A stretch of 63,999 bases of DNA, counting the filler, from Sphacelaria rigidula (lineage: Eukaryota), in the NCBI GenBank assembly GCA_964200075.2. It is 3 parts of 3 records of this genome, joined end to end, with 100 filler letters (N's around TTAATTAATTAA, not from the genome) between each part and the next. Parts side by side here need not be neighbours in the genome. Positions count along the whole stretch, not along the records: positions 1 to 21,679 come from CAXNAA020000397.1; 2 more parts are not named here. One strand, given 5' to 3'. Positions 1 to 63,999 of the stretch are shown piece by piece. Numbering within the stretch: position 1 is the stretch's first letter; every line of letters begins with the position of its first letter. The notes beneath the pieces were generated by a model. The model made no database searches. It saw only the letters and a program-made list of their open reading frames with translations, and was not told where the DNA came from. The translations under genes were made by a program, and so were the position numbers.

Positions 1-330
1 CGAGCTGATTTGGTAAACTTGACGAGTTATGGTTGGAGATGCAAATGCGGCACATACTCCTGGCCCAGCTCGTAAACGATTGAGAGTGAAAAGCGGTAAA
101 TTAGTGAATGAATCGTTTCAGTTCCGAAATGCCTCTCCACGAGGCCCGATATGCTTCCTCTAGTAGCTTGACACTGAGGACCTTGATATCCCCGAGAGTA
201 GGATATCGACGTGCAGCTGTAAACACACGCTATAATATTGGTATGGAAAAGCACACACTGAATGAAAAATTGGCCAAGCTAAAGCGAATGACCAAAGCCA
301 CTCTCAATCAGCGCTCCACTCTCAATTTCA

Positions 331-346
331 CGAAAACATTGTTGGT

Positions 347-378
<32 letters not shown>

Positions 379-559
379 GTGTTGTTGCTGTTTTTGTTGA
401 TGTCGCTGCTTCCTTTCTTCTGTCCTTTCCGTGGTTGTTACCTCTGTCTTCTCCTGTCTCTTTCCTTCTTTCTCATTCTGTCTTTTTTTGCTGCTTCCGA
501 CCACGGGTTGGATTGTTTCTATCAGCTAATGTGAGATAGTCAATCAATCAATCAATCAA
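331..559 (+). mobile_element. 3' end of a non-LTR retroposon (SINE/LINE) with (CAAT)n tail; includes a (GTTGCT)n run
   Basis: Low-complexity T-rich body, then ACCACGGGTTGG...TGTGAGATAGT and a (CAAT)4 tail at 541-559. A similar ACCACGG...tail end occurs at 32332-32400 and on the minus strand at ~61902-61965. Confidence 0.5.
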
Positions 560-640
560 CGAGTATCGTCCTCGTTTCCTACCGAAGTAAACAAAAAAAA
601 TGATTGACAGTGCAGTGAGGGTAACAACACTCAAACAGGC

Positions 641-870
641 CAGGGATTTCCAGCAGGGCGGCAAAGACACGCAAGGTGCATGGGCATTGTCGCACGGTCG
701 AAACGCGGACCGCGTCCCGCTTGAGGAGAAGTAGCAGCAGCAGCATCTCTATCAGCCGGTGCCGATACTGCTGCTGCTGCTCTTCCTCGTGTGAGAGACG
801 GTCCGCGTTTCGACCGTGCGGCAATGCCCATGCACCTTGCGCGTGGTTGCTACCCTGCTTAGAATCCCTG
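641..870 (+). repeat. Long imperfect inverted repeat (hairpin, arms ~105 nt); pre-miRNA or MITE candidate
   Basis: CAGGGATTT...GCAAGGTGCATGGGCATTGTCGCACGGTCGAAACGCGGACCG...GCAGCAGCAG pairs with CTGCTGCTGC...CGGTCCGCGTTTCGACCGTGCGGCAATGCCCATGCACCTTGC...AATCCCTG around a loop of ~15 nt. Confidence 0.85.
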
Positions 871-1399
871 ATCCGTACTGCCCGCCGATAGGTCCATGCT
901 TGGTCACTCGGCGAAGTGCTGGGAGATTCAGCTGTGCGCGTCTCTCTCCGGGAGCTGTGCACGTCTCTCTTTGGGAGCTGTGCATGTCGGATGATGAGGT
1001 CGCCGGTTGTGCACCCCATAAAGAGCCGAACAGCCTACTCGTGGCTACCATTTCACGTCCCTTTCGCATTCTCATCAGATCGTTCCTCCACCCTCACTTC
1101 TTCAGTTCCAAAATAATTTATTTTGTTGGGATGACTTCGGGGGTCATGGGAATGGAGCATCAGCCCTCGCCAATCAGGACAAAGAAAAGACGTAAACCGC
1201 CAGGAACATTCTCATTATCACCATGTGTCTTTTTTTATCTCGATAAGACGGGACCTCACTAGCTTATTTTGCCGAAATGTATGCCATGCAGTAACGCACT
1301 CGTGACTCCATTATATATTGTATATCTTTGCTACATTGATTGTAGGGTTGGATAAAAATATTGTAATTTGCAAAAGCCGATAGTAACTGCACCATGGAT

Positions 1400-2830
1400 C
1401 GAAGCGCTGAACGATGAAGTGCTGGAAGGAACTGTACTGCATGAGGCCGATTCTTCTGGAGTTTAAGGGATGCAGTACAGTGGGAGGAAAATACGTGTTA
1501 TTTTAATGAAACAAACTGAAAAGGTGTTTTGCTGGAACTCTTTCTGAATGAGAATTTTTAAACCGCTTCTTCCGGAGTTCAAGCTTTGCAAGCCAGCTGG
1601 CAGGCATGAATATTTTGGAGGCGGGATTGTATTTGGCCATGGACTAGACATGAGCAGATTGCACATGGTGAAAAAGGGAGACTGCATCGCGAGGACAGTA
1701 GGTAGCGCCGAAGTAACCGGCAATTCGTCGTCGAAAAAAACGTCGTCACTGTCAGTTTCCAATGATTACTCGCCATGAACAGTGTGGTATTACGATCGAC
1801 AACCATCTCGCCCATCAGCATGCGCCTTGTGTAGTGCGCATTTTTTGTCGCTCCCAAGAGTATTCACGGTGGGGTCGGCAAACTTGATCAAGCATAAAAC
1901 CGTAGTCATTCTGGCGTCAAACTGTAGGCCATGTCCATGGCTACATTGTCCAAGAACTCCGGCTCAATGATACTGGTCGCAGTGCACAAATTGACGATCG
2001 ATATTACCGAAATGCTGGCAAAGCAGATGCAAATATTGTACACACGCAATTGCCTTTCTCCTTCACAGCATATGCTGTCACTTCACACACAAGTGAGACA
2101 TGGTAGCAGCTATCGTTCAAATCCAATATTGTGCTGAGGTTCACACAAGATGGTGTGTTCATTGGCTGCTCGGGGTTTCATCTTTTACCCTTGTTTTTTG
2201 TTGCGGCAACGGCGTACCACCTTGGAAATTCGTGCACTAGTGCGCATTTGTGTTAGCTCTACATGTCAAGTCGAGTTGTCTCGTTAGGTGCTGTCTGATT
2301 GGAGGAGCCGTGAAGTCTGTGCTGGGTATTTGGGCATAGAAGATGCGGCATGAAACTCAACTAAAACCAGCAAAATGACCATGGATGTTTCGTCACACGT
2401 GGCTCTCGCTGGCGGATCGAAGCTCTCCGGGCCTGATACTAACTACACCTTCGATGCGCACTCGTGCTGTAAGTTGCACTTGAGGTAGGTATCACGTCTT
2501 TCGTGGACTTGTATTGGAGTCTTTATCCTGTTGACCAGCCTTATTTTCGTGTCTGGAAGCCAGTATGGCACGTTACAGTCAGTGTTCGATGCGGGCTGTG
2601 TACTGAACCGAAGCCAAGTACGTTTCGACGTCATGGTATTCGCAAGGTCGGCCAACACCTAACACGCTGTTTCATTTGCGGCATGGATTTATTCCCGTCA
2701 ATCTTTTCGCAATGAGTTGCTTATAGTCTGTACATCACGTGCAGGCCTTTCTTGTTCCAGGAGACTCCATAGCGCAGGAGATTTCTGCACTTGATGTCAT
2801 CGTCCTCACAACGATATCCTGTACGTGGTT
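1400..2830 (-). pseudogene. Possible highly decayed Mutator-like (MULE) transposase relic
   Basis: Frameshifted minus-strand fragments in the expected order: CRNLLRYGVSW (MuDR-like), VPYWL, KAIACVQYLHLLCQHFGNI (resembles the AI...C..H..N motif) and ICSCL...IHAC (SWIM-like). Many stops; by-eye resemblance only. Confidence 0.3.
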
Positions 2831-2854
2831 ACCCAGGCACAAATCGTACCACAG

Positions 2855-2960
2855 TTAACCCTTTGACGGCGAGGATAGGTCATCTGGCCATGCAGTCATT
2901 TTTCAAGTGAAATTGATGCTGATTCAATAGGTGACCTGTGCTCGCGGTCAAAGGGGTGAA
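2855..2960. mobile_element. ~100-bp piggyBac-like MITE
   Basis: TTAA-CCCTTTGACGGCGAGGATAGGTCA at the left end and TGACCTGTGCTCGCGGTCAAAGGG at the right end, giving ~24-bp TIRs with CCC/GGG termini. Left TTAA intact, right one degenerate. Confidence 0.55.
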
Positions 2961-4422
2961 GACCAGTAGGACTTTGATCAATTCTTTCGGCACGTCATCG
3001 AATGTAAACCAAGGTATTTAGTTGATGAGTTATATGCAACCCCGCCAGGTCTTTCGCCAAGAATCTGATCATCCCAAGGTTATTTGCGTTGCCTTATTGA
3101 AGTTGGAAGCGGTGTAGCACGAGAGCAGCAGTCTCTCGCTACACCACGGAACTGGCTCGCGCAGAATTAAAATATCCCACCAGTTTTTCCCGATTTCCGC
3201 TGACACGACAGGCGGCCCGAAAACATCCTAGTCCCCCGGAATACGTCGCTGGTCCAACAGAAACTGCCATGTCAGTAAAAGGGGAATGTTAAAACCCTGA
3301 ACTTTACCGTTCTATTGTACAGATTGTACTTGCACAGCCAAAACGCCTGCGTATATCAGGAAACCCAACACGACGGTGGATCTGATGACAAATAGCGAAA
3401 AATACTAATCGTTCCCGGCATCTTCCAGGAACGGTATTTGTTGTGCTTTTCGTCCACAGTTAGCATCGGTTTGGACAAAACAGCCGCTAAAAACACCCCA
3501 TGGTAGAACCAACCGTTCGAACCCTTGTATCGATTCAGAGGATTCTCGTGCTGGTTAGCTTGGTGTGTCGGGCAATACCAGAGTTGCGTGCCCGACACCC
3601 CCTCCCGAAATTACGTTAGAGTCACAGTAAACTGTGGGGCGAATGGATAGAGGCGACACTATCGGGTTCAACTCTCGGAGAAACAACCCGAGCACGGCAA
3701 GTAGCCGTTGAATGCGCACAGATGCGTGATAAGATGGTGATCCTTGGAGCGTCCCCTGTGGTCAATGTTATTTTTTTTGCGTTGACGCTTCATCGTATCA
3801 GCCGACGAGTGCTCATCGGAGGCGTCGGCTGATACGATTCTCTGTCGCGATACTGCCACCTGTTTATCAATTATCTCTACCTGCTCACCGCGGGAAAACG
3901 AGGAAAGGAGGGACCAATTTGATACAGCGCCCAGAGGTTCTTCAAAGATCCATGAGATGAAAATTCTATAGCCTTTGCATAGTCGCAATGCCCTCTGTAC
4001 TGTAGTGTCCACCCTTTTAACATGTGCGCCGACAGGTAGGTGGTGGGTACACAACCGAGTGACATGCGGGTACTTCCCTGAATTTTGTGCCAATTTCAGA
4101 GATATCTCTGATCGATGTGACCGCTTTATGTTACTTTATACGACGTAGGAACACCTGTTCACGCAGCCTCCGCAAACGAGTTTGGGGTGAACCTTTGTAT
4201 AACTTTTGCTCACATCGAAGAGTCGTGGTCACGTGTCTGTCCATCTCCCCAGCTGCGATGATCGACGAGTTACAACCCACAATGTTTGTGAAAGGGCGAT
4301 CTTGAGCCTGGTTCAGAAAATCCAACAGTTGTACAATGGAACCTGCTCATGCTTGCGCTGCTGTTGCCCTGCCACCGCTCCCTCTTTCCCCCAAATCTTC
4401 GAACGATCCCCCCGGAAAACAG

Positions 4423-5802
4423 CATCGATTGTTTACTGAGTCCCCGCGAGTGCAACGCATGGATAAACTTCGGCGAGGAACGAGGATTCGAGCAGAGTTT
4501 TCACAAACAAACATCCGAGATGGCCCACAGGGACAACGGCCGAATATCGCTGCACAGTCCTGAGACTGCGGCTGCTGTATTTGCGAGGGTCGGTCCCTTC
4601 GTGCCTGCTGAAATGGGAGGAAGGTGTGCAATACAACTATCATTATAACCCCCGGAAAGACATGAATCTCGCTGTGTGACCCGCTGCTTTTGACCTGAAC
4701 CGCGACATGCGGGAAGTGTTCTCGAGAGCAATTTCGACACGAGCCGGGTGCCGTCAACACTTGAGGCACGTTGAGATTGTGTGCACTTCAGTACCGTAAC
4801 GCGCATGATGTAGATAGAGCATGTGCGTTCTCCAGTTTTAGGTTCCCGTTTGTTTTCGGCCATTCTCGACTGTTCCGAGATGAAGCACTACTGAGAGGAC
4901 AGCAATTGCTCTTGCCGCGAAATAATCGCCCGTTCGCGTACGTATTTTGTTCGATCCCTTGTATACCCCAGAACCGTGGTAGAATGTAATTCAAACATCC
5001 GCCTGTACCGTTACGGCGTCGGTCAGCGATTCGGTAAGCACGTGGACGAAAGCGTGGAAGACGAAAACGGGAACATCAGCCAGTGGACAGTGCTCATATA
5101 CTTGAACGGGGGGGGCGGCGCAGAGGCGGGGGGATCGGAACAGGGCGGGGAGGCGGCGAGCGAGATGGGGGGCGGGCGGGTGGAGGAAGAGCCACTTCGA
5201 GGAGGGGAAACCATATTCTACAAGGTGTGGCGGCATTTCTGACCTGCTTTTCCATGCTCGAATATGTGTGTTTTTATAGTTTCACCGTGGTTGCCTGTTG
5301 TGATGGCATGTGCATGTCGCAGGTTTATCGCGGTCACCATTTATTTTTATGTCGACACCGACTGACTAAAATTGCGCGGTGATGATTCATGTAGGTACAT
5401 TTTTCGCTTTCGAGAGCGACTTTTTTTACCTGACCTTTGCCGTTTGTGACATCACTACTTATTTCCCTCCTGCGTGTCAAGGGTGGAGTCTTGCAACACT
5501 ACTTTGAACACTTCGCTGCTGCTTGGATTTGACGCTGTCACAAAATTCACACACGGGGATGTTTGGATTTCCAGCTTTGCAATCACATTCATAACCGTCA
5601 CAAAACCCCTCCATCACTCCTCCCCAAAACTCCTTGGATTGAGCAGGGAAATTATGGTGGCAAAGTCGCCGCGTCGTTCTCGCCGTTGAGGGGTGCCTGC
5701 CTCGTGCATGGGCATGGTCGGCAGTGCCTCTTGCACGAGGGATCAGGCGTCACTGCAGGCGTGAAATACCTTCTTAGGACGGACGTCATGTATGCGCCGT
5801 AG
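4423..5802 (+). CDS. 2OG-Fe(II) oxygenase (prolyl-4-hydroxylase-like), last three exons 4423-4623, 4972-5224, 5647-5802; 5' exon(s) not resolved
   Basis: GT-AG introns with consistent phases. Spliced protein contains LLSPRECNAWI, RDNGRI, IRLYRY...FGKHVD (HxD), TVLIYLN, GGETIF, LLHEG (distal His) and KYLLRTDVMY (2OG-binding Arg). Confidence 0.9.
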
Positions 5803-6497
5803 CGTCCACCCTCCCATGTTGAGTTGGTGTACGAAATTAACTTGCGCACCGCCGTCGGTGTGTTGATTTCTGAGCAGAGGGAGGGAAGTGTTTGCGTTCT
5901 TTGGAAGGTGCATATTATGAGGTATCCGTTTGGTTCATTTGCGTCTGAGAAACAGTTCGGGGTGGTACACAGAAGGGTCATACCTTGTCTTCGTTAGAGA
6001 AATGGCTTGCATGGTTCAGCATGACTCGTGCAGGGGGGGCATTTCGTCCCCTCACCAATTTCAGGACTACTCGTTTTCTTGTGTGTGCCAGATAAAAGGC
6101 GAACGTCAGTGTCAACGGTGGCGCTGCGATGTGCACGCAGCAAGTCGCCGTAACCTGCAAGACATGATCATTTCCCCCAGGAAATGTCCGGTCCATCGCG
6201 GATAGCTCTTCACGTGTTTGGTCGTTACTATGGATACGCCAGCAAAGAAAAAAAAGGATGAAAACAGTGACTTTTGCGTCAAATCATCACCGGCGCTACG
6301 TTACTGTTTGTTCAAAGCTCACACCAAACGTATTGCTGTTGGCCACCTCGATTTACTTTTTAGCCTACGTACCGGTGTTCCTACTGCAGCTCATACAAAA
6401 AATCGAAACAAGATCACATCGAACTCGTGATCGCACGGAGGCGACAGGAGCAGTGAGCAGTTTGTTGGAGTAACCATCAAAGTCCGCCCTCCCGGTG

Positions 6498-9400
6498 TCA
6501 AGGACAGAAGAGCGTCGGCAGCTTGCACTGCAACGGTGTAGACAACAAGAGGTGAAAGTAACGGCGAAAATTAAAGCAAGGGAGGGAAATGTAGGGGGGG
6601 GAGGGGGACAGGACGGGCGAGGGAGATGAGGAGCACCACACAGATCAGCACTGGTTTGGCCGATTTAATATTCAAGAACGATAGCAGCATCTCAGCAACA
6701 ACACGGGGCGCATTTTTGGGCACGTGTCGGAAGTATATTGTTGGCTGTGCTTGGGTGATATCGACCATGACTTGCTCGGGCAGAGTAGACTTATTTCGGC
6801 GGGCTTGACTGGCTACACGGTGATCACACTGCTTGAGACAAAGAACTGTCTCCAGCTCAAAAAGGACTAATAGCAGCAAAAAGTAACACCAGTAGGTTCC
6901 CTACAACCGTGCGACTAACCTGGAGTGCACCGCGCGCTCTGGTTGACCATCCAGGCACTTTCATTTTTTTTTACTTGTGCTTGATATCAAGTACGCCCTG
7001 ATGGGGGTACCCGTTGGTGGCGATTTGGTACAAAAATCAACATGCACGAAATTTCATGCGATTGCGCTGAAAATTGGCGGGCGTGTAGTTGACACCAAGA
7101 CAACAACAGCGATGCTTGATTCAGCTCCTAACCCGTCGCCGTTCGAAAAGTTACGGCCAAGACAGGTATTCTAGAAAATATATGAAACATTGAATGGGGA
7201 TCCCATACCCTCGGGAATTTAGACATGTCGGATTTTTCGCTCGAGGTTTGAGACTTGAGACATGAACTTTCGGGGAAAGGGGTAATTTGATCATCTTCAG
7301 GTCATTCTTCGAAGTGATTTTTAGTTGCTCCAAACCTGAGGACGTTTTTTTCCCTCGGAAATTCAGTAAAATTGACCAAATTCTTCGAGAAAAGAGACAG
7401 ATAACATCTCCAAGGTTGACCTTAAAATAATTGGTTTTCACGTCTCCTCGGAATTTCAGGTCCTAGCTCTCAAACCTAGAGAGAAAAATGCAGCAGGGTC
7501 GCGCTTTCTTATCTCGAGTAGTAGTGGGACCAGGCTGTAAGGTTATATAGTGTTGATGGAATATAGATACAGTAGGTGATCCGGTATAAGGCCGGGTTGA
7601 TCCGTGCCGGATGAGGCGGCCCTGTGTTGAAGACAGCCTACAATCGATTTAGGGCTGCTTCGGCCCTGTGTCGAATAAAGCGTCGTATTGTGTCCACAGG
7701 CTCCCCTTGTAAGACCGAACCGCCCTGACATCGGATCAACAAGCGGCAAGCGTTGTCCCACTTGACGGAGAAGAGAATCATTGCATTGCATTTATTCATT
7801 TATGGTGTGGTGTTGTCTCTGCGGCTGTCACAGAACTTCGTGCGCACGACCGGCCCTTCCAACTTGAGGCCAATTTGGGGTACGACAAAAAAACGACCTT
7901 ACATCAAAATGACTTCACTGAAAGCGTCCTTGTACCAGGTCACCTACTATATATTCATTACCAACAGTACATCGGTACGTTGTATTAGAAGAACAACCGT
8001 AAGTTCTCTACTCTACACTACACTTGTCACAGTACAGGATAATTAAATCTATCCTACCCTGCCCATTTTCATACATCCTCACCTCCCAACCACCAATATA
8101 TCGTCAAAAGCGGCGTAGAGTATACCTTGTCAGTGGGGCGCACAGTGCCGAATACTCAGTATACATGATTCCGAAGACGTGTGCGTTACACACGGCTGAA
8201 AATGCTCGTGGGAGAGAGAAAGTGTACGAGTGGTGAGTCTAAGCTCACCTCTGGGCACACGAAGGTCTTGTTTACTGCACCCACGTCAGTCCCTCGCCTG
8301 GACGTTTCACTGGGCGTTACCCTCTCGGCTTTGCCCAACACGCATCTGAAGTGAAACAGGCTGTCGCAGTTACCGCACCGAGTCACTGTCGACAACTGCA
8401 GAATGTAAAACACAGCAAGACGAAACGACTAGGTTTCAGTGACTACAACGCGGCACACACGCGGATCGCAAAGGCCCGTTTGCTTCCGGCCTACTGAATA
8501 CCGCAGAGCTCTGACAAACCTTTCGTTGGTATGGAATACTCCACTCGTGATGGCTGGCACTGTTTCTCAGGGAAAACCCAAGACTCAGACCTCGAGGAGA
8601 GAGTGGGATAAGACACGGGAGATACAAACAAACAGAAAAACAAATATCGCACCCCAGTAAATGAATCCACAAGTATGCAATTATCATTCCGAAAACCTCG
8701 GGGGTGGTCGCTCCTCTCCCACCCGGCTGCATCACGGACCAATTCAGCGGGTGCGAAGATAGTACTATAGCTATGATCCCACCATTGTGTGGTACCTGAA
8801 ACGGATAGATCCGGTCGCGAGCTTGACATATAGAACAGCTGCGGGCACTTGCAGCCTTGCAGGCCTCGCATTCGTTCGCCACGTGCGCCAATAGAATATC
8901 CACGACCTGTGTTGTACATCACATGAAAAGATATAGGTCATTCAACCAGAGCACTCAAGCAAAAAACGCCACCATGACGCCACACGCATGTTGAATGTGC
9001 GGTGCCAACACGAGTTTTGAGTCTAGCAAATACGGTATCCAGCCGTCTGTACTGTACATCAAGCCGGCACACATCCAACATATCGACAAAACAACGTCCC
9101 AACCGCCACGATCATACGCTACAGCAGCGCGTGAGGTATCCAGCCGTTACACATATCATGACTATTCAGGGGTTACACGCTCCATGACTATCCAGTCGTT
9201 ACACGCATCATGACAATCCAGTCGTTACACGCATCATGACAATCCAGTCGATACACATATTTCTGACTATCCAGCGATTACACGCATCATGACAATCCAG
9301 CAGTCGCACACATTGTGACTATCCAGCCGTTACAAGCGTCATAACTATCCAGCGGTTACACATATCAACGGTCCTGAAAAAATGCTCGTTGAACGGAGAA

Positions 9401-12400
9401 ACGTACGTCGTCCAAGAGGTCAACGAGCACGCCTTTCTTGACGCCCATCAGATCTTCCACCGAGTACAGGCCGGGATCCACCGCCAAATGCATCCTGGAT
9501 ATTTTTGGTTTCAGACGCACGTGAGGAGCAAAGGCGTCCAGGTGACCCTTCACCGCAGCACCGATACTCGGAAGGAACAGGGGGGCGATACTTTTCCAAG
9601 ACAATCACCGCACTAACGCACCACGATCCCGCAAATATCCCACCGAACGACATTCACCTGCGACGCAGGAATTTTTCCAGCAGACGCGCGCCGGCAGCGC
9701 ACTCTTGCTCGGGTGGGAACATGATCACACGTCGAAGTAGGTGCAGCTGCGTGCGGCGCATGCGCACCCTGCGTAGATCCTGCTCGGTTGAGAAAACGAA
9801 ACAGAGCAAGAAATCAGGCCCAGTTTGAAAACAAGCTTGGGTGTCAGGACTTATGTTCAAACATTGTAGTTTAGAATATTGGGCGTAGACTCCGTGCGTC
9901 GGGTGATGGGGGTGCGATCACTTCGTTGACGGGGCATCGCAGCGTGCTTTGCTTTGGGAGTAGCGGTGTCACTCCGGGAAAAGGCTCTTCAAGCAGGCTA
10001 TGCTGCGCCTTGTCTTTTAGGAGACACTTCACCAACACAGATTTTGCCAGCGATTCCTCGAGCACTCTGTGTAGAGATCCATCTATTGTAGACCCCGTGC
10101 CTCCCCCTGAAAAAATGCGAGAAACATCGCATACCGTAGCCCCGTACGGCCACCTCCCCCAAAGGAGCTTTCGCTTCATCAGATTTTCCGGGTGCGGATG
10201 GTGGCGGTTTGGTCTTTGTACGTCACCGCCATTTCGGACTACAAACGGTACAGGGGTAGTCTAGAAACGGTACTATTCGAAAATGATTATTGCTTCGAGT
10301 GTACTGCGGCTTTTTGGTCTAGCTCCGGTACAGCGAGGGATGAAGCGAAACCTGTCGGCTGTACGAGGCTACAAAATTCGTTTTTTTTCCTTCTCTCTCT
10401 TTTGGGGGAGCGGGGACACGGGTGCTGCATGTATCCCCAACTGGGGGGGATGAGGAATTGCCAACTAAAACGGCGTTTGTGGCGCGTTGTTCGCATTATT
10501 GCACAAGAATTGTATACTCCGTATATTTTTCACTATCCTTGGGGGTGATCATGATGATATTGGGTGCTCACGCAGCTGGCATGACACCGGGTGATGGGAC
10601 GTGGAATGTATGGAATGTATGGCATGGTCTCAAAACCGCTCAGGATAACCCTGCAGTTTTCCCCCACATTTTCGGGTGAAAAATGGGGAAATACAATGCG
10701 CCTGAAAAGTTTCCGAAAAGCACTCTAACCATCACGGACGGGCTCAACGCAAAAGAGAAAGAGAGGACATCCCCTCTGAGTTACAGTGCTACTGAGGGAC
10801 CACCGCAAACGCACACAAAACAGTAAAAACAAGAAAAAAAAAAGTACCACGGAAAAGTTCCTATTTACTAGCTCACATAATTGTGATGAAACAAATGAGG
10901 GGCCACCTCCGCCAGATCGATCGTGGGAAGGAATCGCGTTGCGTCCAGAAAAGCGGTCGCGGGCTTCGACACCCGGTGGAGCACGAAGTCCCAGTGGTGA
11001 ATCGCTCGGTGCGGAATCACTCGTCGACCCTCCTCGTGGCAGAGTCTGGATATCGCTCAAAAATGAGCCAAGACGTGACACCAGGACATCAGAATGGGTT
11101 AATCCAGCGGAAAGTGGGAGGGTCGGCCGAAAAAAAAATGAGATCCAGTATGAAGAGGGGGAAGTGGTCGAATCCATGCACGTGGCGCGTGAAGTTGAAA
11201 TGCGACGACAAGGATAACGGTCCGCCCGCTTGACTTGTTGACTAGCTCGATGGGCATTACCGCGAATTCTTCTTACCGAGAGAGAGAGAGATGCTCCGGG
11301 TAGATCGTGGCCAATCCACGCGACGACACGAGATACACGTGACTTGACTCGAAACAGCGGTGAAAGCATGTCATGTTCCACATGTCCAGTAGGAAAAGAT
11401 ACTGGAAGATAATAATCGGGGGATGTATATGCGTGAGTGTCCGCCACGCTCCGACTACAGGTACATGGTGCAGACGCATATCCTTCCTCACCTGCGACAG
11501 AAAAGTCCGTTCGCGAAACGACACGGCGTGTAGTCTTTCTTAATGCCCAAAAACTCGGCGGCGATCGTGCATCCGCAGCCCATGCACCTGTAACGCACGT
11601 CGTGCCATCGTTCAAGTGTCATATGCCGCCTCGCCGTTCGGTGTAAACGGAGCGTTCACGCCTCCGAGCGTTCGAAAAAAAAACGCCCCAAGATAAAGAA
11701 CAGCACGCATGTATACGAAAACAGCATGTACGTATATTCCCCAAGAAATAGCACGATTATGCTACATCCTATAAGAGGAGAAGGGTGGAAGCCGTGAGGC
11801 GGTGGGTGCATGCACTAGGTTTTGACCGTTTATAACAAGATATTTGAAACCGTGCGCACCAAGCATATAGTTAACCAACAGAAACCACCACAGTGCCCAC
11901 GCACACATGACGAGGAAAACCGAGGCACGCACGCCGGCGATAAAATAAGAACACCTCCGCATATTCGATCCGATGGAAACCAGATTTCTCAAAACGCTTG
12001 CAAACCAAACTGGCAACTAATCATTCTTCTCGGCGTTGATTCAAAAGATACGACTACCCTACACGTCCCCACAAAGACGCAGAACTGCACCTCCGATTCT
12101 GTATCCTAAGGCGAGCCTCGTCGTCCACCCAAGACCCCAGCTTCCCACCCGGGTCATCCCACGTCCTCATGCACAGGATCAGGTCCGCTCTTCGCCTTTT
12201 CCTCCCGGATTTGTCGCAAGTGGACAGCGCCTCGTTCAGCGCCCGCGCAAGCCGCGCTCGCAGACTCGCTTCGCCCGTCGTCTGCTCGCCCCGAGAGGCG
12301 TATAGTTCGTTACCAAACACGTTCCGGGGAGGGTTGGTGGTAGGGTTTGGGATAGGGCTGTGGTTACTGTTCAAGGACAAGGGCAGGGAACGATGTACGG

Positions 12401-15400
12401 AAGGATGGATGGGAGTAAGGTGAGGTATTCCGAAGTAGAACAGTGAATTAGATTTGAATCCTTTTGAGAGACCATTCTCGTTCCGCTCAGCACCATCCCA
12501 AGGAGCGACAGTGGTGGCTTCATCTTTGTATCGATCTTCATGGGTCTTGTGACAAAGAAGTATGCGGCTGGTCTTCACTCCATGTGCAACAAGCCCTACC
12601 AGTACGTACTCTACAGAACAGTGCAGACTGCAGCGTTTGTGAATACACTACTCGTTAGTAAAGTTACAAAGGTACGGGAACCCGAAGTGCTTCCGTCTAT
12701 ACACTAGAGTGCAGACTGCAGCGTTTGTGAAAACACGACTCGTCAGTAAAAATTACAGAGGTACCAGAAACCTGAAGTGCTTCGGTCTGTGGGCAAGTCC
12801 TGGGCGCATAAGAAATGACGAACAGTCACCAACAAAATAGACCTAAACTTTTTCATTGGCCGGCATTCCGGCTTGCGCTATTTGTTCATGAGGTGCCTTT
12901 GCAGGAGAACGTAAAAATCACCGCTTGGCTACTCGTATGTTGCAAAAGTCGGGAGGATATATCGGTCAGGTGCCAACCTCGGCAGGAATATTCACCAATA
13001 TTCTCGTTGTACAAAATAAAGCGTGTACAGTACGCAGTCTCGGGTAGTAATTCACGAGGGGAAAAGGCATCAATAATTATGATGGAAGCAGCTCGCGAAC
13101 GCAAATGGCTTGAGAAGGGAAATCACGAAGCGCGCGAGCACACGCGCACCTCGAGCAGACCCAAAAAATGGAGAAGGTTTGATAGATATCCCCCAATCTT
13201 TGCCGACAGCTTCCGTATCGGAGAGTTGGCCTTAAACCGGGGGGTCAACTTGTCGCGATGTACTCGCAAGACGCTCTCCTGCGTAAAAAAAAGCCGAGGG
13301 GCGAGGAAGCGAGAGCCAAGTGTGGGGCGGTGGCGCTCGGATAAGGAATGGATCAACATGTCGCACAGGAGACAGCTGCAAACAAAACAGCAATGATCAT
13401 GCCGTATCGAAGTGCCGATGACATCACCTCGTTTCACGTGACAATGACTTCACTTTCGCAATTTGACAGGCAGACGGAGGGGCTCAACCGCAGCCAAAAA
13501 CCGTGAGGGGCCGCCGCACGTTTTCCCTCGTAAGCTATGTTCGCCTTCTCATGCAAAGAACACGTGAAAGAATGCCATCATCCTAAAGACGTTGGATGAA
13601 AAACTATCAGGTTCACGAGTCAACCTGGTAGTAAGCATTTTCTATTTTCTCACCACTTCGACGCGCACGCGCTGCAACCATACCTCCAGTGTCCCCAGCT
13701 CAAACGGATCCGGAAATGCGGGAGGCTTCGCCATCTCCGTCTCCCGCACGCTGCTACTGTTCGCCACTCCTGTCATGTCTTGCTCCCCCTCTCCACCCCC
13801 TCGCGCCTCTCGCGACGTCGGGGTCACTACGCGGCGTCCCTCATCCTCCAGTTCCCACATCAGCCGCGGGTGCAAGGCACAGAGGCTATTTAGCCTCTTG
13901 CTCAGCACCCGCGTGCGCTGGGTCAGTCCTCTCGAGGCCGCCGCGACCTCCTGCAGTTGATTCGCATGCGGGTCTTCCCCGAGTGCCAAGGGCCAACCAT
14001 CTTCTGTAGCAGAACTAACACTGACTGTCCGCTCGCCGCCGACCCCCCCGCGCCTATCGGGCTGTGTGTTGTGCAATTGTGTCGCAAGAGGAGGACATAC
14101 CTCGCGGTAGGTGACTCGTAGCACGTACTGCAGACGGGAAATGGGGGGGCGTAGAAGTTTCACGGTCTGGTAAAATAAGGTGCTGGAATCGTAGGACGCG
14201 GATGTGTACAGGAGTGTCGGGAAGAAAACACAGTACACGACGGAGAGATGGGGATGCGTTCGTAGTGTGTTGAATTCGAGGTCAGGCAGGAGTGGACGGA
14301 TGTGGTGACGAACAGCGCGATCGACTCACTACTCGTGCAGCAATCTCGTCTCGCTGGGGGTGCAGTTTGAGATGGGCGGTTATGGTTGTTTACTGTACAC
14401 AGTATGTGCCCCCTTCTCGAGAGGATGGTAAGAGAAAAAGTACACCGACCATCGTGCGGGGAGAAGATCGTCACACCAGCCCAGACAAAACTCACCAAGG
14501 ACACAATGCGACGCTACTAGGCAGAGCAACATGCCAACGACCGTGGATATCGAAATCCCAACAGAACGAACAAGGCGAATTGAGTCTTGACCCTTTTGGA
14601 ACACATCGTCATTTTTTCTTCTTGCGAATCGACATCATTTTCAGTCATTTCAAGTCAAAATGATGCCGATTTACAGATACAAAAATCGTCAGCGGGTTCC
14701 AAAAGGGTTAATTTAGCACGCACGACGTCAACAGCCAAAGACGCAAAGAAAGAACGTACGTTTCCGAGCGCCTATTCTTTCTCCCTCACTTTCACTACAC
14801 AATGCACTTCCTCATACCGCACCTCGATGTGGGCCGCATCTGCATCCTCCGCATCGGCAACCTCAACAGCTGCCACCTCAATGGAAAATGGCGGCGCTTC
14901 AACGCCCTCCTTTTCATCATCCTCTCTCCCGCTCCCATCCACATCGCTGCCGCCTGATCGCGCGAACTCGAGCATCTCTGGCGACATGAAGGATTCCATC
15001 GGAGTATCCACCGCGACCACGGGTGCGCGAGGAGCCGAGAGCCACGCCACCGGCCAAGGCCATCCCAAAGTTTCCTTATTCAGATGCGAAACCGCCACTT
15101 GGTGGCATTTGTATCCCGAGGAAACAGGTGGGGACGAGAGCGAACGGGAGAAACGGTAGGGCTTGTAAGTATACGAAATCACACCGGAATGCACACGGTC
15201 GACCGCAGTGTGAAAAATTCAGTGTTGGACTGGGTCAGCTGGGCTGCAAACGTCTCTTTTCAGGCTTCGCGCACCACAGAAAAAAAAAAAGGCAATGACA
15301 CGCGGCAGTCGTCTGCGGAAAATAATGGAGTACGAGCTGGGCCAGCTGACAGTGATTTTTGAATGAATCCTGGCGATGGGATTGGTAATTCGAAGACTTG

Positions 15401-18400
15401 GACGCTGAAATTTTGACACGATATTTGTATCATCAACCCGCGCAATCATATTGGGGGTGCAGAGGGGAAAAAAAAAGAAGCTAGAGCGAGTTGAAGTTTC
15501 AGCAAAAATAGGGAAAAAACTTTAACTCCGTGAAAAAATAATAAATACGGCTGCACCCCAAACAATGTTGCGGGAACTCGCGTCCAGGACATGCTGCTAA
15601 AGTTTCGGCCAAAAATACCTCAAAGTGGGCGCTGCATAGCACTTTTCGTGTGACACGGCCGCGACCGTTTAATCCAAGTGATACAGGAGACTCCAGTTAA
15701 GGAGGACATGAGAAGGAACACCGATGGATTCTCTCTTTTTTTTTCGTCCGTCGCCAAGGTCATAATATATTATGCAGTACATTTTTTTCATATTTTTTTC
15801 TTTATTCAGCGGCGGTGCCGTGTGTTACCAGGTTGGTCTGCAGTTCACAGCGATATGCTCAAGTCGCACTGATTTGGAAAACTTCAGAAGTTGTGGTGTG
15901 GAAAGCGAATGCGAGATTGACTGCAGGCCCAGGTCGTACACCGTGAAGAGGTATATAATCGCTGTTATTTCCGTTGACAAGGAAGTGCGACTACGTCACC
16001 CACCGCGTGACAAACGCAGTGTAGTCGTGGGTAAAAAGTGTTTCGGTGCCAGACTTCAGACATCGGATGGAAAATAAAACGTATTGCTGTGCGCCGATTT
16101 AGTTTGTAGGTCGTGGCGACAACAAACAGAGGCCAACAGCACAGCGTAGACGGTAGAGCACACCGACGACACGAGGACCACCCAGATGCAATGCGACCAC
16201 CCAACGGCACACTTGAGCTAGAGCGATATCCTAAACAGCTCCAAAATAATCGCCAGCACCCGCACTCACCTGCAGCACCCATCTGATCGCCAGCTCCCTT
16301 GCCAATCCCACCGCTGCCTACCCCCACAACACCCCCTGTACTCGAGCCACTGCCGTGATCCTTGCGCGACTCTTCATCTAAGGACCGGAGTCGGATCTCT
16401 TCGGCCTTTTCAGCGACCAGCTGTTCCAAAGACGCCACCGTTTGTTCCGCCACGGCATTCTCTCTGCTTCCTATTCTACTTTCCGTGGCGAGCTGTGCTT
16501 TTCGCTCCACCGCGGTTTCAGCTTCGACCTCTTCCTGAAGGCCGGGCCTCGCGGCCAGCATATTCTCCACGGTGACAGTCGTCGATTCCTCCAGTAACTA
16601 TTATACGAGAGCGATGGGGTGGGTGGGTTAGGGGGTTCAAGACTTGTGGCAGAGGTCGGTGCTGCGGTATCAGTGAGGGTCCATAATGGTTACCTGTTGA
16701 TCAGAACGCGCAGCTCCTGGCTCCATCGTCGCCGACAAAGCGTGCAAACCAAGCACCCGCAGTTATGCAGAAGACGTACCAAGGACACTGGGGAGAGGGG
16801 AGCGAATAATGCAATGGCCACAGAAAGCTGATCTCGTCAGCCGTGCTCGAGCAAATCGTGTTGCTAACGACGCACGCCATGAACCCGTATGTTTTGTGCT
16901 TTGGCGCCAGTACAGAATGCACGTCAAGATGAAATAATTCAATATTTTGATCGACGACAGCGAGGCGCGAAATCCGACAAAAATTCTACAAATGACTGTT
17001 CGTGACACTTGCTCACCTCTCGGTAGCTCGTGTCCGCAACAGCAAGCTGTTCCAGCAGTTCGTCCCTCCGAGTCGCTATAGCAAAGGCTTGCTCCTGAAA
17101 CACAACGCGCCCCGGGTTCGCAAAAAATGTCAGCACGGCGCGTCGTATGGTATACCTTGTTCAACATGCAGGCGATTGAAGTGGAAAAGAACAAGCGTCG
17201 ACGGAGCTTGAATCAATGCAACAACTCATCGAGGTCGGAATTTTCGAAAAGAAACACTGATACGGTTTAATTCCTTCACTACTGATTTATACAAACCCGC
17301 GGAAGAACCACGCGTAAACTCAACCTGGAAGGTAGCTGTGCATTTCCCTTCGGCCGGGAAAATACAAAATAACAATTACGAACGCGAATCTCGTCACAAA
17401 CAGGTCTACAGCAGTTTCCGCCTTTGTGGAAGTGTGCTCTGGTGGCGGAAATCTTCCATCAACGTCGAAGCCCTGTTTCGGCACACAGAACCCATCACTC
17501 TCCGCTCGACGCTGCGACATCTGCAAGATGTAAAAAATACTCCGTTCCCCTGGCCAAAACGATGATGCCCCTCATACTGTACACGACACTTCGTACAAAC
17601 GCACCTCGGCCAATCGCAGAACCTGTTGCCGGGTCCTCTCCGCGCGCAGTAGCAGCTCCCCACTCGGCTCCGGTAACCTCCATCGCTCAGCTTTGAATGC
17701 CGTAACATCAGCTGTTCCGCAATCTTCGTCTCCATCGTTGTCATTCAAGATCGATGGCAGTCGAGCGAAGCCGCTCGCTAAGCCCACCTCGCCGCCGTTC
17801 GTGACGGCACTGCCGCCACCCGCGTCAGGTCGTACAGCACGGCCGCCATCTGCGCACACAGGATCATCGTTTTGTAGGATAGCACGACTCTTCCGGGGTA
17901 TCCTGCCCACACTTGTGCTGGACCCCTCGTGAAATTTACCGTTTGGACCCGACCGGTTAGCACCGTCAGTCTCTGCGGGTCTCCTCCGCTTTCGTATTTT
18001 CCCCAGCACTCGGCGGGTAACGGTTGCTCTGATCCCACTACAAACGCCCGTATCCTCCTCTCCAACAGAAGCATCGGCTGCTGCAGGTTCGTTCCCAACT
18101 CCCACCCTTGGGTGCAACACGGTTGCCCTTCTTGCAGATGCACTGTCTCTGTGAATCGAGGGAGCGCTAGCGGGAATCATGGAGTGTGAAGCAGTTCCAG
18201 CCGCCGCAGCAGCCGCCCCTCGCCCGCAGGCGATCACGGCTGGCTTGAACGACGCTTCCGATGAATGATTAGATCCGCCAGTTTCAGGTCGCCCCTGGTG
18301 ATCAACATCTTGATAATCGACTCCTCCACTGTTGCCAGTCCCGAAGACGAGAGTTGGAGCCGGCATATCCGTCATTTCTGTGACCCTCCACCCGCGAGAC

Positions 18401-21126
18401 GGCGGCAGAGTACCATCGCCCTGGCCATAGTACGCGATTCTTTTTTCTGCTCCCGGTTGCAAAATTGGGACCATAATGCACCAGCATGGTACACAGGGCG
18501 CTGCCGTTACCGTCGTTGCCGGCACGGCTGCCACTGCGTCGGCGATACTTGGCTTCTCTGGCGGCGCCTCTGACGCGTCGATCGCAACGCACTCGGCCCC
18601 CTGATTCGTTTCCCCGAGAACGGTAGACTCGCCAACATCAGCAGTGGCAGGAGCACCTACGGTAGCAGTAGCAGCAGCAGAAGACGTCTTGGCATCGACC
18701 ATTCGTACATCGTCGTCTTCATCGGTCCAGCAGACCTGACGGTAGATTTGGCAGCCATTCGGTCCCGTCAAGACGAGACTGTTGGACTTCTCCCCGGTAT
18801 CGTCGTCACTGTTGCTCGAATGGTCGGCAGATGCGACGTACTCGCCGTCGGATGCAGCGAGGCCCGCCCCCCGTACGTAGCATCGCAGACGGTTACGGGG
18901 GAACCTCGGCCACGTGTAGATGGTATTGGCAGCAACATTTTCATTATCAAACCAGCTGTGGTCAAGAGACAGTCGGAGAGATAGACCCCTCTCGTCCAGC
19001 CGACTCCGGAATTCCATCAAACACCTGCATATGCCATCCAGCACCGCCTTGCTCTGAAGTCCGGGTCGCAACCACAGAGGAAGGGCATCAGGGCGTACTG
19101 GCGGAGTATCTGATGTGGATGACGATGGTTCGTCCAAAAAATCATTTTCAACCTCATCGGTTGTATTGAGGTGTGCCGTTGCCCTGACGCTGACTCTGCC
19201 CCTACCGCAGACGCCACCCGTGGCGTCGGGATGCGCACTATCGACAGGGTGCTCGCTCGACGAAATAGCGGAGTCCCCGCCATGGTGCATGCCAGGTTCC
19301 CCCTCTTGCTCCTGGACAGTAGTGTTGTAGCTGCCAACGTTAACACTCAGTCCGTCATTAGTACGGGAATCAAGACTAGCAGCAGCGGCCGCGACCGCCG
19401 CTGATGTGGACGTCCCTCCAGCTCTGTCCCTGACCTCCGTGGCAACTGCAGCAGCCTTTTGTAATTCCATCACCACCGAAGAGGCGTTGTCCAGTCCAAG
19501 TATACCTCTCGCCCACGCGCGGCATCGTCCGTGGCCCGTGTGTACGCGCGACAAGTTGCTCACAGAATCACTCAACTGTCTTGAGTCCAAAACGCCACTT
19601 GAGCTACCACGAATCCCGCCCTCGCAAGAATTCTGGATTTTTGCATTCCCCTGGGCAAAAACGCCAAAGTCGTTGCCTTCCCGTGATTCGATGCCCTGGG
19701 CGACCTTACTCTCTGAGATGCTACTATTATCAGCAGCAATAGTACCAGGGGCACCTATAACCGCAACAGGCGGCCCATCGCTACCGGCCAGTCGAAGCAC
19801 GTCCCAGAAGTCGGGTGCAACGCCGCCGGCGCCGAAAAAAAGGCACTTCTCGAGCGCAACACAGAGGTGGGCCAAGGCCGGCCCAAGGTCGGTTTCTACG
19901 GCGCCCGTGTGCAGTACGGTCCCCGGTGCAGCGGACAGCAGGGCAGGTGCCTCCGTAGCCCGTTGGAGCTCGTCGAGCAGGATACCCATCTGCCGCTGCT
20001 CGTTGTCATTTTCTGCCTAGAACGTTTTAGCAGAAGGACATTGAGGAGTGCGTAGTGGATGTAGCGGATACAGACGCAACCCCTATGGAGGAAGATGCAG
20101 ATACGTTCTTTGTTTTTACTCCTTGACTGCAAAGTAGCTAATTCAAGTCAAGGTGAATATCTGCAGTGAACTAGACAAGCGCACGGCGAGAGAAGAAGGA
20201 GTCGGCCAAAAAAGCGGCCGCATTTTGGCCGTGTTATATTTTGCAGCGTCTGCGGACGACAGAGTGTTGTAGCACACGTGATATATCGGTCAGAGGGAAC
20301 ACCAAGAGTCAGCGGATGTTTTGAAAAGCGCATACTTCAGTGAAATAGGACTTTGAACGAGAGATGCCACCACGACGTATCTGAGGACAACAACACCGGA
20401 GCCGTAGGATACAGGGTACATCACCCGAGACGATGAGAAAACCGACCTCGCTTTTCCACTTGAGGCTGGCTCCACAGTACCATGGCATCCTATCTCACAA
20501 AATATCTTGATGAGATACTTCCAACGACACAACCCTTGGTGGCGTAGCCGTCGCAGTTCGAGACAGATGACGAGAAAATATATTTTGAATCCATTACCCC
20601 TGGTGCTAAACCTCGTAGCCTGTGGGTAATTAACACAATTGAATGAGGAGGCCACGCCTGGCTACGCTTGAGCAGTACTTCTAAATCAACATCGGATGAT
20701 GTTTACTCGTACTATAGTAGAGTATAGTAAAGTACAATGAAGTGCAGTGCAGTGCAGAGCAGCATAGTAGGGCCGTTGGGATGACGGGGGAGTCATTTCG
20801 GAACAATATTTCAACCTTCCCTTTAGGACGGCTTGTGTTGCGAGCAGAGCCGGCATGGATGTATGTTACGGTAAGGTGACAGAGACACTAGCTGTGACAC
20901 ACGGTTAATATTGGACGAGTGTGACCAAGTGTTGCGTACTGACAGCGGTGCAGACTGTGGGTACCAATGGTCTACACAACAAACAAAGACAGACCTTGCC
21001 AGTCCTTGGCTTCGCGTAGAAGCGGATAAACTCGTTGTACGTGCCACCGTCGACGCGAGCGAGCTTCTCTTCTGCAACCGCCGAGAAACGTCCCGCGAAA
21101 GCTTGGACCTCTTTCAAGTATTCCAT
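6498..21126 (-). CDS. RUN domain + coiled coil + PX-like + Rubicon-homology (RH/DUF4206) zinc-finger protein (Rubicon/PLEKHM1/DEF8-like), ~1593 aa. Exons: 21126-20995, 20016-17605, 17094-17017, 16597-16270, 15097-14823, 14127-13654, 13278-13150, 12281-12091, 11587-11492, 11045-10877, 9779-9658, 9494-9407, 8906-8796, 8395-8249, 6527-6498
   Basis: All junctions GT-AG and in phase (total 4782 nt). RUN motifs: LCVALEKCLFFG, DFWDVL, GRCRAWAR. PX-like motifs: HIEYVLRV, KRLNSLCALH, PPAFP, GYLSNLL. RH motifs: QNRRCMGCG, CRFANGLFCRRLCH, IPHRAIHHWDF, YSVEDL, HVANECEAC, CSIC...IYPF, RCGNCDSLFHFRC, CPEC. The first and last exons are the least certain. Confidence 0.88.
9137..9367. repeat. Intronic minisatellite, 26-bp unit (~TCCAGTCGTTACACGCATCATGACWA), about 9 copies
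   Basis: Directly visible head-to-tail degenerate repeats with no unique spacers, inside intron 8907-9406. Confidence 0.9.
12620..12788. repeat. Intronic tandem duplication (~89-bp period, 2 copies)
   Basis: AGTGCAGACTGCAGCGTTTGTGAA...GAAGTGCTTC.GTCT occurs twice. Confidence 0.85.
15330..15845 (+). mobile_element. Dispersed non-coding repeat (intronic copy); family also at 24695-25215 on the opposite strand
   Basis: GAGCTGGGCCAGCTGACAGTGATTTT...AATCCAAGTGAT...TTCAGCGGCGGTGC...TTACCAGGTTGG aligns along its length with the reverse complement of 24695-25215. Confidence 0.75.
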
Positions 21127-21480
21127 CGGTCATCTACTACTGTATTGTATGCAGTCTGCAGCACTGCGAAGGAAGTCCACGCTCTCGCAGCCAATTGGTG
21201 CAATATCCACAGCACACTGCTGTACAGCAGTACCGTGCACGGATGCACTAGTGTTGGAACACAGCCAGTACAGTACCGGCAAGATCTGTGGCTCCAGTAT
21301 CCCTACCCTGGATTCACCACAAGGATAGCCTATCATGCACCAGAAGACACCTCATCTACAGCTGTCAATGAGCTGTGCCGTCCTGGTGTATTGTTGTACC
21401 GTACAGTACAACGGAGGATGAGGATCTTGTACCCTCCGACCACGGGTCTGAGAAGGCAGAAAAATAGGGACGTGTACCCC

Positions 21481-21679
21481 TTTTTTTTTTTTGTCCCCAG
21501 AGGACAGGAAGGAACCTTTAACCATGCACTTCGCTATTTCTAGTCTCGTGCAGCGCTTCTAGTCGCTCCATCCGTCAGACATGCCCACCCGAGGGTCGAC
21601 ATGTCCGGCGAATGTATGGATGGGCACTAAGGTGGGAGTGCCCCCCCACCCAGGTAGTGTCGGACTTGGGAAGTAAAAC
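21481..21679 (-). mobile_element. Poly(A)-tailed structured retroposon (SINE-like) fragment, cut by the assembly gap
   Basis: T12 run followed by GC-rich self-complementary sequence (GGGCACT-loop-AGTGCCC) running into the Ns; lies ~350 bp upstream of the RUN/RH start codon. Confidence 0.4.
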
Positions 21680-21779
21680 NNNNNNNNNNNNNNNNNNNNN
21701 NNNNNNNNNNNNNNNNNNNNNNNTTAATTAATTAANNNNNNNNNNNNNNNNNNNNNNNNNNNNNNNNNNNNNNNNNNNN
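21680..21779. other. Artificial contig linker (N44-TTAATTAATTAA-N44)
   Basis: Exactly 100 bp with a six-frame stop 12-mer; identical to 43416-43515. Confidence 0.97.
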
Positions 21780-24009
21780 TCAACCACTGCCCCCCCCCCC
21801 CCCCCGGAAAAATCCAGGAGTCAAAACAGGTGCATAGGGTCTGGGATTTCGTTTTTGGGCCCCCTTGGTAATGGTGCACTTGAATGGTTGGTTGCCATCG
21901 TGGGAACGTGAAAGCCCAAGGTTCATGCAAAAAAAGTGATGAAAATTGACGGGCTAACGGAGCGATATCGTCATCAAATAAATGCTCACAAAAAGGTGCA
22001 AGCCAGTAGGGACTTTACATCTCGTCTCGCGCAAGGCGGGAGCTGGGCAGGAGGAGTAGAAAGTGTTGCAAGTGAAAAGGTTTTTTTGTATCCATACACA
22101 CATCAAAACCATTCCGATCTGTGCGCAGTACCTGATGACTTCCGTATCCTGGGCATCTGATGCGGGCGCCTTCCGTGGTCACAGGCCAACTACCCAAAAC
22201 AAGGAGGAAACAATCAAACAGCAGAGAGAACAAATATCGGACCCGAGTCATTGTCCGAGAACGCAGTATTTACGTGTATTTCGTTCTTACGTCGTACGCA
22301 TTGCCAGGTAGCTACCTAGATATTCGGAGGGGCATGTTTCAGGCAAGAGTTCGGGAGTGAGTAGTAGATGGACACCTGCCCATAATGAGAAAAAGCGTGA
22401 TAAAGTGTCGGTCCTGTACCATCCTGACACGACGCTATGTGTCTTCGAGTTCACCACTTCTTTGGACCATATCAACAAACTACAGCGTAGCAGAGGAAAG
22501 CGCGCTTGAGGCCGCTTCTGATACTCTTCGAAAAAAACATGTCTGTTCTTTTTTTTTCAGCGATTCAGGATCGATTTTCGCCGAAATAAGGGGCTTGTCG
22601 GGTTGTGCCACCTCGGAAAAGACTCCCTGTACTCTGAGAGGATGATAGGGTACTTTCCCGATATTGCACCGCCCAGTTTGACGTTTGGCCGGACAAGTGA
22701 TTTCTCAAACACGCAAAGAAAAGCGTTCCTCGGAGAGATATCGTCAGACCAAAATGATTATTACGGGAAATGTTTCACCCTATGTTTTCCTTCAAATATT
22801 TTTCAAATTCTGGGAATCCGGAGAATCGTGAAGGAGGAATGAGGACGTCCACTATTACTACCACGGGTTTTGGACGGTGGTTTTGTGTGGTACCGGTTTG
22901 CGTTTTCGCGCGTACTGGTTTGCGTTTTTGCGCGTTTGAATTTTATGCCTGGCACGCACAGGCTGCAATCCAACAGCAGACGGAGAGACATGGTGAACCA
23001 CACCAGTCATGAGCTAGCTCCAGATTGCAAACAATCCGCACGCAGTATATGGTGCCTGGAAAGACTTGAGGCTCTCACACTCTCAAGTTCGCTTCGTGAG
23101 GGGGAAGCCATCTATCTTATACGACCGCCGTAGGAGGCAACTACCGCTTACCGTACGTGTGGCGCTTTGATGTGAGCGGGGTGGCAGGATGGGTATACTG
23201 TGCTGTTGTGCCCAAGGGTTGAAAAAAAAAGTTTCGAGGGGTGTGAGATATCTGTCAAACCTGGGCCCAGTTTTGATAGGTTTCTGTTATTTCTGCCTCC
23301 TCTAGACTCTGAGATCGAAAACATCAATGTTTCTTGTCCCCATAGTGGACATGAATCTTTTGGGGGCATCGGAGATCCCGGCAAAGCTCGGAATTCTGTC
23401 TTGAAAATCCCGTTATAGTTGGCCTCGAAGAATCCTCAGAGGAACACGTTTTGACGGACAGTTTGAGAAGTCGTATGTTTCCTGCCACAAGTCAAACGGG
23501 GCGCAAGATGTAGAGAGGGCGCTAGAATCCTCTCGAGGAGTACAACGAGTCTCTGCGACGTGGCACAATCCGCTAAGCCCCGTTTTCCGGCGAAAAATGG
23601 TCTTCGAACAGCCAAATTTTACTTTTTTCCGGGAGAGCTGTTTTAGTTCAGCATAGGATGTGGATATGACCTGACAGAAGTTCAAAAAATTGAGAGAGGA
23701 AGCGCCGTTTCTTGGGGCCAGCGATGACACAGACAAGATATTAAAACCATACGTAAAATTATCAGTATGTGCGTCCTACACATTTGACGTAAACAGAACG
23801 TGCAGAACTTTGAGCGACACACAGCGAGAGGGCATGACAACGACGTGGTAACTATGTCGAGCGCCGTTGCGTAGCGTACTTCAGCATTGCACGCTGGAGC
23901 GCGATGAGCCATTTGAATCGACGGCGAAAATAAACAGCGAATGAACAAAAAGGGGGCAAAGCGATCCTCTGCACGGACCAGAGCATGTGTATTTATTTTA
24001 GGAAAGCAC

Positions 24010-24545
24010 AAAAACATACAACAGCGAAGCACGAGAGTATGGTGTCTTCCATCATCGTGCTCGGGAACGTGACGCCTTGAATTTACCGGGAAAAAGTATT
24101 TATTGAAAAACAACCGACAGCGATGATATCGGTGTCGTTGTGCTCGGGGAGAGGATGCCTCGGTCTCACCCGAAAATCGTTTTCATGTAACGCTTTTGGA
24201 ACTCGCGAAACACAGTACAAACTCCCATATACGAGCTTTCGTCAGCGGAAAAACGTCACTTCGACTTCGGTGCACGAATCTGTCACATAAGTATACTTGA
24301 ACTTGGGGTGATGCACCAATCTGGTGGGCTGCATCAACAGCTGCAGAAAAACATCAATTGTAAATCATCATTTTTTTCCCGCGAGGGTAGGTCACCTGCT
24401 GAATCAGCATTTCACTTGAAAGTATCCGTGATCCAGATGCACTGCCCGTTTCGTCGTCCAAGGGTTGAAAAACAACAGACAGCGATGATATATCGACGTC
24501 GTTGTGCTCGGGAAGGGGATGCCTTGCATTCACCCGAAATACCGT
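24010..24545 (+). repeat. Three spaced degenerate copies of a ~75-bp motif
   Basis: AAAACAAC.GACAGCGATGATAT...GTGCTCGGG...GCCT...CACCCGAAA at ~24107 and ~24468, with a weaker copy at ~24010. Confidence 0.6.
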
Positions 24546-24694
24546 CAGTATATCGGCTGAGGCATAACAGTAGAGGGGGGAACCAAGATTTGGTTTGAAG
24601 TACGAACTGAGTCAGCAGTAAATCCTGCATTTGCATGTTACACCATAACCTATTAGGTGAACCAAATCAGCCCGACTCGAGCATATCGGTGTCA

Positions 24695-25215
24695 CCTGCA
24701 GCCAACCTGGTAACGCACAGCACCGCCGCTGAACGAAGGAAAAAATGAAGAAAAATGTACTACATGATGTATTACCTTACCGACGGAAAAAAAAAAAGGA
24801 ATCCATCGGAATTCAAACTCGTGACCTCCATAACTGGATTCTCCTACATCACTTGGATTGAACGGGCGAAGCAGTGTCACACAAAAAGAGCCCTGCTACG
24901 CCCAATTTGGGGTATTTTTGGCCGATATTGCACCAGGATCTCCTGCACACAAGTACGCACAACAACCGAAGGGATGTCGACATATTTCTTGATTTCACGG
25001 AGTTATACTCGTGGCATTTTCCCAGTCTTGGCAGAAACTTCAAATCGCTGTAAATTTATTTTATTTTTATTTTATTTTTTCGTTGCACCCCCCGGAAGGT
25101 TGTACGTATTGATGATAAAAATATTGCGTGAAAATTCCAGCGCCCAACTTCTCGAAATACCTACAGCCGGGCCCAGAAACATAAAAAAAATCATTGTCAG
25201 ATGGCTCAGCTCGTA
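24695..25215 (-). mobile_element. Second copy of the dispersed repeat at 15330-15845
   Basis: Reverse-complement similarity over ~500 bp. Confidence 0.75.
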
Positions 25216-28014
25216 TTGCATCCATCTCTCAGGCTTTGTCTCACCAACAAAACAAGCAGCTAGGGAGAACATGCGGACTTTCAATTCTGTCCATTTGTTA
25301 CCCGTTTCGAGTCCAGGTGAATTCCTCGCAGCGCAGCGAGAAACCGGGATGGGTGTTACGTACAACGGCAAACACCATCCCTCACCTTAAAGCTGTTCAC
25401 ACGTTCATCACGAGATTCACGGCACGCGACACAAAGCTCGATAGCCCATACGAGTAGCGTAGCTCCCAATCAGCCCGTTGAGCGTGTGTTTGGCATCGTT
25501 TTAATCGGCCGTGAACTGAGCAGCGCTGTTTTTGGACAACTGCGTCAGCTAAGTTATAATATTAGTATGGTGGGAAAACGAAGCAACTTCCTCGAATAGT
25601 ACTGTTGCTCGCCCAATATCGCACCATGCAAACACATCGCCTCAAAGTGCGGTGGACTGTGACTCCTTCTCAAGGTTTCAGGTGTCTAGCGTTGGTGTCT
25701 ACTGACGGCGGGGTATGCCTCGAAATTCTGGGCACACGATTCCCACGGTTGCACTGTGACGATACGCGGGCTTTTTTCTTAGTAGCATGCGGTTGCTTAT
25801 GCCGTAGTGTCTAGCTGAGGAAGCCACTTGCGAGAGTTTCATTTTCAACCTTCCGGTCCTGCACAAAGAAATGACCTGAGTTTGATCAAGCCATATTTCT
25901 AGGAGAAAAAATGACGCGAACACATCACAGAGTTTTATGTGTCTCGGCGCGTTCTGTCGCAGCCTAATTTTTTGGAGAAGGCAGCTCCTCAGTATCGATT
26001 AACAAAAATGGACAGCAACACGGCAAAAGTGGGCAATGGCCAAGCAGATTATTTCAGACGAAAGTTCGAGCAGAACCCCCCGAAAAATTGAAATGTCATA
26101 GTCGTGGAGGAAAAAACACTGCATTCGACTTCCGCTCGATCGCTACCGTTTCCAGCGTGCGAGAGCTCAAACAATAAAACCAAGACGCATGATCTGAATT
26201 ATAGCGTTCCTCTTATCCATGACTGATCGTTACCCGTGTTCCCCTCTTTTGTCCTCTCACGCTCGTCATGTTTTCGGCCGACTTCTTGACTGTACTGTAC
26301 GCACGCTCCCACCTCTTCAACAAACAGGGTGGACTCTTCTCAGCCCATTTCTTTACAAACATGTAACATGCGATGCACGCAGCGTGAGTGCTTCACTAAC
26401 ACTCAGCACTGACCCCCCCCTCCCCCTCCCCTAGCCCTTCCTTGACCCACACATGTACATGAACGGCAGCATTGCACGTAACTCCGCCGCGCCAGAAATC
26501 GGCACTACATCGTGAGGGCACACACAACAGACAGCCTCAAATTGCAGCCGTCGAAACCGCTGCGCGTGCTACTTGTCACGACACGACCCCCCCCCGCCGC
26601 CCCCCCCCCCCGACACGAACGCTTCTCAGCACGTGAAATTGTATTGCCAAAATGACCTGACGCACATTATGATTTAGTGCGAATTTGGTGTGATGGACCT
26701 CGGCGGCGGTGTTTTGGGGCTCCAGAAAATAAAAAACTGAAAGCAGATTGGAGCCAAGCTTGTCTTACGAAACGAAGTAGTTGTGAGGCGTTCGCTATAG
26801 TTCACTGGGGTACCGGAAACCCCGGGTGATGAAATGGGAAGCCGAACTCTTCCCCCCGCCCCGCCCGTCCGAAAAAAATCTGAAACCTGCTTCAGTCCTC
26901 ATAATGCCAAAAACCTCGTCACAACCGTTCCCGTTATTTTCAGGAATTCCCGAAGGTACGGGGTGGAACTAAGACTTCAAAACATGCAGGATAGAAAGAG
27001 ACATCGACCATGCGAGCTCCCACTTTTGTTATTACGGCAAAAAATTACGCATGAAAAATGTATTGCGAAAAAGAGAACCAATGCAAAACAACGGTTCGTT
27101 CAAACCTGAACCCCCGACACATTGCCAATACGACAAGCTGCTATCTCTCGCAGGGACTCTGACTCCAGTCCCTCCCTCCCCCTCACTCGCGCCGCCGGCC
27201 GAAAGTGGGCACCGCAAAAACAGCCTTCCGACAGTTCTTGTGAAATAACTCGTGATCCATGTGGCGCCAAAGACGCCAACACGGGCAAACAGCTCGCCCA
27301 ACCAACTACACCCGCGGCTGAATCTAGAAGTGCAGACTGGAGCTCACGCACCCCGTCTTCATTTGCCCAGGTACGCCACCATCTCATGGCCCACCCACCC
27401 AAACGTGCAGGCCGATGCGATAGCGGCCCCCGCTTTCCCGGTGGAAGCACATTTCCCTTCTCCCCTATTAACTATCGGCCGCCCTCTTGGCCCGCTGGGG
27501 AAGTATCTCGGCAGCGGAAATCATCCTGCAATTTTGTTTTTACAAAAAGACATGCACAACCATGGCAAATATGTAGAAGTTATTGGCTATGACGAGAGCG
27601 CAATGGTGAAGACAAAATTATTCCAGTCTCGTCCAACTCTATGGACTGCGGTTAACGGTATACTCGCATCAAAAAATTATCGATGTCCTCAAATGAGCTG
27701 CACATGTTTTGCTGAACATACAGGGTCTGCAGGGATGTCTGCTGACAATACGGGATAGCTGCACTAACTGTTCTATACAATGACAGTGAAGTACGTACAG
27801 CAGTAGTACCATAAGTGTACACCGTCAGTAGTACAGAAGGTCATGTGTATGAGCGCAGGGATCATACAAGGCAAGAAGTTGACGTTGCTAGACGTTCGTT
27901 GAGTTTGTTTGACTCGCCTCAGCTCACAAAACTTGGTTGTGTTCAAACTCCCGAGACAATCTAACAACACGTCCCTTACCTGAAAAGAAGATCATCACCG
28001 ACGCAAAGCCCAAT

Positions 28015-28545
28015 TCATGCAGCCATAGCCTGTGCCTCATCCTCCGCCGCCTGCTTCTTCTCCGCCGCCCTATCTGCGCGGTTGCGCTCAATCTGCCCCG
28101 TCGCGATCATCCCGCCCAGAAGGATAACGCTCAGGAGGAAGAGCCAAAAGTATGTCCACAGGGCGGTATGGTTCCTGTCGGTGTCGATCGCCGATTTGAG
28201 AAGTAGACCCACGAACCCCAGCACGAATGACCACAAGGCGAAGATGCAGCCCATGATGAGCAGCAAATCTTCGAGGCTGTTGCCGCAGCCAATCCCGATT
28301 GTCTTATCACCGCACTTCATGGTGAGAGGCTTATACTGCTTCATAATGTTGATCTCGGCCAGGGTCGAGGGCCTGAAAGAGCGCGCATCCTTTGAGCCTC
28401 TCGGGGGCACAACCTTCGGGATGGGGTCTTTGCTCTGGTCGAATCTTGAGACGGCCGGCATGCTGTCGGCATGCTGCTGATGCGTCGTAGATGAAGTAGC
28501 AGGGACAGTGACGGTGACATCTCCAGTCTTCGCTTCTTGCGACAT
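28015..28545 (-). CDS. Single-exon hypothetical membrane protein, 176 aa, two predicted TM helices
   Basis: ATG at 28545 (MSQEAK...), coding-like GC3, two hydrophobic stretches (LLLIMGCIFALWSFVLGFVGLLL; ALWTYFWLFLLSVILLGGMIA) and a charged helical C-terminus. Confidence 0.75.
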   Translation of the reverse strand: MSQEAKTGDVTVTVPATSSTTHQQHADSMPAVSRFDQSKDPIPKVVPPRGSKDARSFRPSTLAEINIMKQYKPLTMKCGDKTIGIGCGNSLEDLLLIMGCIFALWSFVLGFVGLLLKSAIDTDRNHTALWTYFWLFLLSVILLGGMIATGQIERNRADRAAEKKQAAEDEAQAMAA

Positions 28546-29768
28546 GCTGGGTGTTGTTGTGCTTCCCACTCTGATCTATCTACGGCACGTGGAGCGGCGA
28601 TTACGTTGCTTTTGCGCGTCCGACCGTGTTTTTGCAACGTATTCCAGTCAGGTCAGGTGCTAGTTACGCACTCTTTCGCCTGTTTGACTTCTCAAAAAGC
28701 TCTGTACTTGCCGGACCAGGGTAATGCTACGGGATCGATCCGCCAGAACACTATTTCTAGAGGAAAGACGCTAGGGAGCTAGAGGTAGTGTCGTCGACGT
28801 GGTTTGTAGGCTAACGGGTTGTCCCAGCCGGTGTTGTTTGTGTACAACCAGGGCCTGTATGACTTTCGGTTCCCAGTTTTCACCGAAAAGCCGGTACCGG
28901 TAAGCACTCGAAAGTGTAACCGTCGAAAATGAGTGAAGAGTTCGCGCCGCAAGGCAGAACTCGAGCCGTATTTTCGTATTTTCGAGCAGATTTTGGTGTT
29001 CAGGTTAGGGAGATCAGAGCGGAATGGATATCTTGTTCGAGTTCCGACAACCTCGCGTATGACACACGATCGCCCCCTAGCTGCGTCACGCCGCAGCGCA
29101 GAAGGCGTACCGCCATCATTATGTTTATAGCTCTTTCTCGGAAAAAATCCCAGCAGGACGGCAGAGAGGCGGACAGCGCATGTCTCAGTGTACCGTACTG
29201 TTGTTTCAGTTGTACACACTACTACTGTAGGCTGGACGTCGCGATTGTTCAGTTCCGGTCGACATTATGCAGGACGCCGTGTAGATCGTGTGAATGAGGT
29301 ATCTTTGTCCGTACTCCGTACACATGTTGGATGCAGCATGTTGATGATGTAGATATCATGTACTGCTGTAGGCGCACCACCACGATATCGTCATGTGTTG
29401 TTGTCATGTGTTGTAATGATGTACATCATGGACAGCAAGAACAACACGCGTTGCCGAACCAAGTGCCTCCCTCTCCTGTTCAGCCTGGTCCAAATACTGC
29501 TGTAGTACCGCTTGTACCGTATGTACTGACTTCTCTCTGCCGGGGCGCAGACTGACCAGGCCGCCACTACGGCTGGCTGATGTACCTGTACTGCACTACT
29601 GTTGTATCGTTGTATCGTTGTATCGTTGTATCGTACTCACTCCCCGACACGCACTGACCATTTGTCTCCGAGTCTCATCATCTCAAGACAGGAAATAGGC
29701 CAGCTCGACACATGTAAACAAATTTTGTACGACGCGGGTGGTGCGAATAACACACCGGTAGTAATACA

Positions 29769-29855
29769 GCCGCCGCACTCTGGTGGTCTGGCAGTCCAAC
29801 TGACACCGTAAGGGTTGAGAGAACGCGGGTTCCATTCCCGCCGCATGCGTTAGGG
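29769..29855 (+). mobile_element. Diverged head-only fragment of the tRNA-derived SINE at 32061-32400
   Basis: GCCGCCGCACTCTGGTGGTCTGGCAGTCCAACTG...GGGTTCCATTCCCG...ATGCGTT aligns with 32079-32158; A and B boxes mutated. Confidence 0.7.
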
Positions 29856-31838
29856 TATTTTGTACGGCATCGTTGGTTCCCGCCGTTGAATTACTACAAC
29901 GTATTTGATGTCCGCCGTTGAAAATGCTCAACGTTTCGTGCTATTTGTTCTCTTGGGGGGCGTGTGGGGGGTCGTATTTTCGTATTTTCGTATTTCCCAC
30001 TTTTGGGACCTTGGACACGGTTTTCGGCCACAGAACGCAGTGTTTTTTCCTTCATGATTACGATATTTCAATTTAGGGAATATCGGCATCATCATCGCTC
30101 GTCTTGGACAGTTTGCATCGCCCAACAAGAGAGGGGTGTATCGTCCCCTCATTCATACCTGCAGACAGCGCATTTCTCCCTCCAGCCCAGGGGTCTGCCG
30201 GGAGGGAAATTCTGGACATGTAAAACCCACCCCCTCCCAGAGCGTTATTTTTCGAAAATTGTCAGGATTTTCATGGTTTCACTCGTTGAATATTGTGTTA
30301 AAGAAAACGAACAAGAAACATCGACAAAACCCGAAAAATCTGGTGGGCTTCGCGGCATTCGTATACTATTTGACTCTGCTCCTTATTGCCCGCTCTGCCC
30401 GATGACCTTGGATGCTGACCACGCTCACGCACATGTATTCACACGAACGAGCGCACGGTTGCGACAGCCTGCAGCCAAAGTAGCAACATTATATCTCGCC
30501 TCACGCCAAGCTCCTCCGACCGCGCCACGAGACGGGCGACGAGCGGGGCCGTGGCCGCTCCACAAAATGCACCGGGGCCTTCGCTAGTAGAGGGAGCTGC
30601 TGAAGATGAGCTTGGGGGGAGCGGCGTGTCCGCCATCTCAGGGACCTCCATGCCAAGGATCAATGTACGCACAGCAGCTGACCGAATCCGCTAACGCCTC
30701 GGCTATTATGAACATGAGATAACAGGCTGGGTGTCCCCGCCCCCCCCTGCCCCCCCCTCGAAAACTCATTTTTTCGACCTGGGGCCTACGTATCCAAGGT
30801 TTTTTCCCGACAGACCCTTGCCCGACCATTTTTTTGTCAGTTGGTACTTTCTTTTGGGGTGTGTTTTGTGTGCCATTTTTGGGACATTTGACATGGGTTT
30901 CGTCCCTAAACAGGGAAAATCACCATCACACGCCTCGGACACTTTGCATCGCCCCACCGAGAGGAGTCTACCCCACTCACATACCTGAAGAATCCGCATT
31001 TTTTTTCCAGCCGTATTTTTGTGCAGCTGCCGTTTTCGGAACTTCGAGGCCAAGCGAATCTAAAAGTGAGCTGTAGACTCCTCCCGGTCGGGTGATGTAA
31101 AAAAAGTGTCCAATACGTTTTTTAGTGAGGATATTCCCGCTTTGGGGACCAAAAACCGTGTCAAATGTCTTGAAAAAAACGGAAACTACGCCCCATCGAA
31201 AGTATCAACTGTAAGAAACAGTGTCATGAGGGCGCATGTTAATTAGCCCGTTATCAAAGGCCCTAGATGCCCTAAATCTGGATATCGCGTCTCAGTTTCT
31301 GAGAACTGTGCCATGAAATTTCTTCTGAAGAACCGCTAGGGCATAATAAAATAAACAAAGCAGCTCTTCTTCACCTTTCCCCCCCATTTTTTTGTTCATT
31401 TTTGTTCCTTTTTTTTCATGTTTTTAGTTGAGATATAGGAGAAATGAATATTCCTCTTGAGCCTCATCTCAAATTTGCAGCCCAATTTTTAGAACTGTGA
31501 TTTGAAACTGTCACCGATCTTTTTGCGGCGCTACGTGCCGCCTACCCCTCTGATCTCGGCGCCACCACCGCTGATGATGACGAGGATGACGATGGTTGAA
31601 CTCCCAAGAGTGCCAACTGCAGAGGTAAGAACAAGAACCGCCGGCGGGATGACGACGGCAACGATGGAGGAGGCCCCCGCCGCCGCCATGGCGGCGGGGA
31701 TCCTCGGGCGGTTCCGGATCGAACCGCCCGCTCCACAATAACCGCGGCCCGACTGAGAAGAAAACAGGAGGCGATTCTTCCGGATCTTCCGCGCCAGGTT
31801 GAAACCGGTCTAGCACAGACCTGCCCCCCTCGGGTTCG

Positions 31839-33627
31839 GTGACACCCAGGCAAGTGATACCTAAGTTGGTCGATGTTTCGGGTCGCATTTTGGGTTTATC
31901 TGATTCGGACACACCAGACCGTTCATCGTCTTCTACCGCAGCCCGCGCTTTAGCAACCGCTGCGGCCGACAAAGAACGTTCCGAAGCTATTAAAAAAGCA
32001 TCTTACGATAGAGTCGAGTCTGCCCGAGCAGCTGCAATACAGAGACAGTATATCCAGATGGACGTGAAAAGGCTTTAGGCCGCCGCACCCCGGTGGTCTA
32101 ATGGTCCGACTGTCGCCATTAGGGTGGAGACAACGGGGGTTCGATTCCCGATGCGTTGGATTCTTCTTCGCAATGTATGATTTCCACCGTGGAAAGAGTG
32201 AGAACGTGAGTAAACAAAAGTAGTCGACTGGGTTTGTGTGACGTAAGTTGAAGCGGTGCGAGAATGCTGACCCAATTCGCGAGACCAAAATGAAAGGCAC
32301 GTACCGGGGGAGAAATAGGGTGATCCCTTGCGACCACGGACCCATCCCGAGGAAGGGGAGGGGTTCAAAGTGTGAGGAAATAAATAAATAAATAAATAAA
32401 ATGCCTGCTGCGGAAAAGGAAGATTCAGGATAGATTACTTCTGCCCTCATCACATCCATTCGCCGTACAGTTTGCAATATCCTTCACTTGGCGGATGCCA
32501 CTGGCGTCCAACGCTTTGAAGATCCCAATTGGGTAGACGGCTGGTAGACCCCATTGCACAGAGCACTGCATCGATCCATCAGCCGCCGCTCTCCCGACAT
32601 CGCTACTTCTTTAACACAGATCCTCAACGGCTTCCTCGCCGAAATGGATCCGGATCGTGCCCAGGGGAAGATAGGCCCGGTATTGCTCTCTGATCTGGAG
32701 AGGCGTCTGATACGTTATTTTGACAAAAGCGACCAAGCAAGCGCCATCCAGAGGCTGAGTTCTTTTGTTGTCGCATCGGATGTCCCCTTCGCGGACTATC
32801 TCCGCGAATATAAGCTTTTGGTCTCTGGTACTATGGGTGTCGGACGCCAAAACGGACCGAGCGATGCAAGGTGTCAGACTCACGTTCGCAATAGGGTTGC
32901 TCAACAGTATCCGACTCTGATGCCGTCGTTGTTTCCGGGTGTCTTGGCGCATCGTGAGGTGCCTTACGCTTGTGTTGATGCTATGTGGTCTGCTTGTGTA
33001 CACTAAGAGGGTAATCTAACGCCCGCCATACGTGGCAAACCTTCTACGCCTCTGCGTTCACAAGCTACGGTTGTGTCCTCCGCTCATGCCCAAGGGTCTC
33101 GCGGCAGGAATTCGAGCTCATCTCATGCTTTATGGACCCCCGACTCGGTCGCCGGTTCAGTTATGCATGTTCAAAGTATCAGAGATGGATTCAGCGCGAG
33201 TTTTGATGGTTGGCCGTCTTCCGAGGAAACTTGGGATGACATTTATTTGATTGCAACAACGGCATTCATTACAGATGATCCCCACTTGTGGAACCCACTT
33301 CTTTCGTCTCCTGCTAGACACAATGCCTTCAGCAGTCATGCCAGCAGTTGCATCCACTGTAGTGTTCAAGGCCACAGTGTGCGTGACTGCGATAGTCCAT
33401 GCATCGATGCCTTTGATCTCTTGAACCCTGAATTGCAGGACGATGAACCCTCGTGGGACCGATGGCAAAAACGCATGCGCGACTATCGCCCACCGAACCA
33501 GAATTATCGTAATAATTCGAATCCACGTGGCCACAAGAGCTCTTCTCGCGGCCGCCGACAGAACAACAATAATTCCAACCCCTCGCCAGAACGATCATCA
33601 TTCTCGCGACAACAAACGATCCCCTGA
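31839..33627 (+). pseudogene. gag: gag-like region of the Gypsy element, interrupted by a SINE and stops
   Basis: Collinear ORF fragments 31839-32060, 32401-33006 and 33073-33627; the last carries the CX2CX4HX4C knuckle. Confidence 0.75.
32061..32400 (+). mobile_element. tRNA-derived SINE (340 bp) with (AAAT)n tail, inserted in gag
   Basis: Pol III A box TGGTCTAATGG (~32094) and B box GGTTCGATTCC (~32138); (AAAT)n tail 32378-32400; ATG duplicated at 32058-32060 and 32401-32403. Removal rejoins gag in frame (QYIQM-PAAEKED). Confidence 0.85.
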
Positions 33628-33774
33628 TAGACATCAGCGGACGGGGCCGACACACAACTCGAACCCCAACACCAAAAACCCTGGTACCTTCACTACGGAT
33701 CGCGTAGATCCATGATGTGCCGACGCCGGCGTTCTACAGTCTTCCGCGCCGCCGACAGCAGTAGCGAAGATTCT

Positions 33775-33992
33775 TTCAACACAGCCGGCGGAGTCCGTGA
33801 CTAAAATTGTTCACCCGGCTCCCCCGGCACTATGCAAGAGCGTTACAGACGGCCGTTCAAATCGACCCCCGTCTTTAACCTCCACATACTTTTCAACACA
33901 GCCCGCAGAGCCCGCGACTAGGATTGTCCGCCTGGCTTCCCCGGCACTATCCAGGAGCGCAACTGACGGCAGTTCATGTCCACCCCCGTCTT
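33775..33992 (+). repeat. In-frame 117-bp (39-codon) tandem duplication in the gag-pol spacer
   Basis: TTCAACACAGCC.GC.GAG.CCG.GACTA..ATTGT...CCCCGGCACTAT...CCCCCGTCTT occurs twice, 117 bp apart. Confidence 0.8.
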
Positions 33993-35883
33993 CATCCCTC
34001 CACACACCGCGCAACAGTTGTGTCACCCCGCGACTCAGATCCACACCCGGCCCTGAACTTGGTCCTTCAGTGCCGAGTATAAGTCTGGGGTGTGGGAGGA
34101 CCAACCACCAGTTCCTGAGGCAAAGGCTTCCCTCAGCGACCGCACGCACAGGTAGTAGCAAGCTTTCTTCAGCTAACCGGAGTGTTGGTGGTTTGAACTT
34201 GACCACATCAGATCATGTAATTCCCAATCAGTTCGATCAAGCTTCTTCCCTGCGATTTTCAACACGCACGGACCTCCCTTCGGCCGGTTTTAATAACAAC
34301 CATCCCAACATACCCTCGGCTATGACCCACCAGCCAAGCTTGCCTGCGGAAAGCAGCCCACAAGTTTCGCTCCGTCATGCCCCGATGCTGACCCCATCCA
34401 CCCGACTGGACGCAGTTGTGGTTTCATCCCAAAATGTTTTGGAAGTTCCCCGACCTTTGTCACGGCGAAAGGTAAAGCCCCGTAAGCATGCCCCCAAGGA
34501 CGCGCGCGCATCATCACGTACACCTCTTTCGAGCGGAAATCCTCGACCTCAATCTCTCCAAAATACGACGATTTCGAGCTCGATGGCTCTATCAAGTATC
34601 ACGGAAGAAACTAAATTAAATATTTCTGACGTCACTACTTCTTCAATTGACGATTCCAGCCCCGCACAATCTGGATCCCTCTCGGACGGCGATCCCTGTC
34701 AACCAAAAAGGATCATTCCCGAAATCGCTAATGGTCACTCCGACAGTGCCACACCTGGAAATAATATACCGTCCACACTCTTCTCTGGTGAGAAATCTGA
34801 CCCACCGGCGGATCACCTGCCATGCGTCTTTGCTGTCAGCCCCGCTGATCCTGACCAATTTACCTTGCCGGAACATGGTCCGGATCTTGTCGGCGGTAAA
34901 GTGTCTGTGGATCCGGCCACTTTCACTACACGCGTTGCGATCCACTCTGGTCCAAACGCTACCACGCCCTTGCGTACCCTTGTTGGACAGCGGCAGTCCG
35001 CAAACATTTATTCGAGAATCAGCATGGAAACACATGAAACAGACTGGTGCTGCTACTGCAGCTTGCGAAACCACCACCCAACCTCGAGTATGGGGCGGTT
35101 TCGGTGATTCTGCTGCACCCCTGAGGACACGAAAATCCGTACATCTCAGTGTGCAATTCTTTCACAACACCACTCGTTCTGCCAGCCTGGCAGTTTGGGC
35201 ATACGTTGTCCTCGACAGCACAATGCACCACGCCATATTATTGAGCAGGTATAGCTATATGCGGTTTAATAAACGAACCTACCGCACGCTTCCACTACTA
35301 TCGCCACATTCCACGCCTCGTGGAGAACTCAACCCCGAGCACTTTGGTACTCTCCACGGCGCCCTGGCCTACCAGAAGAATACTCAAGCAACCGCAGCTG
35401 CTTACCACCTACGATACAACGGTCGCGTTGGTACTACACTCTCCGACGAACCTTGACTTTTAGAAGTTGCACTAGTTCGCCAAAATGGCATGCCAGCACT
35501 TACGGGTCATTATCTTGCCAATATGTTACCCCGTATTGACGCACCAGCCGACACAGAACATTTTGTCTCGGCGGGACAACAACCCCTCCCTCTTACGTGT
35601 CATGCTAACTTGGAACCCGGCGATATTTTTGGAATCGCCGCTGCTCCCCTGATGCACATCCCACTCGAGACGTGCGTCACAGAGCCTGCTGCGCCAAACG
35701 CCACATCTCCTGCGGAGCCAGTCCACTGTGTCGATGAACTTTATTTCGACCTCGCCTCTGCGACTCCATCCCAGGTCCACACCGTGGATCCTGCCCAGTC
35801 AAATTCCGACCCTCCTGCTGAAGTGCTTCAACGCTTGTCATCAGATTCCCGGAATAGTTTTTTCAAATGTGGCACCAACTACC

Positions 35884-36140
35884 GAGTGATGCTACGGTAG
35901 GGGTACACAAATATTTTCTGAGGTTAGAATTGTCAGGAGCCCTTCATCTCATCAAAGACACGTCTTATGAAGATATGCGAGAGCACGCCAAGATTACTAT
36001 TCCAGTGTGCTGAGGATATCCCGAATTATTCTGCAAACGGGGATGCCCTGACCCATATTTTTGTGCGTCTAGAATCGTTAGGAGCCCCTGATCCAGACAA
36101 AAATTAACGAAAAAAGTGCACCCCTACCGTAGCATTGCTC
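35884..36140. mobile_element. 257-bp MITE, ~25-bp TIRs, GAG...CTC termini, 4-bp TSD TACC (Sola2-like by termini)
   Basis: GAGTGATGCTACGGTAGGGGTACAC at the left and GTGCACCCCTACCGTAGCATTGCTC at the right. Removal restores WHQLPPHMRDINFELHGPGW. Second copy at 45615-45870. Confidence 0.88.
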
Positions 36141-38928
36141 TACCGCCACACATGCGCGACATCAATTTTGAACTTCATGGGCCCGGCTGGGAACCGGCAG
36201 TCATCCAAGAACTCAGTGATGTCCTGCCACAGTACTAAGACCGAGTTTCCCGATCCAAGACGGATCTTGGGCATTGCAAAACGCTGCCTTTTGAGGTTAC
36301 CCTCCAACCCGGAGTTTCGCCGATCTCTTTTTGGCCATACCGGACAAATCCAATCCTTACCAAAAAGGTTAACGCCATCTTGGATGCATATTTGGGAGCG
36401 GGATTAATACAACATTCCTACTCTCCTTGGGCCTCGCCCCTCGTGGTCGTCCCCCAATTGGAGGGAAACATACGCATAACCGTGAATTACCAACGGTCGA
36501 ACCGCGTCACTGTGGTCGGTAAACTTCCAATTCCCCGCATTGATGAAGTCTTCGACTCCTTAGGCGAAGAACATTTTTTCAGCACCTTCGACCTCGCTTC
36601 TGGATTCTTTCAGAATGCTATTCACCCTGACACAGTCCCACTGACGGCCTTTTGTACCTCGTTCGGACTCTGCGAGTGGCTTCGAATACCACAAGGCACG
36701 ACCACTGCCCCGGGATGCTTTCAACGCTTCATGCAACGCGTCGCCGAGGGTCTCGAGCACATCATCATGTACCTGGATGACGCTATCGCTTTCGATGCTT
36801 CACCTTTTGCACAAGTACGCACTCTACGAGAATTTCTCTCTCGCCTACGAACACACGATTTGAAACTGTCTCCATTCAAAGCTCGCCTGGTTGCGACCAA
36901 CTTGGATTTCCTGGGGCATTCCATTTCGCCAGCAGGCCTGCATCCGGATACAAAGTCAAGGCGATGACTGACTTGCCGATGGCAACTAACATTTCTCAAC
37001 TTCGCTCATTGTTGGGCGGACCATCCTACGACCGCAATTTTTTGCCGAATCTCTCAAAACGGATTCGCCCCCTTACTGAGCTACTCAAAAAAGGAGCCGT
37101 GTTTTCCTTCACAACCGAAATGGAGAATATCACCCGCGAATTACTCAAGACGCTTACCGAAAAGCCGGTACTCTGCTTTCCTGATTGGGAGCAGTACAAG
37201 ATGACTCACGCCTTTTCCAACTCCACACTGACGCCAGCACAAACGGATTCGGGGGAGTTTTGAATCAACCTCAGGTTGATGGCCCCGTCCGACCCATCCT
37301 TTATATCAGCCGCGCTACCCTGCCCAACGAGGCCAATTGGAGCCCGCTAGAATGGGAAGGCGGAGATATCACTTGGGCCATTAAGCGCCTTAGACAATAT
37401 TTGTTTCACGTGCCCTTCGAGATCTCTACGGATCATGGGACACTCGAACACGCCAAGGTTGGCGAACACAACCCGCGTGTACAACGATAGTTGGAGTTTC
37501 TAACCGCGTACCAGTATACCAATAAGCACCGTCCAGGCAAAACCAACGGGAACGCTGACCTTTTTTCTTGCCTACCCCTGCCGCCTACGGCCGCAGATTC
37601 CAGCCCGCCTTGTCGTTTAACGGAACTCGATGAACCTGGAATTTACGCGATTAGACGTTTTTCAACGCCCGTTCACGCCCTCGATCTCCATCGCCCAAAA
37701 ACTGGTATGCATATGGGAGGACCTCGCCCTCTGCCACATGACGCCGTGTTGGGTGGGTTAGCGCCCACTACCTCCGATTTTGTCGATTTCCGCACTTTCG
37801 GTACTCGCGCGAAGCTCTTCACGGAGACACCTTTGGTCACCCACCTACTCTCCGACAACACGCGCTCCCGGTCTGCCGCCCGCACCACCCCGAGTGCCCC
37901 GCCGCCACCGATAACACCTGCACATTCCACGAGCCATGCAACACAGGTCCCACGGACCAGCACGCAACGCTCCCCGAACACTCTTGCAACGTGCACTACG
38001 CGCCGCCGACAATCTTCGCCGCGCACTACTACAGCCCCGCCGCCTATAACGGCGCCACCAACATCTACCACTTCTGAGCATGGAGCTGACGATGTAACTT
38101 CTGCTCCCGGGGCAGACATTGACGTCGGCACTCCTACCCCGTCGCCTATTCCCCCGCTGGCTACCCCACAATGTTTGGTCGGCTCACTAGCGGAAGGTCA
38201 ACTACGCGAGTTTCTCGCCAGACACTTTCACCGCGATTGGGCTCGCGAACAAAACGCGGAACCGCTATGTCGCGCAGCTATCCGGTACTTACAACTCGAC
38301 TACTCAGTACCTTTTCCACCCGCCCTTCTCACCCCGGTTGGCACACTCCCACCACCAGTTATTTCTGACGTATACGAGCTCGTGCGTAAAGGCGCCCTTT
38401 TTACTACGGATAAAGGTGTACAACTACTCGTGCGTCGCGCCACGTCCTTGACAGGCGCAATTTCCATCTCAACCACGGGACGCCACGCACGACTACTCGG
38501 CGACAAACCAACGCGCATATATGTCCCATTATTAATGCACCCCTGGGACATGAAAGGCTGTCACACAGACTTGTCATGTCACCTTGGCGTCACCCGCACC
38601 CTAGCGCTCTTGGAACGCTTCTACTGGTGGGTTGGCATGGAAATTTCCACCCGCTTCTGGATTCGGCGATGCTTCAAATGCCAAGCCCGAAAGACTTTCC
38701 GGCAGACAGTACGCTGGCCCGTCATCTCCATGGGACTCCCCAACGACCCAAGCCACCTTGTGTCCTTTGACTACTTTGGCCCCCTACCGACCACAGGTCG
38801 CGGCAACACCTGCATCTTACTCTTCACTGACCGCTTCAGCCGCCACGCGTCCATGTGCGTGATAACCGCCGCAGATTTCACTGCCGTCGGGACGGCCAGC
38901 ATATTGGTCCACGACTACATTAAGCACT

Positions 38929-39174
38929 GACACTTTCTACGATAGCCCCCCTCCAAAACCAGCCCAAAAGTGTCACGAAAAAAATGGCCATACCGGGCCT
39001 GATGTTTGGGTTCAGGCTGCATGAAGCGCCTCATACTGGCGACATTGGCTAGAACGAACCCAAGCGTGGGAATGCCCAGCTGCTCGTTACCCTCGGCTTT
39101 TCCATTTCGATTTACGTGAAGATTTCGCTTCCCAAAACCATGCACTTTTTGGGGGGGCTATCGTAGAAAGTGTC
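38929..39174. mobile_element. 246-bp MITE, ~24-bp perfect TIRs, 4-bp TSD CACT, inserted in the integrase core
   Basis: CACT|GACACTTTCTACGATAGCCCCCC...GGGGGGCTATCGTAGAAAGTGTC|CACT. Removal restores DYIKHYGCPKRLLSDNG. Confidence 0.92.
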
Positions 39175-40923
39175 CACTACGGTTGCCCAAAGCGACTCCT
39201 TTCAGACAATGGTAAGCAAGTTTGCTCAGATCTCTCTGATGAGCTTCACAAGCTCTTGGGCATCATCCGCAAAATTGCCACGAGCGCCCACCACCCGAAC
39301 GGTAACGGAAGTACAGAAAGAGTTAATCACACCATGGCCCAGATGCTCTCTATGGTTGTCAATGACCGCCAAAAATGACCGGGACCTATATCTCTCTCAC
39401 ATCATGTTGTCCTACAACAACTCGGTTAACGTCGCCACAGGCCTTTCGCCGAACGAACTCCACCTTGGACATTACCCTCGGCTGCCCATCACCGTGTTTG
39501 AGCGACATACGTTCGACGGCCACCGAGGATTGTATCAGGATCAGATATCCTACCACGAGCTAGTGCATACACGACAACGCAAAGCGTTTACCCTCGTGCG
39601 CGAACAACATGCTATCAACGCCTCGCGCCTAGAGAGATCTAACACTGCTCTCTACAACCTCATGCACAAACGCCCCAACTGGAAAGTTGGTGATTGGGCT
39701 TGGATCTACAACAGTTTGTCGACCATTCGCCGAGGCACCAGCAAGGCAGCCAACGAAACAATTTTGAAGACAAAATCGTCCCTCAATTAGGCAGGACCAT
39801 TCAAGATCCTGACAGTCGAACCATCGTCATCATCACCAGATGAAAAACCCGTTGGTGACAAGCTGCTCTATCTCGACTTGCCTCGCGACTTTCAGGGCAA
39901 GGACACCAAACCCCGCGTCTCCGTGCACAGATGCAAACCCTGCACGAACCCGCATGATACAAGCGACATGCCCAAGTACCTGCCTGCCGGACTCAAACAG
40001 TATGTTTTCAACAGCTACTCGACTAAGTCCCCGCCCTACTACGTTACAACCGACGACGTGACGGAACAGCCCCTCCGATTGACCGTGTCCACCATCTCCG
40101 GCCACCAGATAAATCGTGGCCGACGTGGCAAAATCGCTGTCATGTATAAGACACTCTGGCACGGTCTCCGGAGAGCGTCTTGGGAACGCGAATCCGACCT
40201 TCAATTGCACCGCCGTGCAATCCTCCTGTACTGGACGCAATCCCAACATCAGCATCTTGCTCACAACAAGAAATATCACAACATGCGCCGTGGCGCAGCA
40301 GCCCGAGAACTTCACCGCGATCAGGGACTACGCTCCGTCGCCGATGGTTACGAACTTGTACTCACCAAGACTTGTAAGACGAAGTTCTTCGCAAACCAGC
40401 GAATACTGCCCAAGGGCACCTACCTTTGGTTCAAAGGCAGCGACAACCTCTGGTGGTTGGGTCGGACCCACTCCGCTAACCTGGTTTCGGCCGACACATA
40501 CATCGTGCGCTTCATCGATGACCCTGGACCCATCCAGCTCAAGCTCCGGCCAGCACTGTACATCACCGGCCCAATCTGCACCACGCGGATCCTGGTGCCT
40601 CCAGCGCCCTAAGTCCAAAGGACTTCGCCGCGGTCTCAAGCGCAACATCGCCCACACCCCCGGCGTCCCCCCCCCGCTTTGAACCACGCTCCTTCGTCGC
40701 AACTGTTGCCCCCCCCCCCCGCTTTTCTGTAGCATTGTTTGCCCTCCCTTCTCCACCAGGATCCTCTTCTATGACATCACAACAGGGCGACCTACATCGG
40801 ACGACGATCGAATAATTACTGAAGACGACCACGAACTACGACTGCTGGAGCTGTAGAATCCCCTTGCGGCTGGCGCTCGATCTCGTTGGATCACCGATTT
40901 TTAGATATCTGATCTTGCAATTA

Positions 40924-41056
40924 TTGTACCTTTGGATTCCCCCAGGTTGAAGCTCTGCTCCCTGTTGTACCTTTGGATTTCCCCAGGTTGAAGCTCTGCT
41001 CCCTGTTGTGCCTTTCGATTCCCCCAGGTTAGAGCTCTGCTCCTTGTTGTACCTCC
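40924..41056 (+). repeat. 41-bp tandem repeat (3 full copies plus a partial) in the Gypsy 3' untranslated region
   Basis: TTGTACCTTTGGATTCCCCCAGGTTGAAGCTCTGCTCCCTG x3; GGGTACGGGAGTGTT also occurs twice at ~41210-41240. Confidence 0.9.
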
Positions 41057-41356
41057 CTGTTTACCCCCTTGGTTTTGCTAGGACGCCGGAGCAATTTGTG
41101 CTTCTTCGTTGATCGCTAGCACGCAGAAGCAGTTTGTGCTTCCGCGATTCGGAGCAGTTTTCTACTCCTCGAAGCAGTCTATGCTTCCCTTCTTTTGAGG
41201 TGTGGAAGTGGGTACGGGAGTGTTGGGTACGGGAGTGTTTCCTTAGGTATGCTTTGTTAGCCGCTCATGACTTTACGGGTGAAGAAAAACCTTCGTTTTC
41301 GCTGCTTTGAGGATGGATCCTCGCAGCTGTAATAAAGGTTCGTCTGGGTGGGTTAG

Positions 41357-41838
41357 TGTCATGACGACGCATATTAGTATGTTATCATGCCGCCTCAGAC
41401 CCGTTGATGAGTCGCTCTACATTTGCAATTGGGGTATCCTAACACCCAAGACTGCAGGTCTTTTCAGAGTTGGTCAGGTACGAGTATGAACTTGTATATG
41501 GTAGAGATGGTGACGGCCAGATTTTTTATCGTACAAATCTAGCACCCATCCATCCCACTACCCACTACCATCTACTGCCCTCTCTCAGGAAGAAGTCTAC
41601 TACTGGTGATACTGATATCCTGAGTGTGATATTGGATCGATTGGGTGGATACTGGAAGGTCTAGACAAAGCAATAAAGAAGGAAGATACAACTTACGCGT
41701 GAGATACTTGCTACTTGAACACGTCTATGTGACACGGTGCTTTGTTCTTTGGGCCTGGCTGTTCAGTTCTGGGGACTAACCCCCTTGCCTTGCCTAGTGA
41801 GTCTGTGCTTGCCATAATAGCACCGTAACCCCATTACA
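41357..41838 (+). repeat. Candidate 3' LTR of the Gypsy element
   Basis: Starts TGTCATG right after a G-rich PPT-like CTGGGTGGGTTAG, contains AATAAA (~41672), ends ...CCATTACA. No matching full 5' LTR in the window, so the right boundary is uncertain. Confidence 0.55.
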
Positions 41839-41892
41839 GTGGCCTGAGAAATGTTGTCGCGAATTTCTACCGACCCGGTTTCTAAAAGGCGA

Positions 41893-42130
41893 ATGCGCCG
41901 GCCAATATTGAGAGTTGAAGCGTAAAAGTTGGTATGGACAATGCATAGGGCATAAAAAAAAATGCGAGTGTATCATCTTTTTTTCATGAGTTAAGGGCAT
42001 TTTACTGATACCTGAAAACTGATTATTGCTCTTAACTAACGAACGAAAAAATGTACACTCGTTTTTTTTTCTTTCTCTATGCATTGTCCATAATATTTTA
42101 CGCTCCAACTCTAAATATTGGCCGGCGCAT
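41893..42130. repeat. AT-rich fold-back inverted repeat (~105-bp arms), probably within a non-autonomous DNA element
   Basis: ATGCGCCGGCCAATATT.AGAGTTG.AGCGTAAAA...TATGGACAATGCATAG pairs with CTATGCATTGTCCATA...TTTTACGCTCCAACTCTAAATATTGGCCGGCGCAT. Confidence 0.85.
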
Positions 42131-43415
42131 GAGCCTGCAAACTTCAAATCCACCTCCAGGCTGCCCAGCTCGTATGGAGAATCAACAAGGCTTCTAATAT
42201 TACTCAAATATATTTCGGAACTTTGAGTTTTTTTTTTTTTTCATGAGCTGAGGGCAAAAGTCAAGATCCAGTTTTCAGTGAAACGTCCGTGAGTCATGAA
42301 GAAACAATCTCAACGTCCCACAACTCCAAGGGATATTTATCGTTATGCCCTGTCGAATCTCCATACTCGAATCGGAAGTGCAGCTCTCCAAGCAAATGAG
42401 GTAAGAATGGGCAATTCAGAACCAGGGCCGGTTGAATCGGAACAATCTGGTGCAGGCCGTTCACTCAGCCCAGTTTTGGTGCTGGCGCTTTGAAATTTCG
42501 TGCGGAAAATCGGTAGTTTAACGAAAATATAGATTGAGACATGACTTTTTTTTATCCATTTTTTTTACTTTATTCATGAGTGCAGTAAGCATCATTTGTT
42601 GATGAAAATGTCCTCAACTAACGATAAAAAAATCAAGACACCCTCCTTTTTTTTCAGAATGCCCTTGTGATTCTTGACACGGAATTTAGGAGCATAGCTC
42701 TAATAGGTCACACCGAATACCCGTGGCCGATACGAAATCGACTCTCTCTGTCTCTTTCTGTCTCTTTCTCTCTCTGTTGGCACCCCATCTACTCTAGACG
42801 CCAGTCTACACCTCTCTTTTGTCAGCAACTGTGGACATATCAGCTGGGGTCACACAGGAGGAAGGTCAACGCAGGGGGGGGGGGGTAGTTTGGGCCATAT
42901 CTTCCACAAAAGCAGCAACAGTCGTTCGAACGCGGTCGATAGCTATAATTAACGCCCATTCACATTTGTACTCGTCCAAGGGTACACAAAAAAGCTATCC
43001 CACACACACACCTCCCCCTCCCCCCCCCCTCCCCCCGGAGGGTCAGTTTCTTCTTTTACTCTTTTACATTTTTCTCCCTCTACATTTCCTCCCCCATTTC
43101 GTGTGTCTACTACACGTTACTCCTCGCACATGTGCAAACCACCTACTTGTTGGAAACATCTATAGGTTGCTGTTGGCTGGCTTGACGTTATTTGATGGTC
43201 GTGGTTGGTGACGATCCTCAGTCAAAACCATCTCTTGAGACAGCCCCGGATAAAAAATTCCACAAGCAACGACCACAGCTTTTTAGCGTATTGCGCAAAC
43301 CGGTAATAACGGAAGAAGGACCTCACGGTGTGAGCCTACTACAAACAGCGGATCATCTATGTTGAGGATGGAGATTTTCATTGAGGATGAGAACCCGGAG
43401 GACTAAAATCTTCGT

Positions 43416-43515
43416 NNNNNNNNNNNNNNNNNNNNNNNNNNNNNNNNNNNNNNNNNNNNTTAATTAATTAANNNNNNNNNNNNNNNNNNNNNNNNNNNNN
43501 NNNNNNNNNNNNNNN
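43416..43515. other. Artificial contig linker (N44-TTAATTAATTAA-N44)
   Basis: Same 100-bp design as 21680-21779. Confidence 0.97.
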
Positions 43516-43579
43516 TCGGTGCCCCCGGCTCTCTCTTCGCGCCTCGGTTGCTGTGGGGGGGGGTGGTTGTCGCCTCAAT

Positions 43580-43637
43580 TACTGCTTGCCTTAGTCGTTC
43601 GACTATTGACCACGCATCCCCTTCAAAACGGAGCACC
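43580..43637 (+). repeat. Short dispersed repeat, second copy at ~56889-56943
   Basis: TGCTTGCCTTAGTCG.T.G.C.ATTGACCACGCATCC at both sites, each preceded by a G run. Confidence 0.65.
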
Positions 43638-45614
43638 GTTCCTACTCCTAATAATAAAGATATCTGCAACATGTCGGCGCCCATTACGTTTCTGCCATAC
43701 ATTACACCAAAACCTTTTACATATCTCAGGCACTTCCTGTTTCGCGGGGGGCGGGGCGGGGCAGAACGAAATTCGTTTCAAATTTTTCGTGAGAGTACAA
43801 ACGGGAAAAGTAAAAATGGTGGAAAAGCCCAGATACCTGCGATAGAAGAATTTTACCAAAACCAGTTTCTACATTATGTTTTACGAGTTACGATCCGAGG
43901 CACTGTGATTTCATCCATATATATATATATATATGCAAGGGGTTCGGCGGCTTACGCCGCCACGGTCACTGAGATCGACAGCCAAGATACATGAGAGCCG
44001 GCCATCGTTGCTCGCATTGCGTAACGGCACAGGTCATAGTTGAAAGTGGAGTATTTTCCGCTGCGTGCATATGGTTACACATGTCCCGGGAGCAGGATAC
44101 GAAGAAGAGCTTAAATGATGTTTGACAACTGTGCATACAGGAACGGGTAAACGACAGCCTCCACCGTCGATGAACACACACGGAGACACGCATTAACGTT
44201 TTCCACCCACAGCAACGAATAGGAAGCATCGTACACCGTCGACGAGCACGCACCCAGGGATACTCGTACCATCATCCAAATATTATTGCACCGCCCAATC
44301 ACCCGAGGACACAAAGACCAGTGTCGCAACCACGGGTCCAGTACTATTGCACCGCAAAAACGCCCGTAACCGCACTGAATATCGACGTTTCAAATCCCAC
44401 ATCGCAATAATCAGGCAATATCCGCAACGTAATAGATATATTATGAGAGAAACGGAACATATGATGCATAAAATCGACGAACAGTAGGGGCTGATCTCCC
44501 TCAAAGCACGCTCAACAACGGATCCAACATCACAAACATTACTCATCGTACGAGAGAGGGTCCAGAAACGGACACGGAAAAGGCATGCTCTTTAGGTCCT
44601 TCAAAAACTCGTCTTTTTCAACCCTTTTTGAACCCTCCCCTCCTGCTCCCGTGTCGCACGCGTCACTATAAAAAGCCCTGACAAAGAGGAAACGATGGAG
44701 ACAGAAAAGGCCGACGACAACCATTTCAAAAACAGAACCAAAGAAGATCTCGAATCCAGTAGCACACGCGGCGGGTGCAGCAAAAGTGTCCTCCCTGGAG
44801 AGGTCGGGTGAGGTTTGTCCAATCATACCACGCAACGGGTGAAGCGTGTCCATTTGTATCTATCGACAATAATCAGCAAAAACACTGTGAAGCATTCCAT
44901 GTAAAAAACATCAATGGGTTCCCGGGTCTGGTACGGCACAACTGTAAATAGGAAACCCTTTTTTGTTCCACTTGTCACTCGCACGGGTCTGAAAAGTACG
45001 CATTGGGCGAATGAATGTCGTTGCGTCTGGCCTGTAAACCATCAACTATATCTTTCTCAAAAACCGTCAATAGCAGACAATCACGTTTCCATGTTGAGGT
45101 CCGAAAGGGTCAATTTTGAACACCCTTGCACACAAAATCCGGTCTAGCACACGCCGTCAATCGGCGGAAAATTTTTATGTGCCCCCGGGGGCACCTTGGG
45201 TGCACCATCAAAATTGATGTGCGCCCACGGATAATGGCAAAAACACGTGCGGCTGCTCAGTGCCGCATGACCACGGCCCCGACCGTGGTACAACTTGGGT
45301 CACACTTTAAATCCGAGCAAGCACAACCCACTCAGGGTAGAGTAGTACAACAGTATCATAATGTCGCACTCTCTGTCATCTCTCCCTGCTCGTCGCGTGG
45401 TCGAGTCTGCGTGACTTCCCACTGTCAGCTCGGAAACGAAAACAATACGCAAGGAGCAACAGTTCCGATCTTTGCATTGGGGTATACACGTTAACGTGAA
45501 ACTTCGAACCAACATTCGAAATGCCCAAAGAGAGAGAGAGGGAGGCGGGAGGAGAAATGACCATTTCTCTTGGCGTGACAGTTTGGTGTACGGATCGACA
45601 CGGCACGGCTGCGC

Positions 45615-45870
45615 GAGTGATGCAACGGTAGGGTTGCACAAATATGTCCTGAGGTTAAAACTGTTATGAGCCCTTTATCTCATCCAAAGCAAGAATTTTA
45701 AAATATGCGAGAGTACGCCAGGATTACTATTCTGATGTGCTAGGGATATCCCGAACGAATTTGCAAACGGGGATGCCCTGAGTCATGTTCTTGTGCATCT
45801 AGAACCGTTAGAAGCCTCTGAACCAGACAAGATCTTGCGCAAAACGTGCGCTCCTACCGTAGCATTGATG
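45615..45870. mobile_element. Second, more diverged copy of the 35884-36140 MITE
   Basis: End-to-end similarity (GAGTGATGC.ACGGTAGGG...GATATCCCGAA...GCAAACGGGGATGCCCTGA...CCTACCGTAGCATTG); TSD not recognisable. Confidence 0.85.
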
Positions 45871-46219
45871 GAATGTGGTCCAGATTATTTTGTTCTCGTA
45901 TGAAGCATCATCTCGCGGCGCAAATCCGGCCACAGTATGATGCTCGTCTCGTTATCATCGTCAAGCAGACGTGGGAGCTTGCATGTGTACGATTCGTAGA
46001 TCTAGGAAGGGGTTCAGGTGCCACGTTTTCATGCTCCTTGCTGTAACCAGCCTGCACCAAACGTAGTGGTAGTTCTTCAGAAATCTGGTGTTTGCAGAAG
46101 TGAATACTCCGGAATGAGTCTAATCCGGGAGGGGTTGGCTTGATGCCATCGCTACCTGCTCTTGTGTGCTTAATATCAACGTGAGGAAACTTCGGGGGCA
46201 GCCAAATATAGGTAGGACC

Positions 46220-46220
<1 letters not shown>

Positions 46221-46295
<75 letters not shown>
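46221..46295. repeat. (AGGC)10 microsatellite followed by a ~34-nt poly(G) run
   Basis: Directly visible. Confidence 0.95.
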
Positions 46296-46529
46296 CGAGA
46301 GGAGATATTCCGATGCGAGCCCTGTCGACACGCTTACTGTTTTCGATGACATTGCGTGTCACGTTGGAGGTCAAGCACCGAGCCTCCTACACTGGAGAGG
46401 CAACGAGTTAACCGCCACATTGCAGCCGAGAATTAGTTACGAACAGTTGGTGTCGCTCGCTCGGCCAGCAGCTGTCAAGCTGTTCGTTCACGTTAACCCC
46501 TCGCGAGGGCGGGGACACGCCGCTGTTCC

Positions 46530-46958
46530 CGGGGAGGAATACGTGAAACACGTGACACACGTGACACATTTGAATAACCGGGAAAAACGTAACTTTGGGC
46601 CATTTAACGCTGCGTAAGATTTTTTTTTGGACGGGACAAATTCAACTTAACGTGATGTAACATGTGGGCCTTGAAGCAGTGTCTCTTGGTGCTTTTTAGA
46701 TGTAAATACAGGCTGTTTTTGTGAATTTTTAACGTGACACGTGACACGTGACATATTCACGAAAACAAGGAGAGTTTGCGTCACATTTGGAAAGTGAAAC
46801 GCAATGCTAGGGTTAATGTGAAGGACCACACGTTACATCACGTTACGTTACGTATGTACCATCCAAAAAATCAAATCTTACGTAGCGTTAAATGACCCAA
46901 AGTTACGTGCGTTCGAATGTGTCACGTTAAAACGTCACGTGTCACGTATCCCTCCCTG
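46530..46958. mobile_element. hAT-like MITE/fold-back element with 8-bp TSD
   Basis: Termini CGGGGAGGAATACGTGA and TCACGTATCCCTCCCTG; inverted similarity extends ~140 bp inward; flanks GCTGTTCC and GCTGTTTC (7/8 match); many CACGTGAC subterminal motifs. Confidence 0.8.
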
Positions 46959-48108
46959 GCTGTTTCCCTTTCTTCCTCTGCCCTCCTACCGGCCACAACT
47001 GCCACTTTTATTGTCAAAAACGGTTCGATATCCCTTGATCAGCATGCTCCTCCCTCCCTCCTCCCTCCTCCCTCCCGGAGCGTGGGCCCCCGCCCGCGCT
47101 AACCCCGTCCTAACCTGCACCCGCCTGCGTGATTGTTGAAACGACAGGTCGGCGTTGTGTTAATGGTCATGGTATGCGCCATCGAGGCAAGGATAGGGGG
47201 GGAAGACAGGAACAAGAAAGCGGGTGAGTGTGATGGATGCTCGACGCACAGACGAAAAAACACGTATGGTCGAAGTAATAGGTAGCGTTTCACCTCGTTT
47301 GTTCGTAGAAGCAGAGAACAGAAAAACGGCTACTACCATGGTGGTATCAACCTCAACCCTGCGTGATGCTGTGCTTTCTTCTTCGATGGAGTTACGCACC
47401 CCACCCATCGGCACCGGTATGAAGTAGAAGCTCTTGCTGTGGACTTTTCTATGCAGGCACGTTCTTCTGCTACACTCACACACGGGGGTGCAAAAACTGA
47501 TCTAAACATGTATCGGAACAATAAATATGAGGTGCTTCGCTCTTTTCTCGGCACTAACAATGAAGCAGACTTCCGCGAGAAAACTTCGAGTGAAACAATT
47601 TATCGTTACCTGGTGCATGACACAAACACCGCACGCGGTGGACGAGACCAAAGGATTGGAATGTCAATTCTGCGTGGTCATTATCCATTTTCTATCGACT
47701 TTCTACCCATACTTGTTTTTTGCTGTTAAGCAGGTAAAACGGGCTCAACATACATATCATCAGGTGATGCGATTGTGACCCAACATATACGTATATATTT
47801 TATATACATATAAGAGCGATGCTACCCATTGTGTGTCTTGAGTAACCGCATGACGGGATCTACGCCATGTCAACTCGGTGACACATGGTGGACGACGCGA
47901 GATTCCTTAATAGAAACCCCTGGAGTTGAGAAGATGTCGTGTTTTTTTGCGCAAACTTTGCAGCACCGATTGATTCGGCGATCACATTTCCGGCGCTTCT
48001 TTCGCCAACCAAACGAGTTTCAGTAGCGAGCGTGCTTGTGAGATGTAATTCCAGCCTCCACAGTACACCGCAAAATCGCCGTTCATCTCGCGAATGACGT
48101 CGGCGCAG

Positions 48109-50856
48109 GTACCGTGATTGCTGCAAAGGAGAATAAAACCGTGCGGCTCCGACCGCTGCCGAGTAAAACAAATGTAGAACAGCGATTGCCCGGGTGGGCG
48201 GTGAAGCGAAGAAGGAACCTAGGCCACCTACGCGATCTCCTTTGTTCGTCCTATGGGATACTTGAACCGTCGGACGCTCGTACTGTCCACAAGTACGTGG
48301 GCAAGATCTCCTCTGCTGCCGACGTGGAAAAGGTGAGCAAATGAATGGTGCAGTCGACCTGTGTTTGTTCAAAAATATCATCAGCAGAAATATCCATATG
48401 TATACTCGAGAGAGTCGCTGGGCGGTGTGCTTCTGTGTGTACTCGTATTTCGAATCTCACGGCGTGGATGTGTGTAATCGCGAAGGACATCCGACCCGGG
48501 AAGGTCCTCACGGAGACTGTAAGAGTGCTTCTTACCGAGTATAACCCATGCTTCATCGCCTATGATGCACAACGTGAAAGAGCTATTCTGGCCTTGATTT
48601 TCCCGGTGAAGATGTCATTGGTGATGTATCATGGTACAATCCAGTCACGACTTACTGAATTCCACTGTTTTCTTTCACCACACTGTAAGTACGACTCGCG
48701 ACATGAAATCACCTCGGTGGTGCGGTACAATAATTAAATGCTTCCGTTGTGGGTCCGCTCTCCTTTTTCACGAACGGTCCACTCAATCCTCCCTGCGCGT
48801 TGTGCTATCTGTGGTCCTTGTTGCACCGTGTCTCTCCACACCGAACAACCGAAACTAGGCCTACCCCGAGGCTGGTGCAGTTTTTGCCTATGGCCGAGCA
48901 TCGCTAAACGAAGCGCTCGGGCAACAAGAAATAAAGACACGCCCAGTCGCCGCTGGAATCACCCATACCGACAGCAGCGGCAACAGCACAGTAGCACTCC
49001 AGAGGAGGCGGAGTCGGAGTAGAGAAGCTGCCCAGTCGGTCGGGGGACAGGCGAAGCAGCCAACCTCTGAAGCGTGTTCGCCGAACGATGAACATATTCC
49101 AGTCTTGGTAGCGGCAGCAGTTGAAGGGGACTGTGAGCTGCCCAGCATCGATTGCATCAGCAGCAACACGAGCAACAATTACTCTTGCAACAGTCCCGAG
49201 GCGAAGGAAAACATTGTCGATCGCCGAAACTCTAGTACTTCAGAGATCATCGCCGAGTCAGTGGCAAGGGAGAGGAATGTCTCCTGTGGGCCGGGGGCAG
49301 AAGCTCGAGGGGGTGTTGGGCTCCGGATAGCCGCTCGCATCCCAAGCAGTGTGACTAACGACGTATGCGCCGTTAGCAGCAGCGGCAGAAACGGGAGAGT
49401 CTTGTTTGAGAGGAGGATCATTCGCGCCGCAGCACCGTCTTACTTGGCGAGGTGGCAGGGGCAGACTTTCTTCTTCGTTGGGCCTTTTCTGTTCAACGTT
49501 GGAGATGTTCAGGTTCCGAGAGCGGTGGTAGCATGCCGGAAGTATGGGCTCCGGAGGGTGGATCCCGTCGTCGGTACGAGTACCATGTCGGCTGCTGGTA
49601 CTTCCATCGACAACGGCAGCGGAAACAGGGTTCAGGCGAGCGACGAGGCAGTGGCATCGGCGGACGACATCTACCGTCGGCTCGTCATGGCAGCACGAGG
49701 GAATGTTGGTATCCACCGGGGGGCGGATTACATTGCCGACAGCAGTAAACCTTCCAGTCTACTCTTCAACAACAGCAACATCACCAACAGCACCGAGGCT
49801 ACCGGCGAGGCAGTGACGGTAGAGGGGGATATTCTTTTCTTCAGGACTAAGGCGCCGATCATGGCTCACGTTGACTTCGTGTCCACCAGCTGTAGCGAAA
49901 GTGGTGAAGTCTGTCGAGTGGGAGAGATCGATGTCTGCAACGACAGAAGTGCACACTCACGAGCGGAAAACGACAGTGCAAGTGACGGCTCCGTATACGT
50001 CCTAGAGGGTAGCGAATGCGATGACAGTGCGGCTATGTCGCAGGTCGAAGACGAAGAAGAGGGCAGGATAGTGGCAATTTCGACGACGAGGACGATGACA
50101 ACCACGTCCGAGGGTATCGCTGAGAAGGCAGGACACGACAACAGCTACTGCAACCGCAAGGTGCAGGTGATGCGGGAGGGTAGCGGCAGCGGTTCGCTGA
50201 GAAGAACGATCTCGACAGGAAGGCTCAACAACCACCAAAACGATGCTTCCGCTGCTAGCGGTGCTGTAGCAGTGATGGCGGACGGTGGCAGCAGGGGCAG
50301 CAGGATGTACGAAAACGATGACTGGGGCGTAGTATCGCGATACTCCGGTGGTGAAAACGGTTCTCCCGCCCTTAGCCTCTCGGGTTCTAACAGCTGCTTC
50401 GACGAAGGTGACCGCGATGACGAGATTGTGCTGTTCCAGCCCATTTTGTCATCGCGGGAGGGATCGGTGGCCGGTGGCGACAGTCTCTCGGCTTCGTTGT
50501 ATCCCAATACGATGGAAATCGGACGCGGTAACCTATTTCAACTCAGTGTATGCCGCAGAGGTGGCTGGGGGGGCGTTGGCCGCCGGCCCCGTACGAGTTT
50601 GGGGAGCTTGGCATCTACCGACAGTCGCTCGTTGTACGGAGGCGTTGACCTCATTTATGACGATGAGAGCAGTGATAGCGAGAGCGACACCGGCGACAGC
50701 GGTGGTGGCCGGGGGGGTGGGTACATGCCGGGGTTGCTGGAGTTTCGGCGGCAGTTACAGCGTGAACGGGAGATGGAAGATCAAGGGGGAGAGAGCAGGG
50801 GGGAGACGAGTGATGAATGTAAGAAGTCCATTTTATGGTGCTGTTTGACTACGTAG
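48109..50856 (+). CDS. Hypothetical Ser/Gly/Asp-rich, largely disordered protein ending KKSILWCCLTT. Exons 48109-48332 and 48859-50856; first exon uncertain (47163-47223 or 47233-47417)
   Basis: ~2-kb open frame starting at acceptor AACTAG|GCC (48859); in-phase upstream exon ending AAG|GTGAGC; both candidate first exons end in phase-1 donors. Confidence 0.7.
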
Positions 50857-53800
50857 CGTTGGAAGCGGTGGTTCCACTTTTCCGTGTGGTTTTGTTGGAG
50901 GCCAATTTCAGGGTACTAGTCAGTTGAAGGTGGAGCTTGAGTGATGAACTTCTCACCTGCTCCTCGTTCCCACTGTCTTTCTCGTTGCTCAAGGGGGGAA
51001 CAATATGTTGCCCTCTGATGGTGGATGAACATTATTGAGAGACGGTCTGCAAGTACCGTCTACCCAAATGCTTTACAGCACATGAGGTGATCGATTCACC
51101 ACTGCTAGCGTGTACCTGCATCACATCTTAGGCTTCATATTTAACGTCGCTTTGATGTTCTGTTTTTAAATGCTCTCATGTGCTCTTGATTTTCTCGTAA
51201 TCTTGCTCGATTGTCCGCTATGAACGTTGAACCTTCTCCCCTTATCCCTGCTGAGACAGTCGATGTACACGCTTTCTATTTCCTCATCTCTTTCCAAATG
51301 CATTGTTCAATTTGAGAAATAAGATGAAAAGCATCATAGTGTAGCTACCGCATGCAATCACAAACGCAGGTCTATTTACGCCGTTGTCCGTTCGCCCCAT
51401 CCATTTTTGCCTCTCGCCCTGCCATTCTCTCCCCCAAAGCAACACGAACACCTGCCCCACCGCACAGCGCGTCGGCAAGCTCGTCAAGGCACTCTCCGAC
51501 GTTCAACAGGCGCTCTCGGAGCCCGCGATCTCTTGCATCTCGCGAGAGGAGGATGAGCTCTCGCTTGGGCAGCATCAGCAGGCGCCGCAGCTCAGGCAGT
51601 GGCAGCGGCGGCGACAAATCGATTACAGCAGCGCGCATTACCAGTAGGAGCAGCCCGCCGCCCTCCCCGCTACCCCGCCTATCGCCTGCTGTCCGTGCAC
51701 CAGCAATTCAGCATGATGTGCAGCACTGTTCCTCATCATCTCCGCCGCCGTGTCAGCAGTCGACTAGCCACTTCGTGAGTCTGGGGCGAGGCACTCCCAG
51801 TGCTTCCAATGCAGCAGTAGTGGAGCAAGTGCAGCGGCACTCATCGTCTTCGCCTTCGCTGTCTCGACCGTCCCTTGACCGCTACGTGGGTCTGGAAAAT
51901 GACGACACAATGGGAATAGTAGGTCAGTCACGTGCTTGTGTTGAATCGGATAGGTAATACTTGCAACTTCACCAACGGTTTCGATGCCATTTGCGTATTT
52001 AGCTGCTAGCAACAGAAATCACAGGGTGAAGTAGAATCAGGACCGCGAGCGGAATGGAGTTAGTTTGTACTGTCACGCCAGCGGAGGTGCGTGACGACAC
52101 CTGATGTATGACAGTCACCGAGGCGACACGGATATGGCTTACTTGGCTATTCCACCACCGAGCTTTGAGACATTTTTGCAGTAAGCACCGGAGAATGTTA
52201 CCCTCACAGATGTGTAATCGCAAGTTGACTTGACATTATATATCGATGTTCTCTTTTCACCATCATGAAGGGTGTTAGGTGAAAAGTCCTTTGTGCAATA
52301 CTGCCAAATGATCAACATTTGTTCAGTGATACGCCACACAACAGTATGGCACCACACCCCGCAGGAAAACGTGAAACGATGGCCACCACGGGGGCAGCAA
52401 AGATAATGAGTGTGTAGCCGACGACGTTTTCAATGACATGTTTTGAATGCTCGACACCGGCCACAACAAATACCGCGAACATGTCGTAGCCGCCCGAGCA
52501 GCCATTTACATGTTTCATCGCGACATGTGCATATGCTTTGATGAATTTCTTCCAGGGAATATCTTGCAAATGTGGGCAGGAGTAGCACCGGGAGGGGTAG
52601 TGGGACCGTTCGGGGGGCCGCCAGCCGGCCGTCGCGCAGATGGTGGGGATTGCGGTGGCGGGAGTGGAAACTGCGCCAAGCTCGACCGCGGCGGAGGTGG
52701 ACGGGGTACGACAGGATCCAGGTTCGGAGAAGCTGGGGTAGAAGAATATGGCGGGCGGGGTGGCGGCGGCCGTGGAAGTGGCGGAGGTGGTGGTAGAGAT
52801 GGGCACGGCGGGAGCGGCGGGAGCGGCGGGAGGGGTGGGACATGGATGGCGGGTCTGAAAAAGAGATTCATATCGTGGTGAGTTTGTTATTAGGGACGAT
52901 GAGAATTATGGAAGTATGCAAAGTCTGAACCATCAGGGCAACAATGAAGATCTACATTCTCCCGAAAGCACGAAACGAAAACCGCTCAGGTCGTGCCTGG
53001 GTAAGAAGTCAGGCCGGCAGGTAAAACGACGGATTTTTGACCATGTGCCTTATGCAGTCATACAGGGAATTGCCAGTTGCTGCTTTTGTCTTTGCGAGCA
53101 GGTTTCTGTAATTCAATCAAGTTTTCAGGGACTCTTCCCTTCGGATACACCAGTCATCAGTAGAACATAGGCGGGTCCCATCAAGAATCATGAAGAGATG
53201 TCACCAGAACTCTGCTCGAGACCTGCGGCCACCCGGTCCTCCATCGAACACACCTACCCGATGCTGCTTACATGACGAACGCTGCGCTTTGACCGCGTTT
53301 GTGCTGCGGACTGGGTATCCGACGACATAGAACATTCCCCCGCATGTACAGTGACCGAAATATCATTTTTGCTCTAAAAAATGATAAGGAAAATTGCTCT
53401 CGTCCTGTGTGTTCTGGTATGGATATGTGTCAGCTTTCACATCGCGGCTTCAGAACCAATGGATGAAGCACTTGAAGGCCAGATTACTATCAGGGGTACA
53501 CCAGCGTTGCGTCCAATGCAACATTCTTGTGCGGACAATGTGGTACTCACTCTGTTCTTGCTTTCCGTCATGATCTTGACTAGCTGTGGTGTCAATGTCT
53601 ACAGACGTGTACGAGTTCATGTTGCCAAGGTTCTGATCGTGGGTCATCTTTTGTGTTCAAGTCTTGACTCTAAGTCTTATTCCCAGATCTTGCCATATGC
53701 AGGTGTAATTACGTCATGCCGAAATAACCGGTTATCCCACTACATATATATATATATACATCGATTTCGAAGAGCTAGAAAGCTAGAGCCAAGGGTCAAA

Positions 53801-56800
53801 CTATTCGTGTATTTCAAATGCACATGTGATCAGAATATGCCAGACCGCGATTCGGCAAGACCATTGGGGAACAGCGGAATGCAGAACACATTATCACCGT
53901 GAAATTTCGGACTTTTCACCTTTATATTTTTCCCCCCATGATTGTCACGAACCACAGCTATCAACAGTCTATCTTTTTCCTCATGTGGCTGTTACGAACC
54001 ACGGCTCGACATTTCACAGAGGCGTGCACAGGTAAGGTAGCAAAGTCGTGACAGTGACTCATTGTTGGTTTTCTACCTTCATGTCAAGATCTGCGAGATC
54101 AAGAACGACATGAAGTGCTCGAAAATGCCCAATGTAGCTGGCAATGCCATGGTTTGAGATCCAAACAAACATGTTTTCGTCTCGCAGGTACCGAGTCGTG
54201 ATGTGCAACGCCTGAAACCATCGTTTGTAAATATCGCAAATGAACTTCTCGACGACGCTTCCCCCGCCCACTCGCTGGGACCGGGCTGTACGTACCTTGG
54301 CAGTACACGCCATTCTCACGTTTATGATGTCCTGCCCCCTACTTTTTACAGACGTCGAAGCAGGGCCCTGCCTCCCTCTTCCCCGCCTGCTTAGCACCAC
54401 TCCCCCCAAGCAGTATCCCGCCTAGTCACTCACCCCATCCCCCCTCCCTATTCTTACCAATCCGTCCTCATTCTAGTCCATCCCACTTCATCGCTGTAAC
54501 CTTGATAAGCTTGCTCCGACCTCCTCGAACGGCTACCGGTATTTCATATTGTGCCAAGGGAGCTCTCTATGTGACAACGATTCCGTTGGCGAACTGTTGG
54601 CCCCCTGCCGATATGTAGCATGAGACTCCACGGACGGCCTGTCCATCACCTCCGTCACACATTTGTGTTTACCCTCCGCACCTTTAGCCTCCTCACTCTA
54701 GCCCTCGTCACACTCCTCCGGCCGATCGTTGTCACGTAGAGAGCCCCCTTGGCACAAGATGGAATACCAGTGGCCGTCCGAGGAGGTCGGAGCAAACCTG
54801 TCGAGATCACAGTAATGATGTGGAATGGGTTAGCGCGGCGGGTGCGAGGGGTCAAGTGTTTGAGGCTCCTGTCTCGTGTTTTGCTCAGGTTGATAGTGGT
54901 CATAATGCTGATTCATCCAGTCGTCTGGTGTTCTCCATGCAAGATCTAAAATGAATGCTGCCATCCTTATCTGGCATAATGGATGTGACGTTTGTGCGGG
55001 CTATCCTGGCAATTGCGCCCAATACTCATACGAGCTTTTCTAGACGAGGTTTTTGAACGCTGAAACGTTTGTTATTTCTCCTTCACTGTACCTGACCCGT
55101 CCATTTCGTACATGGTTAAACCTGTGATCGCTCGCCGCAAGAGCAGTACCAACACGACCTTGAAGGAATGTTCAAACGAAATACTTAATATCAAGTTTTT
55201 GTGTCGTACGTAGCCTGCAACAGCTGCAGGCTGCCAGATTCTATCTGGTGCTATATTTCTGTATGGCATTGATACTCCGCTGGTTTTGAGAACCGAGAAT
55301 ACCCGAAGTAGTGGATACGTCACTCGCTAAGCCCGTGGCCATTGTAAAGTAATAACTTTTGCACTGTCTTTGCGAACTTGGATCGTTTGCACGAGGGGAC
55401 TCGCTTCTTGGATCACTCGACACTGAGATCGATCTGGATACCGGAGTGGGTGCGCACGACGAGTGCCGGCTTTCATTTGGCACTGTCTCCGTTGGCCTTC
55501 GATACAAATCTGGGGAGTAATTCACAGTCTCAACCTGCGGCAAAATCACAAGAATCGGTCCTGGCGATACGTGCGCACCATCAAGTATGATCGGAAACTG
55601 ATCTTGGGTTCCATCCCTACCGGAAAAACTCCGAGCATAGGAATGACAGTTGTACCAGTTCCGAGCTCAACAGGTTTGCGCTTGCGTGTTGAGTTGGAGC
55701 TCCATTATCGTATAGTTGTCCGTTCGAAGTACGTGTTGCAGTGCACAATTGCTGCTGATTGTTCCACAAGACGCATCATTCCACACGTCCGCGGTACAAC
55801 GTTTCGACACACTTGTAGTAATGGTGCTCGGCTTTTGACAAAATACGATGGTGCAGAGTGTCATTGGGAAAACCAGGACCAGCGCTAGAGACGCAACACT
55901 TTCGGTAGTTGAACGAGAATAAGACTAGGGCATTATGCATCTTCAGATAACCTGTTATCGTTCACGAGCAAAACGTCGCTGACAAGTATGTTGTCTGCGC
56001 GATCCTTGCACAATCTCGCTTTGCGTGGCGAATTCTATGAAATATAGTGGGATTTTCCCTGTTATCGCAGGGGTTTCGACAGACACGATTTGGAACCATT
56101 CGTCCTGCTTCTCTACGCAGTGGTGCAACGTAAGGTCTACCATGCGCCTATATATCATCGGGCAGGGCACACACAACTCATCTGTGCGTATCGGCCCACG
56201 ACTTCGCCGTCTGGCACGCCGTCGAGTGTATCGTGCCAGCTCTACCGCAGGCGCTACAATTGTATAGCGAAGCGAGGCCGAATTGATGACGATTCAACGA
56301 AGTAGATATTTCATGTAGTTTTCCCTGGCGTCACCGACCGTGTGGTTGCCATGATTTAGAGCGCAAGCCAAGAGTTCTTGATGACGTGTGTTCACAGGCC
56401 GTATATTTGCTGGTACGCCCGAGGTTCAACCTTCCAGCTACGGAAATGAACACTATTTCCACAGAGTTCGCAGCTGACCCGCGATGAAGCCCGGTATTCG
56501 TTAATTTCGTGCGTACCCGGGGGAAACAATGTGTATATTGAGTTGGCGACACGTGTTTGTCTCTACTCATGAACTAAGCGCATGATCATGATCACCGTCA
56601 TCATTATCTCCATTATCATCACTACCATCATCATTCCCCGTGTTTGTGTGTCTTCGCTACTTGTATCTGCGATTCTGTTTTGAACTGCATTCGCTCATCA
56701 GATTCTCGGAGTGCGGCCGTCAATACTTGGAGGTTGACTACCAACACTCGGTGCGTCGAGGCCCCATCCATGGGTCTTGTACGCCGGACGATTGCGAGTG

Positions 56801-59800
56801 GTTATGGTCTACCCCACTATGACTACAGCGACTCTAGGAAGTGTTGGCGGTTTGAGGGAGACGGGGGGGGAGGGGGCGTACTCATTTGTTGCTTGCCTTA
56901 GTCGCTTGGCCATTGACCACGCATCCTTTCTGAGACGAAGCATCGTTCGTTGTCGAGGGAAAGCGGTTTGGGATAGAGCCGTGAGCACGCAGTGCGGTCG
57001 TGAATTGAAAGGAAATGTCGTCTTCAGTGTGGAAAAACCCAAGGAAATGAATGAGAGGGCCATACTCGTATTATTACCTGTTTACCTCGCGAGTCGACGG
57101 TGTCCGTGTGAGATCGTGGTCAAACGTATCATGCTCTCGCTGTGGGCTCTGTTTTCCGCAGAGACCCTCCGCTTAGTACCTTGACAGGGTTCGGAACGTC
57201 GGTGTCCGAGAGAAAATTGAATATAGGCAGAGATCTGGAGATTTACCCGCTGTCAGTTGTCACATGTACCGTCGTAGCCCTCAATATCTTTGTTCCTGCT
57301 ACGGTCAGGAACATAGTTTTTAGTCCGTGTCGCCCAATAGTTGTGAACAACGTCGTTTTTGTATACTTCGGGAGCGTGTTTTATTCGTACGAGGAATTTA
57401 GGAGGGGAGAGAGGCACCCTCAGCATGGAAACGGGCTTCATCGGTTTCGCAACAGAAGCGTTTTCGGTTGGTTATCTTTTGTACTTGTGTGGTGGTGATC
57501 AAAACCCGAAGGCTAGCCCTTACATGCTGGTGTGTGGTGGTATTTGGTCGGGTCAAACGGGAGGACAGCTTCTCTCTTCATGTGTATGACCGCTGTTCAG
57601 CTGTTTGTAAGGTGTGTTGTTTTTGGAGGCCATCTCCATTGTTGACCGATTAGTGCATGTCGCACTTCTGTCGAGCAGTTATGGCGATTCGTTACAGGTG
57701 AAAACCCTTTGGTTGTACGTATCCCGCGGCCTTGTAAGTTGTATTGATCATGATATTTTACCGACGTTTTGGTGATCCGGTCGTGTGGCCTTCGGTGAGT
57801 CGTTCGTGTTGTCAACTACACTGTGTCCGGCTCGTCGTGTGTGCCCTTCCGACTTACCTTGGCATCGCTTTATATATGTATATATATAGATAGATGTGTG
57901 AATATATATCTTCTGCGGAACATTTATCATCCTGTTAAGCGTTTGCGGCGACTTTCCGTCATGTACGCCTGTCTCCAGTTTCACTCAGTACGTTGCTTGT
58001 ATTGCCGTGGACAATGAATTATTCTCTTTTTCGCGAGTTACCGGCATTTCCTGAAAACTGGGCCCTGATTATTGCTACTAACTCATAAACAAATAAACTT
58101 TCCGTCCCGAATTTCCCACTACAGAGATTATTCAACTTTCATTCCGCGTACCAAATTTGAAAGTCCAACTCTCACAATTGAGATGAGAGGTGGGGTATGC
58201 AAGCACAACTTCGCATCTAGGCTGGCCCAGATCGTACGATCCTGACCTTTGTTCGGGTCCGGAACTTTGCTGAGCATTCAGATGTTGCAGTGAGCACTAT
58301 CCGTATTCTCACCCACCCTGAGTTTGGCGAAAAGCCTAGAAGCAGGACCAGCAGCTACGAGCTGGTACAAAACGTGGAGGTTGTGTCCTCTCCCTGGTAA
58401 ATATACACGACATGGCCCATGAAAACTTAGCAGTCAGTGCAAAGGGTATGGCGTTCTTACAGGATAACGACATACCATTTGAGCCTGTTTTACGCGGGGG
58501 AGGCTGTCACATCGTTCACCACCACCCCAAACACGAGACCCGACGGGGAGAAAGAACTTTTCAGAGCAAGACAAGGACAACGATTGTGATGCACAGCAAT
58601 AAACCGCATCTGCAGTCACGCGCCTATCTATCGAAGTTCGGCTCGATTCTACCCAGAACAGCACAAACACGAGCGATGGATAACCCTCCGAAACAGATGG
58701 CGAAATCTGCACAAGCTAAAAATCAATTTCCTATATGCCCGACCGACACGCGATGGTTGGTTACTCGCGCTGCACATGTGAAAGCAAGCTGCATCACAAC
58801 GGGCAAGTAAACCTTGATACTAGACAGCGTTCAACATCCAAATTAAACCAATTAATTCCCCATACAGAGCAAAATTCGCGGGGGATACCCTTCACTTCAC
58901 CACAAGATTTTCATCTTCAGCAAGGGTCTGCGCAGCTAGAACGTGGGGCACTGGTAGAAAACATGCATCTTGACTACACGTGGCGACTTGACTCATCTCT
59001 GCAGCTGCTGTCTGTATCGGGATATTTCCATCTGAGTAGGGGGTATTGGAACACGTGAGATGTAGCGAAAACGCACATGAAATCGAGGCTGGTATCTGAA
59101 ATGAGGGGGCGGTAATATATTGCGCCGCGTTCAGGTGTTGATAGTTGGAGATATCTGATCCCGCACTCATTCACGCAAACATCAACGTCGCCCGCCGGTA
59201 GGGAATACGGTACAAACATGTGCATGACGTTGTTGCTGGGGTGGCGCGTGAAGCGTACTTCCGGGATCGCTGCCCAAAGCACAACGCACACATACGTGCG
59301 CTGCGTCGACTTCTTCTGTCGTCCGCGAGACCGTGCCCTCTCGGCATCTATAAGGCGGTTTTTATGACAAACACACAGTGGCAAAACAAAAAAGGCTGTA
59401 TTGTAGAACTGCCTTGTGGTCCCTCTGTGTTGTTTTACGCCCTCAAAGGGCTAGGCGGACGTTGGCACCTTGAAAGGCCTTGACATACTCGGCGAAAAAC
59501 CTTCCGGGACATCTTTGATTTTCCCGGTCGTCGCAGTTTTGTCTTTTGCCACACACACTCTTGTCCAAGAGTCCAGAGGGGAATCCCTGGACATCCTTGC
59601 GCTTTCCGGTGGCCGCAGGTTTGTTTTTGACTTTAAACAAGCTTGGATTTTTGTCCAAGAACAGCCAAGTTCAGAATACAAGTGTCATTTTTTCTGGGCT
59701 GACTGCCACTTTCTTGGAATTGACCATTCTTGACCGTTCTTCGATAAAAGTGGCAGTACGACCACAAAAAATGCGACCATCGAATGACGTAGAGGTGACC

Positions 59801-60041
59801 CGGGAATTTCGTCAGTCAGTGTAGCAAGGCGTTCCAAGGTGTCAGCATCTGCCCAGCCCTCGTTCAGGGCGCAAAGCGACGCAGAAGGACCAAAGAGGCA
59901 GTTCTACAGTTTTGTTCTCGTATATCATAAGAAGCGGCCTAGGGAGTGGCATAAGAGAAATGGCCTCGATGTGTGATTCGGAGGACAGGTGGTCACATCG
60001 ACCGTCCGGTTCGGTGCAGATGGTTCAATATAGAGGATATC

Positions 60042-60043
<2 letters not shown>

Positions 60044-60094
<51 letters not shown>
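60044..60094. repeat. (AG)n microsatellite, ~25 units
   Basis: Directly visible. Confidence 0.97.
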
Positions 60095-60097
<3 letters not shown>

Positions 60098-60699
60098 GAA
60101 GAACATCACCCGACGTTCTTCCCCAGCACTCAGGACATTGGTCATACCTACGGATGATTCCCGGCACTTAACTCGCTGTCAGGATACAATCGATAGCGTC
60201 CAATGGTCAGAGTCGACAAGCGTGCGTTAAATAGTGCTGTGCAATATTCGACTCACATACCGTAGTCTGGTTCAGATTTGTTGTTTTTGGGTCAAAACAC
60301 TTCGTTGACATTAACATAAGCCTCACATACCACGGGAGATTGGCGTGAGAGCAGACCTCTCTCCATACACTCGTGAACCCAAGAGCGTATCACACATGTA
60401 ATCATCATCACCACGTGCAAGAGGCATTGTTGATGACCACCTACTGAATAAGACAACCTTGAATTGCGTGGGCATCTGCGTGCAATCTATGTACAGCAAG
60501 GATGACCCTGAATTTCTCAACAGACTGAAAATATAACGCGGAATCTTCATGATGCTCGCTGCCCTCTTGCGATGCCGAATCCTCTCTCCCGGACCCGCTG
60601 CACTCTCAATCGGAGTCTCCAATCTAGATCTCGGCTCAGTACTTCGACTCGCGACCGAGGGTCCATGTAGTCCACTGTCGCAGCATTTGTGACGGATCG

Positions 60700-61460
60700 G
60701 ATGTGGTCCCGGACATGTTCCCCCTACCACTTCCCTCCCGCTGTCGCGCCGGCACGACTCCTCACCGTGAGCCATATGATCAGGTGCTCCCAACGCGCTG
60801 CTGCCCGGACGTGGGAATATGAGTCCCGGGTTTGCAGCAACTTGCGCAAAAGCGTTTTCGCACCTGAAGAAAAATGCACTGACCAGCAGCTTTACGCCCC
60901 CGTCGACATCCACTGCAGCATACCGTCTTTAATCGCCATAGGACCGCTTTTGTGAACATTTTTGGCGTTCGCATGGCCTCTGGAACGAAATCACACACCT
61001 TCAATAAAGGAATCCCTGACAAATGTGGTAGGAAGTCGCACCCAGCTGACAAATAGGTGCAAACTAACAGCGCCGCCTTCAAAGATAGCGCCAGTCAAGG
61101 ATACTGCCCGTCGGGTGGCCAAGCACTCTCGCTACCGTCCCACGGATTCTCGATCGTACTGTATACCCTGTTCACCAGTACGTACCGGGGCCGCCATCCA
61201 CGACGCGTTTGATGGTGACTTGCATCACGTCTGAGCCCCACGGCTAGATACACCTGGAGGACATCGTCAGGAGTACAATCGTCCACTGGTCATTATCGAT
61301 GAAAGTCAGGGGCCACTTCAACGGTCTCCCGAACAACCTCCTCGAGGGGGTGATGTAGTGGACTGCGAATCTCTCTCTCTCAGCCGGATCCAGCTGCGCT
61401 GCGGATACTCTGATCGGGTCCACTGCCATGACGCCACGACAATAGATGATGTTGCGAATC
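60700..61460 (-). pseudogene. Possible decayed tyrosine-recombinase (DIRS/Ngaro/Crypton-type) N-terminal region
   Basis: Frameshifted coding-like fragments, including DDCTPDDVLQVYL followed by a W...P segment reminiscent of the N-terminal DNA-binding region of YR elements. Weak, by eye. Confidence 0.25.
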
Positions 61461-61901
61461 ACGAGTAGAAAGGGTACGGGAACGCCACACTTGGCACATC
61501 TTCTTCTCCTGCCGTCACTTCCCCCCCCCCCCTCTCGCTGCCTGGCACTACGGTAAGATACAATTGTGAACTAGCCCGAATCTCTGCGCGGGCGCCAACA
61601 CCAGCATCCGTCATCGTCATCGGCGCCGGCGCCGTTGGGCCGCCCCTGCGAGACCTCTGTCGTCGTTACCTCCGCCCGCCGTAGTTGCCACCGTCAGCGG
61701 AATCGCCCCGCCCGCTCGATGGAGCTGGTGCACTCGAGCGGCTAGCTGGTGGGTGCGGCTGGCTGCCAACAACACTCGCGCGTGACGCCGCTACTGCCGT
61801 TTCGTCCCTCGATACCCCTCCCCCTGGTAGTTGTCCCCCCTCTTTGGAGGGTTGGCGTCGGTCGGCAGTGACGGTGTGAAACACGTCGCTCACTAATTTG
61901 A

Positions 61902-62120
61902 TGGATTGATTGATTGATCGATTGTCGCGTTCCAATCGACCCCCCAGGGGTCCAGCCGTGGTGTCATGATAGACGTGTCCAAGAAGAACGAAACTGCAAC
62001 ACTCGCTGAAGAAAAGCAGGAACAGAAAAAGCGACAAGTCGAACAGAACGGCGTATTAGACCAACACGTAGGAAAAAAGGTTGATAAAAAAAATCAACAA
62101 AAGCAAAGCACAGAAAGAAA
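61902..62120 (-). mobile_element. 3' end of a non-LTR retroposon with (CAAT)n tail
   Basis: Reverse complement reads a T-rich body, ACCACGGCTGGACCCC...GGGGGTC and then GATCAATCAATCAATC; same layout as 331-559. Confidence 0.55.
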
Positions 62121-62499
62121 TTCACTGCTTAAGCTAAGCAGTAAGGTCACCGAATTTCGCGGAGGATGATGATGATGGTCGAGCTAGATCATATTGTGCG
62201 GGGGGGGAAACTCGAACTTCGCGCACAGGACACGTCAGACGGGAGCGGGGGGGGAGCTGCGACGACGGAGGTCGCCGGGTGTGTGGCGGCTACAACACAC
62301 GACGTGGTCACGGTCAGTAAGGGGAGAGAAGGGCCTGTGCAGAGATCGGAAGCCGCAGCGCTCAGAAATGAGCAAGCTGGGGAAGGAAGGACTGCCGATG
62401 CGAGCGTCGTTGGTCGTTGGCTTCATTTGAGACACTGCAGAGCACGACAGAGCGACTACTGCATGCGGACAGGTCATCACTCCCCAGAATAAAATGGGA

Positions 62500-63190
62500 G
62501 TATTGGAAGATGTAGTTTATGAAACAAATGGAGATTCTGATGGCGGGATAAAACAAATGTGGGGAGGGATAAAATGGGTCATGGGAAACTAGGCAGAGGA
62601 GATACGAGCACAGAACGGTAAAATGGTTGGTAGTTCGAAGGGGAAGAGAGAAGTGCTGGTAAAGCACTGCCGTATACTGGGAACACCAAAACATAACACG
62701 AAGTTCGACACGGAATTCGATAAAGAAGCCAACGTGCGATTAGAGACAAATGTAGAAGCGTCAAAACGGAAGGATGGTGGCCCCAAAGAATCGCGGCGAG
62801 AGTTTACCAGAGATGGAGTAAAGAAGTGTGTGTATAGAGCGAAAAGGCAGCAGGGGCGGATGAAATAGTGAATGAATTTACAAGGTATGGGCAAGAGGGA
62901 ATGGTTACCATAATGGTATGCTGTGTAACCGGACCTGAGAAACGAGCACACACCCAAGAGGTGGATAGAAGGAGTAGTAGTCAACCTCTCCGAAGAAGGG
63001 GACAAGGCTGATCCACGGAGTTATCGAGGGATAACGCTACTGAGCACAGTATGGAAACAATTATGTAAGATTCTGAACGATAGAGTGTGAGCGATGCTGG
63101 AAAAGGAAGAGAGCAACGAGGGGCGAGTAGCTTTCAGACCAATTAGTAGCTGCGTGGACCACGAATACACATTAGGTACGATTATTGTAC
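62500..63190 (+). pseudogene. LINE ORF2 (reverse transcriptase N-terminal part) fragment
   Basis: AAGADEIVNE, PKRWIEGVVVNL...GDKADPRSYRGITLLSTV.K...KILNDRV and FRPISSCVDH..TL..II are typical non-LTR RT domain 0-3 motifs; stops and frameshifts present. Confidence 0.88.
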
Positions 63191-63999
63191 TGCGTGGTGT
63201 TTAAATGGTGAGACACCCATGAGGCAGTGTGTAAACCGTGGCTGTCTGCAGAAGTGGCGATACCAGAACATGAAGCAACTCATTAGAGGCTTTCGTCCGA
63301 ATGCAAGATAATCAGTACGCTTCGGGCGAAACAATATTAGCAGGATGCAGGTCACCCTTCATGTGATTCACCGAGCACATCACGGCGCTCCGCGCCTGGT
63401 GATTGATCGCGAGCCTGGTCCGGCGAAAATCCGGCGTGCCCCGTCCCGGCTCAGTAGGAACGCGAGGTCAATGGTCGTTTGACTATGGCGTGCAAAGTCA
63501 TGAGTACCTCCCTCCCCCGCCAAGCTAGTTGGGGGGCGGAGTGCATAATATGACAAACTTCGAGAGAAACTGCAAAAAAGGCTGGGTCCTGTGTTCGGGA
63601 AGAACCGATGTTTTGTGCAGGGGCGGGAATAATGTCCCCAGATATTTCTAGTCGTTGCAGTTTCTAGCAGTCATTTCAGGACACAATGATCTGCACGATT
63701 GCATGTGTGATGCGTCAGGTGAGGCAGTCCAGTGTAAGAGATGCAATATGGTACTTCCTCTGTCCCATAAGTCTGTATCGTTATGGACGTTTAATCGTGT
63801 GGATATTTCAATGCTCACGATCATGCTACAGTTGGGCTCGTTAGAGAGATAACTTGCAGACGAAGCTGACTGAGAAAAAGAAAAGAAAAGAAAAACTTGT
63901 TTTCAATACCAAAATCATATCAAAATATACACCATTTTGGCCCTTTTGGGTCCACTTATACCCCGATGTTGACCGATTTTGGACGTTTTGACGTCGAGC

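What the first reader, a model, noticed from the sequence alone, without database searches (positions are those of the whole stretch)
6498..21126. Hidden 15-exon Rubicon/PLEKHM1-like gene with RUN + coiled coil + PX-like + RH architecture in a probable brown alga
Seen: exons mostly invisible in the ORF track splice in phase into ~1593 aa, with N-terminal RUN motifs, a PX-like middle and a complete Cys/His-rich RH domain split over 8 small exons. Known: RUN+RH proteins (Rubicon, PLEKHM1) are animal Rab7 effectors in autophagy and endolysosomal traffic, while plants have PX+RH proteins without RUN. Inference: a stramenopile protein combining all three could be an uncharacterised Rab7/PI3K-linked endolysosomal regulator and may bear on the ancestral architecture of the family.
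Basis: partly seen in the sequence, partly recalled or inferred. Interest (0 to 1): 0.72.

Follow-up and report, generated by a model that had tools for sequence, protein, structure and literature searches.

The report
Brown-algal Rubicon-family membrane adaptor gene
This is a real, spliced brown-algal gene for a distant relative of the animal lysosome-trafficking proteins Rubicon and PLEKHM1; it belongs to an apparently unstudied stramenopile family with an extra unnamed domain, and its usual Rab7- and lipid-gripping residues have changed, so it may work differently from the animal proteins.

The parts
6498..21126 (-). Whole gene, ATG to stop; 15 exons, 1583-aa RUN–X–PX–RH protein
   Evidence: Spliced frame without internal stop; spliced contigs; orthologue P0170
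20995..21126 (-). Exon 1 (aa 1-44)
17605..20016 (-). Exon 2 (aa 45-848): RUN, domain X, basic patch, start of the helical segment
   Evidence: Single 804-aa open frame; covered by contigs in all three spliced runs
18925..20013 (-). RUN domain, aa ~46-408, broken by two low-complexity inserts (aa ~125-189 and ~246-347)
18337..18900 (-).
   Evidence: Beta strands in the model; a profile built from six non-ochrophyte members scores the window protein 12.0 bits vs 1.0 best of 200 shuffles, hhalign 93.7%; no Pfam hit
17980..18015 (-). Polybasic patch, aa 712-723 (8 K/R in 12)
   Evidence: 7-10 K/R in 12 in 4 of 4 brown and 5 of 5 non-ochrophyte members examined; 6 in Tribonema and 5 in the 3 chrysophyte-type proteins examined
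16376..17706 (-). Conserved charged segment, aa ~815-948 (end of exon 2, exon 3, exon 4); coiled coil inferred, not shown
   Evidence: Conservation about 0.43-0.56 vs 0.12-0.30 in linkers; weak heptad bias only
17017..17094 (-). Exon 3 (aa 849-874)
   Evidence: Both joints listed
16270..16597 (-). Exon 4 (aa 875-983)
   Evidence: Both joints listed
14823..15097 (-). Exon 5 (aa 984-1075): conserved Trp/Pro motif and first PX strand
   Evidence: Both joints listed; alignment
12225..14891 (-). Degenerate PX-fold domain, aa ~1053-1285 (exons 5-8), lacking the canonical Tyr and PPK-loop Lys
13684..14127 (-). Exon 6 (aa 1076-1223)
   Evidence: Both joints listed
13150..13278 (-). Exon 7 (aa 1224-1266)
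   Evidence: Both joints listed
12091..12281 (-). Exon 8 (aa 1267-1329): end of PX, second basic patch (aa 1293-1297), start of RH
   Evidence: Both joints listed
6525..12122 (-). Rubicon homology (RH) zinc domain, aa ~1320-1575, exons 8-15
11492..11587 (-). Exon 9 (aa 1330-1361)
   Evidence: Both joints listed
10877..11045 (-). Exon 10 (aa 1362-1418)
   Evidence: Both joints listed; RH_dom 41.1 bits
9658..9779 (-). Exon 11 (aa 1419-1458)
   Evidence: Both joints listed
9407..9494 (-). Exon 12 (aa 1459-1488)
8796..8906 (-). Exon 13 (aa 1489-1525): region matching the Rab7-contact zinc cluster of Rubicon
   Evidence: RH_dom 28.3 bits; downstream joint listed
8249..8395 (-). Exon 14 (aa 1526-1574), with a ~25-aa brown-algal insert in the last zinc finger
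   Evidence: Both joints listed; alignment
6498..6527 (-). Exon 15, coding part (aa 1575-1583 and stop)
   Evidence: Joint 6527/8249 in three runs; same ending in P0170

Best explanation
A late-endosome/lysosome (vacuole) membrane adaptor of the RH family, descended from a stramenopile RUN–X–PX–RH protein. Shown: the gene, its splicing, the order and folds of the domains, the intact zinc scaffold, and the residue changes. Inferred from family knowledge: the RUN domain binds a small GTPase (Arl8 or a Rab) and/or a tether such as HOPS, as in PLEKHM1; the PX fold and two basic patches hold the protein on anionic membrane; the helical middle is a spacer; domain X and the RH zinc module are protein-binding surfaces. 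In the ochrophyte branch the PX no longer has the PI3P pocket (it keeps the alpha-1 His of the secondary site) and the Rubicon-type Rab7 pocket has been remodelled, so recruitment probably depends on RUN and on non-PI3P lipids, with Rab7 binding weak, lost or replaced by another partner.
Against: No localisation or binding datum exists for any member. The contact columns also vary among non-ochrophyte RH proteins (Ser, Gln or His at F889), so divergence does not prove loss. K887 is Arg in 4 of 7 and I890 is Val in 5 of 7 brown proteins. All C-terminal zinc ligands, which Rab7 binding requires (PMC2993745), are kept. The PX and RH folds were modelled on the Discosporangium orthologue, with four canonical PX rows in the alignment that may have biased the PX model. 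Arl8-contact residues of RUN were not checked.
Confidence: 0.5

Rival explanations
1. It is still a PLEKHM1/Rubicon-like Rab7-GTP effector; the interface has co-evolved or uses different side chains on the same zinc scaffold.
Against: F889 to Arg, R827 lost, a 5-6 residue insert beside the T825 position, and no Arg-rich terminal helix; a related ochrophyte group has dropped the module entirely.
Confidence: 0.3
2. It is a Rubicon/Pacer-type regulator of the class III PI3-kinase complex.
For: RUN and RH lie at the same ends as in Rubicon, with a long middle region.
Against: No RUBC_PIKBD (PF21054) hit in the window exons or in full-length orthologues, while P0117 (Choanoeca) and P0145 hit it. 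PLEKHM1 shows that RUN+RH alone does not bind Beclin 1 (PMC2993745).
Confidence: 0.07
3. It has left the endolysosomal pathway and acts elsewhere, for example in the nucleus, with the basic patches as import signals and the last zinc finger as a PHD-like reader.
For: Two Lys/Arg clusters; sub-threshold PHD hits on exon 14 (E 0.004) and on P0170 (E 0.0015); loss of the PI3P and Rab7 residues.
Against: The PHD hits are below cut-off and also occur on ordinary RH proteins; RUN and PX folds are kept with conserved cores across brown algae.
Confidence: 0.13

Closest known systems
Human PLEKHM1 (RUN–PH–PH–RH; Arl8b, HOPS, LC3 and Rab7 adaptor)
   Different: PX fold instead of PH domains; extra domain X; no convincing LIR; most Rab7-contact residues replaced; the RH domain does not group with PLEKHM1.
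Human Rubicon (RUBCN; RH–Rab7 structure 6WCW)
   Same: RH fold and zinc ligands; RUN at the N-terminus.
   Different: No PIKBD; has PX and X; T825, R827, L883, K887, F889, I890 and the Arg-rich last helix are not kept in the window protein; ~25-aa insert in the last zinc finger.
Stramenopile RUN–PX–RH proteins in public records (Hondaea GBG32067.1 'DEF8-like'; Mucochytrium and Cantina EukProt entries)
   Same: Same domain order including domain X and the basic patch; most likely orthologues; one clade is not rejected (p-AU 0.39) but not shown.
   Different: Their RUN and PX pass Pfam cut-offs and keep Arg-Tyr/Phe and (in most) the PPK-loop Lys; the brown-algal ones are degenerate and insert-laden. 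None has a functional study that I could find.
Animal DEF8-type C1–RH proteins
   Same: RH domain; the name that databases transfer to the Hondaea protein.
   Different: No C1 domain in the brown-algal proteins; the C1–RH proteins form a separate group in the tree. That these C1–RH rows are DEF8 is recalled, not taken from a call.

Membership tests
RH-domain family (Pfam PF13901) | Profile match above the curated cut-off | tested here: met
   Exon 10 41.1 bits and exon 13 28.3 bits vs 28.1; orthologues 128-168 bits
RH-domain family (Pfam PF13901) | Cys/His ligands of the four zinc clusters, and the RH fold | tested here: met
RH-domain Rab7 effectors (Rubicon, PLEKHM1) | Rab7-contact residues of the Rubicon RH domain | tested here: not met
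   Of nine columns examined only A886 is identical and M822 conservative (Val) in the window protein; the Arg-rich last helix is absent. These columns also vary in other RH proteins.
RH-domain Rab7 effectors (Rubicon, PLEKHM1) | Direct binding to Rab7-GTP | not testable with these tools
RUN domain (PF02759) | Pfam cut-off (22 bits) | tested here: not met
   14.4 bits, E 0.044 on a 239-aa piece; no hit on the whole exon or on the orthologues
RUN domain (PF02759) | RUN helical fold and motif blocks | tested here: met
PX domain (PF00787) | Sequence profile match | tested here: not met
   No Pfam hit; own profile no hit; hhalign 0.7%
PX domain (PF00787) | Three-strand, three-helix PX fold | tested here: met
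PI3P-binding PX domains | Arg-Tyr at beta3/alpha1, Lys in the PPK loop, Arg in alpha2 | tested here: not met
   Tyr is Leu and the Lys is absent in all 7 brown proteins shown; rule from PMC6449406
Rubicon/Pacer subfamily | PI3K-binding domain (PF21054) | tested here: not met
   No hit in the window pieces scanned (13 of 15 exons, two of them in part) or in 4 full-length orthologues; P0117 and P0145 do hit
PLEKHM1 subfamily | PH domain(s) between RUN and RH | tested here: not met
   No PH hit; the position is taken by a PX fold
PLEKHM1 subfamily | LIR motif binding Atg8 | tested here: inconclusive
   Pattern scan gives six positions; three lie inside folded domains, and the one in the helical segment (Y872) is kept in 4 of 5 orthologues but is not a clear LIR
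DEF8 subfamily | C1 domain before RH | tested here: not met
   No C1 hit in the brown proteins while many animal-type rows hit it

The most novel reading that the evidence does not exclude
Stramenopiles have their own RH-protein lineage marked by an uncharacterised beta-domain fused behind RUN. In photosynthetic stramenopiles it has been uncoupled step by step from PI3P and Rab7: pockets remodelled in brown algae, and the whole Rab7-binding zinc module deleted in a chrysophyte-type group. The RH stalk and first zinc cluster would then have a Rab7-independent job that may be the older function of the domain and may also exist in the animal proteins.
Probability: 0.3. Interest if true: 0.65.

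Novelty: new variant of a known kind. Interest (0 to 1): 0.42.

Why it matters
The structural paper on Rubicon calls RH proteins a metazoan class (PMC7382272). This family, with the amoebozoan RUN+RH proteins, points to RUN...RH as an old eukaryotic frame with an exchangeable middle (PH, C1, PIKBD, PX). It also offers a natural series for asking what RH does without Rab7: pocket largely kept (P0070), remodelled (brown algae), deleted (chrysophyte-type group). The window genome gave only this one RH locus, so a knockout in a brown-algal model would be a direct test, and domain X is an unannotated module worth a structure. The importance is moderate: it is comparative cell biology with no functional datum yet, and the architecture can already be read from Pfam on other stramenopile proteins.

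Full report
THE GENE. The finding lies on the minus strand of one contig of a 244-Mb fragmented genome. I marked candidate splice sites by eye and by script. Two first models failed. Laying four public runs on 3500-21670 settled the structure: three runs from two studies show joints at CT..AC boundaries, and the fourth, evenly deep, shows none. The RNA status of the runs is not on record, but 12 of the 14 introns appear as joints in all three spliced runs. The final model has 15 exons, 4752 nt and 1583 aa, from ATG 21126 to the stop ending at 6498. Introns 1 and 12 were not among the displayed joints (17 were not shown). They follow from contig lengths and from orthologue P0170, which aligns over the whole length at 57% identity with the same first and last residues.

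ORTHOLOGUES. Full or nearly full orthologues come from Nemacystus, Cladosiphon, Ectocarpus and Laminaria, and a C-terminal half from Discosporangium. Pfam gives them only RH, which is why the architecture is hidden. Conservation along the protein falls into blocks separated by low-complexity linkers.

A MISSED DOMAIN. Directly after RUN lies a beta-rich domain (aa ~417-604, here X) with a PPxxGW...PAP motif and no Pfam hit. A profile from six non-ochrophyte proteins recovers two held-out ones (64.8 and 73.6 bits), chrysophyte-type proteins and the window protein (12.0 bits vs 1.0 for the best of 200 shuffles), and hhalign links the two sets at 93.7%. None of the animal-type or amoebozoan RH proteins among the 180 sequences searched hit it. 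Its fold is open.

THE FAMILY. A search of 1.84 billion representatives with the Laminaria protein gave 1059 hits, of which the best 150 were listed. Of 48 scanned first, 5 carry RUN, PX and RH above cut-off: Hondaea (GBG32067.1, named DEF8-like), Mucochytrium, Cantina, one labelled Durusdinium and one unnamed. Five of 7 scanned later do too, two of them cluster mates of the first five. The Durusdinium-labelled protein groups with thraustochytrids at 99 and is probably mislabelled. Tribonema has a divergent member. Thirty further proteins end before zinc clusters 2-4 (30 of 30 without a later CxxC); 29 of them group together (support 80), only one is named (Chromulina nebulosa), and a subset group with the brown algae at 96. 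RUN was detected in only 1 of the 11 of them tested, whereas X or the PX-like segment was detected in several. RUN+RH without PX occurs in two amoebozoans, and a PIKBD+RH protein in a choanoflagellate. A single stramenopile clade is not recovered and not rejected (p-AU 0.39); the shared domain X is the better argument for common descent. With members in both Bigyra and ochrophytes (group names recalled), RUN–X–PX–RH is probably ancestral to stramenopiles, while RUN...RH is older. Earlier notes of this scan on Naegleria (RUN-bromodomain-RH) and Giardia (truncated RH) point the same way but are unchecked.

MECHANISM. In Rubicon, Rab7 is bound by zinc clusters 2-4, the end of the stalk and the last helix, and acidic substitutions at T825, L883, K887, F889 or four helix Args reduce colocalisation (PMC7382272, parts 1-2 of 4 read). 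Mapped through, the window protein has E1444 and A1446 for T825 and R827, A1503 for L883, A1507 for K887, R1510 for F889 (Arg in 6 of 7 brown proteins; Phe/Tyr in 30 of 50 other RH rows) and S1511 for I890, and it ends eight residues after the last zinc ligand without an Arg-rich helix. Against over-reading this: K887 is Arg in 4 of 7 and I890 is Val in 5 of 7 brown proteins, these columns vary in other RH proteins too, and the zinc ligands needed for Rab7 binding (PMC2993745 passages) are intact. For PX, four side chains are required for PI3P (PMC6449406 passages); the brown proteins lack the Tyr and the PPK-loop Lys but keep the alpha-1 His of the secondary site, whereas Cantina keeps Arg-Tyr and Lys. 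There is no PIKBD, PH or C1 domain. PLEKHM1 binds Arl8, HOPS, LC3 and Rab7, with RUN contacting HOPS (PMC10852212 passages), and the best RUN matches here are Arl8b complexes. I therefore favour an endolysosomal adaptor recruited through RUN and anionic lipids with a remodelled RH surface (0.5) over a conventional Rab7 effector (0.3), a non-endosomal role (0.13) or a Rubicon-type PI3K regulator (0.07). Every functional step is inference; no binding was shown.

NOVELTY. Ten searches listed no paper on RH proteins in stramenopiles. A review of autophagy in protists mentions Rubicon only for the host (PMC10104450, one passage), a kinetoplastid PX survey has no mention (PMC10380299, term search), and PMC8624279 and PMC5608401 were seen as passages only. 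The library lacks most subscription papers and I read no supplements. The architecture is nonetheless readable from Pfam on public Hondaea and other proteins. Verdict: a new variant of a known kind, interest 0.42.

Noticed in passing
window 4420-7111, + strand: A convergent 2OG-Fe(II) oxygenase gene (Pfam PF13640 27.2 bits on 4982-5221; GT-AG joints 4621/4970 and 5222/5645). Contigs cover 5645-6529 without a break and continue to ~7111, so its last exon appears to overlap this gene's last exon and 3' end. Strand cannot be read from contigs.
   Followed up: partly
window 21133-21131, - strand: An out-of-frame ATG lies 7 nt upstream of the start codon; it could lower translation. Contig lengths suggest a 5' leader of about 230-240 nt.
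   Followed up: no
proteins P0027, P0031, P0047 and 27 others: A chrysophyte-type group whose RH domain stops before zinc clusters 2-4, the Rab7-binding part; parallels an earlier unchecked note on Giardia.
   Followed up: partly
window 9107-9391: A 26-nt minisatellite of about 11 units inside intron 12.
   Followed up: no
window 14587-14711, ~15330-15870 and ~21480-21670: High-copy repeats in introns 4 and 5 and upstream of the gene (depth in the DNA-like run rises from ~70 to 10,000-67,000); 14587-14711 is a 55-nt inverted repeat, MITE-like. Another inverted pair lies at 7232-7489 in the last intron.
   Followed up: no
window ~33000-40600, + strand: A decayed retrotransposon with reverse transcriptase (E 1.4e-18) and integrase zinc-binding (E 3.2e-11) hits in separate frames.
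   Followed up: no
window 21680-21779: An N spacer with a TTAATTAATTAA core joins contigs; only 1-21679 lies on the gene's contig, so sequence beyond is not true neighbourhood.
   Followed up: yes
window 48859-50856, + strand: A 665-codon open frame with no Pfam hit.
   Followed up: no
protein P0099: Labelled Durusdinium trenchii in NCBI/UniRef but groups with thraustochytrid proteins at 99; probably a contaminant sequence.
   Followed up: partly
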